This document shows positions 1 through 64,000 of a DNA stretch of 64,000 bases, piece after piece. The notes under the pieces were generated by a model. That model worked only from the letters and a program-made list of their open reading frames with translations. It did no database searches and was not told the origin of the DNA. How positions within the stretch are numbered: position 1 is the stretch's first letter; each line of letters starts with the position of its first letter. A program made the translations under genes and the position numbers. Source of the stretch: Blastocatellia bacterium (lineage in GTDB: Bacteria; Acidobacteriota; Blastocatellia; UBA7656); contig JBBWZK010000135.1 in assembly GCA_039648975.1 (NCBI GenBank), positions 753-64,752 of the forward strand, written 5' to 3'.

Positions 1-1664
1 CGCTCGTTCAGCATGGGGTCGCGCTGATACAGTTGCGCATCGGTTTCCCAGTGGCGCAGGTCTTCGAGAAAAGCGTCTACCTGACCGCGCGCCGCCGTCA
101 TCGTCTCTGGATAAACGGTGTTGAGATAATCGTAATACCACGAGCGCCGCAGTTGCTGTATATCCATCGCGACCACGTCTTTTCTGAGGCCCTCGACTTC
201 GCGCAGGTAAAGCAGCGGCGAGTAAACTTGCCAGTCGTCCGTCAGCAGCAAGCCTTTCGGCTCCATCGTCTTCAGGATATTCTCGACATAATCGCGGGCA
301 ATAAAATAGGAATGGCGATTATTAAAGTCAAAGTTGCCGGCCACCGCGATTGCCGGAACCAGCAGCGCCACGATTATCGCGATGCTCATTGCCACCTTCA
401 CAGGCAGTCGCGGATTGCGCAGCTTATTGAGGAGCCAGGCGAGGCCATAGCCTGCGGCAATCGCTAAGGTCAGGAACGTCGGCAGGTAATAAGCGTCTTT
501 GTCTTCGGCAATTTCGTAATTCAGCGCCCAGGTCATATCAAAGATGATGACCAGAACGAAACACCAGAACAGCGTCCGGTCACGCTTGAAGATGGCGACC
601 AGTCCGGTGATCGCCATCAACAGGGCGAGCGGCAGCCAGACGAAACCAAACTCGCGCCCGGCCAGTGTAAGAAATACTTTGAACTGTCTGCCGATGATCT
701 GCGGCGAGAACTCGAAAAAGGTCTGGTACTGTTTCCCTGTAACGTGCCACCAGAGCCTTTCCAGCGTGCGCGGATCGCCCCAGTTCATCAGCGGCCTGGC
801 GCTCGCCGCAAGCGGCAGGCACAGGTAAACGGCAAGTCCTGCGAATGCGAACAGCGCCGCTTTGAGCAATCGCTTGCTGGCAAAAAAACCGAAGCCTTCC
901 GTAGCGAAAACAAGATAGGCAAATGCCGGAAGCGTCACGGCGACGCTGATGTGATGCACGCCCATTGCCAGCCCGAAGACCAGGGCTGCGCCGTAGAGCC
1001 AGCGGTCGTGCCGGCTGGCTCGGTCGCCGCTGCGTATCGCCTTGCTGCTCTTGACTCGCTCGTCGAGGATGCGCCGCCGCCAGCCGAACATCAGGAAAAA
1101 GATGACGACGATGAGCAGCGTATTCAACGTATAAACTTCGGTAATCGTCGCGTAAGCCCAGAGCGTCCGCGAGAAGGCAAACAGCAGCCCGGCCAGAATG
1201 CAGGGCGCAATGGCGATTACCCATCGCTCGACGCGGCTGGCGTGGTCTGCGCTGCGCTCTATGCCTGTAGATGGCTTCTTCGCTTTGCGCTCGGCCTTTT
1301 TGGATTTGTCTTTGATGAAGGGCAGGGCGTCGAAGCTCAACAGCATTTCCGCAAGCACCAGCGTCAGCATGGCGGCGGCAAGCGCCGCAAACAACGCCGA
1401 GGCGAAATTGACGCGCGCCGCGACCGAGCCGATTGGCAGCCACGTGAAGGCGTGCGCCAATAGCACGTATAGAGGAAATCCCGGCGGATGCGCGACGCCG
1501 AACGTCTTAGCCGCAAGCGCCAGTTCACCGCTATCGACGAGCGTCACCGTCGGCGCTAGCGTCGAAAGGTAAAGTGTAATTGCCGCTATAAAGACGAAAG
1601 CGGCGCAGATCATGCGAACCCTGACAGAGGCGAGCGGGCTGGCGGCTGGCGTTGGCGCAGTCAT
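1..1664 (-). CDS. DUF2723-type polytopic membrane glycosyltransferase (GT117/TMEM260-like); C-terminus lies beyond the left edge
   Basis: Absent from the ORF track because it runs off the window. Hand translation of the minus strand from ATG 1664 gives MTAPTPAASPLASVRVRMICAAFVFIAAITLYLSTLAPTVTLVDSGELALAAKTFGVAHPPGFPLYVLLAHAF... The stretches I translated (1664 to ~1300 and 59 to 3) are stop-free. The DSGEL...HPPGFPLY N-terminal block and many hydrophobic segments fit DUF2723. ATGA start/stop overlap with the upstream gene at 1661-1664. Track ORFs 580..1443(-) and 744..1463(+) are Arg/Ala-rich shadow frames. Confidence 0.7.
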   Translation of the reverse strand, partial: MTAPTPAASPLASVRVRMICAAFVFIAAITLYLSTLAPTVTLVDSGELALAAKTFGVAHPPGFPLYVLLAHAFTWLPIGSVAARVNFASALFAALAAAMLTLVLAEMLLSFDALPFIKDKSKKAERKAKKPSTGIERSADHASRVERWVIAIAPCILAGLLFAFSRTLWAYATITEVYTLNTLLIVVIFFLMFGWRRRILDERVKSSKAIRSGDRASRHDRWLYGAALVFGLAMGVHHISVAVTLPAFAYLVFATEGFGFFASKRLLKAALFAFAGLAVYLCLPLAASARPLMNWGDPRTLERLWWHVTGKQYQTFFEFSPQIIGRQFKVFLTLAGREFGFVWLPLALLMAITGLVAIFKRDRTLFWCFVLVIIFDMTWALNYEIAEDKDAYYLPTFLTLAIAAGYGLAWLLNKLRNPRLPVKVAMSIAIIVALLVPAIAVAGNFDFNNRHSYFIARDYVENILKTMEPKGLLLTDDWQVYSPLLYLREVEGLRKDVVAMDIQQLRRSWYYDYLNTVYPETMTAARGQVDAFLEDLRHWETDAQLYQRDPMLNE

Positions 1665-2410
1665 CCTTTCTTCGTCACTCTCTTGTAGCTGGTGAAGTGG
1701 GCTTTCACAACAACGCGGGTCGAATACTTGCCCATGCGAACGCTGTCATCGGCGGCGACAAAGGCGGGAAACCAGAACTGCTCGACATTCTGAAAAATGG
1801 TTTCAAACTTCGGCGTGCGATGCGCGCTCTGTTCGGGCAGGGCTTCGCCGGCGACTTTGACGACGCACATATCCTGATCATCAATCCAGACGCGGCCTCG
1901 CAGGTAACGTTCGCTGCTCTTGTCCGGATCGGGTAATTTGATCTTCGGCTTCACGTCGAAGACATACGTATTCAACTCGTCGACGCGCTCGCGCCCGATA
2001 TAGGTGAATTCGTAATCATTCAGAGTTTCAGGCGAGATGATGAATTGATAGACCCGCGTCAAATTGTTCGCCGCGTTCGTGCCGATGTGCATCTCGTCCG
2101 GCAGCGTCGAGGTATTCTCAAGAATGCGCTCCTGCCGCTTGCCTGTCGGGTCAAAAGAGATTTGCGAGAAGCGATAAAACTTGCCGGTAATCGTATCGCT
2201 CTGGCTGACGGTTTGAATCGTCAACTCGGCATAGTAAGTATACTCGCGCAGCGCCGCCAACAGCGATTTGCCTTTCTCGGCGCTCGCTGCAAGAATCTCG
2301 GTCGGCGTTGGTTTAGCCGTTGCCTGTGCGTGTGCCGCGCCGCCGAGCCTTGCCGTCGCGGCCAGCGCGACTGCTGCCATAAGCAAGGCAGCGCACAAGC
2401 GCGCGCGCAT
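1661..2410 (-). CDS. secreted protein, paralog 1 of 3 (LolA-like / lipoprotein-sorting-like fold suspected)
   Basis: Track ORF 1661..2443. I prefer ATG 2410 (MRARLCAALLMAAVALAATARLGGAAHAQ, signal-peptide-like) over GTG 2443. It shares the blocks VDELNTYVF.VKPK, GR(V/I)W(I/V)DD.D..VVKV.G.A.P, (F)P.FE and Y/FKRV/F with the next two ORFs. The fold guess comes from memory of similar annotations and is unverified. Confidence 0.6.
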   Translation of the reverse strand: MRARLCAALLMAAVALAATARLGGAAHAQATAKPTPTEILAASAEKGKSLLAALREYTYYAELTIQTVSQSDTITGKFYRFSQISFDPTGKRQERILENTSTLPDEMHIGTNAANNLTRVYQFIISPETLNDYEFTYIGRERVDELNTYVFDVKPKIKLPDPDKSSERYLRGRVWIDDQDMCVVKVAGEALPEQSAHRTPKFETIFQNVEQFWFPAFVAADDSVRMGKYSTRVVVKAHFTSYKRVTKKG

Positions 2411-2439
2411 TGGTTGGCGGTTGATCTGCGGCTGGTTGC

Positions 2440-3198
2440 TCACTTCTTATTCTTCACGCGCTTGAAATTGCTGTAATTGATCTTCATGCGAACGGGCAGA
2501 TCGTAGCGCGGGAAATCGAGCACGTCATCGGCCATGACCATGGCGGGCAGCCATATGCCGCTGTCGACGTTTTCGCGATAACACTCGAACTTCGGAAATC
2601 GCGCGCGGTCTTCTTTAACGGTGACGGCGCGGCCCTCGATTTTGACGATCTCATAGTCCTGTTCATCAATCCAAACTTTGCCGGCGAACAGATGCTCGCC
2701 CTTGTCGCGCAGTTGCGCCGCCGTTTTTGCGTCTGCCGGCTGCAAGGCGAAGACCAGGGTTTGCAGTTCATCGAGTTTTTGGCGCTCGACAAATTTCACC
2801 GCATAAAGCGGCAGCGTGGTTGTCGTCAGGAAGAACGGCTCGACGCCAAGCAGGTTTTTGAAATCCACCTGCAACAGACCGAGCGCCGCCACCAGATTTG
2901 ACGGCGGATATTCAAGAATTTTTTCAACGCGCTTGCCGAGATCGTCATAGGTTACCTCGGAGACGCGATGCAATTGCGCGCGCACGGTGCCGGCTTCGCC
3001 TATCGCCTGAACCAGAATCTCTTGCCGGTAGGTGAAGTTACTTTCAGCCAGCTTCAGTTGTGCTTCATTGGCAATCGCGCGTTTCAGCGCCTCGTCCGGC
3101 GACAGCGCCGCGCGCGTTTGCGCAAGCCCCTGCGCGCCAGAGAGAAAAAACACCGACGACAAAAAGAGAAGCGCTGAACGCCGGGACATGATCATCAT
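2440..3198 (-). CDS. secreted protein, paralog 2 of 3
   Basis: Track ORF of 252 aa. N-terminus MMIMSRRSALLFLSSVFFLSGAQGLAQ looks like a signal peptide. Collinear similarity to 1661..2410 and 3377..4270 (LDELQTLVF, GKVWIDEQDYEIVKIEGRAV, FPKFECYRENVD, NFKRV). Exact start among the first Met codons is uncertain. Confidence 0.65.
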   Translation of the reverse strand: MMIMSRRSALLFLSSVFFLSGAQGLAQTRAALSPDEALKRAIANEAQLKLAESNFTYRQEILVQAIGEAGTVRAQLHRVSEVTYDDLGKRVEKILEYPPSNLVAALGLLQVDFKNLLGVEPFFLTTTTLPLYAVKFVERQKLDELQTLVFALQPADAKTAAQLRDKGEHLFAGKVWIDEQDYEIVKIEGRAVTVKEDRARFPKFECYRENVDSGIWLPAMVMADDVLDFPRYDLPVRMKINYSNFKRVKNKK

Positions 3199-3321
3199 TC
3201 GTCTCGCATTGAAGGAAGTATGGAGCGCGTATTACTTATCATTTCAGCGTGATTCTTTCAAGCGCCAGAGCCAGATGATGGCGGGCGGCAGACGCCCGAT
3301 TGTCCGGCGTAAGCGCAGATG

Positions 3322-3353
3322 AAAAGAAGAGGAGCAAGCCGCTCCTCTTCTTC
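3322..3353 (-). terminator. putative intrinsic terminator after paralog 3
   Basis: gaagaggagc (3326-3335) / gctcctcttc (3341-3350) form a perfect 10-bp stem with a 5-nt loop. On the minus-strand RNA the stem runs into a U-rich stretch (CUUCUUUUC). It sits 25 nt downstream of the stop at 3377. Confidence 0.5.
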
Positions 3354-3376
3354 ACTGTAGACAAATGATCGACAGA

Positions 3377-4270
3377 TCAAGGCCGGTCGCCGGGGCGCTT
3401 CAGTTTCGGCGTCGGCTCCTGGTCCTGTGCCGGTGGCTTAGTCGGAGTTGGCGCGGGCTTAGTCTTGTCGGTGGCTTTCGTGTCATCTTCATTGGTGACA
3501 TCGCCCTCATCGAGAACCCGAATTCTGCCGCCGAACCGTTTATAATTCGTGAAGCGCACCGTCATTCGCATGTGAACGCTCGGGCCTTTTTTGAAATCCA
3601 GCACGTCGTCAGCGTAAATGTAAGTTGGAAACCAATACCGTCCGTCGATATTCTCGCGGTAGCTTTCAAAGTGCGGAAACTTTTGATTGCCGACTTCAGG
3701 AACCGCTTGTCCCTGAACTTTAACAACCTGCAAGTCTCGGTCGTCAACCCAGATGCGTCCTTCAAAATAACGCTCGCCTTTAGTGAACTGCTTCGGCTTG
3801 ACGTTAAAGACGTAGGTATTCAATTCATCGACCTTCTCCTTGCCGACATAATCGATCTGGTACTTCGGCAAGTCTTCGGTCGTCAGCGCGAACGGCTGCA
3901 CGCCGGCAAGGTCGCGCATATCTTCGGCAGTCAATTCCAGACCATCTCCGAGATGAGGCGGGGGAAAGTAGGTAATCTTCTCGATACGATTGCCGAGATC
4001 GTCATAGACAATCTCTGAGACGCGCTTGAAGCGACCCGTGATCGAGTCGGCAGCGCCCAGCGTCAACACGTCAAAATCCTGCACGAAGGTGTAGTTGTTG
4101 CGCGCGATCTTATTCTCGCTCTCGGCGGCGGCGAAGCGGCGAATGACATTGGCGATGTCATCTGATACAACCGACTTTGCCGGCTGCGCGACTGCCTTGG
4201 TCTGTTGCGCTAAAGCCGCCGGGCAACAGACCGCAAGCATCAAAAATACCGGAATCAATCTTCTTCTCAT
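3377..4270 (-). CDS. secreted protein, paralog 3 of 3, with C-terminal Pro/Thr/Lys-rich tail
   Basis: Track ORF 3377..4441. I trimmed it to ATG 4270 (MRRRLIPVFLMLAVCCPAALAQ signal peptide, AGGAG 6-10 nt upstream). Same conserved blocks as paralogs 1 and 2 (VDELNTYVFNVKPK, GRIWVDDRDLQVVKVQGQAVP, FPHFESYRENID, NYKRF). Unique tail ...TKATDKTKPAPTPTKPPAQDQEPTPKLKRPGDRP. Confidence 0.7.
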   Translation of the reverse strand: MRRRLIPVFLMLAVCCPAALAQQTKAVAQPAKSVVSDDIANVIRRFAAAESENKIARNNYTFVQDFDVLTLGAADSITGRFKRVSEIVYDDLGNRIEKITYFPPPHLGDGLELTAEDMRDLAGVQPFALTTEDLPKYQIDYVGKEKVDELNTYVFNVKPKQFTKGERYFEGRIWVDDRDLQVVKVQGQAVPEVGNQKFPHFESYRENIDGRYWFPTYIYADDVLDFKKGPSVHMRMTVRFTNYKRFGGRIRVLDEGDVTNEDDTKATDKTKPAPTPTKPPAQDQEPTPKLKRPGDRP

Positions 4271-4457
4271 TGCACATCTCCTGCTCAAGCATTCATCTAA
4301 TTTTAACGGTCTCTTGCTGAACCGCACAAGACGGGCTGAAGGTTTCGAGGGAATTGGATGTTTTGCGGCTGCCCTGGCGTTGGCAGGGTTGGCAGAAGTG
4401 ATCTTGGAAAATCGCGCAATCGTTACTCCACTGGAGAGCAAACAAATTCAGTGCGGA

Positions 4458-5129
4458 TTATTTCTTGCCAAACAAATGTCCCACCGAGTTAAACACATCT
4501 GTATAAAAATTACCGCCGATTTCGCGGACGATCTCGAATGGTAAACCGGGCGCACCAAAAAACGGTCTTAGCGTCCAGGCCAGTTGCGTCCCTACAAAAG
4601 CAAACAGCAGCAGCCAGAATCTGAGGAACATACGCCGGGACTGCATCGACTGTGAGCTATCTTCGGATAGCTGCACATACATGCGGTTGAAAAAGAGAAC
4701 GCCCAACAGGCCGGCAACCGCGAAAAATGCAACATTAAGAATCTTGAAAAACTGATAATTATGGGTTGTCACAATAAAAAATAGAGTGATTGGGGCAAAG
4801 CCGACCAGGGCCAGGCTAATGATGGTGCTACCTGTCGACAGCAAGACCAGGGTTTGCAGAACGGTCCGTTTGGAGCCGAAGAAAGAACTGAAGATGAACA
4901 GGGTCGGCATGCAAATGGCGGCGGTCAGCAAAAACAATATAGGCAGTTTGAAGCAAGACGAAACGGCTTGCAGCAGGCTGTGCTGGCTGCCGATAATCGC
5001 GCCGTACACACCGAATGAGGTAGCGGCAATTGCATTGAGATCAAGCAGTTTTCGTTTCAGGCCGAGCCCCTCTGCGATCTCCTTCACAAAGGCATCGCGA
5101 TCCTGGAGTATTGAAATAAGAGCCTTCAT
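4458..5129 (-). CDS. hypothetical polytopic membrane protein (about 5-6 TM segments)
   Basis: Track ORF of 223 aa with no competing ORF. Several long hydrophobic stretches (LPILFLLTAAICMPTLFIF, LVLLSTGSTIISLALVGFAPITLFFIV, ILNVAFFAVAGLLGVLFF, FLRFWLLLFAFVGTQLAW). AT-richer than its neighbours. Family not recognised. Confidence 0.6.
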   Translation of the reverse strand: MKALISILQDRDAFVKEIAEGLGLKRKLLDLNAIAATSFGVYGAIIGSQHSLLQAVSSCFKLPILFLLTAAICMPTLFIFSSFFGSKRTVLQTLVLLSTGSTIISLALVGFAPITLFFIVTTHNYQFFKILNVAFFAVAGLLGVLFFNRMYVQLSEDSSQSMQSRRMFLRFWLLLFAFVGTQLAWTLRPFFGAPGLPFEIVREIGGNFYTDVFNSVGHLFGKK

Positions 5130-5546
5130 AGACGCACCACCTGCAATGAATTGGGCAACCGGTCTAACCGCTGCCTGATCGGACGAAAAGGCGCATGGGC
5201 ATACGCACGTTCCGCCCTATAAGCCTGCGGCGCTTTCTCTACTTTGCTAATTTCCTGCGATGTACCGCAAAGCTGATTCGCTTCTGCGGCTCAACCCTGA
5301 AGGGCTTACACGGAAACCCGCCTGGCGCGTAGGTTATATCATTGCGGGAATGAGAAGTCTAGCAGTCCGCCCGCGCATCAAGGCACGGCAGTCAACATGT
5401 GCGCTGCTAACCGAGCTTGGATTCTTTTTGACACATATGTTTCTATAAACATTGCGTCCCTACTGCACTGGCCAAAGGCCGAGGGAACGATAGCGACGCG
5501 CAGTTGCCCATATTGACTGAGACGCAGGCCAGGTTTTGGAGATCTA

Positions 5547-7739
<2,193 letters not shown>

Positions 7740-7772
7740 GCTCGCAGTAAAGCAATAAAGACTACAGAGGAT

Positions 7773-9074
7773 ATGATGGCAAAACAATTTGAGATTGATG
7801 ATGAATTCATTGCTGATGAGAATCGCAAAGCCCATGCGTGGGTCGAAGAAGATTACGAGCATCTCGCCCGTGTGCTGCGGCGCAGGAATATAGAGATCGA
7901 AGACCTCACGGCCCGTGCGCAGGCGTTTCGAGTTGCCGTGCCGTCGTGGGGCGTCGGCACGGGCGGGACACGCTTTGCGCGATTTCCTGGCCTGGGCGAG
8001 CCGCGCGACATTTATGAGAAGCTCGAAGACTGCGCCGCGATCTTCAAGCTGGCGCGCGCGACGCCCGCCATATCGCTGCACATCCCCTGGGACAAGCCGG
8101 ATGACGCCGCCCAGTTGCGCGAGTTCGCCACGGAGCGCGGCCTGCACTTTGACGCGATGAACTCGAACACCTTTCAGGATCAGCCCTGGCAAAAACTCTC
8201 ATACAAGTTCGGCAGTCTCACGCACCCTGACCGGGAGGTGCGCCGCCAGGCCATCGAACACAACCTCGAATGTATCGAGATCGGCAAGCTGCTGGGCTCG
8301 AAAGCGCACACCGTGTGGATTGGCGATGGCGGCAACTTTCCCGGGCAGATGCACTTTCGCCGCGCGCTTGAGCGCTATCTCGAAAGCCTTGGCGAAATCT
8401 ACGCGGCGCTGCCAGACGACTGGCGCGTCTTCATTGAGCACAAATTATACGAGCCGGCTTTCTACTCAACGGTGATCAACGATTGGGGGACGAGCTATTA
8501 CTGCGCACGCGAACTGGGGCCAAAGGCCGCTTGCCTGGTTGACCTCGGCCACCATGCGCCGAACGTCAACATCGAGATGATCGTCGCCCGCTTGATTCAA
8601 TTCGGTAAGCTGGCGGGCTTTCATTTCAACGACAGCAAGTATGGCGACGACGATCTGGATGCCGGCTCGATCAAGCCGTTCCAGCTCTTCCTGATCTTCA
8701 ACGAACTGGTAGATGCCGAGTTGAATCAAGTGCCCGGCTTCGACCCGGCTTATATGCTGGATCAGTCGCACAACGTCACAGACCCTATCGAGTCCCTGAT
8801 GATGAGCGCCGGCGAACTCACGCGCGCTTACGTGCAGGCGCACCTCGTTGACCGGCAGGCATTGCAGGAAGCGCAGGAGAAGTGTGACGCGTTGATGGCG
8901 CTGGCGACGCTGAAGCAAGCCTTCACCGCCGATGTCACACCGATACTGGCCGTGGCACGTGAACGTGCGGGCGGCGCGATTGATCCAATCGGCACGTACC
9001 GCAAGAGCGGCTATCGCCAGCAGAAGGCCGAAGAGCGACCGGCGCAAGTGGGCATCGCCGCCGGCATCGTTTGA
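7773..9074 (+). CDS. rhaI: L-rhamnose isomerase, TIM-barrel (Rhizobium/Pseudomonas stutzeri type)
   Basis: 433 aa. The block AVPSWGVGTGGTRFARFPGLGEPRDIYEKLED and the length match the xylose-isomerase-like L-RhI family as I remember it. Flanked by the aldolase and kinase genes. Confidence 0.8.
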   Translation: MMAKQFEIDDEFIADENRKAHAWVEEDYEHLARVLRRRNIEIEDLTARAQAFRVAVPSWGVGTGGTRFARFPGLGEPRDIYEKLEDCAAIFKLARATPAISLHIPWDKPDDAAQLREFATERGLHFDAMNSNTFQDQPWQKLSYKFGSLTHPDREVRRQAIEHNLECIEIGKLLGSKAHTVWIGDGGNFPGQMHFRRALERYLESLGEIYAALPDDWRVFIEHKLYEPAFYSTVINDWGTSYYCARELGPKAACLVDLGHHAPNVNIEMIVARLIQFGKLAGFHFNDSKYGDDDLDAGSIKPFQLFLIFNELVDAELNQVPGFDPAYMLDQSHNVTDPIESLMMSAGELTRAYVQAHLVDRQALQEAQEKCDALMALATLKQAFTADVTPILAVARERAGGAIDPIGTYRKSGYRQQKAEERPAQVGIAAGIV

Positions 9075-9078
9075 GGAA

Positions 9079-9166
9079 GGGGCTAGGGGCTAGGGGCTAG
9101 GGACTAGAGAGCAGAGGTTAGAGGTTAGTCCGGCCTGCCAGCCCCTAGCCCCTAGCCTCTAGCCTC
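9079..9166 (+). repeat. tandem heptamer array (GGGGCTA x3 decaying to GGGACTA GAGAGCA GAGGTTA GAGGTTA) plus downstream complementary C-rich arm; G4 motif and 17-bp hairpin
   Basis: Read directly. G-tracts at 9079-9082, 9086-9089, 9093-9096 and 9100-9102 are separated by CTA. ggctaggggctaggggc (9081-9097) is the exact reverse complement of gcccctagcccctagcc (9141-9157). The whole element fills the rhaI-kinase intergenic gap. Confidence 0.8.
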
Positions 9167-9169
9167 TTT

Positions 9170-10657
9170 ATGACGGAATCGCTATACATCGCGGTTGATC
9201 TTGGCGCAGGCAGCGGGCGTGTGTTCTTGGCTGGTGTCGAGCCGCAGGAGGCGCTGCTCGAAGAGGTGCGCCGCTTCCATTACCCGCCGCGCCGTTCCGC
9301 AGGGCATCTGCGCTGGGATTTGTCGCACATCTTCGCCGAGATCAAGGCCGGACTACGCGCCGCAGGCGAGCGAGCGCGACAACTTGGACGAAGGGTTGCG
9401 AGCCTTGGCGTTGATAGCTGGGGCGTCGATTACGGGCTGATTGATGGGAATGGCGAGGTTATCGAAGACCCTATCTGCTACCGCGATGAACGGACAGGAG
9501 GAATGATTGAACGAGTTGCCTCGCGATTGCCGTGCGCAGAGATTTATGCCCGTACAGGGATTCAGTTGCTCGACTTCAACACCCTCTTTCAACTCTGTGC
9601 GCATAGAGAGGCGGGCATTCCACCAACGGCGACGCGGCTGCTATTGATTCCCGATCTGCTCAACTTCTTGCTCACAGGCCGTGCCGTCACGGAATACACC
9701 AATGCTACGACGACACAACTCATCAACGCGGAGACCGGCGGCTGGGATCGAAGCTTGATCAGCTTGCTTGATTTGCCTGAGTATTGGTTTGCTGACCTCG
9801 TTCAACCAGGCACGGCACTCGGCCCGCTGAAGCCTGAACTAGCCACTGAACTGCAACTCGACGGCGTAAGGGTCGTCGCCCCGGCTACACATGACACAGC
9901 GAGCGCCGTGGCCGGCGCGCCGCTCGAAGACGGCTGGGCTTATATCTCTTCCGGCACATGGTCACTGGTCGGTGTCGAGCGCGACGGCGTGCTTATCAAC
10001 GCCGAAGCCGCGCGTCACAACTTCACGAATGAAGGCGGCGCTTTCGGCACCTTCAGGTTTCTCAAGAATGTCTGCGGTCTGTGGCTGCTTGAATCATGCC
10101 GTAAGGAATGGGCGGCGCAGGGCATCGCCGTCGATTACGATAGCCTGCTCGCGCAGGTCGCCGCCATTGAAGATGAGTCGGGATTGATCTTTCCCGATGA
10201 TCGGCGCTTCTTCAATCCGTCGAGCATGCTAACGGCGATAGCCGAACAGATGGCCGAAAGTAATCAGCCTTACTTCGACGCGCCAGCCGTCGTGGCCAGG
10301 GTCGTTCTCGATTCGCTGGCGCTGCGCTATGCCTCCGTGCTTCATACTATCGAGAAGCTCACCGCGCGAAAGATCGACGGCGTGCAGATTGTCGGCGGCG
10401 GCAGCCGCAACGATTATCTCAATCAAGCGACGGCAACGGCGACTGGCAAGCCTGTGCTGGCCGGGCCTGTAGAGGCGACCGTCACCGGCAATGTGCTGGT
10501 GCAGGCGATTGCCGCCGGTCGCTTCGCGTCATTGATCGATGCGCGGCGGCATATCGCGGAGAATCTGCGGCTGAAGCAGTTTCTGCCTCGACCTTCGGCG
10601 ATTTGGGAAAGACAGGTGCGGCGCTACGCGGCAATCGAAGCGCGCTATGTGAATTGA
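9170..10657 (+). CDS. rhaB: rhamnulokinase (FGGY carbohydrate kinase)
   Basis: 495 aa. N-terminal AVDLGAGSGRV, C-terminal IVGGGSRNDYLNQ, FGGY-type length, rhamnose-cluster context. Confidence 0.8.
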   Translation: MTESLYIAVDLGAGSGRVFLAGVEPQEALLEEVRRFHYPPRRSAGHLRWDLSHIFAEIKAGLRAAGERARQLGRRVASLGVDSWGVDYGLIDGNGEVIEDPICYRDERTGGMIERVASRLPCAEIYARTGIQLLDFNTLFQLCAHREAGIPPTATRLLLIPDLLNFLLTGRAVTEYTNATTTQLINAETGGWDRSLISLLDLPEYWFADLVQPGTALGPLKPELATELQLDGVRVVAPATHDTASAVAGAPLEDGWAYISSGTWSLVGVERDGVLINAEAARHNFTNEGGAFGTFRFLKNVCGLWLLESCRKEWAAQGIAVDYDSLLAQVAAIEDESGLIFPDDRRFFNPSSMLTAIAEQMAESNQPYFDAPAVVARVVLDSLALRYASVLHTIEKLTARKIDGVQIVGGGSRNDYLNQATATATGKPVLAGPVEATVTGNVLVQAIAAGRFASLIDARRHIAENLRLKQFLPRPSAIWERQVRRYAAIEARYVN

Positions 10658-10732
10658 CCCAAAGCCATGCGACTCGCTTTATTCATCACCGGCCCGTAGA
10701 AGTTTAGGTCATCAGAATTGAAGGGTGAGAAC

Positions 10733-12268
10733 ATGACGGATAGCGCCTTGCTCCGTGTTATCGACATCACGAAAGCTTACGCAGGGGTGCAGGCGCTCAA
10801 GAGCGTGTCGTTCGAACTGCGCGCCGGTGAAGTGCATGCGCTGATTGGCGAGAACGGCGCGGGAAAATCGACGCTCATCAAGATCATCACAGGCGCGGTC
10901 GAAGCCGACAGCGGTGAGATTCAGCTCAACCATCAGACGATCACGCACCCTTCTCCGCGCCTGGCGAAATCCCTGGGCATTGCGGCGATCTATCAACAGC
11001 CAGCGCTCTTTCCTGAACTAACAGTGGCGGAAAACATCGCCATCGGTCAGGAGAAGACCGGGCGATGGCGGCGCATCAACTGGCACGAGCGCCGCCGCCG
11101 CGCCGCCGAGTTGCTGGCGCAGGTGGGCGCACGCATTGATCCCGACCAGGAAGCTGGCGATCTGACTATGCCGCAGCAACAACTGGTTGAAATCGCCCGC
11201 GCTCTGGGAGCCGACGCACAGGTTTTGATTTTTGATGAACCGACTGCGTCGCTCTCTGAAGATGACACGCAGAACCTCTTCGGCGTCATTCGCCGTCTGC
11301 GCGCGCAGGGAGTCGGCATGATCTACATCTCACATCGGCTGGAAGAACTGCCCTTGATCGCCGACCGCGTCACGGTGCTGCGCGACGGCTGCGCCATCGG
11401 TACGCACACCATGTCGGAAGTCAGCCGTCAGCAGTTGATTCGACTGATGGTTGGGCGCGAACTGTCGGCGGTCTTCCCAAAACGAGCGGTCAGGTTAGGC
11501 GATGTCGTGCTGGAGCTTTGTCATCTAGGCTGCTCGGCAAACGGGATCAAGGAGATCAATCTACAGTTGCGCGCCGGCGAGATCGTCGGCCTTGCGGGAC
11601 TCGTCGGCGCAGGGCGCACGGAACTGGCGCGAATTATTTTCGGATTGACTCCGGCTGATCGAGGCGAAATTCGGCTCGGTGGCAAACTGGCGCGCTTTGA
11701 CAGCCCGGCAGCGGCAATTGCAGCGGGCCTCGCTTATCTGCCCGAAGACCGGCGGCGTCATGGCGTCATTCTGGAGATGGCTGTAAGCGCCAACATGACG
11801 CTCGCCTTGCTTGATCGGCTTACGCATTTCGGCGCGCTCGATCTTCGCCGCGAGCAAGAGATCGCTGCCGACTATACGCGGCGCTTGAGTATCAAGACGC
11901 CGGCGATCTTTGCGCCCGTCAAGACGCTGTCGGGCGGCAATCAACAAAAAGTCGCGTTGAGCCGCTGGCTGGCGACCAACCCCGCCGTGCTCATTCTCGA
12001 TGAGCCAACGCAGGGAATCGACATCGGCGCGAAGTCCGAGATTCATTCATTGATGGTTGATCTGGCGGCGCAGGGCGTGGCGATTCTGATGATCTCATCT
12101 GAGTTGCCTGAGATTCTCGGCATGAGCGACCGTATCGCCGTCATGCAGAGCGGAAAGATTGTCGGCATTCTGGATCGTATCGAAGCCTCGCCGCAAAGGA
12201 TACTGGCGCTGGCGCTGGGGCATGAAGACGGCGCGGCGGACGGCCCATCTCAAAGGCTGAATACATAA
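10733..12268 (+). CDS. rhaT: sugar (rhamnose) ABC transporter ATP-binding protein, duplicated ATPase
   Basis: Track ORF 10718..12268 starts at TTG; I prefer ATG 10733. Walker A GENGAGKST, degenerate second P-loop GLVGAGRTE, signature LSGGNQQK, Walker B ILDEPT. CUT2-type two-domain architecture. Confidence 0.85.
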   Translation: MTDSALLRVIDITKAYAGVQALKSVSFELRAGEVHALIGENGAGKSTLIKIITGAVEADSGEIQLNHQTITHPSPRLAKSLGIAAIYQQPALFPELTVAENIAIGQEKTGRWRRINWHERRRRAAELLAQVGARIDPDQEAGDLTMPQQQLVEIARALGADAQVLIFDEPTASLSEDDTQNLFGVIRRLRAQGVGMIYISHRLEELPLIADRVTVLRDGCAIGTHTMSEVSRQQLIRLMVGRELSAVFPKRAVRLGDVVLELCHLGCSANGIKEINLQLRAGEIVGLAGLVGAGRTELARIIFGLTPADRGEIRLGGKLARFDSPAAAIAAGLAYLPEDRRRHGVILEMAVSANMTLALLDRLTHFGALDLRREQEIAADYTRRLSIKTPAIFAPVKTLSGGNQQKVALSRWLATNPAVLILDEPTQGIDIGAKSEIHSLMVDLAAQGVAILMISSELPEILGMSDRIAVMQSGKIVGILDRIEASPQRILALALGHEDGAADGPSQRLNT

Positions 12269-12271
12269 GCG

Positions 12272-13249
12272 ATGAAGGTCAGTCGTTACAAACGAGAATT
12301 ATCGGCGGCGCTCGCCTTTGCGGCGCTGCTCGCCATTGTTGGCCTCTTCGCGTCGGCGTTTTTCGGCGCAGCCAATCTGCGTGACCTTGCGCTAAACAAT
12401 GCTCCAGTGCTGATTGTAGCGGTCGGCATGACGTTGGTCATCCTCGTCGGCGAGATAGACATCTCGGTTGGCTCGCAGTTCGCTGTCGCGAGCATCGCCG
12501 CCGCGTGGCTGGCCAAAGCAGGGATGCCTATGCCGCTATTGTTACCTTGCCTTCTTGTGATTGGCGCTACACTTGGCGCGGTGAACGGCCTGCTGATTGG
12601 CCGTTTTGGTCTGCCTTCGATTATCGTCACACTGGCGATGCTTGTGGCCTGGCGCGACGGCTTGCGATGGGTCACAGAGGGTGCATGGGTGCAGGACTTG
12701 CCGGCCAACTTTCAATGGTTCGGACTCGGACAGGCGTGGGGCCAATGGCTAATCGATGCCTTCGCGCTCATCGTCTTCTTGAGCCTTAACTGGATACTGC
12801 GCAACCTCAGAGATGGGCGGGCGGTCTATGCGGTCGGTTCTGACCGCGAAGCGGCGCGGCTCGCCGGCGTCGAACCCTCACGAGTGATCTTCGGCGTCTT
12901 CGTCTTGATGGGAATGCTAACCGGGCTTGCAGCGCTGCTGAATGCCGTGCGCTTTTCCAGTGTGCCGAGCAATGCCGGATCAGGGTTGGAATTGAAAGCG
13001 GTGGCGGCGGTCGTCGTCGGTGGAACGGCGATCACCGGCGGGCGCGGGCATCTGATCGGCACGCTGATAGGCGCGATGCTGCTGGGCGTCATTGGCACGG
13101 CGCTGACCTTTCTAGGGATCAATCCGTTTTGGGAGCGTAGCCTTCAGGGAGCGATTATCCTGGCCGCACTGGTTTCAGATACGGCGCTCAGCCGACTCGA
13201 CCAGTGGCGAATCGCCGGTCTCAGATTGCGGCGCGAGGGGGCGAAATGA
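12272..13249 (+). CDS. rhaP: sugar ABC transporter permease
   Basis: 325 aa, highly hydrophobic, ribose/rhamnose-type permease blocks (VGEIDISVGS, AVVVGGTAITGGRG). 4-nt ATGA overlap with the next gene at 13246-13249. Confidence 0.8.
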   Translation: MKVSRYKRELSAALAFAALLAIVGLFASAFFGAANLRDLALNNAPVLIVAVGMTLVILVGEIDISVGSQFAVASIAAAWLAKAGMPMPLLLPCLLVIGATLGAVNGLLIGRFGLPSIIVTLAMLVAWRDGLRWVTEGAWVQDLPANFQWFGLGQAWGQWLIDAFALIVFLSLNWILRNLRDGRAVYAVGSDREAARLAGVEPSRVIFGVFVLMGMLTGLAALLNAVRFSSVPSNAGSGLELKAVAAVVVGGTAITGGRGHLIGTLIGAMLLGVIGTALTFLGINPFWERSLQGAIILAALVSDTALSRLDQWRIAGLRLRREGAK

Positions 13250-15357
13250 ATCAAGCGATTCCGCGCGACCCGCACGCTGGCGCGGTAATCCCTGAGCCGC
13301 GATTGATTGCGCCGTGGCGCGAGCGCTGGTTTCCCAATAATGAATGGGTGTTGCTGCTCGTCCTGGTGATCGAGTGCGGCATCTTCAGTCTGACCGGCAA
13401 CCGTTTCTTGAGTTCAAGCAATGCCTTTGAAGTGACGCGGCTCGCCGTCGAAATTGGTTTGCTGGCGCTGGCGCTCACGCCGGTCATTGTCACGGGCGGC
13501 ATCGATCTTTCGGTCGGCTCGATGATGGGACTCGCGGCGGTCGTCCTGGGCGGCTTGTGGCGCGACGCACACTTGCCGATGCCTTTAGTTATATTGATCA
13601 CATTGCTGATCGGACTGCTCGGCGGCGGCTTGAACGCCCTGATGATCGCGCGGCTGCGGTTTCCGCCGCTGATCGTCACGCTCGGCACCTTCTCGCTTTT
13701 TCGCGGCATTGCCGAAGGGCTGACGCGCGGCGTCGAGAATTACTCAGGCTTCTCGACAGGATTCCTGTTTCTCGGACAGGGCTATATCGGCGGACGGGTT
13801 CCCACGCAACTCTTCATGCTGATCGCCGCCATCGTCGCGTATGCCTGGTGGCTACATCGCACAGGCTTCGGGCGCAGCCTTTACGCGATGGGGCATTCTG
13901 CTGAAGGCGCGCGCCATGCCGGCATTGCCGTTGCCCGGCGATTAAGCCTCATCTATATGCTGTCGGGACTGGCCGCCAGCCTCGCGGCCATCATCTATGT
14001 CGCTCATCTTGGACAAGCGAAATCGGATGCCGGCACCGGCTATGAATTGATCGCCATCACGGCGGTCGTCCTCGGCGGCACCTCAATCTTCGGCGGGCGT
14101 GGCACAGTGCTCGGCACGGTGCTCGGCTTGTTCGCTATCGTCATTTTACAAAACGGCTTGCGCTTGAGCGCACAGCCCGCCGAACTGGCAGGCATTCTCA
14201 CAGGCGTGCTGCTGGTCGCTGCCATCCTGCTTGATCGCCTCTCGACACAGGCGCAGGCGCGGCCTCGCCATCATCTTGCCATAGAGGAGAGGAAAGTGAA
14301 GAACTCGCAAATCGCCATGTTGAGCGGCGTCATTCTGGCCGCTGCGTTGATCGTTGCGGGCAGCAACTGGTATCTGGTGCGCTCATTGCGGCAGGAGTTC
14401 AGCGGTAAGGGCGGCGCACGCCAGTCATCTGCCGCCTCATCAGCCGGCAATCGCAAAACGGTGATCGCCATGATGCCGAAAGCGAAGGGCGATCCGTATT
14501 TCATCAGTTGCCGCAAGGGGGCTGAGGAGGCCGCGCGAGAATTGGACGTTGAGTTACTTTGGGATGGCCCGACCGATCTCGACCCGGCGAAGCAAAACGA
14601 AGTCGTCGAAGCCTGGATCACCCGTGGCGTCGATACGATTGCGGTGAGCGTTGAAAACCAGGTCGCCATCTCGACGGTGCTGCGCAAAGCCCGCGAGCGC
14701 GGCATCAAGGTGATTACCTGGGACGCAGATGCGGAGAAAGATGCGCGCGATTTCTTCATCAATCAAGCGACGCCGCAAGGTATCGGTTACACGCTGACAG
14801 ATGAGGCCGCCCGCATACTGGGCGGCAAAGGCGAGTTCGCCATCATCACGGCGTCCTTGAGCGCGGCGAATCAGAACGAATGGATCAAGCACATCAAAGC
14901 GCGGCTGGCGGAAAAGTATCCGGAGATGAAACTCGTGGCGATTCAACCGAGCGAAGGCGACCGCGACCGCGCCTTTGCCGAAACGCAGACGGTGTTGAAG
15001 GTCTATCCGAACGTCAAGCTGATTCTGGCCATTGCCGCGCCGGCGGTTCCCGGCGCGGCGGAAGCGGTCAAGCAATCAGGCCGCACCGATGTCAAAGTCA
15101 CAGGGCTGTCGCTGCCTAATATGTGCAAGCCTTATATCCATGACGGCGTGATCGAAAGCATCGTCTTATGGAACACAGTCGATCTGGGTTATCTAACGGT
15201 CTACGTCTCGCGCCGCCTGAGCACAGGAGAACTGAAACGCGGCGACCGCGAAATCGACGCAGGGCGATTGGGCAAGACCGTCGTGCAGGGCGAGCAGGTC
15301 ATGCTCGGCGCGCCTTTCATCTTCAACAAAGCGAATATTGACCAGTTCGACTTCTGA
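13246..15357 (+). CDS. in-frame fusion: second ABC permease (RhaQ-like) + membrane anchor + rhamnose-binding periplasmic protein (RhaS-like)
   Basis: Track ORF 13204..15357; I prefer ATG 13246 (ATGA coupling). The first ~350 aa are a permease (TGGIDLSVGS, VVLGGTSIFGGRGT). Then comes the anchor NSQIAMLSGVILAAALIVAGSNWYLV, then a periplasmic-binding-protein domain (KTVIAMMPKAKGDPYF...VITWDAD...NQNEWI...NIDQFDF). No stop codon at the junction. SD-like GAGGAGAGG (14284-14292) precedes an in-frame GTG at 14296. Confidence 0.75.
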   Translation: MNQAIPRDPHAGAVIPEPRLIAPWRERWFPNNEWVLLLVLVIECGIFSLTGNRFLSSSNAFEVTRLAVEIGLLALALTPVIVTGGIDLSVGSMMGLAAVVLGGLWRDAHLPMPLVILITLLIGLLGGGLNALMIARLRFPPLIVTLGTFSLFRGIAEGLTRGVENYSGFSTGFLFLGQGYIGGRVPTQLFMLIAAIVAYAWWLHRTGFGRSLYAMGHSAEGARHAGIAVARRLSLIYMLSGLAASLAAIIYVAHLGQAKSDAGTGYELIAITAVVLGGTSIFGGRGTVLGTVLGLFAIVILQNGLRLSAQPAELAGILTGVLLVAAILLDRLSTQAQARPRHHLAIEERKVKNSQIAMLSGVILAAALIVAGSNWYLVRSLRQEFSGKGGARQSSAASSAGNRKTVIAMMPKAKGDPYFISCRKGAEEAARELDVELLWDGPTDLDPAKQNEVVEAWITRGVDTIAVSVENQVAISTVLRKARERGIKVITWDADAEKDARDFFINQATPQGIGYTLTDEAARILGGKGEFAIITASLSAANQNEWIKHIKARLAEKYPEMKLVAIQPSEGDRDRAFAETQTVLKVYPNVKLILAIAAPAVPGAAEAVKQSGRTDVKVTGLSLPNMCKPYIHDGVIESIVLWNTVDLGYLTVYVSRRLSTGELKRGDREIDAGRLGKTVVQGEQVMLGAPFIFNKANIDQFDF

Positions 15358-15372
15358 AGCCTGGCGTCAGCG

Positions 15373-15996
15373 TCAAGCGACCTTTGCGCCGCAACTGGCG
15401 CAGAATTTCGCGGTCGGCGATACGGCGCTGCCGCAGTTCTCGCAGAAACGCGGCGCGAGTTGAGTCGCTGCCTCATTCGCCTGCGTCGGCGGTGTAGCCG
15501 ATGACGGCGGTGTGTAGGGCGTTGGCGGCGCTGGCGGCGTATACGGCGTTTGCGGATAAGGTGATTGCGGGTACGGTGGGGCCTGTTGATAAGGCGGCTG
15601 ATTGTGCAGCGCGCCGCCGCCGATGAACGCTTGAATGAACTCGAACGTGCGTTGCGGCAGGGCGCTTTGTTTCCACGCGCCATAAGCGGCAGTGAAGAAC
15701 AGCGGCCAGACGAACAACATGCCAACGCCTCCCGCCAGCGCCTTGTCCGTCCACTTGCCTGCGCCGATCTCGACAATCAGAGTCGTCTCTTTATAGCGCA
15801 GACCGATATTGAGCGCCGACGACATTCCCAGTGCGTTGCGCCAACCTTCCTGCTGGCGAGCCTGTACCACCATGCCTTCGCCGGGCACAGGAAAGACTTG
15901 CACCTCGAACCGCTGCGCGCGATACCAATCGCCGATGGCGTAAGCGAGATGATTGAGATCAAGGTTAGGTGCGTTGAAGACTTGTTGCTCTGACAT
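15373..15996 (-). CDS. hypothetical protein with Pro/Tyr-rich linker and C-terminal zinc-ribbon
   Basis: 207 aa. C-terminal CENCGSAVSPTAKFCASCGAKV (CxxC...CxxC). Linker PPYQQAPPYPQSPYPQTPYTPPAPPTPYTPP. Hydrophobic segment GGVGMLFVWPLFFTAAYGAW. Overlapping track ORFs in other frames are Arg-rich shadows. Confidence 0.6.
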   Translation of the reverse strand: MSEQQVFNAPNLDLNHLAYAIGDWYRAQRFEVQVFPVPGEGMVVQARQQEGWRNALGMSSALNIGLRYKETTLIVEIGAGKWTDKALAGGVGMLFVWPLFFTAAYGAWKQSALPQRTFEFIQAFIGGGALHNQPPYQQAPPYPQSPYPQTPYTPPAPPTPYTPPSSATPPTQANEAATQLAPRFCENCGSAVSPTAKFCASCGAKVA

Positions 15997-16143
15997 AATA
16001 ATACGCCTCCAATTCGCGCATTATACATCACCTGCCAGTTGCCGCCTAAAGGAATCGTTTGCTTTGCGTCAGGGATTGGCGATTGAGATGATGAGAGAGT
16101 CGTTGGTCCAACGACTCGTTCAGAGAGTTTGAGGAGCATAACC

Positions 16144-17016
16144 ATGCGCAAAGATGACTTCAGCAAAGTAGAGATCAAGATCAGCAAGGTGGGCGGCAAT
16201 GTTTACCTGCTGAAGGGCGCGGGCGGTAATATAGGCTTCTCTGTCGGCGACGACGGCATCGTCATGGTCGATGATCAGTTCGCGCCGCTCGCCGACAAGA
16301 TCAAAGCCGCGCTCCATACGATAACCGACAAACCGCTGCGCTTCGTCATCAATACCCATTACCATTTCGATCACATCGACGGCAATGCCAGCTTTCAAAG
16401 AGAGGCTCCGGTGATTGCCCATGACAATGTACGCAAGCGTCTGGAAAGCGGCGGCGCGCCCGGCAATCTAGGCTCTGTAAAACAGGAGTTGAAGCCTGCG
16501 GCCAGGGAAGCCCTGCCCATACTCACCTTCAGCCAGGATGTCACTCTTCACTTGAACGGCGAAGATATTCACGTTCTGCATTATCCCAGCGGCCATACAG
16601 ACGGCGATAGCATGATCTTCTTTCCGCAATCGAATGTCGTGCATATGGGCGACGATTTTGTCACCTATGGATTCCCGTTCATTGATCTGGCGGGCGGCGG
16701 CAGCGTCGCAGGGATGATTGTCGCGGCGGAATATGTGATCGCCAACCTGCCGGCTGATGTGAAGGTGATTCCCGGACACGGGCTGATCTCAAACCTGGAT
16801 GACGTTCGCCAATTCGTCGCCATGCTTCAGGAGACCCGCAGCGTCGTGGAGAAGGCGATCAAAGTGGGACAGCAGCTCGATGAGATGAAGCAGGCGAATA
16901 TTCTCGAAGCGTGGAAGACCTGGTCGGGGGATTTTATCTCCACGGCGGCGTTTATCGAAACGCTCTACAACGATCTGACGGGCAAGCAGGGCGGGGAATT
17001 TATCAAGCACAACTGA
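16144..17016 (+). CDS. MBL-fold metallo-hydrolase
   Basis: Track ORF 16129 starts at TTG; I prefer ATG 16144, 8 nt after GAGGAG. Motif NTHYHFDHIDGN (HxHxDH), later HTDGD and PGHG. Confidence 0.8.
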   Translation: MRKDDFSKVEIKISKVGGNVYLLKGAGGNIGFSVGDDGIVMVDDQFAPLADKIKAALHTITDKPLRFVINTHYHFDHIDGNASFQREAPVIAHDNVRKRLESGGAPGNLGSVKQELKPAAREALPILTFSQDVTLHLNGEDIHVLHYPSGHTDGDSMIFFPQSNVVHMGDDFVTYGFPFIDLAGGGSVAGMIVAAEYVIANLPADVKVIPGHGLISNLDDVRQFVAMLQETRSVVEKAIKVGQQLDEMKQANILEAWKTWSGDFISTAAFIETLYNDLTGKQGGEFIKHN

Positions 17017-17116
17017 AATCGATCAACCTGCGGCCAAAGCCGCACGCACGGCGAGACCTTTGCACCCGCAGCGCAAAGATATGAATTTTCAAAAAGCTTC
17101 GCAAGCTATCGTCACC

Positions 17117-18787
17117 CTATTTTTTTCGGGCTTTTTCATCGCCGAATAAAATATTGAAGACCAGGATGACCCCGCCGGTTGCGGCGGCAAGGAAAAACAT
17201 CATGGCCAATCCGGGATAGCCGAAAATCCGAAATGTGGTCGGCACACTCATCAACATCGCGGCGCTGACAATCAAGGCCGCCAGCACCAGACCGAGGGTG
17301 ATGCGATTGGCTATCTTTTGCAAGCCCTCCATCAACTTCACTTCATCTATCGCATCTACCTTTACCTGGATTTGATTGTTAGCCAGCTTATCCAGAATTT
17401 TGTTGAAGCGTCCCGGCAAACGCTGCATGAAATCCTTTATTTCGATTATGCTGCTGAACACATTTCCCGGCGACAGACTCTTCAACATACGCCGCTGCAT
17501 AATCGTTGCGGCATGACGGCGAATCGCTTCGTTGGGATTGAAATTGGGCGCCAGCGTATGACCGACCTGATCGAGATTGAGCAGCGTTTTGCCAAGCATC
17601 GTCAATTCCTGCGGCATGCGCAATCCGTTGTCGCCGGAAATCTTGGTGACTTCGAGAACGAGTCTGCCGACTTGAATCTCGACCAGATTGGCGTCCTGAT
17701 TTTGCGCGATGAGGTCGGCCACCTGACGACGGAACATCGGTTCATCGAAATCTGTTTTGATCTCGCCAATCTGTAGCGCCAGCGTCGCGGCTTCGTCCGG
17801 ATGGTTTTCGCTGATGGCCAGGAGCAGTTGCAGCAACTTCTCCTGTAAGCCCGGCGTAATGCGCGCCACCATGCCTAAATCGAGCAGCGCAATCTTGCCT
17901 TCATCGGTCAGCAGGACATTGCCCGGGTGCGGGTCGGCGTGAAAAAAACCATCAACCAGGAGTTGCTTCAAGTAGGCGTGAAAGAGTTGGTCTGCGAGTT
18001 TGTCGCCGTCCAGTTCTATTCTTTCAAGCGGACTGATCGCGGTAATCTTTTTGCCGCGAACATGCGCCATGGTCAACACGCGCGAGGTCGTAAAACCTTC
18101 GATGGGAAGCGGCACTTCGATGGTGTCAAACTCTGCAAGATTGCGATGCAGAGCGAGCAAATTGTTGGCCTCCAGGCGGTAGTCCAGTTCTCGAAGAATT
18201 GATTTGCGAAACTCTTCGAGCATGGTTTGGAATTCATAACGCCGTCCGACTTCCGTGTGACTGTCTATGAGTTCGGAAATTTCCGCCAGCGCTTCTAAAT
18301 CTTTGAGTATCTGTTCGCGAATGTTTGGGCGTTGCACTTTGACGACGACTTCGCGACCGTCGCGCATACGCGCGCGATGCACTTGCCCTATGGAGGCAGC
18401 GGCTATCGGTTGCGCGTCAAACTCTGAAAAGGCTTTCGAGATTCTCACGCCCAGTTCGCTCGTGATGATCTGCTCTACATCAGCAAACGAGAACGCTTCA
18501 ACATTGTCTTGCAGACGTGATAAGGCGAGCATATAGGCAGGCGATAACATGTCCGGGCGCGTCGAAAGAAGTTGACCCAGTTTAATAAAGGTGGGACCAA
18601 GTTTTTCTATATCCCTGGCGAGTTCTTCGGCTTCCGGCGTCTGTGCCTCATCTGTGACTACTTCTTCAACATCAAAAGAGGCATCAATGCCTGCCTGTTT
18701 GACGACATCCGAACGTCCGTACTTCAACAATAACCAGGCGATGTCTTTATAGCGCTTGAGATGCTCTGGCTTCAGTGAAATTCCCAT
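17117..18787 (-). CDS. ABC1/UbiB-family atypical kinase with C-terminal TM segments
   Basis: 556 aa. LGPTFIKLGQLLSTRPDMLSPAYMLALSRLQDNV, AAASIGQVHRA, FHADPHPGNVLL. Two hydrophobic helices at the C-terminus. Confidence 0.85.
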   Translation of the reverse strand: MGISLKPEHLKRYKDIAWLLLKYGRSDVVKQAGIDASFDVEEVVTDEAQTPEAEELARDIEKLGPTFIKLGQLLSTRPDMLSPAYMLALSRLQDNVEAFSFADVEQIITSELGVRISKAFSEFDAQPIAAASIGQVHRARMRDGREVVVKVQRPNIREQILKDLEALAEISELIDSHTEVGRRYEFQTMLEEFRKSILRELDYRLEANNLLALHRNLAEFDTIEVPLPIEGFTTSRVLTMAHVRGKKITAISPLERIELDGDKLADQLFHAYLKQLLVDGFFHADPHPGNVLLTDEGKIALLDLGMVARITPGLQEKLLQLLLAISENHPDEAATLALQIGEIKTDFDEPMFRRQVADLIAQNQDANLVEIQVGRLVLEVTKISGDNGLRMPQELTMLGKTLLNLDQVGHTLAPNFNPNEAIRRHAATIMQRRMLKSLSPGNVFSSIIEIKDFMQRLPGRFNKILDKLANNQIQVKVDAIDEVKLMEGLQKIANRITLGLVLAALIVSAAMLMSVPTTFRIFGYPGLAMMFFLAAATGGVILVFNILFGDEKARKK

Positions 18788-18859
18788 TGGCTTCTCCCAG
18801 GAAAGTGATTCGATGAAGCTTCTTTGAGTCGGATGAATATAGCAAATCTTCAGCAGTTC

Positions 18860-19309
18860 TCACTTCAAGGGCGAATAATCTGTCGCATCCACAAAGACTG
18901 ATTCCACCTTGTTGACGATCTTCCCATTCGCCTCCGACTCCTTGCGCACACGCTGCCAATCCGGGTCGTTGCCGAACGCTTCCCAGTTCTTCTTTGCGGC
19001 TTCTCTGCTTGGGTGAGCCAGGATATAAATCAGCGTATTGCGGGACAGGGGCGCATCCTCTGGCGTCCAATAGCCGATGTTGGTCATCCCATGCTTCGCA
19101 AACAACTGCATCGTGTGGTTGCGGAATCGCGCATGTAGCGCGTCCAGCTTGCCTTCCTCTGTCGTGTAAGTTCGTATCTCAAAGACTCGCCCTTGCGGCT
19201 GTGTATCGGCAGATGCGCGCGGATGAATATTGCCGATCCTGCCGAGTAAGAATCCTGAAGCGAATACCATCAGGATGAGCGGAATCATGATGAGCTTGTT
19301 TCGAGTCAT
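18860..19309 (-). CDS. NIPSNAP-family protein with N-terminal signal/anchor
   Basis: Track ORF 18860..19462. I trimmed it to ATG 19309 (AGGAGG upstream; MTRNKLIMIPLILMVFASGFLLG). RVFEIRTYTTEEGKLDALHARFRNHTMQLFAKHGMTNIGYW is NIPSNAP-like. Confidence 0.7.
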   Translation of the reverse strand: MTRNKLIMIPLILMVFASGFLLGRIGNIHPRASADTQPQGRVFEIRTYTTEEGKLDALHARFRNHTMQLFAKHGMTNIGYWTPEDAPLSRNTLIYILAHPSREAAKKNWEAFGNDPDWQRVRKESEANGKIVNKVESVFVDATDYSPLK

Positions 19310-19458
19310 GCGAGCCTCCTGGATCGGGAATAGAAAGTCGGAGTCTAACAAGTGATCTCCAGAAAGGCGAGATGATGAGGCCACATCTACACAAGCCGTA
19401 GCTGGCATATGCGATTCAAGCAGTCTGACACGCCAAATCAGCCGGCGCGAAACCGCTA

Positions 19459-20061
19459 TCAATGCCGTAGCTGGCTTTTCGGAGCCGATGATTTCTGCAA
19501 GCTGCCAAGTGAAGCAGGGAACTCCCAGGCCATCAGGGCCTTCTCTATCGAAGGGCCATTCGCTTTTAGCCAGGTGCTCATTTCCGGCCCTGCCGCTTTC
19601 CCATATATTCGGTAAGAATAAACGATGGAAACGCCTTTGCCATTGACCAGCTTAAACCTTGCCTGGACAGCTTCCAGAAAAGCGGGTCTGCCAAAGACTA
19701 CAGCGATCAGGTGTTCAGCGGGCTTTTCTCTGGTTCGCGGCACAGAGTCGGTTCTGAGAACGATTCCTTTTTGATTCTTATAGTTTTCAAGAACCTGGTT
19801 CGCGACGAGCGCCAGACCATCGCCGTCAGTAACCTGTGGGTAAAAGTTGATGGTCAGCATGTCTGTCCACTTCGCAAGATCTTCTTGACCCGCAGGGGTA
19901 AATTCATGCTGGTCATTCTGCGACCATCGATGAAGATACTCGGTTTGATTGAAATTCAGGGTCAGCTTGCTTGTGGTGTCGGCTTCTTTCTTTGCTGCCC
20001 CGCCTGCGGCACAAACAGGAAGGATGAAGATGAGAGCAAAATAGAGAGACCTGCTCGGCAT
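19459..20061 (-). CDS. hypothetical secreted protein or lipoprotein
   Basis: 200 aa. N-terminus MPSRSLYFALIFILPVCAAGG looks like a signal or lipobox-like sequence. No family recognised. Confidence 0.5.
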   Translation of the reverse strand: MPSRSLYFALIFILPVCAAGGAAKKEADTTSKLTLNFNQTEYLHRWSQNDQHEFTPAGQEDLAKWTDMLTINFYPQVTDGDGLALVANQVLENYKNQKGIVLRTDSVPRTREKPAEHLIAVVFGRPAFLEAVQARFKLVNGKGVSIVYSYRIYGKAAGPEMSTWLKANGPSIEKALMAWEFPASLGSLQKSSAPKSQLRH

Positions 20062-20275
20062 TATTTAATCTCCTGATAAAACATTGGCCTGACTATGCAG
20101 AATAAGGCTGCCCCGCAGCATATTCCCACACGTCTTACATTGCAAGCGGGCCGCGCATCCGGCATCAATAGCGCCCCGATTTTCCTATGAGCACGGCACA
20201 ACGCAGTTGTCACCTACACATCACACAACGGGATTCTGGAAATGAATGCCGTATCTAATGGCCCACTCCCCTTGC

Positions 20276-20311
20276 TTACCGAGAGGAGTGCTTGTATCAT
20301 ACCCTCGGTAA
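20276..20311 (+). promoter_or_regulatory. 8-bp perfect inverted repeat TTACCGAG-N20-CTCGGTAA just upstream of padR start (candidate operator or 5' hairpin)
   Basis: Read directly: ttaccgag at 20276-20283 and ctcggtaa at 20304-20311. Followed by the SD GAGGAGAGG and ATG 20326. PadR regulators commonly autoregulate through inverted repeats (general knowledge). Function here is untested. Confidence 0.3.
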
Positions 20312-20325
20312 CCGAGGAGAGGAAT

Positions 20326-20661
20326 ATGAGCAAACCATTAGACCTGGTCCAGGGCACTCTGGGCCTGCTTATTTTGAAGATACTGGCTCTGGAAGCGCAG
20401 CATGGTTGGGCCATCAGCCAGCGCTTGAAACAAGTCTCCGGCGATGTCTTACAGGTCAGCGACGGGTCACTCTACCCGGCGCTGCACAAGCTTGAGCAAG
20501 AGGGCTGGATCATGGCTGAGTGGAAGCCCAGTGAGAACAACCGCCGCGCCAAGTATTACGCTTTGACGCCACTCGGACGCCAGGAGTTGAAAAGAGAAGC
20601 AGCCAACTGGCGGCGACTGTCGGCGGCCATTTCACTGGTTGTCGAGTTGGAAGGAATTTAG
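20326..20661 (+). CDS. PadR-family transcriptional regulator
   Basis: Track ORF 20242..20661, trimmed to ATG 20326. LILKILALEAQHGWAISQRL...SDGSLYPALHKLEQEGWI...RRAKYYALTPLGR is a winged-helix PadR signature. Confidence 0.9.
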   Translation: MSKPLDLVQGTLGLLILKILALEAQHGWAISQRLKQVSGDVLQVSDGSLYPALHKLEQEGWIMAEWKPSENNRRAKYYALTPLGRQELKREAANWRRLSAAISLVVELEGI

Positions 20662-20663
20662 AG

Positions 20664-23333
20664 ATGCGCCTTGTACGCTGGTTTTATATAGTGCCGCTTC
20701 GCCTGCGGTCGCTATTGCGTCGTGGGCGAGTCGAGCAGGAGTTGGACGAGGAACTCCGCTATCACCTGGAGCGGCAAATAGAGGAAAACCTCGGCAAAGG
20801 AATGACCGCCGCAGAGGCGCGCTATGCGGCGCTGCGGGCGATGGGCGGGATTGAGCAACAAAAGGAGGAGTGCCGCGATATGCGACGTGTACATTTTATC
20901 GAAGACTTAATGCAGGACTTGCGCTACGGCTTGCGTGTACTTGCGAAGAGCCCGGTTTTTACAGCCGTCGCGGTGCTCACACTGGCGCTGGGTATCGGTG
21001 CGAACACTGCCATCTTCTCGGTCGTCAACGAACTGCTCCTGCGCCCGCTGCCCTTTCGCGACGCCGAGCGGCTTGTCACGCTGTGGGAGGTCAGCCCGGA
21101 GGGTCGGCATCAGAACACGACCTCGCGGGCCAACTTCCGCGCCTGGCGCGAGCAAAGCACGACCTTCGAGGGCATGGCGGCCTTCTCAGATCAGCGTCTC
21201 AACCTGACCGGCGACCGAGAACCGGAGGAGGTGTCGGTTCAGTTGGCGACGCCTGAACTGTTCCAGGTCCTCGGCGTCGAGCCGCTGCTCGGGCGGACAC
21301 TAAATGAAGATGACGGGCGCGCACGCTCGGCGGGCGTCGTCCTGGCCTACGGCATCTGGCAGCGGCGGTTTGGCGGCGACCCAGAGATCGTCGGCAAGCC
21401 CATCACGCTTAACGGCATGCCTTTCAACATCGTCGGCGTCATGCCCGCCGGTTTCCAGTGGCATATCAGAGGCAGGTCGGGCACGGGTAAGCCCGCCGAG
21501 ATGTGGGCGGTGCTCGTGATGCCGACGGAAGGTCCCGCCACACTTGGCCGCTTCCTCTCTGTGGTGGCGCGCTTGAAACCCGGCGTCTCACGGGAGCAAG
21601 GCGAGGCCGAAATCAAGGCCATCGAGGCCCGCCTCGGACAGGATGCGCCGCAGTACAACAGAGGCTACGGCGCGGAGGCCATCCCGCTGCGCGAGCAATT
21701 CGTCGGCAACGTCCGGCCCGCCCTATGGATACTTCTCGGTGCGGTCGGCTTCGTCTTGTTGATCGCCTGCGCCAACGTCGCCAACCTGCTGCTCGCCCGC
21801 GCCGCCGCACGTCAGAAGGAGGTCGCCCTGCGCACGGCACTCGGCGCGCACCGCTGGCGAATCGTTCGACAACTTCTCACCGAGAGCCTGCTGCTTGCGC
21901 TACTGGGCAGCCTGCTTGGGCTCGGTCTAGCCTGGTGGGGTATTCCGGCGCTGGTGGCGATCAGCCCGCGCGATCTCGTGAACCTGCAGGGCGTCGGCAT
22001 CAATCTCAAGGTGCTCGCATGGACGCTGGCCATTTCGCTCGCGACCGGCATCATCTTCGGCATCGCCCCGGCCCTTGAGGCGACGCGGCTGAACCTCAAC
22101 GAAGCGCTCAATGAAGGCGGCAAAGGTGGCGGCGGGCAGGGGGCGCACAGCCGCCGCCTGCGGAGCGTCCTCGTGGTTGCCGAGGTCGCCCTGGCGCTCG
22201 TGCTGCTCGCGAGCGCCGGGCTGATGGTGAAGAGCTTCGCCCGCCTGCGGAACATTGACACAGGATTCAACCCGGAGAATGTGCTAACCATGGTCGTGCG
22301 TCTGGCGGGCGCCAAGTACAGGGAAGACCCGCAGGTGGTCGGCTTCTTTCGTCAGGCGACGGAACGCATCGGCGCGCTTCCCGGCGTCCGCTCAATCGGG
22401 ATAGTCAACTACCTGCCGCTCTACGGCGGGCTCGGCTCCAGTACAGGCTTCACGATTGAGGGCCAGCCCGAACTGCCGCCAGGCGAAGGGCCAGGCGCGA
22501 ACGTGCGCGTCAGCGACGCGGGCTATTTCAGCGCCATAGGCATCCCTTTGCTGCGCGGTCGCAATTTTACCGACGTCGAGGACCGCCAGGCGAAACACGT
22601 CGTCCTCATCAGCGAGTCATTAGCGCGGCAGTACTTCCCCGGCGAAGATCCGCTGGGTAAGCACATCAGCGTCGAGATGTTCGATAAACCCAACCCGACG
22701 GAGATCATCGGCATCGTCGGCGACGTCAGGTACGACAGCTTGACGGATGCAGCAGAGCCTACCGTTTACTTCCCGCACCCGGACCTGACTTACGAGTTCA
22801 TGACGCTGGTCATCAGAACGGACAGCGACCCGGCGGCGATTGCTGCTGCGGTGCGGGGCGAGGTGCGTGAGATAGACCCGAATCAGCCGGTCTCTGACGT
22901 GCGGACGATGAAGCAGGTGATGGCCGACACGGTTGGCCGCGCCCGCTTCAACACGCTGCTGCTGGGGCTGTTCGCAGGTCTGGCCACGCTGCTGGCGGCA
23001 GTCGGAATCTTTGGTGTGATGAACTACTCAGTCACCGTGCGAACCCGCGAGATCGGCATACGTGTGGCACTCGGCGCACAGCCAAGCCAGGTGTTGATGC
23101 TCATTCTGAGGCAAGGGCTACTCCTGACGCTCACAGGCATCGGCATCGGCCTGGCCGGGGCGCTGGCCTTGACGCGCATCATGTCGAGCCTGCTCTTCGG
23201 AGTGGGTGCTACGGACCCGCTGACCTTTGCGGCCATCGTGGTGCTTTTGACGGTCGTGTCGGTCATCGCTTGCTACATACCGGCACGGCGGGCGACGAGA
23301 GTGGATCCGGTGACCGCCCTGCGGCATGAATGA
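20664..23333 (+). CDS. ADOP-type duplicated FtsX/MacB-like permease
   Basis: 889 aa. Starts 3 nt after the padR stop. N-terminal ELDEELRYHLERQIEENLGKGMTAAEARYAALRAMGG, two MacB-periplasmic + FtsX halves, C-terminal IPARRATRVDPVTALRHE. Confidence 0.85.
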   Translation: MRLVRWFYIVPLRLRSLLRRGRVEQELDEELRYHLERQIEENLGKGMTAAEARYAALRAMGGIEQQKEECRDMRRVHFIEDLMQDLRYGLRVLAKSPVFTAVAVLTLALGIGANTAIFSVVNELLLRPLPFRDAERLVTLWEVSPEGRHQNTTSRANFRAWREQSTTFEGMAAFSDQRLNLTGDREPEEVSVQLATPELFQVLGVEPLLGRTLNEDDGRARSAGVVLAYGIWQRRFGGDPEIVGKPITLNGMPFNIVGVMPAGFQWHIRGRSGTGKPAEMWAVLVMPTEGPATLGRFLSVVARLKPGVSREQGEAEIKAIEARLGQDAPQYNRGYGAEAIPLREQFVGNVRPALWILLGAVGFVLLIACANVANLLLARAAARQKEVALRTALGAHRWRIVRQLLTESLLLALLGSLLGLGLAWWGIPALVAISPRDLVNLQGVGINLKVLAWTLAISLATGIIFGIAPALEATRLNLNEALNEGGKGGGGQGAHSRRLRSVLVVAEVALALVLLASAGLMVKSFARLRNIDTGFNPENVLTMVVRLAGAKYREDPQVVGFFRQATERIGALPGVRSIGIVNYLPLYGGLGSSTGFTIEGQPELPPGEGPGANVRVSDAGYFSAIGIPLLRGRNFTDVEDRQAKHVVLISESLARQYFPGEDPLGKHISVEMFDKPNPTEIIGIVGDVRYDSLTDAAEPTVYFPHPDLTYEFMTLVIRTDSDPAAIAAAVRGEVREIDPNQPVSDVRTMKQVMADTVGRARFNTLLLGLFAGLATLLAAVGIFGVMNYSVTVRTREIGIRVALGAQPSQVLMLILRQGLLLTLTGIGIGLAGALALTRIMSSLLFGVGATDPLTFAAIVVLLTVVSVIACYIPARRATRVDPVTALRHE

Positions 23334-23437
23334 ACAGGAGGACATCCTATACAAGAACCGTTTCGTTTACCGTAATCATCCGTTGTCAGCACATCACGGC
23401 CTGCCAATGAGACCTTCGGCTTTGGGGCTCTCAAATT

Positions 23438-25696
23438 TCAGATCCGAACCTCTGACTGGCGCGAAGGAGCAGGAATGTTTTTGGTGCTCGGATCTCCGGT
23501 AGGCGGCGGGGCGTGATCTTCTTTCGCGGGCGGCCCCAGCAATTCGGTGAAGATCGGTTTCAACGCGTCCGCCCACACCTGATAGCCTTTGACATCCAGG
23601 TGCAGCCCGTCGGGATTGGCCATGCCCTCGAACCACTTGCCATCTTTATCAGCCAGCCTGTCGTTGATGTTCAAGTACTTGATCTTTTTGCCGTCGGCGA
23701 ATCTCGCGATATGGTCGTTGATCTGGTTAATGATCGGCATCACGGCCAGGTTGTCGTTGCGGGGAGTTATTCCCATTAGCACAATCGTGGCATTGGGAGC
23801 CTTCTGTAGGAAAACGTCCAAAATGGCCTTGATCCCGCGAGTGATGTCCGCGACCCTAGGGTCTTCGCTACCTTCAGGAGACCGCTTGCCGACATTGTTG
23901 GTGCCGGCCATTATAACGATGATTTTCGGATTGACGTGATCGAGTTCGCCGTTCTTGAGACGCCAGAGGATGTTTTGGGTCGTGTCACCGCCCCAGCCAA
24001 AGTCTGCGGCATTCCAGCCGAAGAAATTCTGCTGCCAATTCGCCAGGAATGCCTTGTATTGCTCGTCGCTGGTGCCCCACCGCCGGGTAATGGAGTCGCC
24101 TTCAAAATAAATGTCAATGCCGCCCTTCCTGGCTTTTTCGAGCAACTGGGCATGGGCGATCTGAGAGTTCTGATCGGTCCGGGGCGTCGGCTGGTCGGCG
24201 GCTGGCGCGGTGCCGACGCCGAGTTGACCGGGCTTCTCGCCAGCGGCGTAATGGTCGCTGGTTCCAGATGGCATAATCTGAGCGCCCTGCGGCACGGCGC
24301 GCAGGCGTTGTCCTTTGATGAACTGGCTGACCCATTCGATGAACGCCGGCCAGTTCTCGGCGACGCTGTGGCCGCCGTTGTGTTGCCTCCAGGCGAGCTC
24401 ACCCCCGATCAATTGACCGACCGGCGGCATCGCGTCTGTGAGGTAGTTGCCGGGTGTGCCAAGGTCTCGCTTGCCCAACAGCTTGTAGGCCGGCCCCGCC
24501 GCCACCGCCGCCATGAAGCTGCCGTGCGCATCCACCCATTTTGCATCGCCCTTTTCGACCACCCCGTAACTGATAAAGCAAGGCCGTGGAGCGCACAAGG
24601 CGATCAGTTCGTGCGAGTCGACGGGCAGGTCGCCGGCGGTCTTTGGGCCAAATATCGCGTCCGCAGCGCCGTACTTCATGAAATTGCCCGCCATCCAGTA
24701 GTATTCTCCGCCGGTCAAATTCTCTACCGTTTCGCCAAAGATGTGGCGATGTAGTTTCGCGCCGCCTTCGCCGGACGAGCCGATGAAGCCGACGGCGATG
24801 CGCGGTTCAAAAGCCTCCGTCACCAGGGCCGCCTTGCCATAACGGGAGAGACCTTCGATTCCGACCTGCCTGGCGTCGACTGCTTTGTCGGTCTCAAAGT
24901 AATCGAGCAGACGGCTGACGCCCCACTGCCAGGCGCGCAACGCCCCCCAATCTTCCGGCTTGCGCGGCTGGCCTTTGTTGGTCAGGCCGATGATTCCCGA
25001 AGTCAACGCCGGCCCATCCGCCTGAATGCTAGTCGGGTTGATGCTCGCATAGCCCCAGCCCCTGGCGACGAGTTGCTGTTGCCATGCCGGCGGGGTCGGC
25101 CCTCTTCTAAACCCCCAATCAAATTCGACTATCACTGGCACAGGCCCTGTGACATTAGCCGGCGTCGTCACGCTCGCCTGAATATCTACCGTGATCAGCG
25201 GGTAAGCGGAATGATCCACATGACCCACCAGGGTCTTGCTGATCGTCGGGATGCCGCCGATGTTTCCGTTACTCGTATTCGTCACTTCCCAGTTCACCTT
25301 CGGAACATGCTTAGGGATACGGCCATACACTTCGCGCTCAAAATCCTCCTGGATTTCGGCCCGCCGTGCCGGCCATTGTTTGGCCTTAGTCACCTTCGTG
25401 CCGTTCTTTCTGACCATCATCTCTGGCAAGGGGTATCGATTGGCGGTGGCTTCGTCAAACGTGCTCTGGTCGTTTGGATTCGCACCGGGTCGCAAGGCTT
25501 TGATGCCGAGCTGATCCATCATGTTCTGATGATCCCCGTCCCCACTGAATTTTACCTGCGGAGGAAACCTGCTCAGGTCAGACTGGGCGGCCATCGCCGC
25601 CATGCTAGCTGTCAGGATTAACGGCACAATCGAGACCAGCGACAAAACGGCGACAACGGATACGGCCAACCATCGAACTGAACGATTGAAATGCAT
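23438..25696 (-). CDS. secreted two-domain esterase: CE15-like (glucuronoyl esterase-like) alpha/beta hydrolase + C-terminal SGNH/GDSL hydrolase
   Basis: Track ORF 23438..25759. Likely start is ATG 25696 (MHFNRSVRWLAVSVVAVLSLVSIVPLILTASMAAMAAQ). The nucleophile context GIEGLSRYGKAAL resembles the CE15 G-x-S-R-x-GK motif. The C-terminal half has SGNH blocks FEGDSITRRWG, GWGGDTTQN, IMAGTNN, DGLHLDVKGY. Confidence 0.65.
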   Translation of the reverse strand: MHFNRSVRWLAVSVVAVLSLVSIVPLILTASMAAMAAQSDLSRFPPQVKFSGDGDHQNMMDQLGIKALRPGANPNDQSTFDEATANRYPLPEMMVRKNGTKVTKAKQWPARRAEIQEDFEREVYGRIPKHVPKVNWEVTNTSNGNIGGIPTISKTLVGHVDHSAYPLITVDIQASVTTPANVTGPVPVIVEFDWGFRRGPTPPAWQQQLVARGWGYASINPTSIQADGPALTSGIIGLTNKGQPRKPEDWGALRAWQWGVSRLLDYFETDKAVDARQVGIEGLSRYGKAALVTEAFEPRIAVGFIGSSGEGGAKLHRHIFGETVENLTGGEYYWMAGNFMKYGAADAIFGPKTAGDLPVDSHELIALCAPRPCFISYGVVEKGDAKWVDAHGSFMAAVAAGPAYKLLGKRDLGTPGNYLTDAMPPVGQLIGGELAWRQHNGGHSVAENWPAFIEWVSQFIKGQRLRAVPQGAQIMPSGTSDHYAAGEKPGQLGVGTAPAADQPTPRTDQNSQIAHAQLLEKARKGGIDIYFEGDSITRRWGTSDEQYKAFLANWQQNFFGWNAADFGWGGDTTQNILWRLKNGELDHVNPKIIVIMAGTNNVGKRSPEGSEDPRVADITRGIKAILDVFLQKAPNATIVLMGITPRNDNLAVMPIINQINDHIARFADGKKIKYLNINDRLADKDGKWFEGMANPDGLHLDVKGYQVWADALKPIFTELLGPPAKEDHAPPPTGDPSTKNIPAPSRQSEVRI

Positions 25697-25825
25697 GGGC
25701 TTAACTCTCTTTGATAAGCGGAGAGCTTGTTTATACATTCGCTGATTTAACGGAGTCAATCGTTCCGCCCGGCTCGTACAGGCGGGGCCGGCGGTCTACA
25801 TCAGCGTTGCTCCGTTCAATTCCGA

Positions 25826-27430
25826 TTAGTAAAGCTCCAGCACCACGATTGACTTCGGCGGGATGCTCAGGATCACTTGGGAGTCTTGAATCTTGTAACC
25901 GCTGAACGGCGTTGGCTTGATCGCGTTCGGATTGTCGAACGTGTTCATGGCGTTCATCATCGGAGCGGTAAGCACTTCTCCTATAATGTTCCTGACCGTT
26001 GAGCCTGCGACCTTCGTTGTGATCTCGGCTGGTCGGTTCGGGTCGAGATTGACGATTGACAGGTGAAGTTTCCCGTCTTTGTCGCGCGAAGCCGAGGCGC
26101 TCACTGATGGCACGGATGCTTGATCTATCCTATACTCCGGCGCATTGAGTTCGATTGGGATCAACGTCGCTGCTTGATGAACCTTGTACATTTTGAATGC
26201 GTAGTAGGTTGGCGTAAGAACCATCTTCTCCTTATCCGTCAGCACCATGGCCTGTAACACGTTCACCATCTGTGCGATGTTGGCCATCTGCACGCGGTCA
26301 GCATGGTTGTTGAAGATGTTCAGGTTGATGCCCGCGACGACCGCGTCGCGCAGGGTGTTCTGCTGGTACAGCGCGCCCAGATTGTTGCCCGGCTCTGCGT
26401 CATACCACGTGCCCCATTCATCCACCATCAATCCGACACGCTTTTGCGGGTCATGCTTATCCATGATCGCGCTATGCTTCTGGATAAACTCCTCCATGCG
26501 CAAGGTGCGGACGAGCGTCGCATGCCACTCCTTCTCGACGAACTCAGTCGCCGAACCCTTTCGTTGCCAGTTGCCTGTCGGCAACGTGTAGTAATGCAGA
26601 GACAGGCCCTGCATATGCTTCGCCGCCTGTGCCATGAGCACTTCGGTCCAGGCGTAATAATCGTCATGTGACCCGACCGCCAGCTTTTGAATATGGTTGC
26701 CGGAATAGTCTTTGATGAATGTAGCGTAGCGGCGATACTCGTCGGCATAGTATTCTGGGCGCATCTCGCCGCCACAGCCCCAGCTTTCGTTGCCGACGGC
26801 GAAGTAAGGCACCTTCCAAGGTTTGTCGCGCCCGTTCTGGCGGCGCAGACGGGCCAGGGTGGAATCAGAATCTGATGTCATGTATTCGATCCATTCCATC
26901 ATCTCCTGCGGCGACCCGCTGCCGAGGTTGCCATTGATGTAGGGCTCGGCTCCCAGCATCTCACACAAGTCCAGGAATTCGTGCGTGCCAAAGGCGTTCG
27001 CATCGACGCCGCCCCAACTGGCGTTGGGCCGCCGCGGGCGTCGGTCGCGAGGGCCAATGCCATCTCGCCAGTGATACTCGTCAGCGAAGCAGCCGCCGGG
27101 CCAGCGTAAAACGGGTATGCGTAGCTCTTTTAGCGCGCCGACCACGTCATTGCGGAGCCCCCGCGTATTCGGGATAGGTGAGTCTTCGCCTACCCAGAGG
27201 CCCTCGTATATCAAGCGGCCCAGGTGTTCGGCAAACTGCCCCTGGATGTTGCGGTTGATAATTCCTTTGGGCTGATCGGAACGGATCACCAATGAGGCTT
27301 TATTCGGTTCGGAAATCTGAGCTTGTGCGCGATAACAAGCGGGAGCGGTTAGAAAGCCTATCGCTAACGCAGCGAACCCCAATGCCCGTCCGCGCTTCAG
27401 AAACATCCGCTGGTTTTTCATCAGTATCAT
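25826..27430 (-). CDS. alpha-L-arabinofuranosidase, GH51
   Basis: 534 aa with a signal peptide. [19 protein letters not shown], acid/base context [12 protein letters not shown], nucleophile context MVDEWGTWY. Confidence 0.85.
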
Positions 27431-27439
27431 CTCCTCTAA

Positions 27440-27655
27440 CTATAGCGGTGTTCAAATCGGTTTAGCATGTAGGGGCGACCCTGCGGTGGCCGCCCCAGTG
27501 TAGGCCGGCGCAGTCTGGGGAGGCCACCGCAGGGCCTCCCCTACATGATGGCGGCTTAATCCAATTGATATCTGCTCTAGAGCGGTTTTCAATTGAATGT
27601 AGCGCAAGCTAACAGCTTGCGCTACATGGCAAACGCATTTGAAAATCGCTCTAAG
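27440..27655. repeat. composite palindromic element, copy A (TIR-like end + double GC-hairpin module 27466-27547 + GTAGCGCAAGC hairpin element 27577-27655)
   Basis: Read directly. Near-identical, in reverse complement, to 56198-56480. Starts 10 nt upstream of the GH51 ATG. Track ORF 27452..27889 is a translation artefact of this DNA. Confidence 0.85.
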
Positions 27656-27894
27656 CCGCACGAGATTAGCATACTCAAGCAGCTTAGAGTAGCTGTTGTT
27701 CTTGAATTCCTTACTGGCGCGAAACCACCGGCTAGAACGCCGGCAGTGCGATGTAGGAGAAGAAAAACGAACCGGAGCTGCCGAGTTCAGTGTGTGACTG
27801 AGTGAAGCCGACATAAGACGCGTCGATGGCTCCGGCGCAGGCGATTGAAGGTGGCGTGAAGAGGGCGTGCGGTTCTCTTCATTGACCATGGCCG

Positions 27895-29385
27895 TTATCT
27901 AACCAGCGTCACTTCAGTCAGGATCGCTTTGAAACTTTCCAAACCGGCTTCTAAATTTTCAATGATTTCCTCCGCCAATTCGTCGGGATTCGGCAGGTTG
28001 TCCAAATCGGCCAGCGATTTGTCTTTAATCCAGGTGATGTCCAGACTCGTCTTGTCACGGTTGATGATCTCTTCGTAAGTAAACTTCCGCCAGCGTCCGT
28101 CGGGGTTGCTTGCCGCATGATAGGTTTCGCTGCGTTTGTGGCGGTTGAGCGGTTGGTAACACTCGATGAACTCTTTCAAATCGCCTAGCCGCAAAGGATT
28201 CTTCTTCAGCGTGTGATGAATGTTGGTGCGGTAATCGTAGTACCAGACTTCTTTCGTCCATGGCGCTTTTGCGGCGGGCCTGGCGTCAAAGAAGATCACG
28301 TTTGCCTTAACGCCGTGAGCGTAAAAGATGCCCGTCGGCAATCGCAGAATCGTATGTAAATCTGCGGTTTCGAGCAATCGCTTGCGGACGGTTTCGCCGG
28401 CTCCGCCTTCAAACAAAACATTGTCCGGCACGACGACAGCCGCTTGCCCCGTCGTCTTGAGCATCGTCTTGATGTGCTGCACGAAGTTGAGTTGTTTGTT
28501 GCTGGTCGTCGCCCAGAAATCCTGCCGGTTATAAGTTAAGTCTTCCTTTTCCTGCTCGCCTTCTTGGTTGGTAAAAGTCTGGCTGCTCTTTTTACCGAAA
28601 GGCGGATTGGCCAGCACATAGTCGAAGCGCCTGCCATCGTCCGCCACCAGCGCATCGGTGGACGAGATGAAATTTTCGCTGTCAATGTCGCCGATGTTAT
28701 GCAGAAACAAATTCATCAAGGCCAGCCGCCGCGTCGAAGCGACGATTTCATTACCGAAAAAGGTTTTGTATTTGAGGAATTGCTTTTGCTCTTTGTCCAG
28801 CTTGGAATTGGCGACTAGAAAATCATAGACGCCGAGAAAGAAACCGCCCGTGCCGCAAGCCGGATCGGCGATGGTTTTTGCGGGTTCGGGCCGGATGCAT
28901 TCGACCATCGCGCGTATCAGGGCGCGCGGCGTGAAGTATTGGCCCGCGCCGCTTTTCGTGTCTTCGGCATTCTTTTCTAGTAGCCCTTCGTAAATCTGGC
29001 CTTTCACATCCGCGCCCATAATGCTCCACTGTTCTTTGTTGATCATGTCGATCAACTTGTAGAGCTTCGCCGGGTCTTGAATCTTGTTCTGGCTTTTGGT
29101 GAAGATTTGTCCGAGGGTGCCTTTCTGGTGGCCGAGTTCACGCAGCAGTGTCGTGTAATGGATTTCGAGTTGCGCGCCGCGTTTGGCGGTCAGGCTTTCC
29201 CAGTTGTATTCGGGCGGCACCGGCAAGGCGCGATTGTGCGGCGGTCGGCTGTATTCATCGGCCATCTTCAGAAACAACAGATAAGTGAGTTGTTCGAGAT
29301 AATCGCCGTAGCTGACGCCGTCGTCGCGCAGCGTATTGCAGAAGCTCCAGACTTTACTGACGATGCTGTTGGTGGTTGCGTCCAT
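27895..29385 (-). CDS. hsdM: type I restriction-modification system, DNA methyltransferase subunit
   Basis: Track ORF 27895..29643 is extended through REP DNA; the true start is ATG 29385 (MDATTNSIVSKVWSFCNTLRDDG). Motif I DPACGTGGFF, motif IV LANPPFG. Confidence 0.9.
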   Translation of the reverse strand: MDATTNSIVSKVWSFCNTLRDDGVSYGDYLEQLTYLLFLKMADEYSRPPHNRALPVPPEYNWESLTAKRGAQLEIHYTTLLRELGHQKGTLGQIFTKSQNKIQDPAKLYKLIDMINKEQWSIMGADVKGQIYEGLLEKNAEDTKSGAGQYFTPRALIRAMVECIRPEPAKTIADPACGTGGFFLGVYDFLVANSKLDKEQKQFLKYKTFFGNEIVASTRRLALMNLFLHNIGDIDSENFISSTDALVADDGRRFDYVLANPPFGKKSSQTFTNQEGEQEKEDLTYNRQDFWATTSNKQLNFVQHIKTMLKTTGQAAVVVPDNVLFEGGAGETVRKRLLETADLHTILRLPTGIFYAHGVKANVIFFDARPAAKAPWTKEVWYYDYRTNIHHTLKKNPLRLGDLKEFIECYQPLNRHKRSETYHAASNPDGRWRKFTYEEIINRDKTSLDITWIKDKSLADLDNLPNPDELAEEIIENLEAGLESFKAILTEVTLVR

Positions 29386-29410
29386 AGTTTTGTTGTTCTG
29401 CCTTTTTCGC

Positions 29411-29740
29411 GGCTTTGCCGCCCGATGGACGGCGATGGCTTTGAGGATTCGCTTTTTCGTGGCTCTGCCGCCTGATCTGCGGAAAGGCTCCGCCTTTCCG
29501 GGCCAGAGCCTCCATAACAGAGACTCCCCCTTACATCGGCGGCTCTGCCGCCTGATCTGCGGAACAGAACCTCCACGAACCGATGCCCGCGAACAAGTGA
29601 AAGCGAAAAGTAAGAAGCCTGATCTGCGGAACAGAACCTCCACGAACCCTCATTGGCGGCTCTGCCGCCTGATCTGCGGAAAGGCTCCGCCTTTCCGTGT
29701 AGAGCCTCCCCCCTTAACCCGCATTGGCGGCTGCGCCGCC
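29411..29740. repeat. cluster of 4-5 REP units (GGCGGCTCTGCCGCC-TGATCTG-CGGAAAGGCTCCGCCTTTCCG and variants)
   Basis: Read directly: full or partial units start near 29411, 29461, 29538, 29617 and 29655, plus GGCGGCTGCGCCGCC at 29726-29740. Each unit is two short GC hairpins. Spacing is irregular (about 40-80 nt). Confidence 0.85.
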
Positions 29741-30382
29741 GTTTATGCCCTGCGCCAATCGATTTTCTCTATATCAACCGCGAGCGGCTCATCTTCCAGT
29801 GCGCGGCGTTGCCAGATTCGCGCGCTTGAATATAAATAATCCGGCGCGCTTTCGACCAATCCGGCGCGCACCGGGTTGAGGTGAATATAATTGACTTTCT
29901 CCATAAACATCGCTTCGCTGAGAATCAGAAAGGCGTTTGAATGATGTTCCCACAAGGAGTATTGGTATTGCCGAGATTTCACTTCCTGCCGCAACTTTTC
30001 CAGCGAACTGGCATACGCTTTTTCTTTCAGGTAATCGATCACGCGCCGGGCCGCGATGCCATTGATAAACCGCAAAACCTCTTTCGGCAGGCGCGCGCCA
30101 TCGGTGATCAAATGAACATGGTCGGGCATGATGACATAGGCGAAAATCAGAATATTCGCCGACCGCCGCGCTTCATTGAAGGCATTGGCGACGATGGCCT
30201 TGATCTGGTTGGTCTGAAAAACCGGCAACCGATCTTTTGCCACACAGGTCAAATAATAGCAGGGCGCGTCTCTGGAAATTCTGACCATGTTGTTTGATCC
30301 TACGGCGGCGCAGCCGCCAACCTTAAAGAGCCCAGCTATCGGAAAGGCCGAGCCTTTCCGCACATCGGGCGGCAGAGCCGCC
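29655..30382 (-). mobile_element. REP-RAYT-REP unit (REP-associated tyrosine transposase flanked by inverted REPs)
   Basis: The left flank (29655-29740) and right flank (30304-30382) carry the same two hairpin motifs in opposite orientation. These are ggcggctgcgccgcc / ggcggcgcagccgcc and cggaaaggc(t/c)c(c/g)gcctttccg with ggcggctctgccgcc / ggcggcagagccgcc. This is the arrangement described for RAYT loci. Confidence 0.75.
29743..30288 (-). CDS. REP-associated tyrosine transposase (RAYT; IS200/IS605 TnpA-like HUH Y1 enzyme)
   Basis: Track ORF 29743..30363, trimmed to ATG 30288 (MVRISRDAPCYYL). HUH motif MPDHVHLI. Tyr motif YIHLNPVRAGLV. 181 aa. Confidence 0.85.
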   Translation of the reverse strand: MVRISRDAPCYYLTCVAKDRLPVFQTNQIKAIVANAFNEARRSANILIFAYVIMPDHVHLITDGARLPKEVLRFINGIAARRVIDYLKEKAYASSLEKLRQEVKSRQYQYSLWEHHSNAFLILSEAMFMEKVNYIHLNPVRAGLVESAPDYLYSSARIWQRRALEDEPLAVDIEKIDWRRA

Positions 30383-30404
30383 GAGTCAACCGCTGCCGCG
30401 CTTG

Positions 30405-31703
30405 TTAATCCGCGCTCTCGGGCGCGACCAGCTTGCCTTCAAACGCCTTTTTCAAGATGCTCTGCCGCAACGCTTCGGCCTGTCGCAAAGAGGCGGCGAT
30501 GGTTTCTTCGAGCTTATCGCAGACGCTCAGACGGCTTTCGATCTCCTGCACAATGCGTTGTTGTTCTCCGAGTAAGCAAAGAGGCAGTTCTAGTTTTGAG
30601 ATTTTGCCTAAACTTAAAGTATGCAATCCCGAAGTCGAGCTTGCTTGTTCCTTGATTTTATCTCTTCCAATTCTTGAACAAAAAAAATGCAAAGCATATG
30701 CAGGTGCTATTCGTTCTGATAGCCGAGCCTTTATCAAATGATTTTGATGAACGCAATTTTCAATAGCGCCATTCCAAATTGCCACACGGCCAATCTGCTC
30801 AATACTGCCATTACCTTCGACAAAAAGTAGATCATTCTTTTTAAGCTTTACTCGCTCTACTTCATTCGCATTCAAACCAATCGTATGAATATCAGTTAAA
30901 TTGAGTGAGTTGAAATAGACATTAGCCACTCTAAGAAAAGGCAATTTCAATTCAAGCTTTTCTCTTTTACTATTCTTTGTAAGTCCGCCTGAAACCTTTG
31001 CAACATCACTCAGTTTTACCCATGTCCAGCCGTTCGGCAACTCGCCGTCGGACACATTTTCATTCGTCAGCTTGCCTTCAAAAGCCCACTTCAACACGGC
31101 CTGGCGGTAGGTCTTTAATTGAGCTTGCGCGATTTTGAGGCTTGCCACACCTGCTTCCAATTCGCTGAAGAGTTCTTCGATCTTGGCGACAATGCGTTGT
31201 TGCTCGGCAAGCGGCGGAAGTGGGAATAGGATGGTTGCCAAATTTTTTCTAGATATTCTTTTTCTTGTCGTCCCGCTTTGAAGTTTTTCAATTTCATTTC
31301 TAAATACAGGGCAATTAATTGCATACATCAAGAACTTATTATTGACTGCGTTCAATCCAGTGCGAATGATAGCAACATCAACTGCCGTTACATATTTGTT
31401 TTCACCTTTCAGGGGGAAAATACAAGCCCTACCAATAGGGTCAGGCATACGAGCAACAAGGACATCACCTTCTTTTAGAAAAGTACAATTTAGTTCGTTG
31501 GCTCTTTGCAAAGTTAGAAATCTTGCGGATTTATTTTTGAAACTTCCATCGCCAATATCAGCCAATTGTATTAGTCGGACTTCGCCATTAGGATTTTGAT
31601 CCTTGGTTTCAATCCAATCTCCATCAACAAACATTCCATCACGGGAAATCAGTTTATCGATAGTCCCAACATCCCAATTTTTCGGTAATCCATTCAAGGC
31701 CAT
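30405..31703 (-). CDS. hsdS: type I restriction-modification system, specificity subunit
   Basis: Track ORF 30405..31793 is extended through a REP; the true start is ATG 31703 (MALNGLPKNWDV). There are two AT-rich target-recognition regions. They are separated and followed by conserved helical repeats: LPPLAEQQRIVAKIEELFSELE...AFEGKL and LPLCLLGEQQRIVQEIESRLSVCD...AFEGKL. Confidence 0.9.
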   Translation of the reverse strand: MALNGLPKNWDVGTIDKLISRDGMFVDGDWIETKDQNPNGEVRLIQLADIGDGSFKNKSARFLTLQRANELNCTFLKEGDVLVARMPDPIGRACIFPLKGENKYVTAVDVAIIRTGLNAVNNKFLMYAINCPVFRNEIEKLQSGTTRKRISRKNLATILFPLPPLAEQQRIVAKIEELFSELEAGVASLKIAQAQLKTYRQAVLKWAFEGKLTNENVSDGELPNGWTWVKLSDVAKVSGGLTKNSKREKLELKLPFLRVANVYFNSLNLTDIHTIGLNANEVERVKLKKNDLLFVEGNGSIEQIGRVAIWNGAIENCVHQNHLIKARLSERIAPAYALHFFCSRIGRDKIKEQASSTSGLHTLSLGKISKLELPLCLLGEQQRIVQEIESRLSVCDKLEETIAASLRQAEALRQSILKKAFEGKLVAPESAD

Positions 31704-31726
31704 AAATTTTAATCGATCCTCAAGCA

Positions 31727-31772
31727 ACCGGCGGCTCTGCCGCCTGATGTGCGGAAAGGCTCGGCCTTTCCG
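31727..31772. repeat. single REP unit (same family as 29411-29740) between hsdR stop and hsdS start
   Basis: ccggcggctctgccgcctgatgtgcggaaaggctcggcctttccgg, read directly. Confidence 0.85.
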
Positions 31773-31817
31773 GCAAGTGGATAATAAATTCATTGAGGCT
31801 GCGCCTCAATGTCTTAA

Positions 31818-34604
31818 CTACACCGCCAAAGCCTCATTCATCTCTTCGATAATCGCATCCATTTCGCTGCCGAAAAGCTGATACATTTTGCCGAGTCCGC
31901 CCGCCGGGGCAAACGGCTCATACTCGAAATCGTCGCGCTCGATGTGAAACGAATTCGCGACGTGGTCTTTGATCATTCTGAGCCATGCCATCTGTTCTTC
32001 GTTGAATTTCAAGGCTCCGGCCTGTTTGCCGAAAACCCACGTCTGAAAATTGCGGTCAACCGTTCTGCCGTATTCGGTCAACGTCGCGTCAATGCCGCAG
32101 ACACGGCGCACCAGCGACACCATAGCAATCAATTCGTTGCCGGGCGAACCGTTCACCGTTTCCAATTGCTGATACGCCCGCCAGACGTTGAGCGGCGCCA
32201 GGTGCGGTCGCCCGCTACGCAATTTGTCGCACAGTTCGCGAATCATCGCGTAAGTCAATTCGCGGCGGCGAACGGGCTGGCTATAAAAAATCTGCAACGC
32301 GGTGATTTCGTCTTTATGCTCGGCGATCCACACGGCGAAATCGCTGATCATCGCCGTCGCCTGTTCCTGATTGTCGGCGTTCCATCCGGCGTTGATCAGC
32401 TTGTCGGGATTGATGATGTCGATAATCTGATCGAGCGCTTTGCGCAGGTTGACGACCAGTTCATTCAGTTCGCCTGTAAAAACTTCGGCGGCCTGTTCAA
32501 TGATCTCCGCGTGCCGGGCATTGAGCTTTTCTTCGACTTGTTCAGGCGCAAGCGGCGGCGACTGGCGGTTGATTTGCTCGCGCAATGCGTCGAGTTGATC
32601 GGCATCATAGGCGGTCAGCAAATTTCTGGCGACTTCCTTGATCGACCGGCCACCGGATTTGTCCTTGAACTGCTCGCGCTGTTTGTCGCTGATCTGTTTA
32701 TCGAGACGAATCAAGCGATTGGCCAGCGAAGAAAAAACGTCTTCGTCGCGCACGCCGACGGCGACCGCCGCGAGCAAATCTTTCAGCGCCACGCCCGGAT
32801 TTCTTTCGAGCGGCTGGCTGTCGGTCTTACAGCTTCGAGTGACGCCGACGGCATCGACGATGACGAAATGGTCTTTGGTAAACTTGGCGGTCCTGGAAAC
32901 TTTGCGCAGATCATCAAGCTCAATCGTTCGCGTGCCGCGCCCTTTCATCTGCTCGAAATAGTTGCGGCTGCGCACGTCGCGCATAAAGAGCAGACACTCC
33001 AGCGGCTTCACATCGGTTCCCGTCGCAATCATATCGACGGTGACGGCAATGCGCGGGTGATAATCGTTGCGAAATTGCGCGAGAATCGATTTCGGGTCTT
33101 CATCGGTTTTGTAGGTCACCTTTTTGCAGAAGCGATTGCCTTCGCCGAACTCTTCGCGGACGATCTGAATAATGTCGTCGGCGTGGCTATCGGTCTTGGC
33201 AAAGATCAGCGTTTTGGGAATCTCGAACTCGCCGTTCTCGTCCCGCCGGTCGGGAAACATTTCGGGCAGACGCGCTTTGAAGGTGCGAATCACCAGCCGT
33301 ATTTGATTGGGATTGACGACGGAATTATCCAGATGAGTCGCCGTGTAGGTTGTGTCTTCGTCAAGCTGTTGCCATCGTTTCTTGCGCGAGAGTTTGTCGC
33401 GGCGGTCTATGAATTCGCCCATCTTCAGCGTCGCGCCTTGTTTTGTGATTTCGGTTTCGATGAGGTAATTGTTGAAGCCGACATTGACGCCGTCAATCAC
33501 GGCTTGCTCGTGGGTGTATTCGCTGACGATGTTTTGATTGAAATAACCGAAGGTGCGATTGTCGGGCGTCGCAGTCAAGCCGATTTGAAAGGCGTCGAAG
33601 TATTCCAAGACCTGTTTCCAGAGGTTGTAAATGCTGCGGTGGCATTCGTCAATCACGACGAAATCGAAAAACTCAATCGGCAGTTTCTCGCTATAAGCAA
33701 CCGGCACAGGTTCTTTCGGTAGCCAGTGCTCGTTGGGGTTTTCGAGCTCGGCGGATTCGTCCAGTTCCGTGCCTCGCAGAATCGAATACAACCGCTGAAT
33801 GGTGCTGATGTAAACCTGATTGTCGGTCGGGATGTAGGCGGATTTCAAGCGATGCACGCCGTAAAGTTCGGTGAATTTGCGATTGTCGTCATTCGGCAGG
33901 TAGGCCATGAATTCCTGCTCGGCCTGTTCGCCGAGATTCTTCGTATCGACCAGGAACAGGATGCGTTTGGCGTTGGTGTATTTCAGCAGACGGTAAATGA
34001 AAGTGATCGCGGTGAACGTCTTGCCTGAACCCGTCGCCATTTGAATCAAGGCTTTCGGCTGATTCTTCCTGAAAGATATTTCAAGATGATTGATCGCAAT
34101 GATCTGGCAGTCGCGCAAATACGCAATCGGTAACTCAGGCAACTTCTGCAAATCGTTCCGCAAAGTACACGGCTGTTTCAACCAATCGCGCAAAGTCTCG
34201 GCACGGTGAAAGGAAAAGACGGGGCGCGAACGCGGTTTCAAATCGCGGTAATCGGTAAAGCGTGTCAGTTCTCCCGTGCTCTCATAAACAAACGGCAGTG
34301 GGTCGTTGTTAAGGTATTTGAGCTTTGCCTGTGCGTAATCTGTTGATTGATCTTCAATCTGGGTCAGTCGGAATCCTTCGCCTGCTTTTTTGGCTTCGAT
34401 TACTCCAACGGGCTTTTTATCAACAAACAAAACGTAATCGGCAGGCCCCACATCGGTTTGATATTCGCGCACCGCGACGCCTGGCGAAGCGCCGAGATTG
34501 ATTTGCTTCTTGCTCTGCACCGCCCAACCGCAAGCGCGGAGTTGCTTATCAATCTGGTCGCGAGCAAGCTGTTCCGGGTTTTGGTTTGTCGTCTTGTCTG
34601 GCAT
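31818..34604 (-). CDS. hsdR: type I restriction enzyme, restriction (helicase/nuclease) subunit
   Basis: 928 aa. N-terminal nuclease-like region. Helicase motif I QMATGSGKTFTA, motif II VIDECHRS, later TATPDNRT and QMKGRGTR. The 592-aa antisense ORF 31944..33722 is a shadow. Confidence 0.9.
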   Translation of the reverse strand: MPDKTTNQNPEQLARDQIDKQLRACGWAVQSKKQINLGASPGVAVREYQTDVGPADYVLFVDKKPVGVIEAKKAGEGFRLTQIEDQSTDYAQAKLKYLNNDPLPFVYESTGELTRFTDYRDLKPRSRPVFSFHRAETLRDWLKQPCTLRNDLQKLPELPIAYLRDCQIIAINHLEISFRKNQPKALIQMATGSGKTFTAITFIYRLLKYTNAKRILFLVDTKNLGEQAEQEFMAYLPNDDNRKFTELYGVHRLKSAYIPTDNQVYISTIQRLYSILRGTELDESAELENPNEHWLPKEPVPVAYSEKLPIEFFDFVVIDECHRSIYNLWKQVLEYFDAFQIGLTATPDNRTFGYFNQNIVSEYTHEQAVIDGVNVGFNNYLIETEITKQGATLKMGEFIDRRDKLSRKKRWQQLDEDTTYTATHLDNSVVNPNQIRLVIRTFKARLPEMFPDRRDENGEFEIPKTLIFAKTDSHADDIIQIVREEFGEGNRFCKKVTYKTDEDPKSILAQFRNDYHPRIAVTVDMIATGTDVKPLECLLFMRDVRSRNYFEQMKGRGTRTIELDDLRKVSRTAKFTKDHFVIVDAVGVTRSCKTDSQPLERNPGVALKDLLAAVAVGVRDEDVFSSLANRLIRLDKQISDKQREQFKDKSGGRSIKEVARNLLTAYDADQLDALREQINRQSPPLAPEQVEEKLNARHAEIIEQAAEVFTGELNELVVNLRKALDQIIDIINPDKLINAGWNADNQEQATAMISDFAVWIAEHKDEITALQIFYSQPVRRRELTYAMIRELCDKLRSGRPHLAPLNVWRAYQQLETVNGSPGNELIAMVSLVRRVCGIDATLTEYGRTVDRNFQTWVFGKQAGALKFNEEQMAWLRMIKDHVANSFHIERDDFEYEPFAPAGGLGKMYQLFGSEMDAIIEEMNEALAV

Positions 34605-35205
34605 CCGCTTTGTGCAGCCCGAACAATTTCCAGGCCGATTTTAGCCCATAAGTTTGCTATGCGCTATGCCGTGCTAATTTCTTTATCGTTTCTTTTGCGA
34701 TAAGGCTGGGGCGGGCAACTCGCCTGAATAATAACCACTGACGATCCGCCTACGAGCAGAAGTTCATATCCGCATATTGATTTGCCGTTGCCCTTACGCT
34801 ATCCCCACGATGTAGGGCATGACATCAAACGCCGATCTCTACGCGAAATCAAAAAGCCAGAAGTTGCACACGCTATTTCAGGGCTATGGAGTTAATCTTA
34901 TGATGGGCATGGGTGGACTAAAGACCTTTGCGGAAGCGGAAAGAATATAATGAGCCGCGGCATCTACTTAATTCAAAGCGACGGTCAACTCGTTGAAATG
35001 ACCGAACGGGCGTATGACTCCGAGGACTTGCTGCATATCATTGCTCCGCCTATCCCTGTAAGAGCAGGGCATCGTCGTTTCGTCTCTCCTCTAAAATCAG
35101 GTTGGCAATCAATTCTTTGTGGTATATTTCTGTTCGGGTTACCACTTCAAAGTAAAGACAGTTTAGCTCTGGTAAGTCTTGCCGTTTCTGCGAACAGAAT
35201 AGCGA

Positions 35206-35315
35206 CTTAGAGCGGTTTTTAATCGGATGTAGCGCAAGCGGTTAGCTTGCGCAGCGACTCGCGCAAGCTAACCGCCTTGCGCTACATGGCAAACGCATTT
35301 GAAAATCGCTCTAAG
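35206..35315. repeat. palindromic GTAGCGCAAGC-type element, two-hairpin copy
   Basis: cttagagcggtttttaatcggatGTAGCGCAAGCggttaGCTTGCGCagcgactcGCGCAAGCtaaccgccTTGCGCTACatggcaaacgcatttgaaaatcgctctaag. The ends are inverted repeats of each other. Confidence 0.85.
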
Positions 35316-35632
35316 GTAAATACTCGCTCTGGTTTTTATGAGTGAGTTGGTTAAGGATAAGTGGCTTTGGAATCTGCTTTGAAAGTTTCCAGACCCGCAG
35401 TTCACCAAACTGTCGCTTAACCGCCGATGATAGTTTTGCTGTCCGTTTGGTGCGTATAACAGTTGGGGGAGCAAGCGAAAACAAAATTCTTGATCCCAAG
35501 GCAGGGGTAATTTTGAAAAGTAATCCTTAGTTCAAAAGTTGCTCTGTAGCGTGGGGCAGTCGGTTGCCGTCGAAGCACCGGCTCTCCGTTTACATCAGCT
35601 CGGCAGAACAATGTCGTTTGAGGAGTGGGAAT

Positions 35633-37210
35633 ATGCAAAGCCCTCAAGGGGAGGCTGAAAACCTCATCGAAGGAAAGAATTCTGTTCCAGTCGAAGCCGG
35701 CGCGGCAAACCCTGCACCCGGAAACGGCGTCGCCGGGACACCGCCGGCCATCAAGTTTGGCCGCATGTTTGCCGACCTCACGCGTTTCAGACCTGACAAT
35801 AAAAAACTGATAGAACTGGGTAAAGCGATGCTACATGGGCCAGACCTTGGCGAACATCCTGATCTGCTCGCCGGTTATACGTACCTGGGCCAGTTCATCA
35901 CGCATGACATGACGTTCGACCATAAGCGGGAGATGCTCCCTGAGCCGGTTGATGAGGTGACGAAAATCCAGCAAGATCGAACGCTTGCTCTTTCCCTGGA
36001 AACCCTCTACGGGATCGGTAAACCTTCGGACAATGCCTCATTGTATGATGATCACGCGGCGCTCCCCGAGCGAACATATTTTAAGGTCGGCGTTACAGAC
36101 CCAGAGACCGAGGGCGGGGCTAGTTGCTCATACCGGAATGACCTGCCGAGAGTCAAAAACCAGAACAAGGCGATGATCGGTGACGAGCGCAATGATGCGA
36201 ACTTGGCGCTCGCGCAACTGACCGTGGCATTTCTCAGATTTCATAATCGGGTTGTAGATCACCTCAAATCGAATAACCACCTCAATGAGGATACGTTATT
36301 TGAGAAGGCGCGCAAGATGGTGGTCCAGCATTTTCAATGGATTGTTCTGAAAGATTTCCTGCCAAAAATCATCGAGACAGAGGTGTTGGAATCGGTATTG
36401 GAACCCGTACTAAAGGATGCTCGTGAAAATCGGCCCAGAAACCTCGATGGCAAATGGCCTTTTATACCGGTCGAGTTTTCAGTCGCGGCCTTCCGCCTGG
36501 GTCATAGCATGGTGCGCAGCGCATACGAATGGAATCGCAATTTTCAGACTCCGAACCCTAAGTCTCGTAACGGCGCCGTGCCGCCCTCTGACCTCTTTCT
36601 ACTTACAGGCCGTGACGGAACGATGGGCGAAGGTGGCGGGGCCTTACCGAGCCGGTGGATTATTGATTGGACTCGCTTTTTCGATTTCAACGGCTTTAAC
36701 GGCATCGCCAATAATCCGAAATTCAACCTGGCGAGAAAGATTGATACGAGCCTTTCTCCTGGTCTAAGAAGCTTCAAGGATTTCATTAGCACGGTTATCG
36801 CGGACCCTGACCTCCGGTCGCTGCCCGTGCTGGACTTGATCCGTGGGAGCCGGCTGGGGCTGCCGACCGGGCAGGACGTTGCAGGCGCGCTAAAAGTAGA
36901 TCCACTTGCGGCGACCAAGATTGCCAATGGCCCTCACCAGGAGATCTTGAAAACCCATCATTTCGATGAGCAAACACCGCTGTGGTACTACATCTTGAAA
37001 GAGGCGGAGGTGCTTCACGAAGGGAAATGTTTGGGGCCGGTTGGCAGTCGCATCGTCGCGGAAACGGTCATCGAACTCATGTGGGTGAGCCAGCATTCCA
37101 TTCTCAAAGAGCCCAATTGGAGACCCGAGTTGTGGCAAAAAAAAGAAGGGGAATTTGGCATGGCTGACCTGCTAGTTTTTGCGAATGTCGTCAATCCTCT
37201 GGGCTGTTAA
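35633..37210 (+). CDS. animal-haem-peroxidase-family protein (cytoplasmic; no signal peptide seen)
   Basis: Track ORF 35564..37210, trimmed to ATG 35633 (AGGAG upstream). Distal-His block YLGQFITHDMTFD, then ERNDANLALAQLTVAFLRFHNRVV, proximal-His block FSVAAFRLGHSMV. Confidence 0.8.
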   Translation: MQSPQGEAENLIEGKNSVPVEAGAANPAPGNGVAGTPPAIKFGRMFADLTRFRPDNKKLIELGKAMLHGPDLGEHPDLLAGYTYLGQFITHDMTFDHKREMLPEPVDEVTKIQQDRTLALSLETLYGIGKPSDNASLYDDHAALPERTYFKVGVTDPETEGGASCSYRNDLPRVKNQNKAMIGDERNDANLALAQLTVAFLRFHNRVVDHLKSNNHLNEDTLFEKARKMVVQHFQWIVLKDFLPKIIETEVLESVLEPVLKDARENRPRNLDGKWPFIPVEFSVAAFRLGHSMVRSAYEWNRNFQTPNPKSRNGAVPPSDLFLLTGRDGTMGEGGGALPSRWIIDWTRFFDFNGFNGIANNPKFNLARKIDTSLSPGLRSFKDFISTVIADPDLRSLPVLDLIRGSRLGLPTGQDVAGALKVDPLAATKIANGPHQEILKTHHFDEQTPLWYYILKEAEVLHEGKCLGPVGSRIVAETVIELMWVSQHSILKEPNWRPELWQKKEGEFGMADLLVFANVVNPLGC

Positions 37211-37270
37211 AAAATGGCTTCAGAGCGCACACGTGCAGTTCCTGAAAATAAATCGAAAAGGAGAGCGACC

Positions 37271-37675
37271 ATGGCTAAAAAGATCATTGCTAAGTTGAGA
37301 GCAATAAATGCTCAGGTAGAATTGGAATTGGCCGAGGCGAAATTGGCCAATCTTGAAGATCCGACGATATCGACAGAGTCAGATCTTGCCAAAATCCTGT
37401 CCGACCTCGCTTTGCAGGCGATCCAGGGGGGCCGCGATTCTGCTGCCTGGAAAGCCTATATGCGTAAAATCGTCGGCACGGACAACCCTGACTCTCTGCA
37501 ATTCAAGCGGCTGACCTTTCAGGATGACCTGCGAGGTCAAGACTACGTAGTAAAAAGTAATGTCTACATCGTTGCTAACGCGGTTTGTGGCAGCAACACG
37601 CGGACCAATACCCTGGCAAACGTAGAGACCGAAGGTACAGACATTATCGACAAAGATCTGGCTGCGGAGGCCTGA
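37271..37675 (+). CDS. 134-aa hypothetical protein with helical N-terminal half ending in a double-glycine-leader-like motif
   Basis: Track ORF 37214..37675. ATG 37271 has AAGGAG 7-8 nt upstream; ATG 37214 (3 nt after the peroxidase stop) is the alternative. ...DLAKILSDLALQAIQGG at residues 38-54. Stop TGA 37673-37675 lies 1 nt before the next ATG. Confidence 0.6.
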   Translation: MAKKIIAKLRAINAQVELELAEAKLANLEDPTISTESDLAKILSDLALQAIQGGRDSAAWKAYMRKIVGTDNPDSLQFKRLTFQDDLRGQDYVVKSNVYIVANAVCGSNTRTNTLANVETEGTDIIDKDLAAEA

Positions 37676-37676
37676 G

Positions 37677-39128
37677 ATGAACCGGGAAGCAGGTGAAATT
37701 GAACGACCATCTGATGCTGCCCGCCGCGATGCGAATGCCATTGCGCAATCGCTATCGCGGTTGTGGCAGCGTCTTTGTAAAACTTATTTGCCTGTAGCGC
37801 CGGAAGATTCAATCTGGAGCTTCAGCCGCGCCATAAAGGCGAGCGACCCGGAGCAGGGCTGGAAGCTTCATGTTTCGGCAAACCTGCTGACGGCCTGCGA
37901 AGTCCTCGAACGGGTTGCCCCATTTCTACAGGCCCGCGAGGTTCTCTTTAAGGCCCCTTCGACATTGCAATGGCTCAGTCAACTCAACTGCGGCCTTGAT
38001 CGGGAGTATAGCCAGGTCGGGAAGTTCATTACCGTCTATCCTGGCAGTGACGAAGAGGCGGTTTTTCTGGCGCGGCGGTTGCACAAAATGACTCTTGGCC
38101 GATCCGCTCCCGCCGTGCCGTTTGATCTGAAGTTCCGGCCCGATAGCTCTGTTTATTATCGCTATGGGGGCTTCAAGGCATTGGAAATCATTAACCCTGA
38201 CGGCACCCGCACGCCGGCCATCCGAAATCAGAATGGCGAGCTGATCTCGGACTTATGCAAAGACGGAGCTGCGAGGCCCGTCTGGATATCTGATCCTTTT
38301 ATTAATCAACAGACGCGACGCAAACCAAAGATGATTGAGAATCCGTTCAGCACCAATCTTCTGGTGCTTCGCGCCTTGAGCCAGAGGGGAAAAGGAGGCG
38401 TCTACCAGGGCATTGATCTGAGCGATTCGAAGCCGCGCCTTTGCATCATAAAAGAAGGGCGTCATGGTGGCGAGATAGGCTGGGATGGCCGCGACGGCAA
38501 CTGGAGAGTACGAAATGAAGAATGGGTACTGCGGAGCTTGCGAGTTGCGGGCCTCAACGTTCCGCGTACTTACTCTTCCTTTGAACTCGAACGCAATTAC
38601 TATCTGGTGACAGAATTCATTGAGGGCGACACGCTCCAGAGGCGGCTGAACAAGAGAAAGCGGCGGTTGAGCATCACTCAAGCGCTGCGCTATGGCCATG
38701 AGATTGCGCGCCTTATATCCAAGATCCACGCCGCCGGTTGGGCATGGCGCGATTGTAAGCCGGCCAATCTGCTGGTGACGACGAAAGGCGAATTAAGGCC
38801 GGTCGATTTTGAAGGGGCTTGTCCCTTGGATAAGCCGGATCCTTTGCCCTGGAATACGCCGGAATTCTCTCCTCCGGAATGGCAAGATGCGTGTGCGCCG
38901 CAATCGAGAATAGCTGAAGATATTTATGCGGTCGGGGCGGTCATGCATTATTTATTAACCGGCAGATGGCTTGATGCTTCAAGCCGTGTACGACTATCTG
39001 AATTGCGCCCAAACGTACCTGCTTTCGTGTGCGCACTGGTCTCCGACATGGTGGCTAGCGACCCTCAGCAAAGACCCAGCGCCAGGTGCTTGACAGACAA
39101 ATTCAAAGCAGCTTTATCGTTGGCCTAG
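37677..39128 (+). CDS. LanKC/LanL-like phosphoSer/Thr-lyase domain + Ser/Thr kinase domain, no cyclase domain
   Basis: 483 aa, GGAGG 8 nt upstream. N-terminal blocks QGWKLHVSA, FKAPSTL, QVGKFITVYP, VYYRYGGF, ISDPF resemble my memory of the RamC/LabKC N-termini. Kinase motifs GKGGVYQG, CIIKEG, WRDCKPANLLV, VDFEGA, FSPPEW. The protein ends about 60 aa after the kinase core. Confidence 0.65.
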   Translation: MNREAGEIERPSDAARRDANAIAQSLSRLWQRLCKTYLPVAPEDSIWSFSRAIKASDPEQGWKLHVSANLLTACEVLERVAPFLQAREVLFKAPSTLQWLSQLNCGLDREYSQVGKFITVYPGSDEEAVFLARRLHKMTLGRSAPAVPFDLKFRPDSSVYYRYGGFKALEIINPDGTRTPAIRNQNGELISDLCKDGAARPVWISDPFINQQTRRKPKMIENPFSTNLLVLRALSQRGKGGVYQGIDLSDSKPRLCIIKEGRHGGEIGWDGRDGNWRVRNEEWVLRSLRVAGLNVPRTYSSFELERNYYLVTEFIEGDTLQRRLNKRKRRLSITQALRYGHEIARLISKIHAAGWAWRDCKPANLLVTTKGELRPVDFEGACPLDKPDPLPWNTPEFSPPEWQDACAPQSRIAEDIYAVGAVMHYLLTGRWLDASSRVRLSELRPNVPAFVCALVSDMVASDPQQRPSARCLTDKFKAALSLA

Positions 39129-39202
39129 CCGAACCCCCATTCTCTACAGCCAGCTATCCGGGCAGGCTCAAGTCTGTCCATGTGTTGGATGTCGCCATCG
39201 TC

Positions 39203-41674
39203 TCATGACGAAAGTTTAGCGCATTTAACCAGCTCGATAATTCCAGGGTCTGTGCGAATGGAGTCTAGAAACGGCTCCATCATCAAGAAGGGGAAGGTTG
39301 CAAATTTATCGCTGCAAGCTTGCTGTAATAATGCATACGCTCGCTCTTTTTCGCCAAGCCCGATGTAAATAAGCGCCTTTTCCTGAGGCGGTATATCAGG
39401 TTCCTTTGATAGTTTATCAAGGATTTCCAGCGCCTCGCTTTTTCTTCCGGCCCTTCCATAAGCAAAGCCCAGCGGGGCAGCGCCGTAGAAGTTATCTGCG
39501 GCGTAGAGCTTTTGAAACACCTTTATAGAGTCTTGCAACATCCCTTTTTGCAGGTAGGCCAACCCCAGTACGTTCAGCGTCGCAAGGTGATCGGGATTTC
39601 TTTCAAGATTCATCCGGCAGTATTCGATAGCTTTGTCATAGTGTCGCGAGTAGTAGTAGGCAAGCCCCACATTCATGATTGAGGGCGGGGCAAACGGCTC
39701 AAGGTCCCAGGCGATTTCGCTTTCCCTTATCGCTTCATCCTCCCGCCCTTTCAGCCCCAGGAGGCGGGAATACCAGAAATGTGCCGGGGAGTATTCAGGG
39801 TTTAGCTCAATCGCCCGCTTAAACTCTTTTTCAGCCGCTTGCCAATCCCATTCGTACTTTAATAGGTAAACCGCCTTAGAGGTATGCGCTTCTGCAAGCG
39901 TGTCATCAATCTCTATAGCCTTATTCGCAGCCCATTTCGCATTATTCATGGCCTCTCTGGTGGATATTGGACGACCAAAAGTAACCGCGCTCAACAAGAC
40001 GTAGGAATCCGCCAGCCCGGCGTAGGCCTTGGCGTAGTACGGATCCAGCTTGACCGCCCGGTCAAAGAAATTGATGGCTTTCTTAATATTCTCTTTGTTT
40101 CTATCGTTCCAATAATACCGTCCGTAGAAATACATTCTGCAAGCTTCCTCATTTTCGGTGGGGCGGGCAAATAAAAGCCGCTTTTCGTCTTCGCTGAGCG
40201 AGAGATGTAATTTAGAGGCCAGTTTATAAGCAAGGTCAGATTGAAGACTTAGCAATTCGCCGGGCGCGATGATGTACTTATCCTCCCAAATCGGCAACCC
40301 GTCCGCCGAATCGACCAGCTTGACTTCAAGCGCAAGGGCTTCATTCTCTGTTGTCAGCGTTCCAAAAAGCACCGCCTGGACGTTGAAATCACTCAGTATC
40401 CGCCGCTGCGCCTCCTGATCATCCTCGTAAGCCGGGATCACGGTCGGCGCTTTAACCTTCAGCTTTGACAGACTGGAAAGCCGGTTGGTGATCCCCTCGG
40501 TCAGCCCTTTGCTCAGAATTTCAGCGTTCGCATCCTTGCTTTTGTTGACTATCGGAAGCACCGCGAGCGTCTGAATCCTTGATGGTTTTAAATAAACCAT
40601 CAAGATGGCGAGGACGAGCAGCAAAAGCAGAACGGCGGCAACATAGTTGCGGATCTGATAGCGGGCTGGCCGCCTCGGGCTGAGTCGGGCCACTTCTGGG
40701 GGATTGTCGAGGTCCAGGAGAAGCTCACTCGCGGATTGGTATCGTAGCTCTCTATCTCTCTGCAAGCACTTCTGAACGATGGAGGTCAGCCCCGGCTGAA
40801 TATGGGTTGAACAACTGATCATTTCGTAAAGGACAATCCCGAAGCTGAAGATGTCACTACGATAGTCCAGCCTCTCGGACCTCAGTTGCTCCGGGGACAT
40901 ATAAGCTATGGTGCCGACCACCAATCCCAATTTGGCGCTTTCACTTTCAGCCATGTTGAGCGCATCCGGTTTTTGCTGAACGTGTTTTGCCAGCCCGAAA
41001 TCGAGAACCTTCACCTGCCCGGTGGCCGTCACCATGATGTTTTGCGGCTTTATGTCACGGTGGATGATGCCATGAGAGTGGGCTTCGATGAGGGCGCTGA
41101 CGATCTGAATAGCTAAGTGAGAAATCTTTTCAGATGGGAACGTCCCATTGCGTATCAGCGAGGCCAGCGTTTCGCCTTCGATATACTGCATCACGATGAA
41201 GTTATATCCGTCGTGTTCTTCAAAATCATGCACGACGCAGATGTTCGGGTGATCCAGTCGCCCTATGGCCTGGGCCTCTTTCTTCAGTTGTCTTTTGGCC
41301 CATGCATCATCGGTAAATGGGTGAGAGAGAAATTTTAGAGCAACTTTGCGGTCGAGCCGGTCATCTTGCGCAAGATAAACTTCCCCCATGCCGCCCCGGC
41401 CCAACAACACCTGAATCTGATATGAGCCGATCTGTTTTCCGACCAGCGACTCTTTTTCCGGCTCCTCGGCCAGCACCTTCATTCCGAGGCTGAAGGCAGG
41501 CCGTTCCATGAACTCTCGTTTATTCTCGAAGGCGGCGATTAAGGACTCAACCTCCCTGCGCAGCGATGCATCATCCACGCAAACCTTGGCCAGATACACG
41601 GCTCTCTCTTCGGCGCTAAGGCCCATCGCTTCATGGAACAGGACTTCGGTGCGCTGCCAGTTCTTAGGCTTCAT
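39203..41674 (-). CDS. membrane-spanning Ser/Thr protein kinase with TolB-N-like and TPR sensor region
   Basis: 823 aa. GRGGMGEVYLA, VALKF, HRDIKPQNIMV, DFGLA, YMSPEQ. TM segment YVAAVLLLLLVLAILMVYL. LAVLPIVNKSKDANAEILSKGLTEGI module followed by multiple TPR-like repeats. Start overlaps the sigma-factor stop by 11 nt. Confidence 0.85.
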   Translation of the reverse strand: MKPKNWQRTEVLFHEAMGLSAEERAVYLAKVCVDDASLRREVESLIAAFENKREFMERPAFSLGMKVLAEEPEKESLVGKQIGSYQIQVLLGRGGMGEVYLAQDDRLDRKVALKFLSHPFTDDAWAKRQLKKEAQAIGRLDHPNICVVHDFEEHDGYNFIVMQYIEGETLASLIRNGTFPSEKISHLAIQIVSALIEAHSHGIIHRDIKPQNIMVTATGQVKVLDFGLAKHVQQKPDALNMAESESAKLGLVVGTIAYMSPEQLRSERLDYRSDIFSFGIVLYEMISCSTHIQPGLTSIVQKCLQRDRELRYQSASELLLDLDNPPEVARLSPRRPARYQIRNYVAAVLLLLLVLAILMVYLKPSRIQTLAVLPIVNKSKDANAEILSKGLTEGITNRLSSLSKLKVKAPTVIPAYEDDQEAQRRILSDFNVQAVLFGTLTTENEALALEVKLVDSADGLPIWEDKYIIAPGELLSLQSDLAYKLASKLHLSLSEDEKRLLFARPTENEEACRMYFYGRYYWNDRNKENIKKAINFFDRAVKLDPYYAKAYAGLADSYVLLSAVTFGRPISTREAMNNAKWAANKAIEIDDTLAEAHTSKAVYLLKYEWDWQAAEKEFKRAIELNPEYSPAHFWYSRLLGLKGREDEAIRESEIAWDLEPFAPPSIMNVGLAYYYSRHYDKAIEYCRMNLERNPDHLATLNVLGLAYLQKGMLQDSIKVFQKLYAADNFYGAAPLGFAYGRAGRKSEALEILDKLSKEPDIPPQEKALIYIGLGEKERAYALLQQACSDKFATFPFLMMEPFLDSIRTDPGIIELVKCAKLSS

Positions 41675-42227
41675 TGGTCAACTCGCGCGCAAGCCACGCT
41701 TTGGCTAAGTTCCAATCGCGCATAACTGTGACGGGAGAGACCTTCAGCACCTCTGCGGTCTCCTCGACGCTGAGGCCGCCAAAAAAACGCAACTCGACGA
41801 CCTGACTCTTTCGCTCGTCTATCGAGGCCAGTCGGTTCAACGCTTCATCAAGAGCGATCAACTCGGCGGATCGCTCGGTTGATATAATGGCTTCCGAGAG
41901 CGATACGTGGATTGCGCCGCCACCGCGCTTGATGCGGTTCTGGTCTCGCGCATAATTGAGTAGAATGCGGCGCATGATCCGCGCCGAAATGGCGATAAAG
42001 TGCGCCCGATTTTGCCAGCGCACCCGGGTCTGGTCCATCAGCCGGACAAACGCCTCGTTGACCAGGGCCGTAGTCTGTAACATGTGGCCGGGATACTCAT
42101 GATGCATATATTGGTGTGCCAGACGATGAAGCTCTTTTTCGACTAAAGGGATCAGCCGCTCCAAGGCATTCTGATCTCCATTGCACCATGCGATGAGTAG
42201 ACCTGTAACTTCTGTGGAAGAGTGCAT
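41664..42227 (-). CDS. ECF-type RNA polymerase sigma factor (kinase-associated subgroup)
   Basis: Track ORF 41664..42263 starts at TTG; ATG 42227 (MHSSTEVTGLLIAWCNGDQNALERLIPLV) is the alternative I list. Region 2 ALVNEAFVRL; region 4 LSVEETAEVLKVSPVTVMRDWNLAKAWL. Start is uncertain. Confidence 0.8.
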   Translation of the reverse strand: MHSSTEVTGLLIAWCNGDQNALERLIPLVEKELHRLAHQYMHHEYPGHMLQTTALVNEAFVRLMDQTRVRWQNRAHFIAISARIMRRILLNYARDQNRIKRGGGAIHVSLSEAIISTERSAELIALDEALNRLASIDERKSQVVELRFFGGLSVEETAEVLKVSPVTVMRDWNLAKAWLARELTNEA

Positions 42228-42509
42228 AGCGTTTGAATCTGCGGCGTAACCTTCTCCTATCAAGAAAGCCTCACTACAACAAGACTGTTCTTAAATCAGA
42301 AGATAGTTTTTGACCCGATCTGGTGCGTTATGTCATGAAGGCGAAAATTGAGTCGCGTGAGTCTCAACCGGTCGTCTTCTGTTTTTAAGCTTAGGGCACC
42401 AGTGCAGTAGGTTATATATCGATTCTTACTGATATTGCAATCTCTTTTTTGGGATACCAGGCCATTTATGAAAGCTAAATTTACCGCTGATTCGGGCAGG
42501 AAAACTGTA

Positions 42510-42947
42510 ATGGCAAACACGATTAGAAGCTGGATGATGGTGGCTCTGGCCACAGTCGTTGCGCTCCTTTATGGCGGCGCGGTGCTGGGCATCGTCAAGC
42601 CGCAGGCCGACGAGAGAATGATTGAACGCATTGAGCCGATTATTTTTGTGATCATCGGATATTACTTTGGCAGGCTGCCTGCCCAGCAGAATGAAAACAC
42701 ATTGCGAGAAGAGATCAACCGTCAAGCTCAAAAGGCCGATGCGGCGCAGCATACTAAGGAGCAGGCGCAGCAGGCCAGAGAGTCGTTTGAAGAGAAGATG
42801 AAAAGCGTCAGGACGGTGTTGATGGCTTCGGTGTTGGGGCTTGAGAAAAAGCGGCAGACCGATAATCACGATAAGCCGGGCGGGCCGGTCTATGACGATT
42901 CTGTGCGCCAGTCAATGGCTGCTGCCATAAACATTCTGAACTCGTAA
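42510..42947 (+). CDS. hypothetical membrane-anchored coiled-coil protein
   Basis: Track ORF 42435..42947; starts at 42468 or 42510 are both possible. Two hydrophobic segments (WMMVALATVVALLYGGAVLGIV, IIFVIIGYYFG), then a charged helical stretch QQNENTLREEINRQAQKADAAQHTKEQAQQARESFEEKMK. Confidence 0.5.
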   Translation: MANTIRSWMMVALATVVALLYGGAVLGIVKPQADERMIERIEPIIFVIIGYYFGRLPAQQNENTLREEINRQAQKADAAQHTKEQAQQARESFEEKMKSVRTVLMASVLGLEKKRQTDNHDKPGGPVYDDSVRQSMAAAINILNS

Positions 42948-43019
42948 CGGAAATAGATGACCGGAATACTTGATCCGGTCGTCAACTCAACAACCAAAAA
43001 CCAAACATGGAGCAAACAA

Positions 43020-43676
43020 ATGCGGAAATATTTTCTCATGGCCGTCCTCTTACTCATCGGGGAAAGCTCTGCGCTGGCGCAGGAATGCTGCCCTTCCAAG
43101 GAAATCTTTTTGGGATACTCGTATTTTAATGCGAGCGCGACCGGGGATCGCATTTCGTCCAATCAATTCACCTCCCGCTATGGTCTTAACGGAACCGGCG
43201 CGAGCTTCGCCTGGAACCGATCTCCCAAGCTCGGCTTTATCGGGAACTTCAGCTACAACGCTAGAAAGTCGACCATCGGCGAAGCGGTCATAGGCGGAGT
43301 GACGATAGGCGAAGCGAAATCGAAGCTGAGAAATTACACCCTTTTGTTTGGGCCGCAGTTTTCTGCGCGCAGCAGCGACACCAATTATTTCCTGCATGTG
43401 ATGGCCGGGATGATTATTAAACAGGCCGAACTGTCGGGAGCCATTAATCCCGACAACCCGGCCATGACGGTGAACTTAAAATCAACCAGCACCAATCTGG
43501 CTCTGGGGATTGGCGGCGGCTTCGACATGCATGTCGCCAGGCATCTGAGCTTGCGGTTGTTTCAGTTGGACTACATACCCTCGCGGGTCGAGAAAGATAC
43601 ATTGGATGGCAAGGCATGGAATCATAACTTCAGATTGCAGGCGGGAATTCTGATTAGCTGGGGCTTGGCTAAATAG
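43020..43676 (+). CDS. small outer-membrane beta-barrel protein
   Basis: Track ORF 42957..43676, trimmed to ATG 43020 (GGAG upstream; MRKYFLMAVLLLIGESSALAQ signal peptide). Alternating hydrophobic/polar strands (LGYSYFNASA, GASFAWN, GFIGNFSYN, LALGIGGGFDMHV, FRLQAGILISW). Confidence 0.6.
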   Translation: MRKYFLMAVLLLIGESSALAQECCPSKEIFLGYSYFNASATGDRISSNQFTSRYGLNGTGASFAWNRSPKLGFIGNFSYNARKSTIGEAVIGGVTIGEAKSKLRNYTLLFGPQFSARSSDTNYFLHVMAGMIIKQAELSGAINPDNPAMTVNLKSTSTNLALGIGGGFDMHVARHLSLRLFQLDYIPSRVEKDTLDGKAWNHNFRLQAGILISWGLAK

Positions 43677-43791
43677 TCATGCTCGCACCTTGCCCGCCGA
43701 ACCGCCTCTGCCGCAACGCGCAATTCCAGCAGCGCCAGTTGTGCCAGAACCCGTTCGCTGAAACCGAGACGAAACTTTCGGAGGATAAAAA

Positions 43792-46700
43792 ATGAAAATG
43801 AAGAATGCTGTCAATCGCCTGTTTGCCCTGTTTGTCTCTATTGCGCTCTTATCCCCCCTGTTCGCATTGAGAGCCGAGGCCGGAGACAACAAGGGGAACA
43901 AGGATAGAGTAATCATTCACATCGGCGCGCCGGCAGTCTGGTCATTGGGACAGGCGCATTACCTGTTGGCGAAGATGCAAAAGAACAACCTGCAACTTGA
44001 AACCAACACGCCCGGTAAAGAGGCTCTGGATCCCAACGCCATCAATGCGACGAAAATCCAGATACTGCGAACGCTACTCGATGTTGAGGCGCAGTTCAGC
44101 GAAAAGATCGGCGCTGAAAACCGAGCGGAGCTCGATGCCTTCAAAGATAAGCTTAAGCGCAGGGAAGAGCAGCGGACCGAACTCAGGCGCAAGCAGGCAG
44201 AACTCGATGACCTGGATACGGAATTGAGAACGCTGCGACAAAGACAAGCCCGAATGCAGAAGGAATTAGAGCAGATACAGACTGAGCGCAAGCGGCCAAA
44301 GCCGGACCCACAAGACCCATCGAAGACGCTGCCTACTCCGCCGCCCAGCGCTGATGAGAATGAGTTAGAGCAGGACCTGGCCGCAATGGGCCAGAAGATA
44401 AATGAAAAGCAGAAAGAGCGGGATAAGGTAAAAGGCGAAGTTGATGAACTGGAGAAGCAAGCTAATACGGATGTGGCGGGGCCGAAACTGTCAGAGGTTC
44501 AGCTTGGCAACGGCGCGTCATTGCCCAGTGCTACCAAGTCCATCTCAGATCGTATAGATAAAGTCATAACTAACATGAATGACCCGCGCTTTGCGGCCTC
44601 AATCGTGCTGGATAATTTCATCGGCATGCAATATGAGATCATCGCCAAGCAATTGACGCTTTTGCGAGACGAGGTCGGCCCGGACGAGCGCATTGTGTTT
44701 CTCGAACTCCCCTCATCGATCTACACGGTGGCATGTAAGGGGGATGAGTATATTGCGCAGGTTCAGTGGGCCGTCACGGAGTATTATGATGATCCCGATA
44801 TTCACGAGGCGACTGAAGACCGTGAAACGACCATGAATAAGGCGGCTCGCCTGGCAGAGGCGTTCAGGCAATCCAACCTTAAATCAGACAGCAACAGAAC
44901 CGACGACCCGGATAAAAAGAAGCCGGAAGGCGAACCCGTAACTGTACAGCTTAACCATTTAACCGAAAATGAACAGAACTACATAGGCCGTCAAGACTAC
45001 ATCGCTCTCAGGAATCGAAAAATCGCATTGATTAAAAATCAGCAAGCGGTTAAAAGCATTGATCCCCGCGATGCCAACTGGACGACGGCTGATTCCAGCA
45101 CGGTGAGAGCCGTTGATGTCATCCCGCGCCAGAGCGCCCTGAATGTCAATGAAGTTCAATCGACCACCAGCCAGAAAAATTTTCTCGGCGTCATGAAGCT
45201 GCTGATCGGTCTCGGTGTCAGGGTGAATTATCAAAGGCAACAGGAATTGTATGAGCAGTATCTTCAGCAGGAGGTTTTCGCTTCTGGCTTTGGCAAAGGC
45301 CGCAACGCCTTCGGATGGACCTTTGGCCCGCTGCCGGGCACCGACCGCATCTCGCCGGGCGTTCGCACGACCTTTGCCGCGCTAGTCATCCCGCGCAGCG
45401 CCTCGCTCTTGCGATTGGAGGCCAGGGGCGTCGCCTTCCACAGAAAAGAGGCCCCCGCCCTGGAAGAGCCGGACTTGGCGACCGGGAATGACATACCGAT
45501 TTACAAGAATGGATCTCGTCATCTGGTCTTTAAGGACGATTTTGCCATCATTATTCCTAATGAGACGACCGAGAAGTTCGAGGTCAGCAGCATTAATTAC
45601 ACACCGGCTAGAAAGGGAGAGCCGGTAACGGTCGTTGTCAAAGGAAGCTATTTCTCGCCGCAGTCAGGCATACTGGTCGACGGCGTGCCGCTAGTCAGAA
45701 GCCTGTCGCTCGGTAATACGGCCACTTCAGAAGCCATCAAGGACCCGGATGGGGCCGGTGTTCGCGGCCAGTATGAACAGGTCAGCTCGCACGAGATCGT
45801 CATGAAGTTCTCGATGCCCGATAACTTTGCCGGCACTCCTAACATAACGCTTGTCACCCCGGAAAAATCATCGGCGTTGAACTTCATCACTCTGTTAATC
45901 AATGATCACAGGCCGAATACGACGCTCCGCGACCTGGTTGTGACCGAACCTATGTTTATGCCCTCTTTCAGTCTGCAAACGAAATTCACTGATATGCGGG
46001 ATGACGGCAGTACGGGTTTCAAGTTCGCGCTGCTTAGAGGGACGGGGCTGAGACGCAAAGCGGAGGTGTGGGTGAACGGCGAGGAATTGAAGCTTTTCAG
46101 AAAGACAGAAAGTCAGATGAAGCTTCTGAGAGATTATACGCCCAGACGCACTCTCGATGATCTGGACTTGCGCGAACTCCGGCGAAGTATTGCTTACGCT
46201 TATCAGCAGGATATCTGTGCCAGGCTTGGCGGTTGCACCCCCGAAGATAGCTGGCGACTATTCAGACAGAAGGAGTTGCAGTTGTTGGATAGTAACGAGC
46301 TATACAAGGCCGTCAAAGAAATGGAAATCGCCAGGCTCAAAAATCTCCCTGCCGCCAAGCCTGAAAGTCAGATCACGCAGGACATAGAGGACAAGTACGA
46401 GAAGCCGCAAGTGCCTCAATACATCATTGAACAGAATGTCGGCGAGTATCAGCTACGGTTTAAGAAAACCAACCCGGAAAAATACGCGGTCAGGTACGGG
46501 CAGAACGCCATCAATAATTACGAAGCAAGCGACTTCACTCAGGTAGAAATTACCGAAGACGCGACGCTGATGAATTACGCCCCCAACTACGAAAAGTCCG
46601 TGGCTCGCGTAGACGTAAGATTCAAGGTTCCTGATAAGGCGGTCGTCAAAGCTGTAGAGGTTTCACCGAGTGACAAAGAGGACAAAGCGATCAGCCTCCA

Positions 46701-47169
46701 TGCCGAGGGCAATAATTACTATCGAGCCCTCCTCAATGTCAAGTTCGACGATCTTGGTAACAACACGCAAGTCGAAAAAGAGAAGATCTCTGTGACTGTG
46801 ATCTATGCAGACGGCAGGTTGAAGACTTATGACTTAAGTCCCCCCCTACGCCCGCGTATTACAAAGATCACGCTCGATCAGCCGACAGTCGCCGATAATG
46901 ATGGCCCTGTGGTTTCGGTCGAAGGCAACAATCTCAAGGGCATTAAAAAGGTGAAGGTCGGCGACAAGGAAGCCGACATTGTTGGCTGGCAAAGTCCGAA
47001 CACTCTGTTGATCAAACTGAAAGGCATAGAGATTAAGAAAGATACGCCTGTGCAGGTCCCGCTTGTCCTGGAAGCCGAAGACGGCACCAAGCTAACCGTA
47101 ATAGTAACTGTAGGCGAGACGAAAAAGAAGAAGGAGCAATCCGCCGACCAGGCACCCGAAAAGAAGTGA
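43792..47169 (+). CDS. 1125-aa secreted orphan protein: signal peptide, long coiled coil, central unknown region, IPT/TIG-like domains
   Basis: GGAGG upstream. MKMKNAVNRLFALFVSIALLSPLFALRAEA signal peptide. Heptad-rich charged region (DAFKDKLKRREEQRTELRRKQAELDDLDTELRTLRQRQARMQKELEQIQ). IPT-like segments (VSSINYTPARKGEPVTVVVKGSYFSPQSGILVDGVPL; ITKITLDQPTVADNDGPVVSVEGNNLKGIKKVKVGDKEADIV). Lys-rich tail. Confidence 0.7.
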   Translation: MKMKNAVNRLFALFVSIALLSPLFALRAEAGDNKGNKDRVIIHIGAPAVWSLGQAHYLLAKMQKNNLQLETNTPGKEALDPNAINATKIQILRTLLDVEAQFSEKIGAENRAELDAFKDKLKRREEQRTELRRKQAELDDLDTELRTLRQRQARMQKELEQIQTERKRPKPDPQDPSKTLPTPPPSADENELEQDLAAMGQKINEKQKERDKVKGEVDELEKQANTDVAGPKLSEVQLGNGASLPSATKSISDRIDKVITNMNDPRFAASIVLDNFIGMQYEIIAKQLTLLRDEVGPDERIVFLELPSSIYTVACKGDEYIAQVQWAVTEYYDDPDIHEATEDRETTMNKAARLAEAFRQSNLKSDSNRTDDPDKKKPEGEPVTVQLNHLTENEQNYIGRQDYIALRNRKIALIKNQQAVKSIDPRDANWTTADSSTVRAVDVIPRQSALNVNEVQSTTSQKNFLGVMKLLIGLGVRVNYQRQQELYEQYLQQEVFASGFGKGRNAFGWTFGPLPGTDRISPGVRTTFAALVIPRSASLLRLEARGVAFHRKEAPALEEPDLATGNDIPIYKNGSRHLVFKDDFAIIIPNETTEKFEVSSINYTPARKGEPVTVVVKGSYFSPQSGILVDGVPLVRSLSLGNTATSEAIKDPDGAGVRGQYEQVSSHEIVMKFSMPDNFAGTPNITLVTPEKSSALNFITLLINDHRPNTTLRDLVVTEPMFMPSFSLQTKFTDMRDDGSTGFKFALLRGTGLRRKAEVWVNGEELKLFRKTESQMKLLRDYTPRRTLDDLDLRELRRSIAYAYQQDICARLGGCTPEDSWRLFRQKELQLLDSNELYKAVKEMEIARLKNLPAAKPESQITQDIEDKYEKPQVPQYIIEQNVGEYQLRFKKTNPEKYAVRYGQNAINNYEASDFTQVEITEDATLMNYAPNYEKSVARVDVRFKVPDKAVVKAVEVSPSDKEDKAISLHAEGNNYYRALLNVKFDDLGNNTQVEKEKISVTVIYADGRLKTYDLSPPLRPRITKITLDQPTVADNDGPVVSVEGNNLKGIKKVKVGDKEADIVGWQSPNTLLIKLKGIEIKKDTPVQVPLVLEAEDGTKLTVIVTVGETKKKKEQSADQAPEKK

Positions 47170-47364
47170 CTCACCTGACCTGAAGAGCCGAAGGGGGCGG
47201 ATGGAAATGCAAATAATCAGGGATTCTATTTTCAGATGCCGGACTCGATTGATTCACAGAATCCTTGCATCCTGAGATAGCGGCGGCGACGGTTGTCGAT
47301 TAATCTCGGGCGAAAGAAAACAGGTCCATCTCACAGGTCAAAATCTGGAAAGGAAGTTTAGATC

Positions 47365-50250
47365 ATGACCATTGACAATCAACAAATCGCAGCGACGACC
47401 GAACGGTATAACAAGCGTGAGCGACACCGTCAACGCAACGAGCGGCTGATTAAACAACGGCGTTATCTGGAAGCCGACTCGCCGGCGCGCGTAGAGAAAT
47501 TTCTTGAGCGGCGCGGCATCAGCCGACAGGAAGCTGCCGAAATCCTGCATGAGTCTGCGCCGACAATGATGCCGAGGGCGGGGCGAAACGAGGGGGAGGG
47601 AGTCCCCGCCGCCTTTGAACGCATACTCGGCACCAACGATTTGATGGGGGTTGCCTTCCTCGAACGAGGGCTTCAAGTCGCGCGAACGGTCGGGCGAGTC
47701 TGGATTGCCGTTGCCAGCGGGCGACCGCTTGGGTACGGCACTGGCTTTATGATCTCGCCGCGCCTGCTAATGACCAATAACCATGTTCTCAGCAGTGCGG
47801 TCGACGCGCGAAAGTCTCTCGTAGAGTTCAATTATCAACTCGGTATCGACGGCAATGTCTTGGCGACGACGTCCTTTAGTCTCGATCCGGACACTTTCTT
47901 TTTCACAGATCAGCACCTGGACTATGCGGTGGTTGCTGTGCGGTTGAACAGAGCCGACAACGCAAGCTTGAGCGGCTTTGGCTGGAACCCTCTCTTTGAG
48001 GAGGAGGGCAAGGCCATCATCTCACAACAACTGAATATCATTCAGCACCCGAATGGAGAAGTGAAGCAACTGTGCCTGCGCGAGAACCAGTTGGTGGATG
48101 TTTTTGACGATTTTCTCCAGTACCGGACCGACACAGCACCGGGGTCGTCAGGCTCACCCGTTTACAATGATCGCTGGGAGGTCGTCGGGCTGCATCATTC
48201 AGGTGTAAGAGCCAAGAATGCCGCTGGTCAGATATTAGCGGTTGATGGGCGAATCTGGGACCCGAGCATGGGTGAACATCGCATCAAATGGATTGCCAAT
48301 GAAGGGATTCGTGTCAGTCGGCTCATCAATCACTTGCGCAATCAGCCGATGAATCAGGATCAAAGGCGACTCTGCGATGAGATTCTAACCAAGACGCCGC
48401 CCGCCCCTGGCGAGGCAAGCCCGCTGCCTGTAGCGCCCGTCTCTAGTCAGGTCTTTAGTAATAATGATCATTCAGCACAGGTCGCTGTCGCCTCTGACGG
48501 CACCGCCACATGGACTATCCCGCTATCGGTTTCAATCAGATTGGGCGCCGCCGCCACCCCGGCTACCGTCGCGCAGCCGAAAACCGACGTGGTCACGCCG
48601 CCGGCGATCCTCTCCTCTACGCCGACGCCCGTTCCCCCGCCAGTTTCAAGCGACCCGCAATCAATTCTTTCCGCGGCCCGACGTGAGTTGGGGGCGCGCG
48701 CTGATGTGCTGAGCGTCAGGCTTGGCTATGCATTCAAGGAAGGCTGGATCACCAATGAACGGGCGCTGGTCATCACTGTCCGGCAGAAGCATAGCCCGGC
48801 GGCGTTGCGTGAGGCAGGCATTTCTCCGCTGCCAGAAACCTATATGGGCTTGCCAATCGAAGTAACCAATCCGGCAATCGAGGAACTCGTCACTTTAGCC
48901 CGTGGAACGGCAGCGACTGAAGCCGCTTTTGCCGCACCTGCGACCATGCGCGAGGAGATTGCTTACACGTCTCCGGTTGGAGTTTCTCTCAAACAGCTTC
49001 ATGCGCAAATGCGTGTGATTGCGCATGTCAGCCCCGACGCCGGGTGGCCCAGGTTATCAACATTTTTAGCGGCAACGAAAAAGCGCCTGGTGGTTGGCAT
49101 GTATGACTTTGGCGCTCCTCACATTGCCGACGCGGTGGCGGCTGCCGGAAAGCAAGTCTCATTTAAGAAATTGACGCTGGTGATGCAACACGGTGAAGAT
49201 GTCGGAGACGGAACGAAGGCCAACGACCTGACCGATGATCAGGTCGTTGAGAAATTCAGCGAGGCCTTTCCGAATAAGTTTGAAAACGCCTGGGTCAAAA
49301 TCGGAAGGGTTAATGGCTGGGTGGCTTCATCCTATCATATAAAAGTTGCCGTGCAGGATCAGCGGGTCTTTTGGCTGTCTAGCGGCAACTGGCAATCATC
49401 AAATCAGCCGAATGGTGATCCGCTTAATGAAAACCCACAACGCCGGATGTGGCTTGAGAAGTTCAATCGGGAGTGGCATGTCGTCGTAGAGAATCCTGAC
49501 CTGGCTAAGGTCTTCGAAGCGCATTTGCTCCATGATTTCAACAACAACCTTGGGGTAAGCGAACATGAGAGACAACCGGCGGTCGACCTACCTGACCTGT
49601 TGATTCCCGATGAATTTTTCATGCCCAGTCCACATGAGAGAACGTCACCATTTCAGTACTTCAAGCCGTTTGACGAAAACCGGGTATTTACCGTCAAGCC
49701 ACTGCTGACGCCGGATAATTATCATCAAGAGGTTCTGAAACTGGTGGAAAGCGCCAAGGAAGAATTGCTCATTCAGAACCAGACCTTCAACGCGCCCAAG
49801 CCAGACCATGAGAAACTTCGCGAGTTGCTTGACGCCGTCAAGGCCAGACAGCGTGCGGGCGTCGATGTCCGGGTCATCTTTCGCATCCTTTTCCCCTCAA
49901 AAGCCCGGCAGGTGATCGAGGAGTTGAAGGATTTCGGGTTTGACGTAAGCAACGTGAAGGTGCAGAAGAATTGTCACACCAAAGGCATCATCGTCGATCA
50001 CAAACGTGTGCTACTGGGTAGCCAGAATTTGTCCAACGACGGCGTCTCCGTGAATCGTGATGCCAGTCTGTTGTTTGAGGACGTGTCGCTCGCTAAGTAC
50101 TTCGCTGCTATTTTCGAACACGATTGGAGCAACCTCGCCAAACAAAACATTGGCATGGAGGAGATGCCCATCGAATGGGCCGAGCCCCATGAAAAGACCC
50201 CATCAGGATTTGTCCGACTAAATTGGAAGGAGTATCTGGAGATGTTATAA
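47365..50250 (+). CDS. fusion protein: basic helical N-terminus + trypsin-like serine protease + Pro/Thr linker + two-HKD phospholipase-D-superfamily domain
   Basis: 961 aa, GGAAAGGAAG upstream, no signal peptide. Triad contexts LMTNNHVL, LDYAVVAV, TAPGSSGSPVY. Linker TPPAILSSTPTPVPPPVSS. HKD motifs SYHIKVAVQD...SSGNWQSSN and CHTKGIIVDHKRVLLGSQNLSNDG. Confidence 0.8.
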   Translation: MTIDNQQIAATTERYNKRERHRQRNERLIKQRRYLEADSPARVEKFLERRGISRQEAAEILHESAPTMMPRAGRNEGEGVPAAFERILGTNDLMGVAFLERGLQVARTVGRVWIAVASGRPLGYGTGFMISPRLLMTNNHVLSSAVDARKSLVEFNYQLGIDGNVLATTSFSLDPDTFFFTDQHLDYAVVAVRLNRADNASLSGFGWNPLFEEEGKAIISQQLNIIQHPNGEVKQLCLRENQLVDVFDDFLQYRTDTAPGSSGSPVYNDRWEVVGLHHSGVRAKNAAGQILAVDGRIWDPSMGEHRIKWIANEGIRVSRLINHLRNQPMNQDQRRLCDEILTKTPPAPGEASPLPVAPVSSQVFSNNDHSAQVAVASDGTATWTIPLSVSIRLGAAATPATVAQPKTDVVTPPAILSSTPTPVPPPVSSDPQSILSAARRELGARADVLSVRLGYAFKEGWITNERALVITVRQKHSPAALREAGISPLPETYMGLPIEVTNPAIEELVTLARGTAATEAAFAAPATMREEIAYTSPVGVSLKQLHAQMRVIAHVSPDAGWPRLSTFLAATKKRLVVGMYDFGAPHIADAVAAAGKQVSFKKLTLVMQHGEDVGDGTKANDLTDDQVVEKFSEAFPNKFENAWVKIGRVNGWVASSYHIKVAVQDQRVFWLSSGNWQSSNQPNGDPLNENPQRRMWLEKFNREWHVVVENPDLAKVFEAHLLHDFNNNLGVSEHERQPAVDLPDLLIPDEFFMPSPHERTSPFQYFKPFDENRVFTVKPLLTPDNYHQEVLKLVESAKEELLIQNQTFNAPKPDHEKLRELLDAVKARQRAGVDVRVIFRILFPSKARQVIEELKDFGFDVSNVKVQKNCHTKGIIVDHKRVLLGSQNLSNDGVSVNRDASLLFEDVSLAKYFAAIFEHDWSNLAKQNIGMEEMPIEWAEPHEKTPSGFVRLNWKEYLEML

Positions 50251-50415
50251 ATAACCTGACGTGAATGGTTGTGCTGCTTTTAGCTGCTGCGTAATTTCAG
50301 TCGACTATCAAGGGCCGTATTTGGCGGCTCCATATCCAGTTCGCTCCCCATCCTCAATAATCGACCGGGGACTGAAAAGTGAGCGGCGCAAAGGAAAAAC
50401 CTGATCTTTCAGCTA

Positions 50416-50578
50416 TTAGATCGGCTTGCGATGGGATGTAGGGCAAGCGGTGCAATATGGAGTGCGGTGACTGGTCACCGCTGTGCAGCATTCGATTGCA
50501 ACAAAGCGGCGACCAGTCTCAGCACTCCAAAACAGGCCGCTTCTCCTATGCCCTACACCGATCTGAAATCCGATCTAA
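50416..50578. repeat. nested-palindrome REP-like element (ATGTAGGGCA ... TGCCCTACAC with internal GGAGTGC-N-GCACTCC arms)
   Basis: Read directly. Outer arms ttagatcgg / ccgatctaa. Then atgtagggca (50436) / tgccctacac (50549-50558). Inner arms ggagtgcggtgactggtcaccgct / agcggcgaccagtctcagcactcc. Track ORF 50457..50831 (MECGDWSPLCS...SGDQSQHSK) is its translation artefact. Confidence 0.75.
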
Positions 50579-50601
50579 ATCCACTCATGACATGCGCCGG
50601 T

Positions 50602-51831
50602 TTATAGATAGCTCAACCACCAATCCCGGCGGCGACGCTTCAATTCGGCAAACCAACGGCAAAGCGGATAGAGCAACAAGAGGCCCACTAACCAGAACAC
50701 ATACACCACCCATAACGAAAAGCCCAGATTGCCTGGGTTGGGGCGTGGCTGATCCATTGGCCCGACGAATAGCCAGCCAGTCGGCTGCCCCGCAAGGTAA
50801 CCAACCAGCACGGCCAGCCCGTGTGCCGTGAGCCACTGCCCCACATAAAAAATCAGCGGCACGCGCCCGAACGTAATCAAGACGCTTGAGAGAGTTCCTT
50901 CTCTCTCCCGCTCAACCCAAGAAAGGACAAGCATCGCCGGGCCCAGGGTCATCAGCAAGAATAACAACGAGGGCGGATATTTCGAGACGTTGAGAAAGGA
51001 AAGCACAGTGAACCACCCATTCTCTTGCACGCTCCAGCGGCTCGGATCGCCGTATACGTTCAAGCCTCGCAGCACAACGAAACCGAGTAACAAGCCCGCG
51101 CCCAGTCTGAATAGCATGCGCCGTCGTCGTGCTGCTTCCCATTGATAAAATGCGCCGAAGCAGTAGCCCGCCGCTAACACGCCAACCCAGGGAATCAACG
51201 GATAAAGCAGAAGTCCATACACGTTGGCCGTCAATAAGACCATGCCCTGCTGATGCAATAACATCCAAAACGCATCCGAGACGCCCGACAGCGAGTTGAC
51301 CGAAACCGTAAACGACTGAACCCTGATATGGTCGAGCAGGTTATGCAGCGCGATCATGGCGATACTGCCCACGGCAATGACGCGCAGCGGCAGGTAAATC
51401 AAGCCCGCGAGCAAGATCATCGAAACGCCAATGACCCAGATGACCTGCAACATGAAGGCGAAGTGAAAGTCGAGATTGAACCAGACGATGACGCGAAGGA
51501 CGGTAAGTTCTAGCAGAATTAACCAAAGCCCGCGCGTGATGAGAAACCTCGATAACTCGGCTTTGCTCTTGCAGCGGGCCGCCCGCAGGAACGCGCCAGT
51601 ACCTGCGAGAAAGACAAAGACCGGCGCACAAAAATGAGTCACCCAGCGCGTGAAGAAGAGTAGCGTGTGGGTTTTCGTGAGATCAGTAGGATCGAAATTT
51701 AGCGCCTCGCGATGAAAGTATTCGCGTGTGTGATCGAGCATCATAACGACCATCACAGCCCCGCGCAGCAGATCAATAGCATTGACGCGCCCCCTTCGTT
51801 CGCTCAGATCATTTTGCAGAGCACTTTGCAT
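50602..51831 (-). CDS. DUF1624 / heparan-alpha-glucosaminide N-acetyltransferase-like membrane acyltransferase
   Basis: 409 aa. N-terminal [25 protein letters not shown], about 10 hydrophobic segments. Confidence 0.75.
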
Positions 51832-52171
51832 GACAATCTTCCTTCCGTTCCGTCATCTGTGACAGGCCGTTGACTTGAAGGCTCCAGGTAATCTGGCCGA
51901 CCATAGCCTGCCGCCTCAACAGTAGAGTGATTGTTGAGGTTGGGCAATAATTATGGCACGAACACGCTGAAGGAGGGTGCGAGTTTCTCCGAAAGCGGAA
52001 CGAGTTGTAATTTTGCAGAACACAAATTAGCTATGAGAGCAGCGTCACATGCATTCCCTGCATTTGCAAACTGTATTAAACTCTGTAGCGAGCTATAGGA
52101 TTTGAACTAATAACAACCATGCTCACACGACCTGGCCAAACCAATCAACCCACAGCGTGAAAGTTAGTCCT

Positions 52172-52327
52172 ATGACCGAAATCACCTCCAGACAAGAGCG
52201 CGCCATGCTTGCCAGGCTCACCCTGCCGACTATCAAAGGTGCGGCGGCACAGGCGAACGTCACCGAGCAGACGCTACACCGCTGGCTCAAAGAGGAGGAG
52301 TTGTCTGTCTTGATGGCGCAGAATTGA
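52172..52327 (+). CDS. possible 51-aa helix-turn-helix ORF (below ORF-track cutoff); may be a transposase/terminase-type HTH remnant
   Basis: Hand translation: MTEITSRQERAMLARLTLPTIKGAAAQANVTEQTLHRWLKEEELSVLMAQN. The GAAAQANVTEQTLHRWLK segment looks like an HTH. No clear SD. Ends 20 nt before a REP. Confidence 0.25.
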   Translation: MTEITSRQERAMLARLTLPTIKGAAAQANVTEQTLHRWLKEEELSVLMAQN

Positions 52328-52347
52328 CTTTTGAGCGTTCGGACGTT

Positions 52348-52455
52348 CTAGAGCGATTTTCAAATGCGTTTGCCATGTAGCGCAAGCGGTTAGCTTGCGC
52401 AGTATCGGGCGCAAGCTAACCGCTTGCGCTACATTCAATTGAAAACCGCTCTAAG
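52348..52455. repeat. palindromic GTAGCGCAAGC-type element, two-hairpin copy (opposite orientation to 35206-35315)
   Basis: ctagagcgattttcaaatgcgtttgccatGTAGCGCAAGCggttaGCTTGCGCagtatcggGCGCAAGCtaaccGCTTGCGCTACattcaattgaaaaccgctctaag. Confidence 0.85.
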
Positions 52456-52535
52456 CCTCGACTGACCGCATGAATTGCTTCCTACAGTCTAAGCAGCGCG
52501 TAAGGTGAGGGGTTACCAAGGAACTGCCTGATTAT

Positions 52536-54056
52536 TCATCTGCAAGCGCAAGAGTTATTCGTGATGTTTCTGTCGGTGATGCTGAACATCCGCCCCTGCG
52601 ATAAGAGTTGGATGGAAGCCGTCGCTCGCTTAGCCGAAGTATCAAGGCTCGCCATCACTCTTCTATCCGCCGCGTTGTGCTGAAGGGTGATCTGGCTGCC
52701 GCGCTTCGTAAGTGTGCCGATGCCACCTATAGTCAACCCTGCACAGTTGGTGAATTGGTAATCACCCGTGGTGCTGTTGATCTGTAGGAGGTTGCCGTTG
52801 CTTTCGTCCTGGATGCATAGGTCGAACGGAGGGGGGGCTTCATAGGCACCCATATCCACAACGGCTATCCCATCATGATTTCCATCCTGGATTCGCGGCT
52901 TGCCTTCCAAATCTAGCGATGGAAGATTCGGAGCTGAATTATCACCGGTGTCAATACTTGGAGACGTTAGTTTGAGATGGTAATCGCCCGCTGCTGCATT
53001 GACGAATAGAGGATCAGCCGAAATGTTGCCGTTTATGCCTGTCAAGTTGGGGCAACCTCCACCATATGCGCTCCCGCCCGAGCTATAGATATTATTATTC
53101 ATCAGCATTAACCCGCTGTTGTCGCCGAATCCCATATAGGCAGCATCTTGTCCAGCCTTCGCCACTATTAGATTGTTGACCCATTTATTTTGCGTATTGA
53201 AGGCTCCATTCACACCAGAGCCTTGCTGGCTGTCATTATCGGCAATTGTATTGTTGATGACATCTCCAACATACCCATAAATACCACCGCCAGCTTGCGC
53301 ACTATTGCGTGCAATTAGGTTTTGAATGATGGAGAAGGGGTATCCCGTGCCGAAGATACCTCCACCATAATAAAAAGCGGTGTTCTCTTGGATTCGATTA
53401 TTGCGTATAGCAAGCCGTTCAGCTAGATAAACGTAAAGCCCGCCGCCAAAGTCTGCGGTGTTACGCGAAATGACATTATCAACAACCTCGACATCAGAAC
53501 TGAACGAAACAATTATTCCACCACCGGATGTGCCGCTGAACTCGGTGCGATTGTTCGTTATCACATTTCCCTGGATAAGGGCCGAACTGGCTATCATCCC
53601 AATTCCGCCACCGGTCGCCATACCGATATTGTTGGTTATGATGTTGTTTCTAACTGTCGCAGAGGAACGCTCAATATGCACTCCTCCACCTGAGTAACCG
53701 AAGTCAAATGTTGCTCTTCCATTTCGGATTGTAAAACCGCTGAGGATAGACGAGCGGCTCTCTCCAGATCGAAAGGTAACCACCGAGCCAGCGTGGTTGC
53801 CATCAATGATGGTTATCCCAGGCCCACTTTCCGAAGACACTGTGATGGCCTTCCCCAGAAAGTTGATATTCTCCAAATAGGTTCCTGGCGACACAAGCAC
53901 CGTATCGCCATTCACGGATGCATTAATGGCCTGCTGAATCGTTGGATAATCTGTCGGAACTCTTCTGATGGCGGCACTCGCGTCCACGATGCCCAGGGCG
54001 CAGAAAGCAAGCATGAACAAGAAGACAATGAATCGGCTCGGCAAGGAAATCCTCAT
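52536..54056 (-). CDS. secreted right-handed parallel beta-helix repeat protein
   Basis: 506 aa with a signal peptide (MRISLPSRFIVFLFMLAFCALGIVDASA). Then VPTDYPTIQQAINASVNGDTVLVSPGTYLENINFLGKAITV and many NN.I..N....GGGI-type coils. Confidence 0.75.
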   Translation of the reverse strand: MRISLPSRFIVFLFMLAFCALGIVDASAAIRRVPTDYPTIQQAINASVNGDTVLVSPGTYLENINFLGKAITVSSESGPGITIIDGNHAGSVVTFRSGESRSSILSGFTIRNGRATFDFGYSGGGVHIERSSATVRNNIITNNIGMATGGGIGMIASSALIQGNVITNNRTEFSGTSGGGIIVSFSSDVEVVDNVISRNTADFGGGLYVYLAERLAIRNNRIQENTAFYYGGGIFGTGYPFSIIQNLIARNSAQAGGGIYGYVGDVINNTIADNDSQQGSGVNGAFNTQNKWVNNLIVAKAGQDAAYMGFGDNSGLMLMNNNIYSSGGSAYGGGCPNLTGINGNISADPLFVNAAAGDYHLKLTSPSIDTGDNSAPNLPSLDLEGKPRIQDGNHDGIAVVDMGAYEAPPPFDLCIQDESNGNLLQINSTTGDYQFTNCAGLTIGGIGTLTKRGSQITLQHNAADRRVMASLDTSAKRATASIQLLSQGRMFSITDRNITNNSCACR

Positions 54057-54402
54057 AAGATAACTCCTTAACCATTATGGGTAAATTGCGGTCTTACGCA
54101 TGGAACGTATCTCATACTGCATCGACTATCTGTGGATCATTGACAGCCATCACAGCTCGACGTGACAGCGGACACAGTATAGAAATCATCTGAAAAGAGC
54201 AAGCCCTTGCTAGGGCGTCGGAATCCCCTCTCTATTCCCTCTGGAACATCTTGTCGTCATTCGGTGTCCAAAGCATTAGCACACTTTGAGTCTTTTGAGC
54301 GCCCGCCGATTCGTTATGTCTACTTGCTGAATTGGAATCACGCCGGCTTTTTGCGCGATTCCCAAGAGAGCGCCTTATACCATAGTCAGGAGGATATGAC
54401 TC

Positions 54403-55182
54403 ATGTCAATACCCATCGCTCTTTATCTGGCTTCTAGCCAGGCCGCTTTGCTTATCGCTCAAGCCTCAGTCGGGCCGGATGGCCCAGCCGCCGGTGAGAA
54501 CTTGTCACTGCTCGAAATGCTTCACCGGATGCAGTGGCCAGCCAGAATGGTCGCGATCATTCTAGCCATTATGAGTATCTACTCGATCAGCGTGATGATC
54601 GAGCGATGGCTTACATTTAATGCTGCACGGAACCAGTCAAGGCAGTTTATACCTAAAGCCGCGGCGGCGCTCCGCGATCAGGAAATAAACAACGCCCTAA
54701 CGGTTTCTGAACAACATAAGAAATCCCACCTGGCAATTGTCATCAACGCCGGCTTGCAAGAATATCTTTTACAACAAGAAGTAGACAATCCTGGCGAGCT
54801 TACTGAAGCACTACACGAGGCACTGGATCGCGCCAGGGCACTGAAGATGGCTGAACTGAGTCGGGGGTTATCTGGACTTGCGACGATTGGCTCAACCGCT
54901 CCATTCGTGGGACTGTTGGGCACAGTCATTGGAATCATCAATGCTTTTCAAGGGATGAGAGTGGCTGAAGGAACCGGTATTGGTGCAGTCGCAGGAGGAA
55001 TTTCCGAAGCCCTCATTGAGACAGGATTTGGTCTGATCGTCGCGATTCCTGCGGTTTGGACGTTCAACCATTTCAATCATCGCCTTGAATCATTCAGAGT
55101 TGAAATGAATAACTCATCATCTGAATTGCTGGCCTATCTGAAGAAGCATTGGAGAAACAGAGCAAAAAGCGCCAGTGAGTAG
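54403..55182 (+). CDS. MotA/TolQ/ExbB-family proton-channel protein (no ExbD/TolR/MotB partner adjacent)
   Basis: 259 aa, three TM segments. LATIGSTAPFVGLLGTVIGIINAF and ISEALIETGFGLIVAIPAV are family signatures. Confidence 0.8.
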   Translation: MSIPIALYLASSQAALLIAQASVGPDGPAAGENLSLLEMLHRMQWPARMVAIILAIMSIYSISVMIERWLTFNAARNQSRQFIPKAAAALRDQEINNALTVSEQHKKSHLAIVINAGLQEYLLQQEVDNPGELTEALHEALDRARALKMAELSRGLSGLATIGSTAPFVGLLGTVIGIINAFQGMRVAEGTGIGAVAGGISEALIETGFGLIVAIPAVWTFNHFNHRLESFRVEMNNSSSELLAYLKKHWRNRAKSASE

Positions 55183-55423
55183 AAATATAGGCAAATGAAA
55201 TCAACAAAGCCGCCGTTAAAGTGAAAAGAATTGCTTGCTTTGTCATTACTCAAGTCCTGCGCACTGTCTGACGCAGGTGGGCCGAACGCTTCCGTTCAGG
55301 AAGCGGGCGACCGGTCTCGCAAGTAATCAATCGAAGCGCGCTGCGGCGGCTCCGGTGAAATGTAGAGTCAGGTTCAGCCGTGGCTTAATATTAAGCGGTG
55401 GAGATGAAAGAAGCTGAAGCTGC

Positions 55424-55600
55424 TTATCGAGTGGTAAGCCGATCTATGACTCCTTTGGCAATTTCAAGTGCGGTTTCTCTTTTTGAGTACAACATGGGCG
55501 GTCTATAACCGAGTATTCTAGGAATCTGGTATTTCCACCCTTTGCCAGTTTTCGTAAGCTGAATTTCGTGTCCCTTGTAATCTTCTTTGTAATCTACCAT
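55424..55600 (-). CDS. possible 58-aa ORF (hand-found), second gene of a small AT-rich pair
   Basis: MVDYKEDYKGHEIQLTKTGKGWKYQIPRILGYRPPMLYSKRETALEIAKGVIDRLTTR. Its ATG lies 12 nt after the stop of the upstream small ORF. Below the ORF-track size cutoff. No family recognised. Confidence 0.3.
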   Translation of the reverse strand: MVDYKEDYKGHEIQLTKTGKGWKYQIPRILGYRPPMLYSKRETALEIAKGVIDRLTTR

Positions 55601-55612
55601 AACTACTTTCGA

Positions 55613-55777
55613 CTAAGTTCCCCCGCCAGTTACCAAAACACGCACCTTATGTTCAGGATATTTTTTAAGATGATCATTCACTTCTTGTTTGGACTGGGCC
55701 TGTTCCTGACACCTCTTCCCGTTCCACTTGCAGGTTTGGCAAAGCGCGAGCCATTCTTTCTTCACTTCCTTTTTCAT
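55613..55777 (-). CDS. possible 54-aa Lys/Cys-containing ORF (hand-found), first gene of a small pair
   Basis: MKKEVKKEWLALCQTCKWNGKRCQEQAQSKQEVNDHLKKYPEHKVRVLVTGGGT. Strong SD AAGGAG 5 nt upstream of the ATG. CxxCx6C. Confidence 0.35.
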   Translation of the reverse strand: MKKEVKKEWLALCQTCKWNGKRCQEQAQSKQEVNDHLKKYPEHKVRVLVTGGGT

Positions 55778-56197
55778 TTATCTCCTTTAGGAGAATAATT
55801 GTAACACACTGATAGCCTCCGAAGCTCTCCTATAAGCAGAAGAAAAGGTCAGACTGCGAATCAAGCGCTCTTTCAAATTTCTCTTGGCTTCCTCTTCTAC
55901 ACCTCTCTTCTTGTAGTATGCTGCTCTGCGTCAGGCTGTTTTTCGTTTGTTCTACGAACGCCTGGCAGTCGGGCATGCCGCAGCCTCTGCACGAGAAATG
56001 CCATAGCCACCTGACTTCCTCGAACAGAGAGAGTTAGTGGACAGGCTTTCACTACATGACCCGAAAATATGTCTGATGGTATCTCGGATTGAAGTCAATC
56101 GAGGGATTGAACTCCACGTGGACGTTTTGAAAGTCCACATCAGGGTCAGTTTGGAATTCGTGTTTTCTTCTTACAAAACAACCCAGGTCAGGGATAT

Positions 56198-56480
56198 TAT
56201 AGCGATTTTCAAATGCGTTTGCCATGTAGCGCAAGCTGTTAGCTTGCGCAGCGACTCGCGCAAGCTGTTAGCTTGCGCAGCGACTCGCGCAAGCTGTTAG
56301 CTTGCGCTACATCCGATATTCAAAGCACGGCTGACAGAACACTAGAGCAGATTTCAATTGGATTAAGCCACAATCATGTAGGGGAGGCCCTCTGTGGCCT
56401 CCCCAGACTGCGCCGGCGGACTCTGGGGCGACCACAGAGGGTCGCCCCTACATGCTAAACCGATTTGAAAACCGCTATAG
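56198..56480. repeat. composite palindromic element, copy B (inverted relative to copy A; hairpin core triplicated)
   Basis: The reverse complement aligns end to end with 27440-27655. Differences are compensatory substitutions in the GC hairpins (56375-56454), a ~15-nt divergent stretch next to the first hairpin arm, and three tandem GCGCAAGCTGTTAGCTTGCGC(AGCGACTC) units at 56229-56307 instead of one. Confidence 0.85.
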
Positions 56481-56604
56481 GATTGGGTAATTGCAAAATC
56501 GATTCGATTGGGAACATGAGTTTCTCCTTTCATGAGGTGGTTATCTTGAACCGGATTGATAATCCACTATTGCTTGTTTAGCTTCGCTCGATGAAAACGT
56601 CCGG

Positions 56605-59600
56605 TCATGGAATACCTGAAATGGGCACATCACCACTCGTGCCCCAACCAACTACAACGAACGCGCCATTGGAACTCTGCTGAATGTACCAGGTGCCATT
56701 ACTCGGTCGCCAAACCACCACATCAGCTTTGCCATCGCCGTCATAATCAGCCGCTGCCGGCTTATCCGTATTAATGCCCCAGCCAGCTAATTGCAATGCG
56801 CCGTTGCTACTCTTCTGGATATACCAGGTGCCGTTCGACGGTCGCCACACCGCCACATCGGTCTTGCCATCACCGTCATAATCGGTAGCCACCGGCACAT
56901 CGCCGTTCGTCCCCCAGGCGACCACTGTGGTCGTGCCATTGGAACTGTTGTTGATATACCATAGGCCAGTCGAGGGCCGAAACACCGCCGCATCCGCCTT
57001 GCCGTCGCCGTCGAAGTCGCCAGCTATTGGTACATCGCCACTCGCGCCCCAGCCGACCACAATGAGTGCGCCGTTAGAACTCTGCTGGATGTACCAAGTG
57101 CCGTTTGAGGGCCGCCAGACCGCCACATCGGCTTTGCCGTCACCATCATAATCGGCGGGCGCAGGTTTATCCGTAGAGATGCCCCAACCAGCCAACAGCA
57201 ATGTGCCATCGGAACTCTTGAGGATGTACCAGGTGCCGTTTGAAGGTCGCCAGACCGCAATATCAGTCTTGCCGTCGCCGTCATAATCGGCGGCCACCGG
57301 CACATCACCGCTCGTCCCCCAGACCTCCACAGTCGTCGAGCCGTTTGAACTGTTATTGATGTACCAGGTGCCGGTCGAGGGGCGAAACACCGCGACATCG
57401 GCTTTGCCATCGCCATCAAAGTCGAAAGCTTTCTTGCCGCTAGCAGCCTGATTGACGGTGAAGGTCTGGCCAGCGATGGTCAAGGTGCCGCTACGGGAAG
57501 CACCATTGATGTTCTGGTCGACCGAGTAGCTGACCGTGCCGTTGCCGCTGCCGCTGCCGCCTCCGGTCACCGTGATCCAGGTGTTGTTGCTGGTGGCTGT
57601 CCAGGTGCAGCCGGCGTTGATCGTCACCCCTACCGTGTCGGAGCCGCCTTGAGCGCCAAACGACTGTTGCGACTTGCTCAAGCTCGCGCCACAGGAATTG
57701 ACCGTGAGCATGAAGATGCGCGTCGTGGTCGCGTTGCAGTTGTCGGTCAGCGTGACGGTGACCTTGTAAGTGCCGAGCGGGTTGGCATTCATGACGGTCA
57801 CGCCGCCGCTTGAGACATTACCGGTGAAGCTGCCCGTAAAGCCGGCGGGCTCGGCCACCGCCGTCACGCTGGTGACGCTGTTATTATCGGCGGGCGCGAC
57901 GTCTGGGATAGCCGTGACGGTGCCGCCCGGCTGAACGACGGTGTCGGGATAGTTGCCGACGGCTGGCGGGCTGTTGGCGGAGACGGTCACGAAGAGGTAA
58001 TCGTTGGCCGTGGCTGAGGCGCTGTCGGTCACCGTCAGCATGAAGAAGGCGTCGGTCGCGCTGCACCCAGCTACGACATCAGCCGTCACCACCCCAGCCG
58101 CGCTGACGCTGATGTTCGAGACGGTGACGCCATTGACGGTGGCGCTAGTCGCGCCGTTGACGGTGACGATCAGCGTGTTCAAGGGCTGATGTAGGGCAGT
58201 CACGTTGGCGATGGTCGAATTGCTGGCCGGGCTGCCCTGCTGGCGGCTGACCGCCACGGCGCTGATCGTCAGCGGGTCGTCGTCAAGAATCCGCACAGTC
58301 GAAATGATTCCTATGGTCGCGTTGACGGGGTTCGACAGCGTGACCCTGAACGTCTCGTCTAATTCGTGGAGGGTGTCGCCGATGATCGAGACCGTGATCC
58401 CTTGCGTGCTCACTCCGGGCGCAAAGGTAAGATGGCCCGACGCCGCCACGAAGTCTACTCCACTCGTCGCCGAAAGGGCGATTGTATTGTAGTCGACGCT
58501 CACCGTCCTTCCCGTTTCCGCCGACAAGCTCACGGTGACGACTACATCCTTAGTTCCGCTGTCTCCCTCCGGTACATCGATGTTACTTGCGGTCAGGACC
58601 AGGGGCGTGCTGCTATCCTGGATGATCATGGTTGCCGTGGGCGGGTATCCCAGCGTCTCCAAATTGGTAACAGCAGCCAGTGCCAGTTGCACGGTTTCAT
58701 CCGGTTCGGTTACTCCGTCATTCGCGATGGGAATGTTGATCGTCTTGGTGATCTCTCCATCCGCAAACACGAGGGTTCCTGAAACTGCCGTGTAGTCGGA
58801 CCCGGCGGTCGCGGTACCGTTCGCGGTGCTGTAGTTGACCGAAAGCGTGCCCTTGCTGCCGCCGACGCGAATCACAGTGATCACGGCACTGCCAACGTCT
58901 TCGAGCACCTTGTAGGTTGCGCTGCTGAATTGGGCGCTTCCAGTCGCGTTGCTTGAGTCGCAAGGCGAAAACTCAGAGGTGTTGCCGGCGGAGTCGGTGG
59001 CCGTCGCGGTAATGACTCTGCCGGACGCCAGAGTCATTGAGGAGATGAAATTAATTATCGCGTTGCCGTTGGCATCGGTCGTGACGCTGGTCGTGTCGAA
59101 GAAGCGCGCCCCTTCGCCATTCCCCGAAGGATCGCCCGCCGCGTTCGAATAGAAATCGATTCGGAAGCTCGTACTTGGCATAGAGTTAAGCGTTCCTTGA
59201 ATCGTCGTGCCGCCGCCGTTTGGAGTCACGGAAGTCAATACAGGGAAGTTCTGAAGGTTGTTCGCGCCGTCGTCTGCGTCCCCTGGGTCATTGGCCGTCA
59301 CTCCTGTGAGGCCAAGATCGATACCCAGGGCACCATTGGAAAAGATGGAGTTCCTGAGAATCCGATTGCCCGTGCCTGATGAGATAGCAATCCCGTTCCT
59401 GCCGTTGAAAGCGATGGTATTCCCCGCCGTGCCCTCGCCGCCTATCGTATTGTCGGAGGCGACAGAGATGGCCACGCCATCCAACCGATTTGGCAGCGGC
59501 GCATCGCCTGTCGCGTTAAGACCTATGAGATTGCCTTGCACCAGATTCCCTGTGAGGGTTGCCGTGGTGCTGCCGCCTATTTCTATACCTGACTTGTTTC

Positions 59601-62600
59601 CCGCTATCACATTGCCGGCCCCGGGCGCCGTGCCGCCGATCAGATTGTTGATCGAATAGACGACGATGCCACTTGTCGGATTGGCCAGGGCGAATTTTCC
59701 GGTCACGTCGGTGCCGATATAGTTCCCTTGTATCGTGGCCGTATCGCCGCCGCTGTAGCCCAATAAAACATTGGCCCCGCCATTGCCGGAAATGATATTG
59801 CGCGCCTCGGGGGCGGTCCCGCCGATTAGCGCGTGATCTCCAGTCGACACTCCGCCGGCAGTATTTCCGAGCGCGACCGTTCCGGTGATGTCGGTGCCGA
59901 TGAAATTGCCCTGGAGCCGACTTTGCGCGCCGGAAATCTGGACTCCCATGTAGTTGCCCGATATAACGTTGCGTGCGCCAGGGGCCGTTCCGCCGATAAG
60001 CGTGTCCGAGCCGCCCGCCGAAATGCCTGTGCTAGTATTGCCAATCGCCGCCGTGCCGGTTGCGTCCGTGCCGATCAGGTTTCCCTGAATCACCGTGCCT
60101 GAAGAATCGCTATTGATGCCACGCTGATTTCCTGAAATGAGATTGCCCTCGCCCGGCGCTGTCCCGCCAATAATATTGTTGGTGTTTGGAGGAATGCCCG
60201 AAAAATTGACGAACTCGATGCCGTTGATCCCATTAAACACCGCCGCGCTGCCACTCGCATTCGTGCCTATGAAATTCCCCTGGACACGATTTCCCGAACC
60301 GTTCATCTCCATTCCGTGAAAGTTGTTCCCGGAAATGACATTGCGCGCCGCCGGGCTCGCGCCGCCGATCAAATTGTTTGAGGAGTTGTAGATCGATATC
60401 CCTGTGTGATTGCCTAGATCCAGGGTCCCTGTCGAATCGAGGCCGATGTAGTTTCCCTGAATCACATTGCCGTTGCCGCCATTCAACGAAATCCCCGCCC
60501 CCGAGTTAAGCCGGTTGATGGTGAAACCGCGAATGGTACTGCCGCCGGCACTGATGGCGAAGCCGGCATTGGCATTTGTCGCCGCCCCATTGAGTTCGAC
60601 CAGCGGCGTGCCTGCATAGCCGGGCTGCGTGCTCGCATCGATCACGACCGGGCTTGTAATTTCCGGCAGCGCCAATTGCAGGTTGATGGCATGAACTCCA
60701 GCGCCGGGAATGTTGAATACGATCATGTCCAGGCCAGGGCTGGCGTTCGCATCCATAATCGCCTGCCGTAACGTTCCCGGCCCGTGATCGTTGGCGCTGG
60801 TCACCACGAAGTTCTGGCGGGTCGATGCGAAGTCGGCAGCCTGATCGGCGCTCAGGTTGTTGAGGGTCCGATTCGCCGGACTAAACGTGAAACCGAACAG
60901 CGAAGGCGTCAGGGTGTAGTTGCCGCCGCCGGCGAGCGTGAATGAGTAAACGCCGTTGCCGTCGGTCGTCGTGACATTCTGCTGTGAGCCGCTCAGCGTC
61001 ACGGTCACGCCACTCAACGCCGCACTGTTATTGGTGACGTGGCCGCTAACGGTATAAAAAGGCGTGCTCGTCGGGGTGGCGATGAAGGTAACGGTCTGGT
61101 TGCCGTGCAGATTGCTGAAGCTCTGCGACGCCGGCGTCATGGTGAAGGTGGGCTTCGCCGCGCTTACCGTAAAGTTTCCGCCCTCGCGCAAGTGCGAGAA
61201 CTGGTAAGCGCCATCGCTCTCCGTCACGACCGAGCTAAAAGACACGCCATCGCTCAGGGTGACGCTTGCGCCGCTCACCGGGGCATTGTTTCCATCGAGC
61301 ACGTGACCACTGATGAGGTAGGACATCGTCAGCTTCGAGATGAAGGCGTCGGCGAAGCCGCGGTTGAACGGCTGATAGGCATTGGGGGTGACAGGAAAGT
61401 CCGGCGAGCGGGTTTGCCCGGCGACGTAAGCGCTCCCCGCCGCATCCACCGCGATGGCATAGCCCTCGTCGTTGAGGTAGAACGAATCGTTAGCGGCGCG
61501 ATTGCCGCCAAGCAGAGTCGAATAGAGCAGGGCAGTGCCCGAAGGATTGAGCTTGACGACGAAGGCGTCATCATCACCCGGAAACACGTTCACCCCCGCG
61601 TAGAGTTTCGCCGGCGCCTTCGGGTCGATGATCACGGACGAGACGAATGGATACGTCAGCCCCCTGTTTACCGGGGCCCAGGTATTACCACCGTCGGTGC
61701 TCTTAAAGATACCCCCGCCAAAGGTGCTGGAGGTGGTGTAAAGAGTGGTCGGAGTCACCGGGTCGATGATGATCGGGCCGCTGAAGCTCGTAGTGAGGGA
61801 CGTCCAACTCGTTGCGCCGTTCACGCTCTTGAATATCCCGTTGCCCGTGCTGGCATAGAGCGTCGAAGTGGTGAACGGATCGATCACTATTCTTTTTATG
61901 AAGGTAGATGTCAGCCCGTTGTTGATTCCTTGCCAATTGACCCCGCCATCGGTGGACTTGAACGCGCCTCCTGGGGAACTGTCAACGCCCGCATAGATTG
62001 TTGTTGGTGTCCCGGGGTCGATGGCGATTGTGTCAACGAACACGAGGGTCTGACTGCCCTGGACCGTCCAGTTGGCGCCTCCGTCCACGCTCTTGAACAC
62101 GCCATTGCCATAAACGCCTGCATACAGAGTTGAAGGTGTCACCGGATCGATAGCGAGTGACAGCACATCCGTGACGCTCAGGCCCGTGTTCGCGGCGTTC
62201 CAGGTGTTGCCGCCATTCGTGCTCTTGTAAACCCCCCTGCTGTTATTGAAATCGGTGAACCTGGCGGCCAGGTATACGGTCGACGGCGTTGCCGGATCGA
62301 CTACCAGCGCCACGACCGTAGGCTGCGCGAGCCCGTTGTTGCTCGCGCTCCAACTTTGCCCGCCATCCGTGCTCTTGTAAACGCCGCTTCGTGTTCCCGC
62401 ATAAATCGTAGACGATTTAACCGGGTCCAAAGTGAGAACGGTCACAATGTCACTCTTCAACCCGTAGTTGTCGTTGTTCCAATTGCCGCCCCCATCCGCG
62501 CTCTGAAAGAAGGGGCTCTTGGTTCTGAGCGCCCCGGGCATGACCGGGAAATCCGCCGAGTCTGTATAGCCGGTCACGTAAGCGTTGCCCGCCGAATCGA

Positions 62601-64000
62601 CGGCAATGCCCCGACCGACCTCCGGGCTTGACCCGCCGATATAGGTCGAATAGATCAGGCCGGAGCCCGCGCTGTTCAACTTGGTGACAAAGGCGTCTCC
62701 GCCGACATTGGTCGGCTGAATGGGATTGGCCAGGGGAAAGTTGAAACCTGCCTGACCCGTGACGTAGGCGTTGCCCGTCGAATCGACCGCTATGCCCCAG
62801 CCAATGTCCATGTCCGCGCCACCAAGAAAAGTGGAATAGGCGAGTGTCCCGCTGCTGTTCAGCTTGGTCACGAAGGCATCCCCGGCGAACGTGTCTCCGA
62901 TGATCGGCTGAAACGCGTTGAGAGTAGGGAAATTGGCCGAGGTAGTCGTTCCCGTGACATATGCATTGCCCGCGCCATCCACAGCCACACCATACGCGAT
63001 GTCTATGGAGCCGCTGCCACCCAGATAAGTCGAATACAGCAGCGCATTGCCCGTCGCATTGAATTTCGTGACGAACGCGTCATTGGCCCCGGACAAAGTT
63101 GACTGGTACGCATTGACATTGGGGAAGCTCGACGAGGTGGTTTGGCCAACGACGACAGCACTGCCACTGGAATCGACCGCGATGCCGTTGGCAAAGTCGT
63201 CGCCGCCGCCGCCCAGGTAAGTTGAATAAACCAGACCGGAGCCGTTCGCGTTTAGCTTGGAGACAAACCCTTCATAGTCGTTAAGCGATCCCCCGGAAAG
63301 ATATGCGCCCGCATATACGGTCGCCGCCACCGGATTGATCGCCAATGCCGTAAAGCTGGTCCGCGTCAGCGTCTCATACACTTTGGTCCAATTGTTTCCA
63401 CCATCGATGGTTTTGAAAATCTTTCCGTCTCCAGTGCCTAAATAGAGTGTCGATGAAGCGGAGGAACTGAGCGCCAGTGAGCTAACCTGAATGTAGCCGG
63501 AGATGCCGTTGTTGAACGGAGTCCAACTTCCCCCTCCGTTCGTGCTCTTGAAGACGCCGCCGCCAGACGTGCCGGCGTAGATAGTCGAGGCGGGATCAAT
63601 GGTCAGCGTGTGAACCGTCGTTGTCGTGAGCCCGGTGTTCACTTGGCCCCAATTGGCACCGCCGTTCGTGCTCTTAAACACTCCGCCCCCACCGGCGCAG
63701 ACATAAAGTGTCTGAGGGGTCATGGGATCGACGGCAATCGCGCTAGGCCCTCCGTAAGTGAGACCGGCGGTGTATTTCGTCCAGGACGCGCCTCCATCGG
63801 TGCTTTTGTACACGCCATCAAACGACCCACCTGCATAAACAGTAGTCGGCGATGTAGGGTCAATCGCTAGCGCGCTCACGGTAACTCCACTCAAACCGTT
63901 TGTGAGTATCGTCCAGCTACTTCCTCCATCAGTGCTCTTGTAAAGTCCGCCACCGGGCGACCCATTCGTAACTAAGCTCGCATAAAGCGTGGTTGGCGAC
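56605..64000 (-). CDS. giant surface/secreted multidomain protein (BNR/Asp-box propeller repeats, SBBP repeats, CarboxypepD_reg-like, parallel beta-helix, Calx-beta, BACON-like, 6 FG-GAP/VCBS-like repeats); N-terminus beyond right edge
   Basis: Track ORF 56605..63894 begins at an internal TTG. Hand translation of 63895-63999 in the same frame is stop-free (SPTTLYASLVTNGSPGGGLYKSTDGGSSWTILTNGL-) and continues the YKSTDGG..W repeat. Motifs seen: YSTYLGG...G.GIAVDS.GNAYVTG (SBBP), NVISGN...IQGNYIGTD.TG (beta-helix), ANGTATAGSDYTAVSGTLVFADGE (Calx-beta), DYDGDGK.D.AVWRPSNGTWY. Confidence 0.9.
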   Translation of the reverse strand, partial: SPTTLYASLVTNGSPGGGLYKSTDGGSSWTILTNGLSGVTVSALAIDPTSPTTVYAGGSFDGVYKSTDGGASWTKYTAGLTYGGPSAIAVDPMTPQTLYVCAGGGGVFKSTNGGANWGQVNTGLTTTTVHTLTIDPASTIYAGTSGGGVFKSTNGGGSWTPFNNGISGYIQVSSLALSSSASSTLYLGTGDGKIFKTIDGGNNWTKVYETLTRTSFTALAINPVAATVYAGAYLSGGSLNDYEGFVSKLNANGSGLVYSTYLGGGGDDFANGIAVDSSGSAVVVGQTTSSSFPNVNAYQSTLSGANDAFVTKFNATGNALLYSTYLGGSGSIDIAYGVAVDGAGNAYVTGTTTSANFPTLNAFQPIIGDTFAGDAFVTKLNSSGTLAYSTFLGGADMDIGWGIAVDSTGNAYVTGQAGFNFPLANPIQPTNVGGDAFVTKLNSAGSGLIYSTYIGGSSPEVGRGIAVDSAGNAYVTGYTDSADFPVMPGALRTKSPFFQSADGGGNWNNDNYGLKSDIVTVLTLDPVKSSTIYAGTRSGVYKSTDGGQSWSASNNGLAQPTVVALVVDPATPSTVYLAARFTDFNNSRGVYKSTNGGNTWNAANTGLSVTDVLSLAIDPVTPSTLYAGVYGNGVFKSVDGGANWTVQGSQTLVFVDTIAIDPGTPTTIYAGVDSSPGGAFKSTDGGVNWQGINNGLTSTFIKRIVIDPFTTSTLYASTGNGIFKSVNGATSWTSLTTSFSGPIIIDPVTPTTLYTTSSTFGGGIFKSTDGGNTWAPVNRGLTYPFVSSVIIDPKAPAKLYAGVNVFPGDDDAFVVKLNPSGTALLYSTLLGGNRAANDSFYLNDEGYAIAVDAAGSAYVAGQTRSPDFPVTPNAYQPFNRGFADAFISKLTMSYLISGHVLDGNNAPVSGASVTLSDGVSFSSVVTESDGAYQFSHLREGGNFTVSAAKPTFTMTPASQSFSNLHGNQTVTFIATPTSTPFYTVSGHVTNNSAALSGVTVTLSGSQQNVTTTDGNGVYSFTLAGGGNYTLTPSLFGFTFSPANRTLNNLSADQAADFASTRQNFVVTSANDHGPGTLRQAIMDANASPGLDMIVFNIPGAGVHAINLQLALPEITSPVVIDASTQPGYAGTPLVELNGAATNANAGFAISAGGSTIRGFTINRLNSGAGISLNGGNGNVIQGNYIGLDSTGTLDLGNHTGISIYNSSNNLIGGASPAARNVISGNNFHGMEMNGSGNRVQGNFIGTNASGSAAVFNGINGIEFVNFSGIPPNTNNIIGGTAPGEGNLISGNQRGINSDSSGTVIQGNLIGTDATGTAAIGNTSTGISAGGSDTLIGGTAPGARNVISGNYMGVQISGAQSRLQGNFIGTDITGTVALGNTAGGVSTGDHALIGGTAPEARNIISGNGGANVLLGYSGGDTATIQGNYIGTDVTGKFALANPTSGIVVYSINNLIGGTAPGAGNVIAGNKSGIEIGGSTTATLTGNLVQGNLIGLNATGDAPLPNRLDGVAISVASDNTIGGEGTAGNTIAFNGRNGIAISSGTGNRILRNSIFSNGALGIDLGLTGVTANDPGDADDGANNLQNFPVLTSVTPNGGGTTIQGTLNSMPSTSFRIDFYSNAAGDPSGNGEGARFFDTTSVTTDANGNAIINFISSMTLASGRVITATATDSAGNTSEFSPCDSSNATGSAQFSSATYKVLEDVGSAVITVIRVGGSKGTLSVNYSTANGTATAGSDYTAVSGTLVFADGEITKTINIPIANDGVTEPDETVQLALAAVTNLETLGYPPTATMIIQDSSTPLVLTASNIDVPEGDSGTKDVVVTVSLSAETGRTVSVDYNTIALSATSGVDFVAASGHLTFAPGVSTQGITVSIIGDTLHELDETFRVTLSNPVNATIGIISTVRILDDDPLTISAVAVSRQQGSPASNSTIANVTALHQPLNTLIVTVNGATSATVNGVTVSNISVSAAGVVTADVVAGCSATDAFFMLTVTDSASATANDYLFVTVSANSPPAVGNYPDTVVQPGGTVTAIPDVAPADNNSVTSVTAVAEPAGFTGSFTGNVSSGGVTVMNANPLGTYKVTVTLTDNCNATTTRIFMLTVNSCGASLSKSQQSFGAQGGSDTVGVTINAGCTWTATSNNTWITVTGGGSGSGNGTVSYSVDQNINGASRSGTLTIAGQTFTVNQAASGKKAFDFDGDGKADVAVFRPSTGTWYINNSSNGSTTVEVWGTSGDVPVAADYDGDGKTDIAVWRPSNGTWYILKSSDGTLLLAGWGISTDKPAPADYDGDGKADVAVWRPSNGTWYIQQSSNGALIVVGWGASGDVPIAGDFDGDGKADAAVFRPSTGLWYINNSSNGTTTVVAWGTNGDVPVATDYDGDGKTDVAVWRPSNGTWYIQKSSNGALQLAGWGINTDKPAAADYDGDGKADVVVWRPSNGTWYIQQSSNGAFVVVGWGTSGDVPISGIP
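56614..57423 (-). repeat. in-gene tandem repeat: six 135-nt (45-aa) FG-GAP/VCBS-like units organised as two 405-nt three-unit blocks
   Basis: The protein units pair 1~4, 2~5 and 3~6. For example DYDGDGKTDIAVWRPSNGTWYILKSSDGTLLLAGWGISTDKPAPA pairs with DYDGDGKTDVAVWRPSNGTWYIQKSSNGALQLAGWGINTDKPAAA. The blocks are 56614-57018 and 57019-57423. Confidence 0.85.

Follow-up and report, generated by a model that had tools for sequence, protein, structure and literature searches.

A trypsin-like serine protease fused to a two-HKD PLD-superfamily domain in a Blastocatellia bacterium: a candidate protease-gated effector assembled from two portable cassettes

A single gene in the 64,000-nucleotide stretch of Blastocatellia DNA analysed here (the window) joins a trypsin-like serine protease to a complete PLD-superfamily domain, which raises the question of what the two enzymes do on one polypeptide. 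An earlier note on this DNA had regarded the architecture as undescribed and had proposed either a toxin or abortive-infection-type effector or a secreted degradative enzyme. Our best reading places the gene with the "trypsin-NucA" conflict systems, a computational prediction, as a version with a PLD effector.

The fusion gene lies on the forward strand, as do all its features given below, at positions 47365..50250, as a single unbroken frame of 961 aa with an ATG start and the stop codon included. A Shine-Dalgarno-like AAGGAAG (47350..47356) is located 8 nt 5' of the ATG in intergenic sequence. A frameshift that joins two genes, a concern of the earlier note, is excluded because more than 100 homologues are collinear with the protein from end to end at the same length; the claim of a single-polypeptide fusion holds, with Trypsin_2 and a two-HKD PLD unit both present in the intact frame. 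The motifs quoted in that note were all located: TNNHVL at aa 137-142, DYAVVAV at 186-192, GSSGSPV at 260-266, HIKVAVQD...SSGNW at 658-676 and HTKGIIVDHKRVLLGSQNLS at 871-890, together with the basic N-terminus ERYNKRERHRQRNERLIKQRRYLE at aa 13-36, which is helical in the model, and a linker of the Pro/Thr/Ser type. The signal peptide is indeed absent, the N-terminus being highly charged without a hydrophobic signal region, and no transmembrane segments were found in the protein.

The neighbours of the gene encode an OMP barrel, a 1125-aa surface protein and an acyltransferase, and a PADLOC scan of the three neighbouring ORFs gave no meaningful match. The fusion gene may be co-transcribed with the upstream 1125-aa gene, since the interval between them showed no sigma-70-type promoter or terminator and scans there did not exceed the shuffled expectation. 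Downstream there is no immunity-like ORF; only short low-complexity ORFs precede the convergent acyltransferase gene. The window neighbourhood contains no STAND/NLR-like ATPase and no second protease. The restriction-modification locus placed about 13 kb away is a Type I system (27895..34604) that ends 12.8 kb upstream.

The N-terminal cassette begins with an orphan Arg-rich helical domain (47365..47550, aa 1-62), in which Q7, R14, R18, R22, R42 and R49 are invariant and for which the model, at a pLDDT of about 80, gives helices at residues 5-30, 34-37, 40-49 and 54-63. No Pfam family was obtained for this domain at E<=10 and no match among PDB sequences; Foldseek with a dedicated model reached a best E of 1.7, and hhalign against EAD1 gave a probability of 0.04. 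A CARD/death-fold or EAD identity was rejected on these four comparisons, in which no ligand-binding or adaptor homology was recognisable either. The domain occurs once per locus and exclusively on this protease family, and no second copy was found near the gene. It is followed by the disordered linker 1 (47551..47616, aa 63-84), where the pLDDT is <50 and the mean pairwise identity is 0.26.

The protease domain (47617..48399, aa 85-345) has the S1 chymotrypsin fold, is V8/Spl-like, and carries the catalytic triad H140 (47782-47784), D186 (47920-47922) and S262 (48148-48150). Membership of the S1 family is given by the Trypsin_2 match of Pfam at aa 125-276 (E 1.6e-24; 87.7 bits against a curated cut-off of 27.6) and by the His-Asp-Ser order conserved among homologues. 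The nearest PDB sequences are V8, Spl and exfoliative toxins (E 5e-9). Assignment to the S1B secreted glutamyl endopeptidase type, which has a signal peptide and a propeptide, was rejected on account of the charged helical N-terminus without a hydrophobic signal. All three triad residues are unchanged in 27/27 full-length homologues and 25/25 relatives that share the N-terminal module.

Between the protease and the next folded domain lies linker 2 (48400..48654, aa 346-430), which is disordered (pLDDT <50) and belongs to a stretch rich in Pro, Ala, Ser, Val and Thr (aa 343-430). It contains a conserved island, 'DGTATWTIPLSVSIR' (48499..48543, aa 379-393), modelled with low confidence as a beta-hairpin of two short strands, whose pairwise identity is 0.60 vs 0.18 in the flanking linker. 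The hairpin is kept in Endonuclease-I-type relatives and, in a similar form, in relatives with a Rhizobium-type protease; it accompanies the protease regardless of the effector.

The C-terminal cassette starts with a middle alpha/beta domain (48655..48939, aa 431-525; pLDDT ~85) that is NAL1_N-like and always found together with this PLD. The Pfam NAL1_N match is sub-threshold in this protein (E 0.11), and the homologous segments of relatives reach 1e-7, above the gathering score, and 4e-4; PDB NAL1 chains matched the middle segment of one relative with E 0.009. In plant NAL1 (PDB 8HAU, 8PMM and others), the corresponding 'ATP-binding domain' packs on the protease and builds the active oligomer (PMC12012508). 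The equivalents of the NAL1 residues R120, R122, K123 and K139 are V (23/27), K/E/R, N/D and K/R, respectively, so that of the four phosphate-binding residues the K139 equivalent (K475) alone is kept as basic and three are not conserved. ATP binding by this domain was rejected on that basis. The likeness to NAL1 extends to bacterial relatives in which the PLD module is fused to NAL1-type proteases, whereas the protease here is V8/Spl-like.

Linker 3 (48940..48996, aa 526-544; pLDDT <50 at 524-532) connects the middle domain to the PLD. It carries E531-I532-x-Y534, whose three specified residues are invariant in 27/27 homologues, and it is a suggestive candidate processing site from its conservation, although the motif is invariant within the subfamily only. 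The E-I pair is not kept in PLD modules joined to other protease types, and the idea of one cleavage motif common to all proteins at the junction of middle domain and PLD was rejected because the linker varies with the protease type.

The PLD consists of lobe 1 (48997..49584, aa 545-740) with the first HKD motif (H658, K660, D665 ... S672-S673-G674-N675; 49336-49389), lobe 2 (49669..50139, aa 769-925; Pfam PLDc_2 at 791-921) with the second (H871, K873, D878 ... G885-S886-x-N888; 49975-50028), and a conserved C-terminal tail, '...RLNWKEYLEML' (50140..50247, aa 926-961). The tail, modelled as two strands and a helix, is kept in A1 and protease-less PLD relatives and is part of the PLD module. 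PLDc_2 matched in two stretches (E 2.1e-23; 83 bits against a cut-off of 27), and Foldseek recovered the two-lobed PLD fold with E ~1e-14; this fold and two HxK(x)4D(x)6G(S/G)xN motifs place the domain in the PLD (HKD) superfamily. No variation in the HKD residues is seen among the full-length homologues (27/27) or the relatives with the C-terminal cassette (28/28). The protease triad and both HKD sites are intact and invariant, and the conservation in orthologues on which the earlier note's idea depended is borne out. The protease and the PLD are both under strong purifying selection.

The substrate class of the PLD was approached through its nearest matches. The best sequence matches in the PDB are Zucchini/MitoPLD, the PLD3 exonuclease, Nuc and the poxvirus nicking-joining enzyme, and the best NCBIfam and PADLOC matches are DrmC and NucT. 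A choice by fold failed, as Foldseek scores lipid and nucleic-acid PLDs alike and matches lipid-acting enzymes (Streptomyces PLD, PLD1/2, PssA) as well as nuclease PLDs. An identity as DrmC was rejected; the NCBIfam equivalog NF038319 reaches 43.7 bits, far short of its cut-off of 133, and the best PADLOC DrmC model (E 6e-12) covers one lobe.

The architecture is not rare. Homologue searches gave 2276 matches in one case and about 2650 representative clusters at E<=1e-30 in another, and there are more than 100 full-length homologues with 52-72% identity from several phyla. The automatic names are "V8-like endopeptidase" or "PLD-like domain-containing protein", and the literature searched holds no characterised or experimentally studied member, so that the earlier view of an undescribed, rare architecture is corrected to one that sequence databases contain in large numbers without any characterised example. 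At least 536 relatives of any architecture were counted in 185,579 species representatives. The closest GTDB relative is verrucomicrobial (61% identity), and other Acidobacteriota follow at 59% and 55%; hosts of this cassette include both diderms and monoderms (Acidobacteriota, Cyanobacteria, Streptomyces, Bacillus). The distribution is patchy, sporadic and phylum-crossing. INPHARED gave no phage match and IMG/VR one distant protease-only match; on plasmids, only module-level relatives with <60% identity were found.

A Pfam domain census of two subsets of the 150 representatives showed that the fusion protein consists of two portable cassettes, each of which recombines with alternative partners. 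The N-terminal cassette (n=25) is joined to Endonuclease_1 in 13/25, Endonuclease_NS in 5/25, Lipase_3 in 2/25 and Metallophos in 1/25; nucleases account for 18/21 identified effector swaps, and both Lipase_3 and LCAT fusions exist among cassette relatives. The C-terminal cassette is fused to NAL1-type proteases, to a second Trypsin_2 type, to CHAT (3/28) and to caspase (1/28), and in other cases a separate peptidase gene adjoins it (Trypsin_2 at L067, trypsin-like ORFs at L058 and L078, M10/M12 at L060). Some relatives lie in operons with caspase, alpha/beta-hydrolase, M12 or S8 peptidases, or EAD1-/EAD5-tagged trypsins; the multi-peptidase and/or EAD1-tagged setting is limited to some of them (L072/L076, L078, L087, L088). 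The diversity of the peptidase partners indicates that the PLD needs 'a peptidase' generically, as expected for proteolytic activation.

The gene context offers no comparable regularity. The most widespread neighbour family occurs in <=9/84 loci and the contexts are unrelated; none of the 84 loci shares a conserved operon partner or a downstream immunity gene, and no helicase, methylase or STAND/NLR-like ATPase is recurrent across them. The gene is solo. The upstream 1125-aa gene, a link to which the earlier note had considered, recurs only in another assembly of this organism, and the restriction-modification locus is not conserved across homologue loci. The common, housekeeping-type setting that the earlier note had named as evidence against its idea is seen in part: the architecture is common and often flanked by housekeeping genes, but it never sits in a conserved housekeeping operon. 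When 140 immediate neighbours from 37 loci were compared with PADLOC models, a handful matched, mostly as generic helicase hits, and most neighbours were metabolic, transport or regulatory genes. The defence-island association is weak, and an enrichment among these 140 neighbours was rejected as not convincing.

The nearest known system is the 'NucA-trypsin' conflict system, System 3 of Kaur, Burroughs, Iyer and Aravind (eLife 2020; PMC7159879), itself a computational prediction only. As in the present protein, that system couples a trypsin-like peptidase, frequently as a fusion, with a nuclease effector, and proteolytic activation has been proposed. The likeness includes the Endonuclease_NS (NucA) domain of the five N-cassette relatives counted above, P0220 among them, and the EAD1- or EAD5-tagged trypsins beside some relatives; the caspase/trypsin/EAD operons of the relatives are what characterises the conflict systems that Kaur et al. 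predicted. The differences are that a two-HKD PLD with a NAL1_N-like domain takes the place of NucA/Endonuclease_NS, that the gene here stands alone, outside any multi-peptidase operon, and that the Arg-rich N-domain is not an EAD. PLD has 0 occurrences in the 2020 paper (PMC7159879) and in its 2021 sequel.

Other systems share parts of this design. The CARD-protease/NLR-like ATPase systems, with gasdermin, phospholipase and endonuclease effectors, likewise combine a small helical N-domain with a trypsin-like protease that controls a lethal effector, and fusions of trypsin-like proteases to some effectors occur in related operons of three genes (Wein et al., PMC10312443). Here, however, the effector is on the same chain, no NLR/STAND ATPase or second protease is nearby, and the four-helix model of the N-domain has no death-fold similarity. 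PLD nucleases (Nuc, Zucchini/MitoPLD, PLD3/PLD4, DrmC) share the HKD catalytic chemistry, and PLD3/4 also have two HKD motifs per chain, but they lack the NAL1_N-like domain and the C-terminal tail. Unlike in DISARM, the partner genes DrmA, DrmB and methylase/helicase were not found around the fusion gene.

Taken with these comparisons, there is an even chance that the protein works inside the cell as a self-contained PLD gated by its protease, with a nuclease being more likely than a lipase. Its latency, cleavage, trigger, substrate and biological role are what we infer, as follows. The full-length protein would be a latent zymogen; since the gene is solo and without an antidote, the nuclease or lipase must be self-inhibited. 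A signal, perhaps sensed through the Arg-rich N-domain and/or by oligomerisation, would switch on the protease, which would cut a disordered inter-domain linker in cis or between subunits, with the NAL1_N-like domain possibly acting as a docking domain ahead of the PLD. The freed or activated PLD would then degrade cellular or invader DNA/RNA (or membrane lipid) and cause cell arrest or death, by a logic of abortive infection or programmed cell death. We lean towards nucleic acid rather than phospholipid as the substrate because of the effector swaps, the PDB sequence matches and the DrmC and NucT matches; a lipid substrate is possible because of the lipid-PLD fold matches and the Lipase_3/LCAT fusions. 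The family is a widespread set of mix-and-match "protease plus degradative enzyme" proteins that probably serve as protease-triggered self-destruct or defence enzymes. The conflict or abortive-infection effector of the earlier note is, through the domain swaps and the caspase/trypsin/EAD operons, the best-supported hypothesis, and its comparison with DrmC does not extend to identity.

A more specific version of the gated enzyme can be put forward tentatively. The Arg-rich domain may sense a phosphate-rich ligand, such as invader nucleic acid or a nucleotide alarm signal, and activate the protease, whose self-cut in the linker would release the PLD nuclease, making the protein a single-polypeptide immune or suicide device. 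The N-terminal part would then be a sensor-protease chassis with Endonuclease I, NucA and lipase as plug-in alternatives to the PLD.

It is less likely that the protease and the PLD are independently toxic under a common switch, such as oligomerisation through the N-domain, the hairpin or the NAL1_N-like domain, and that the protease does not process the PLD. Defence by the Pedobacter CARD system requires both enzymatic domains of a two-domain effector (PMC10312443), the 'ATP-binding domain' and an N-terminal strand of NAL1 form an oligomer required for protease activity (PMC12012508), and the two active sites here are equally conserved, all of which are consistent with such a pair. However, it leaves unexplained why the PLD has recruited at least five unrelated peptidase folds, including small stand-alone neighbours, and why the domains are set apart by long disordered linkers in which islands are conserved.

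An exported hydrolase or interbacterial toxin is improbable. Released non-classically or by lysis, it would degrade extracellular DNA, lipid or protein or attack neighbouring cells, with the protease serving in release or maturation, as peptidases of polymorphic toxins do. A constant N-terminal part with a variable C-terminal nuclease or lipase does resemble such toxins, V8/Spl relatives are secreted enzymes, and one homologue adjoins a VirD4/TraG-type coupling protein. Against this, the charged N-terminus provides no export signal, secretion-system genes are not recurrent among homologue neighbours, a downstream immunity-like gene is missing here and not conserved in the 84 loci, Pfam recognises no trafficking domain, and no single specialised secretion system fits both diderm and monoderm hosts; the earlier note's secreted enzyme is set aside on these grounds. 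A role in housekeeping phospholipid or nucleic-acid metabolism, with a cardiolipin/phosphatidyl-transferase-type or nucleotide-salvage PLD and a quality-control protease, is very improbable, as the frequent housekeeping neighbours and weak matches to cardiolipin synthase and PssA models and folds are outweighed by scores far under the cut-offs, by which those identities were rejected (TIGR04265 27.5 vs 290, ClsB 19.2 vs 281, PssA 19 vs 314), by the lack of transmembrane segments, by a sporadic distribution with a gene context that is never conserved, and by Endonuclease I/NS swaps atypical of a lipid-synthesis enzyme.

If the protease gating is true, the family would be a compact system in which to study how bacteria silence a lethal nuclease or lipase without an antitoxin and fire it by proteolysis, a principle for which gasdermins and systems of several genes have so far been the main examples. 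One sensor-protease unit is found with five or more effector types, and one PLD unit with five or more peptidase folds; this natural modularity of the chassis makes domain-swap experiments straightforward. The analysis adds PLD effectors to the computationally predicted trypsin-nuclease conflict systems, brings out two conserved elements without a name, namely the Arg-rich domain at the N-terminus and the hairpin in the linker, and ties a bacterial effector module to the 'ATP-binding domain' of plant NAL1. If the role proves mundane instead, thousands of 'V8-like endopeptidase' and 'PLD-like protein' entries could at least gain a consistent annotation. In animal apoptosis, a protease unleashes the latent caspase-activated DNase (CAD/ICAD), which destroys the DNA of the cell. 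The likeness is a functional analogy only, the folds being unrelated, and here the protease and the putative nuclease are on one chain with no separate inhibitor; if the sensor-device reading is true, the fusion protein would be a bacterial one-chain counterpart of that DNase.

The protease-PLD gene (47365..50250, + strand) is a single open reading frame of 961 codons with an ATG start, and a Shine-Dalgarno-like AAGGAAG was read from the sequence 8 nt before the start codon. The Pfam search gave Trypsin_2 at aa 125-276 (E 1.6e-24) and PLDc_2 in two matched stretches (E 2.1e-23), which agrees with the earlier note's reading of one polypeptide that joins a trypsin-like protease to a two-HKD PLD; all the motifs quoted there lie at the positions assigned to them. 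A split by an unnoticed frameshift, one of the possible refutations named beforehand, is excluded: the product aligns over its whole length with more than 100 homologues of 940-980 aa. The export signal is absent, as had been claimed. An identical protein is on record as 'MAG: hypothetical protein V7641_1582 [Blastocatellia bacterium]', and the window itself comes from a Blastocatellia (Acidobacteriota) MAG.

The domain anatomy was determined from a full-length alignment of 27 sequences (A1), per-domain statistics and an AlphaFold2 model with a mean pLDDT of 72. The N-terminal cassette begins with an Arg-rich helical N-domain (aa 1-62; invariant Q7, R14, R18, R22, R42 and R49), which is followed by a disordered segment (aa 63-84), the protease domain (aa 85-345; invariant H140, D186 and S262) and a disordered Pro/Ala/Ser/Thr-rich linker (aa 346-430), where the pairwise identity is 0.18 outside a conserved hairpin island, DGTATWTIPLSVSIR (aa 379-393), with an identity of 0.60. 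The C-terminal cassette consists of a confidently modelled middle alpha/beta domain (aa 431-525), a short low-confidence linker (aa 526-544) with the invariant E531-I532-x-Y534, PLD lobe 1 (aa 545-740; invariant H658/K660/D665/N675), PLD lobe 2 (aa 769-925; invariant H871/K873/D878/N888) and a conserved C-terminal tail (aa 926-961). The invariance of the catalytic residues in A1 points to strong purifying selection on the centres of both the protease and the PLD. Both active sites are intact, unlike the trypsin domains of some other conflict systems, which have been described as mostly inactive (PMC7159879).

The genome scan gave three classes of matches, namely full length, N-terminal only (1 to about 420) and C-terminal only (about 382-440 to 961). 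Among 25 proteins with the N-terminal cassette, Pfam identified Endonuclease_1 in 13, Endonuclease_NS in 5, Lipase_3 in 2 and Metallophos in 1, and proteins with these other effectors keep the helical N-domain, the triad and the hairpin motif. Among 28 proteins with the C-terminal cassette, the Pfam matches were NAL1_N (8), another Trypsin_2 type (5), CHAT (3), caspase (1) and LCAT (1). The C-terminal cassette also occurs in proteins of 520-660 aa without a protease; at three such loci (L058, L067 and L078), a trypsin-like gene, Pfam-confirmed for L067, ends 6-28 nt upstream on the same strand, and at another (L060), an M10/M12 metallopeptidase gene begins 22 nt downstream. The exchange runs both ways, in a 'Rosetta stone' pattern: the protease chassis stays constant while its degradative enzymes vary, and the PLD unit stays constant while its peptidases vary. 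The pattern is an argument for a peptidase whose target, or working partner, is the enzyme attached to it. A dual-warhead effector without self-processing, to be weighed between the two intact active sites and this pattern of exchange, is a rather unlikely reading.

By sequence, the protease comes closest among solved structures to staphylococcal V8, Spl and exfoliative toxins (E 5e-9 or weaker). These enzymes are secreted, whereas the present protein lacks a signal peptide; the reading as an exported hydrolase or toxin is improbable. For the PLD, the best solved-structure matches are all of the nuclease type: Zucchini/MitoPLD (2.7e-8), PLD3 (about 2e-6), and, both at about 1e-4, Nuc and the poxvirus nicking-joining enzyme. 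The two-lobed PLD fold is confirmed by Foldseek (E about 1e-14), which places lipid-acting PLDs and PLD3/4 in the same rank range and so does not tell the two kinds of substrate apart. Nucleic acid is modestly favoured as the putative substrate because, of the 21 alternative effectors identified for the N-terminal cassette, 18 are nucleases.

The N-domain has no Pfam family match even at E<=10, no PDB sequence match and no similarity to EAD1, and its dedicated model (four helices, pLDDT 70) gave no significant Foldseek match (best E 1.7). Because all these comparisons were blank, a CARD-like N-domain, an idea prompted by PMC10312443, is not supported. The N-domain is an orphan domain, and its invariant arginines suggest that a phosphate-rich or acidic partner may be bound. 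As for the middle domain, its counterparts in relatives exceed the Pfam NAL1_N threshold (1e-7) and match the solved NAL1 protease at E 0.009. In NAL1, the corresponding region is a non-canonical ATP-binding domain; it lies against the protease domain and keeps the trimer assembled, and the active hexamer forms when an N-terminal strand, located upstream of this region, pairs with another subunit's protease domain (PMC12012508). By analogy, the hairpin, together with the NAL1_N-like domain, may bind to the protease domain or bring about oligomerisation. Of the four phosphate ligands only one is conserved, so ATP binding by the NAL1_N-like domain is not supported. The order at locus L084 (9623-12787) is NAL1_N, PLD and NAL1-type protease, with the PLD between the two halves of a NAL1-like protein, and at L058 (9761-11689) it is NAL1_N and PLD with the separate trypsin-like gene upstream.

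Rhizobial plasmids carry more distant relatives, giant Trypsin_2+PLD proteins that are encoded in operons. The operon of L087 (Mesorhizobium pOM4, 4182-12116) holds a caspase-family protein, an alpha/beta-hydrolase, a 1449-aa protein and a further trypsin-like peptidase; that of L088 (Bradyrhizobium pBb1S5b, 3838-11424) holds an M12 peptidase, a caspase-family protein and a 1788-aa protein, with a trypsin and S8 peptidase pair nearby. IS elements adjoin both operons. Trypsins tagged with EAD1 or EAD5 adjoin relatives in L072/L076 and L078. In the Thermomicrobiales MAG loci L072 (4935-10240) and L076 (21-5357), a protein with EAD1, Trypsin_2, Ig-like repeats and a C-terminal hydrophobic segment is encoded directly upstream of an N-cassette + Endonuclease I protein; in its layout this gene pair is very similar to the NucA-trypsin 'System 3' (Kaur et al. 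2020). Among strains that can be cultured, the Endonuclease I form occurs in Methylobacter luteus IMV-B-3098, Methylobacterium variabile DSM 16961, Scytonema sp. NIES-4073 and Streptomyces spp., and trypsin-PLD relatives occur in Rhizobium sp. BK376, Mesorhizobium plurifarium STM8773, Haloferula luteola YC6886 and Phyllobacterium brassicacearum STM 196. In the isolate Falsiroseomonas sp. HW251 (L047, 4815-7312), a tblastn match covers query 1-961 in 2498 nt, where the longest ORF is 678 aa; the copy in this cultured strain is possibly a disrupted or internally deleted full-length gene.

The word-indexed search gave 2276 proteins at E<=1e-3, and the best 120 of them have nearly all the same architecture at 51-71% identity, with source names including Blastocatellia, Chthoniobacterales, Phycisphaerae, Gemmatimonadales, Rubrobacteraceae and Dongiaceae. 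When 1.84 billion representatives were searched exhaustively with a profile, there were 15,280 matches at E<=1e-3, 2,653 at E<=1e-30 and about a dozen full-length clusters at the 50% level, and at least 536 loci in GTDB species representatives have a relative of some architecture. The architecture, for which the earlier note knew of no described family, is widespread, yet in a small minority of species, and its members bear generic names such as 'V8-like Glu-specific endopeptidase' and 'phospholipase D-like domain-containing protein'. No family member occurs in 50,697 phage records and hardly any in 2.9 million viral contigs, and plasmids carry relatives at the module level only.

The surroundings of the gene are not shared among homologues. 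In four homologues on long contigs the neighbours are wholly different (that of L003, for example, lies between hisD/DUF2948 and murA), and neighbour clustering found no family in more than 9 of 84 loci, the nine-locus family being a generic LuxR-type response regulator. The N-domain HMM found one copy per locus, always on the protease protein itself. PADLOC models match few of the 140 immediate neighbours, the majority being ordinary genes for metabolism, transport or regulation; the defence-island signal is weak. A housekeeping enzyme, set between such ordinary neighbours and the patchy spread across phyla, is hardly credible.

In the window, no immunity-like ORF lies downstream: the gene is followed by a convergent acyltransferase gene (409 aa, 50602-51831, - strand), and an overlapping 124-aa ORF (50457-50831, + strand) without a family match is probably no real gene. 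The suggested link to the upstream gene for a 1125-aa protein (43792-47169, +) did not hold, as that gene is not conserved beside homologues. Its product, which matches no Pfam family, combines an N-terminus like a signal peptide with a long coiled coil and a C-terminal half of repetitive, Ig-like sequence. Ahead of the gene lie an OMP beta-barrel gene (42957-43676, +) and a divergent ECF sigma factor and Ser/Thr-kinase-TPR pair, and these genes possibly form a cell-surface module. The Type I R-M locus (27895-34604, - strand; hsdM 27895-29643, hsdS 30405-31793, hsdR 31818-34604), which had been placed about 13 kb away, ends 12.8 kb upstream, and an IS200-like Y1 transposase ORF (29743-30363) interrupts it between hsdM and hsdS. 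An animal-haem-peroxidase-like gene (35564-37210, +), a 153-aa ORF without a Pfam match and a RamC_N + protein kinase gene (37677-39128, +) lie at 35564-39128; RamC_N is the N-terminal domain of lanthipeptide-synthetase-like RamC proteins. The G+C content at 28000-56000 is 0.518, compared with 0.576 and 0.582 in the flanks, and the protease-PLD gene shares this 28-kb stretch with the R-M locus and the kinase/sigma genes. The window has no tRNA gene, and no integrase was found among the window ORFs scanned.

Among described concepts, the NucA-trypsin system (Kaur et al. 2020), a computational prediction, comes closest; the protein shares its logic, and relatives with the N-terminal cassette carry its NucA effector. 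The protein itself lacks both the NucA effector and the multi-peptidase/EAD operon, and PLD is unmentioned in that paper and its 2021 sequel. The literature search found no experimental paper on any family member. Membership tests rejected cardiolipin synthase, a CARD-protease system and a polymorphic toxin. DrmC was likewise rejected for the PLD module, whose matches to DrmC and NucT in NCBIfam and PADLOC are sub-threshold. The interpretation in the earlier note is partly supported. The protein is an uncharacterised variant of a known, though so far only predicted, type of system in which a peptidase is coupled to a degradative effector, and it is distinguished by its solo single chain, a PLD effector with a NAL1_N-like domain, the orphan Arg-rich N-domain and the conserved linker hairpin.

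In the best-supported model, the protein would be a latent, cytoplasmic, self-contained effector: a trigger would switch on the serine protease, which would cut a disordered linker in cis or between subunits, and the PLD, probably a nuclease, would be activated by this cleavage and damage the cell or an invader. We infer the latency, trigger, cleavage, substrate and biological role; the observed basis is the intact, invariant active sites, the two-way module exchange, the solo gene with no antidote gene, the absent export signal and the patchy cross-phylum spread. Although such a system would not surprise specialists in bacterial conflict, point mutants offer a simple check of the model, which makes it worth testing. 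Because the defence-island signal is weak, a role directed at phages in particular is given moderate confidence, and a broader role in programmed death or stress fits the evidence equally well.
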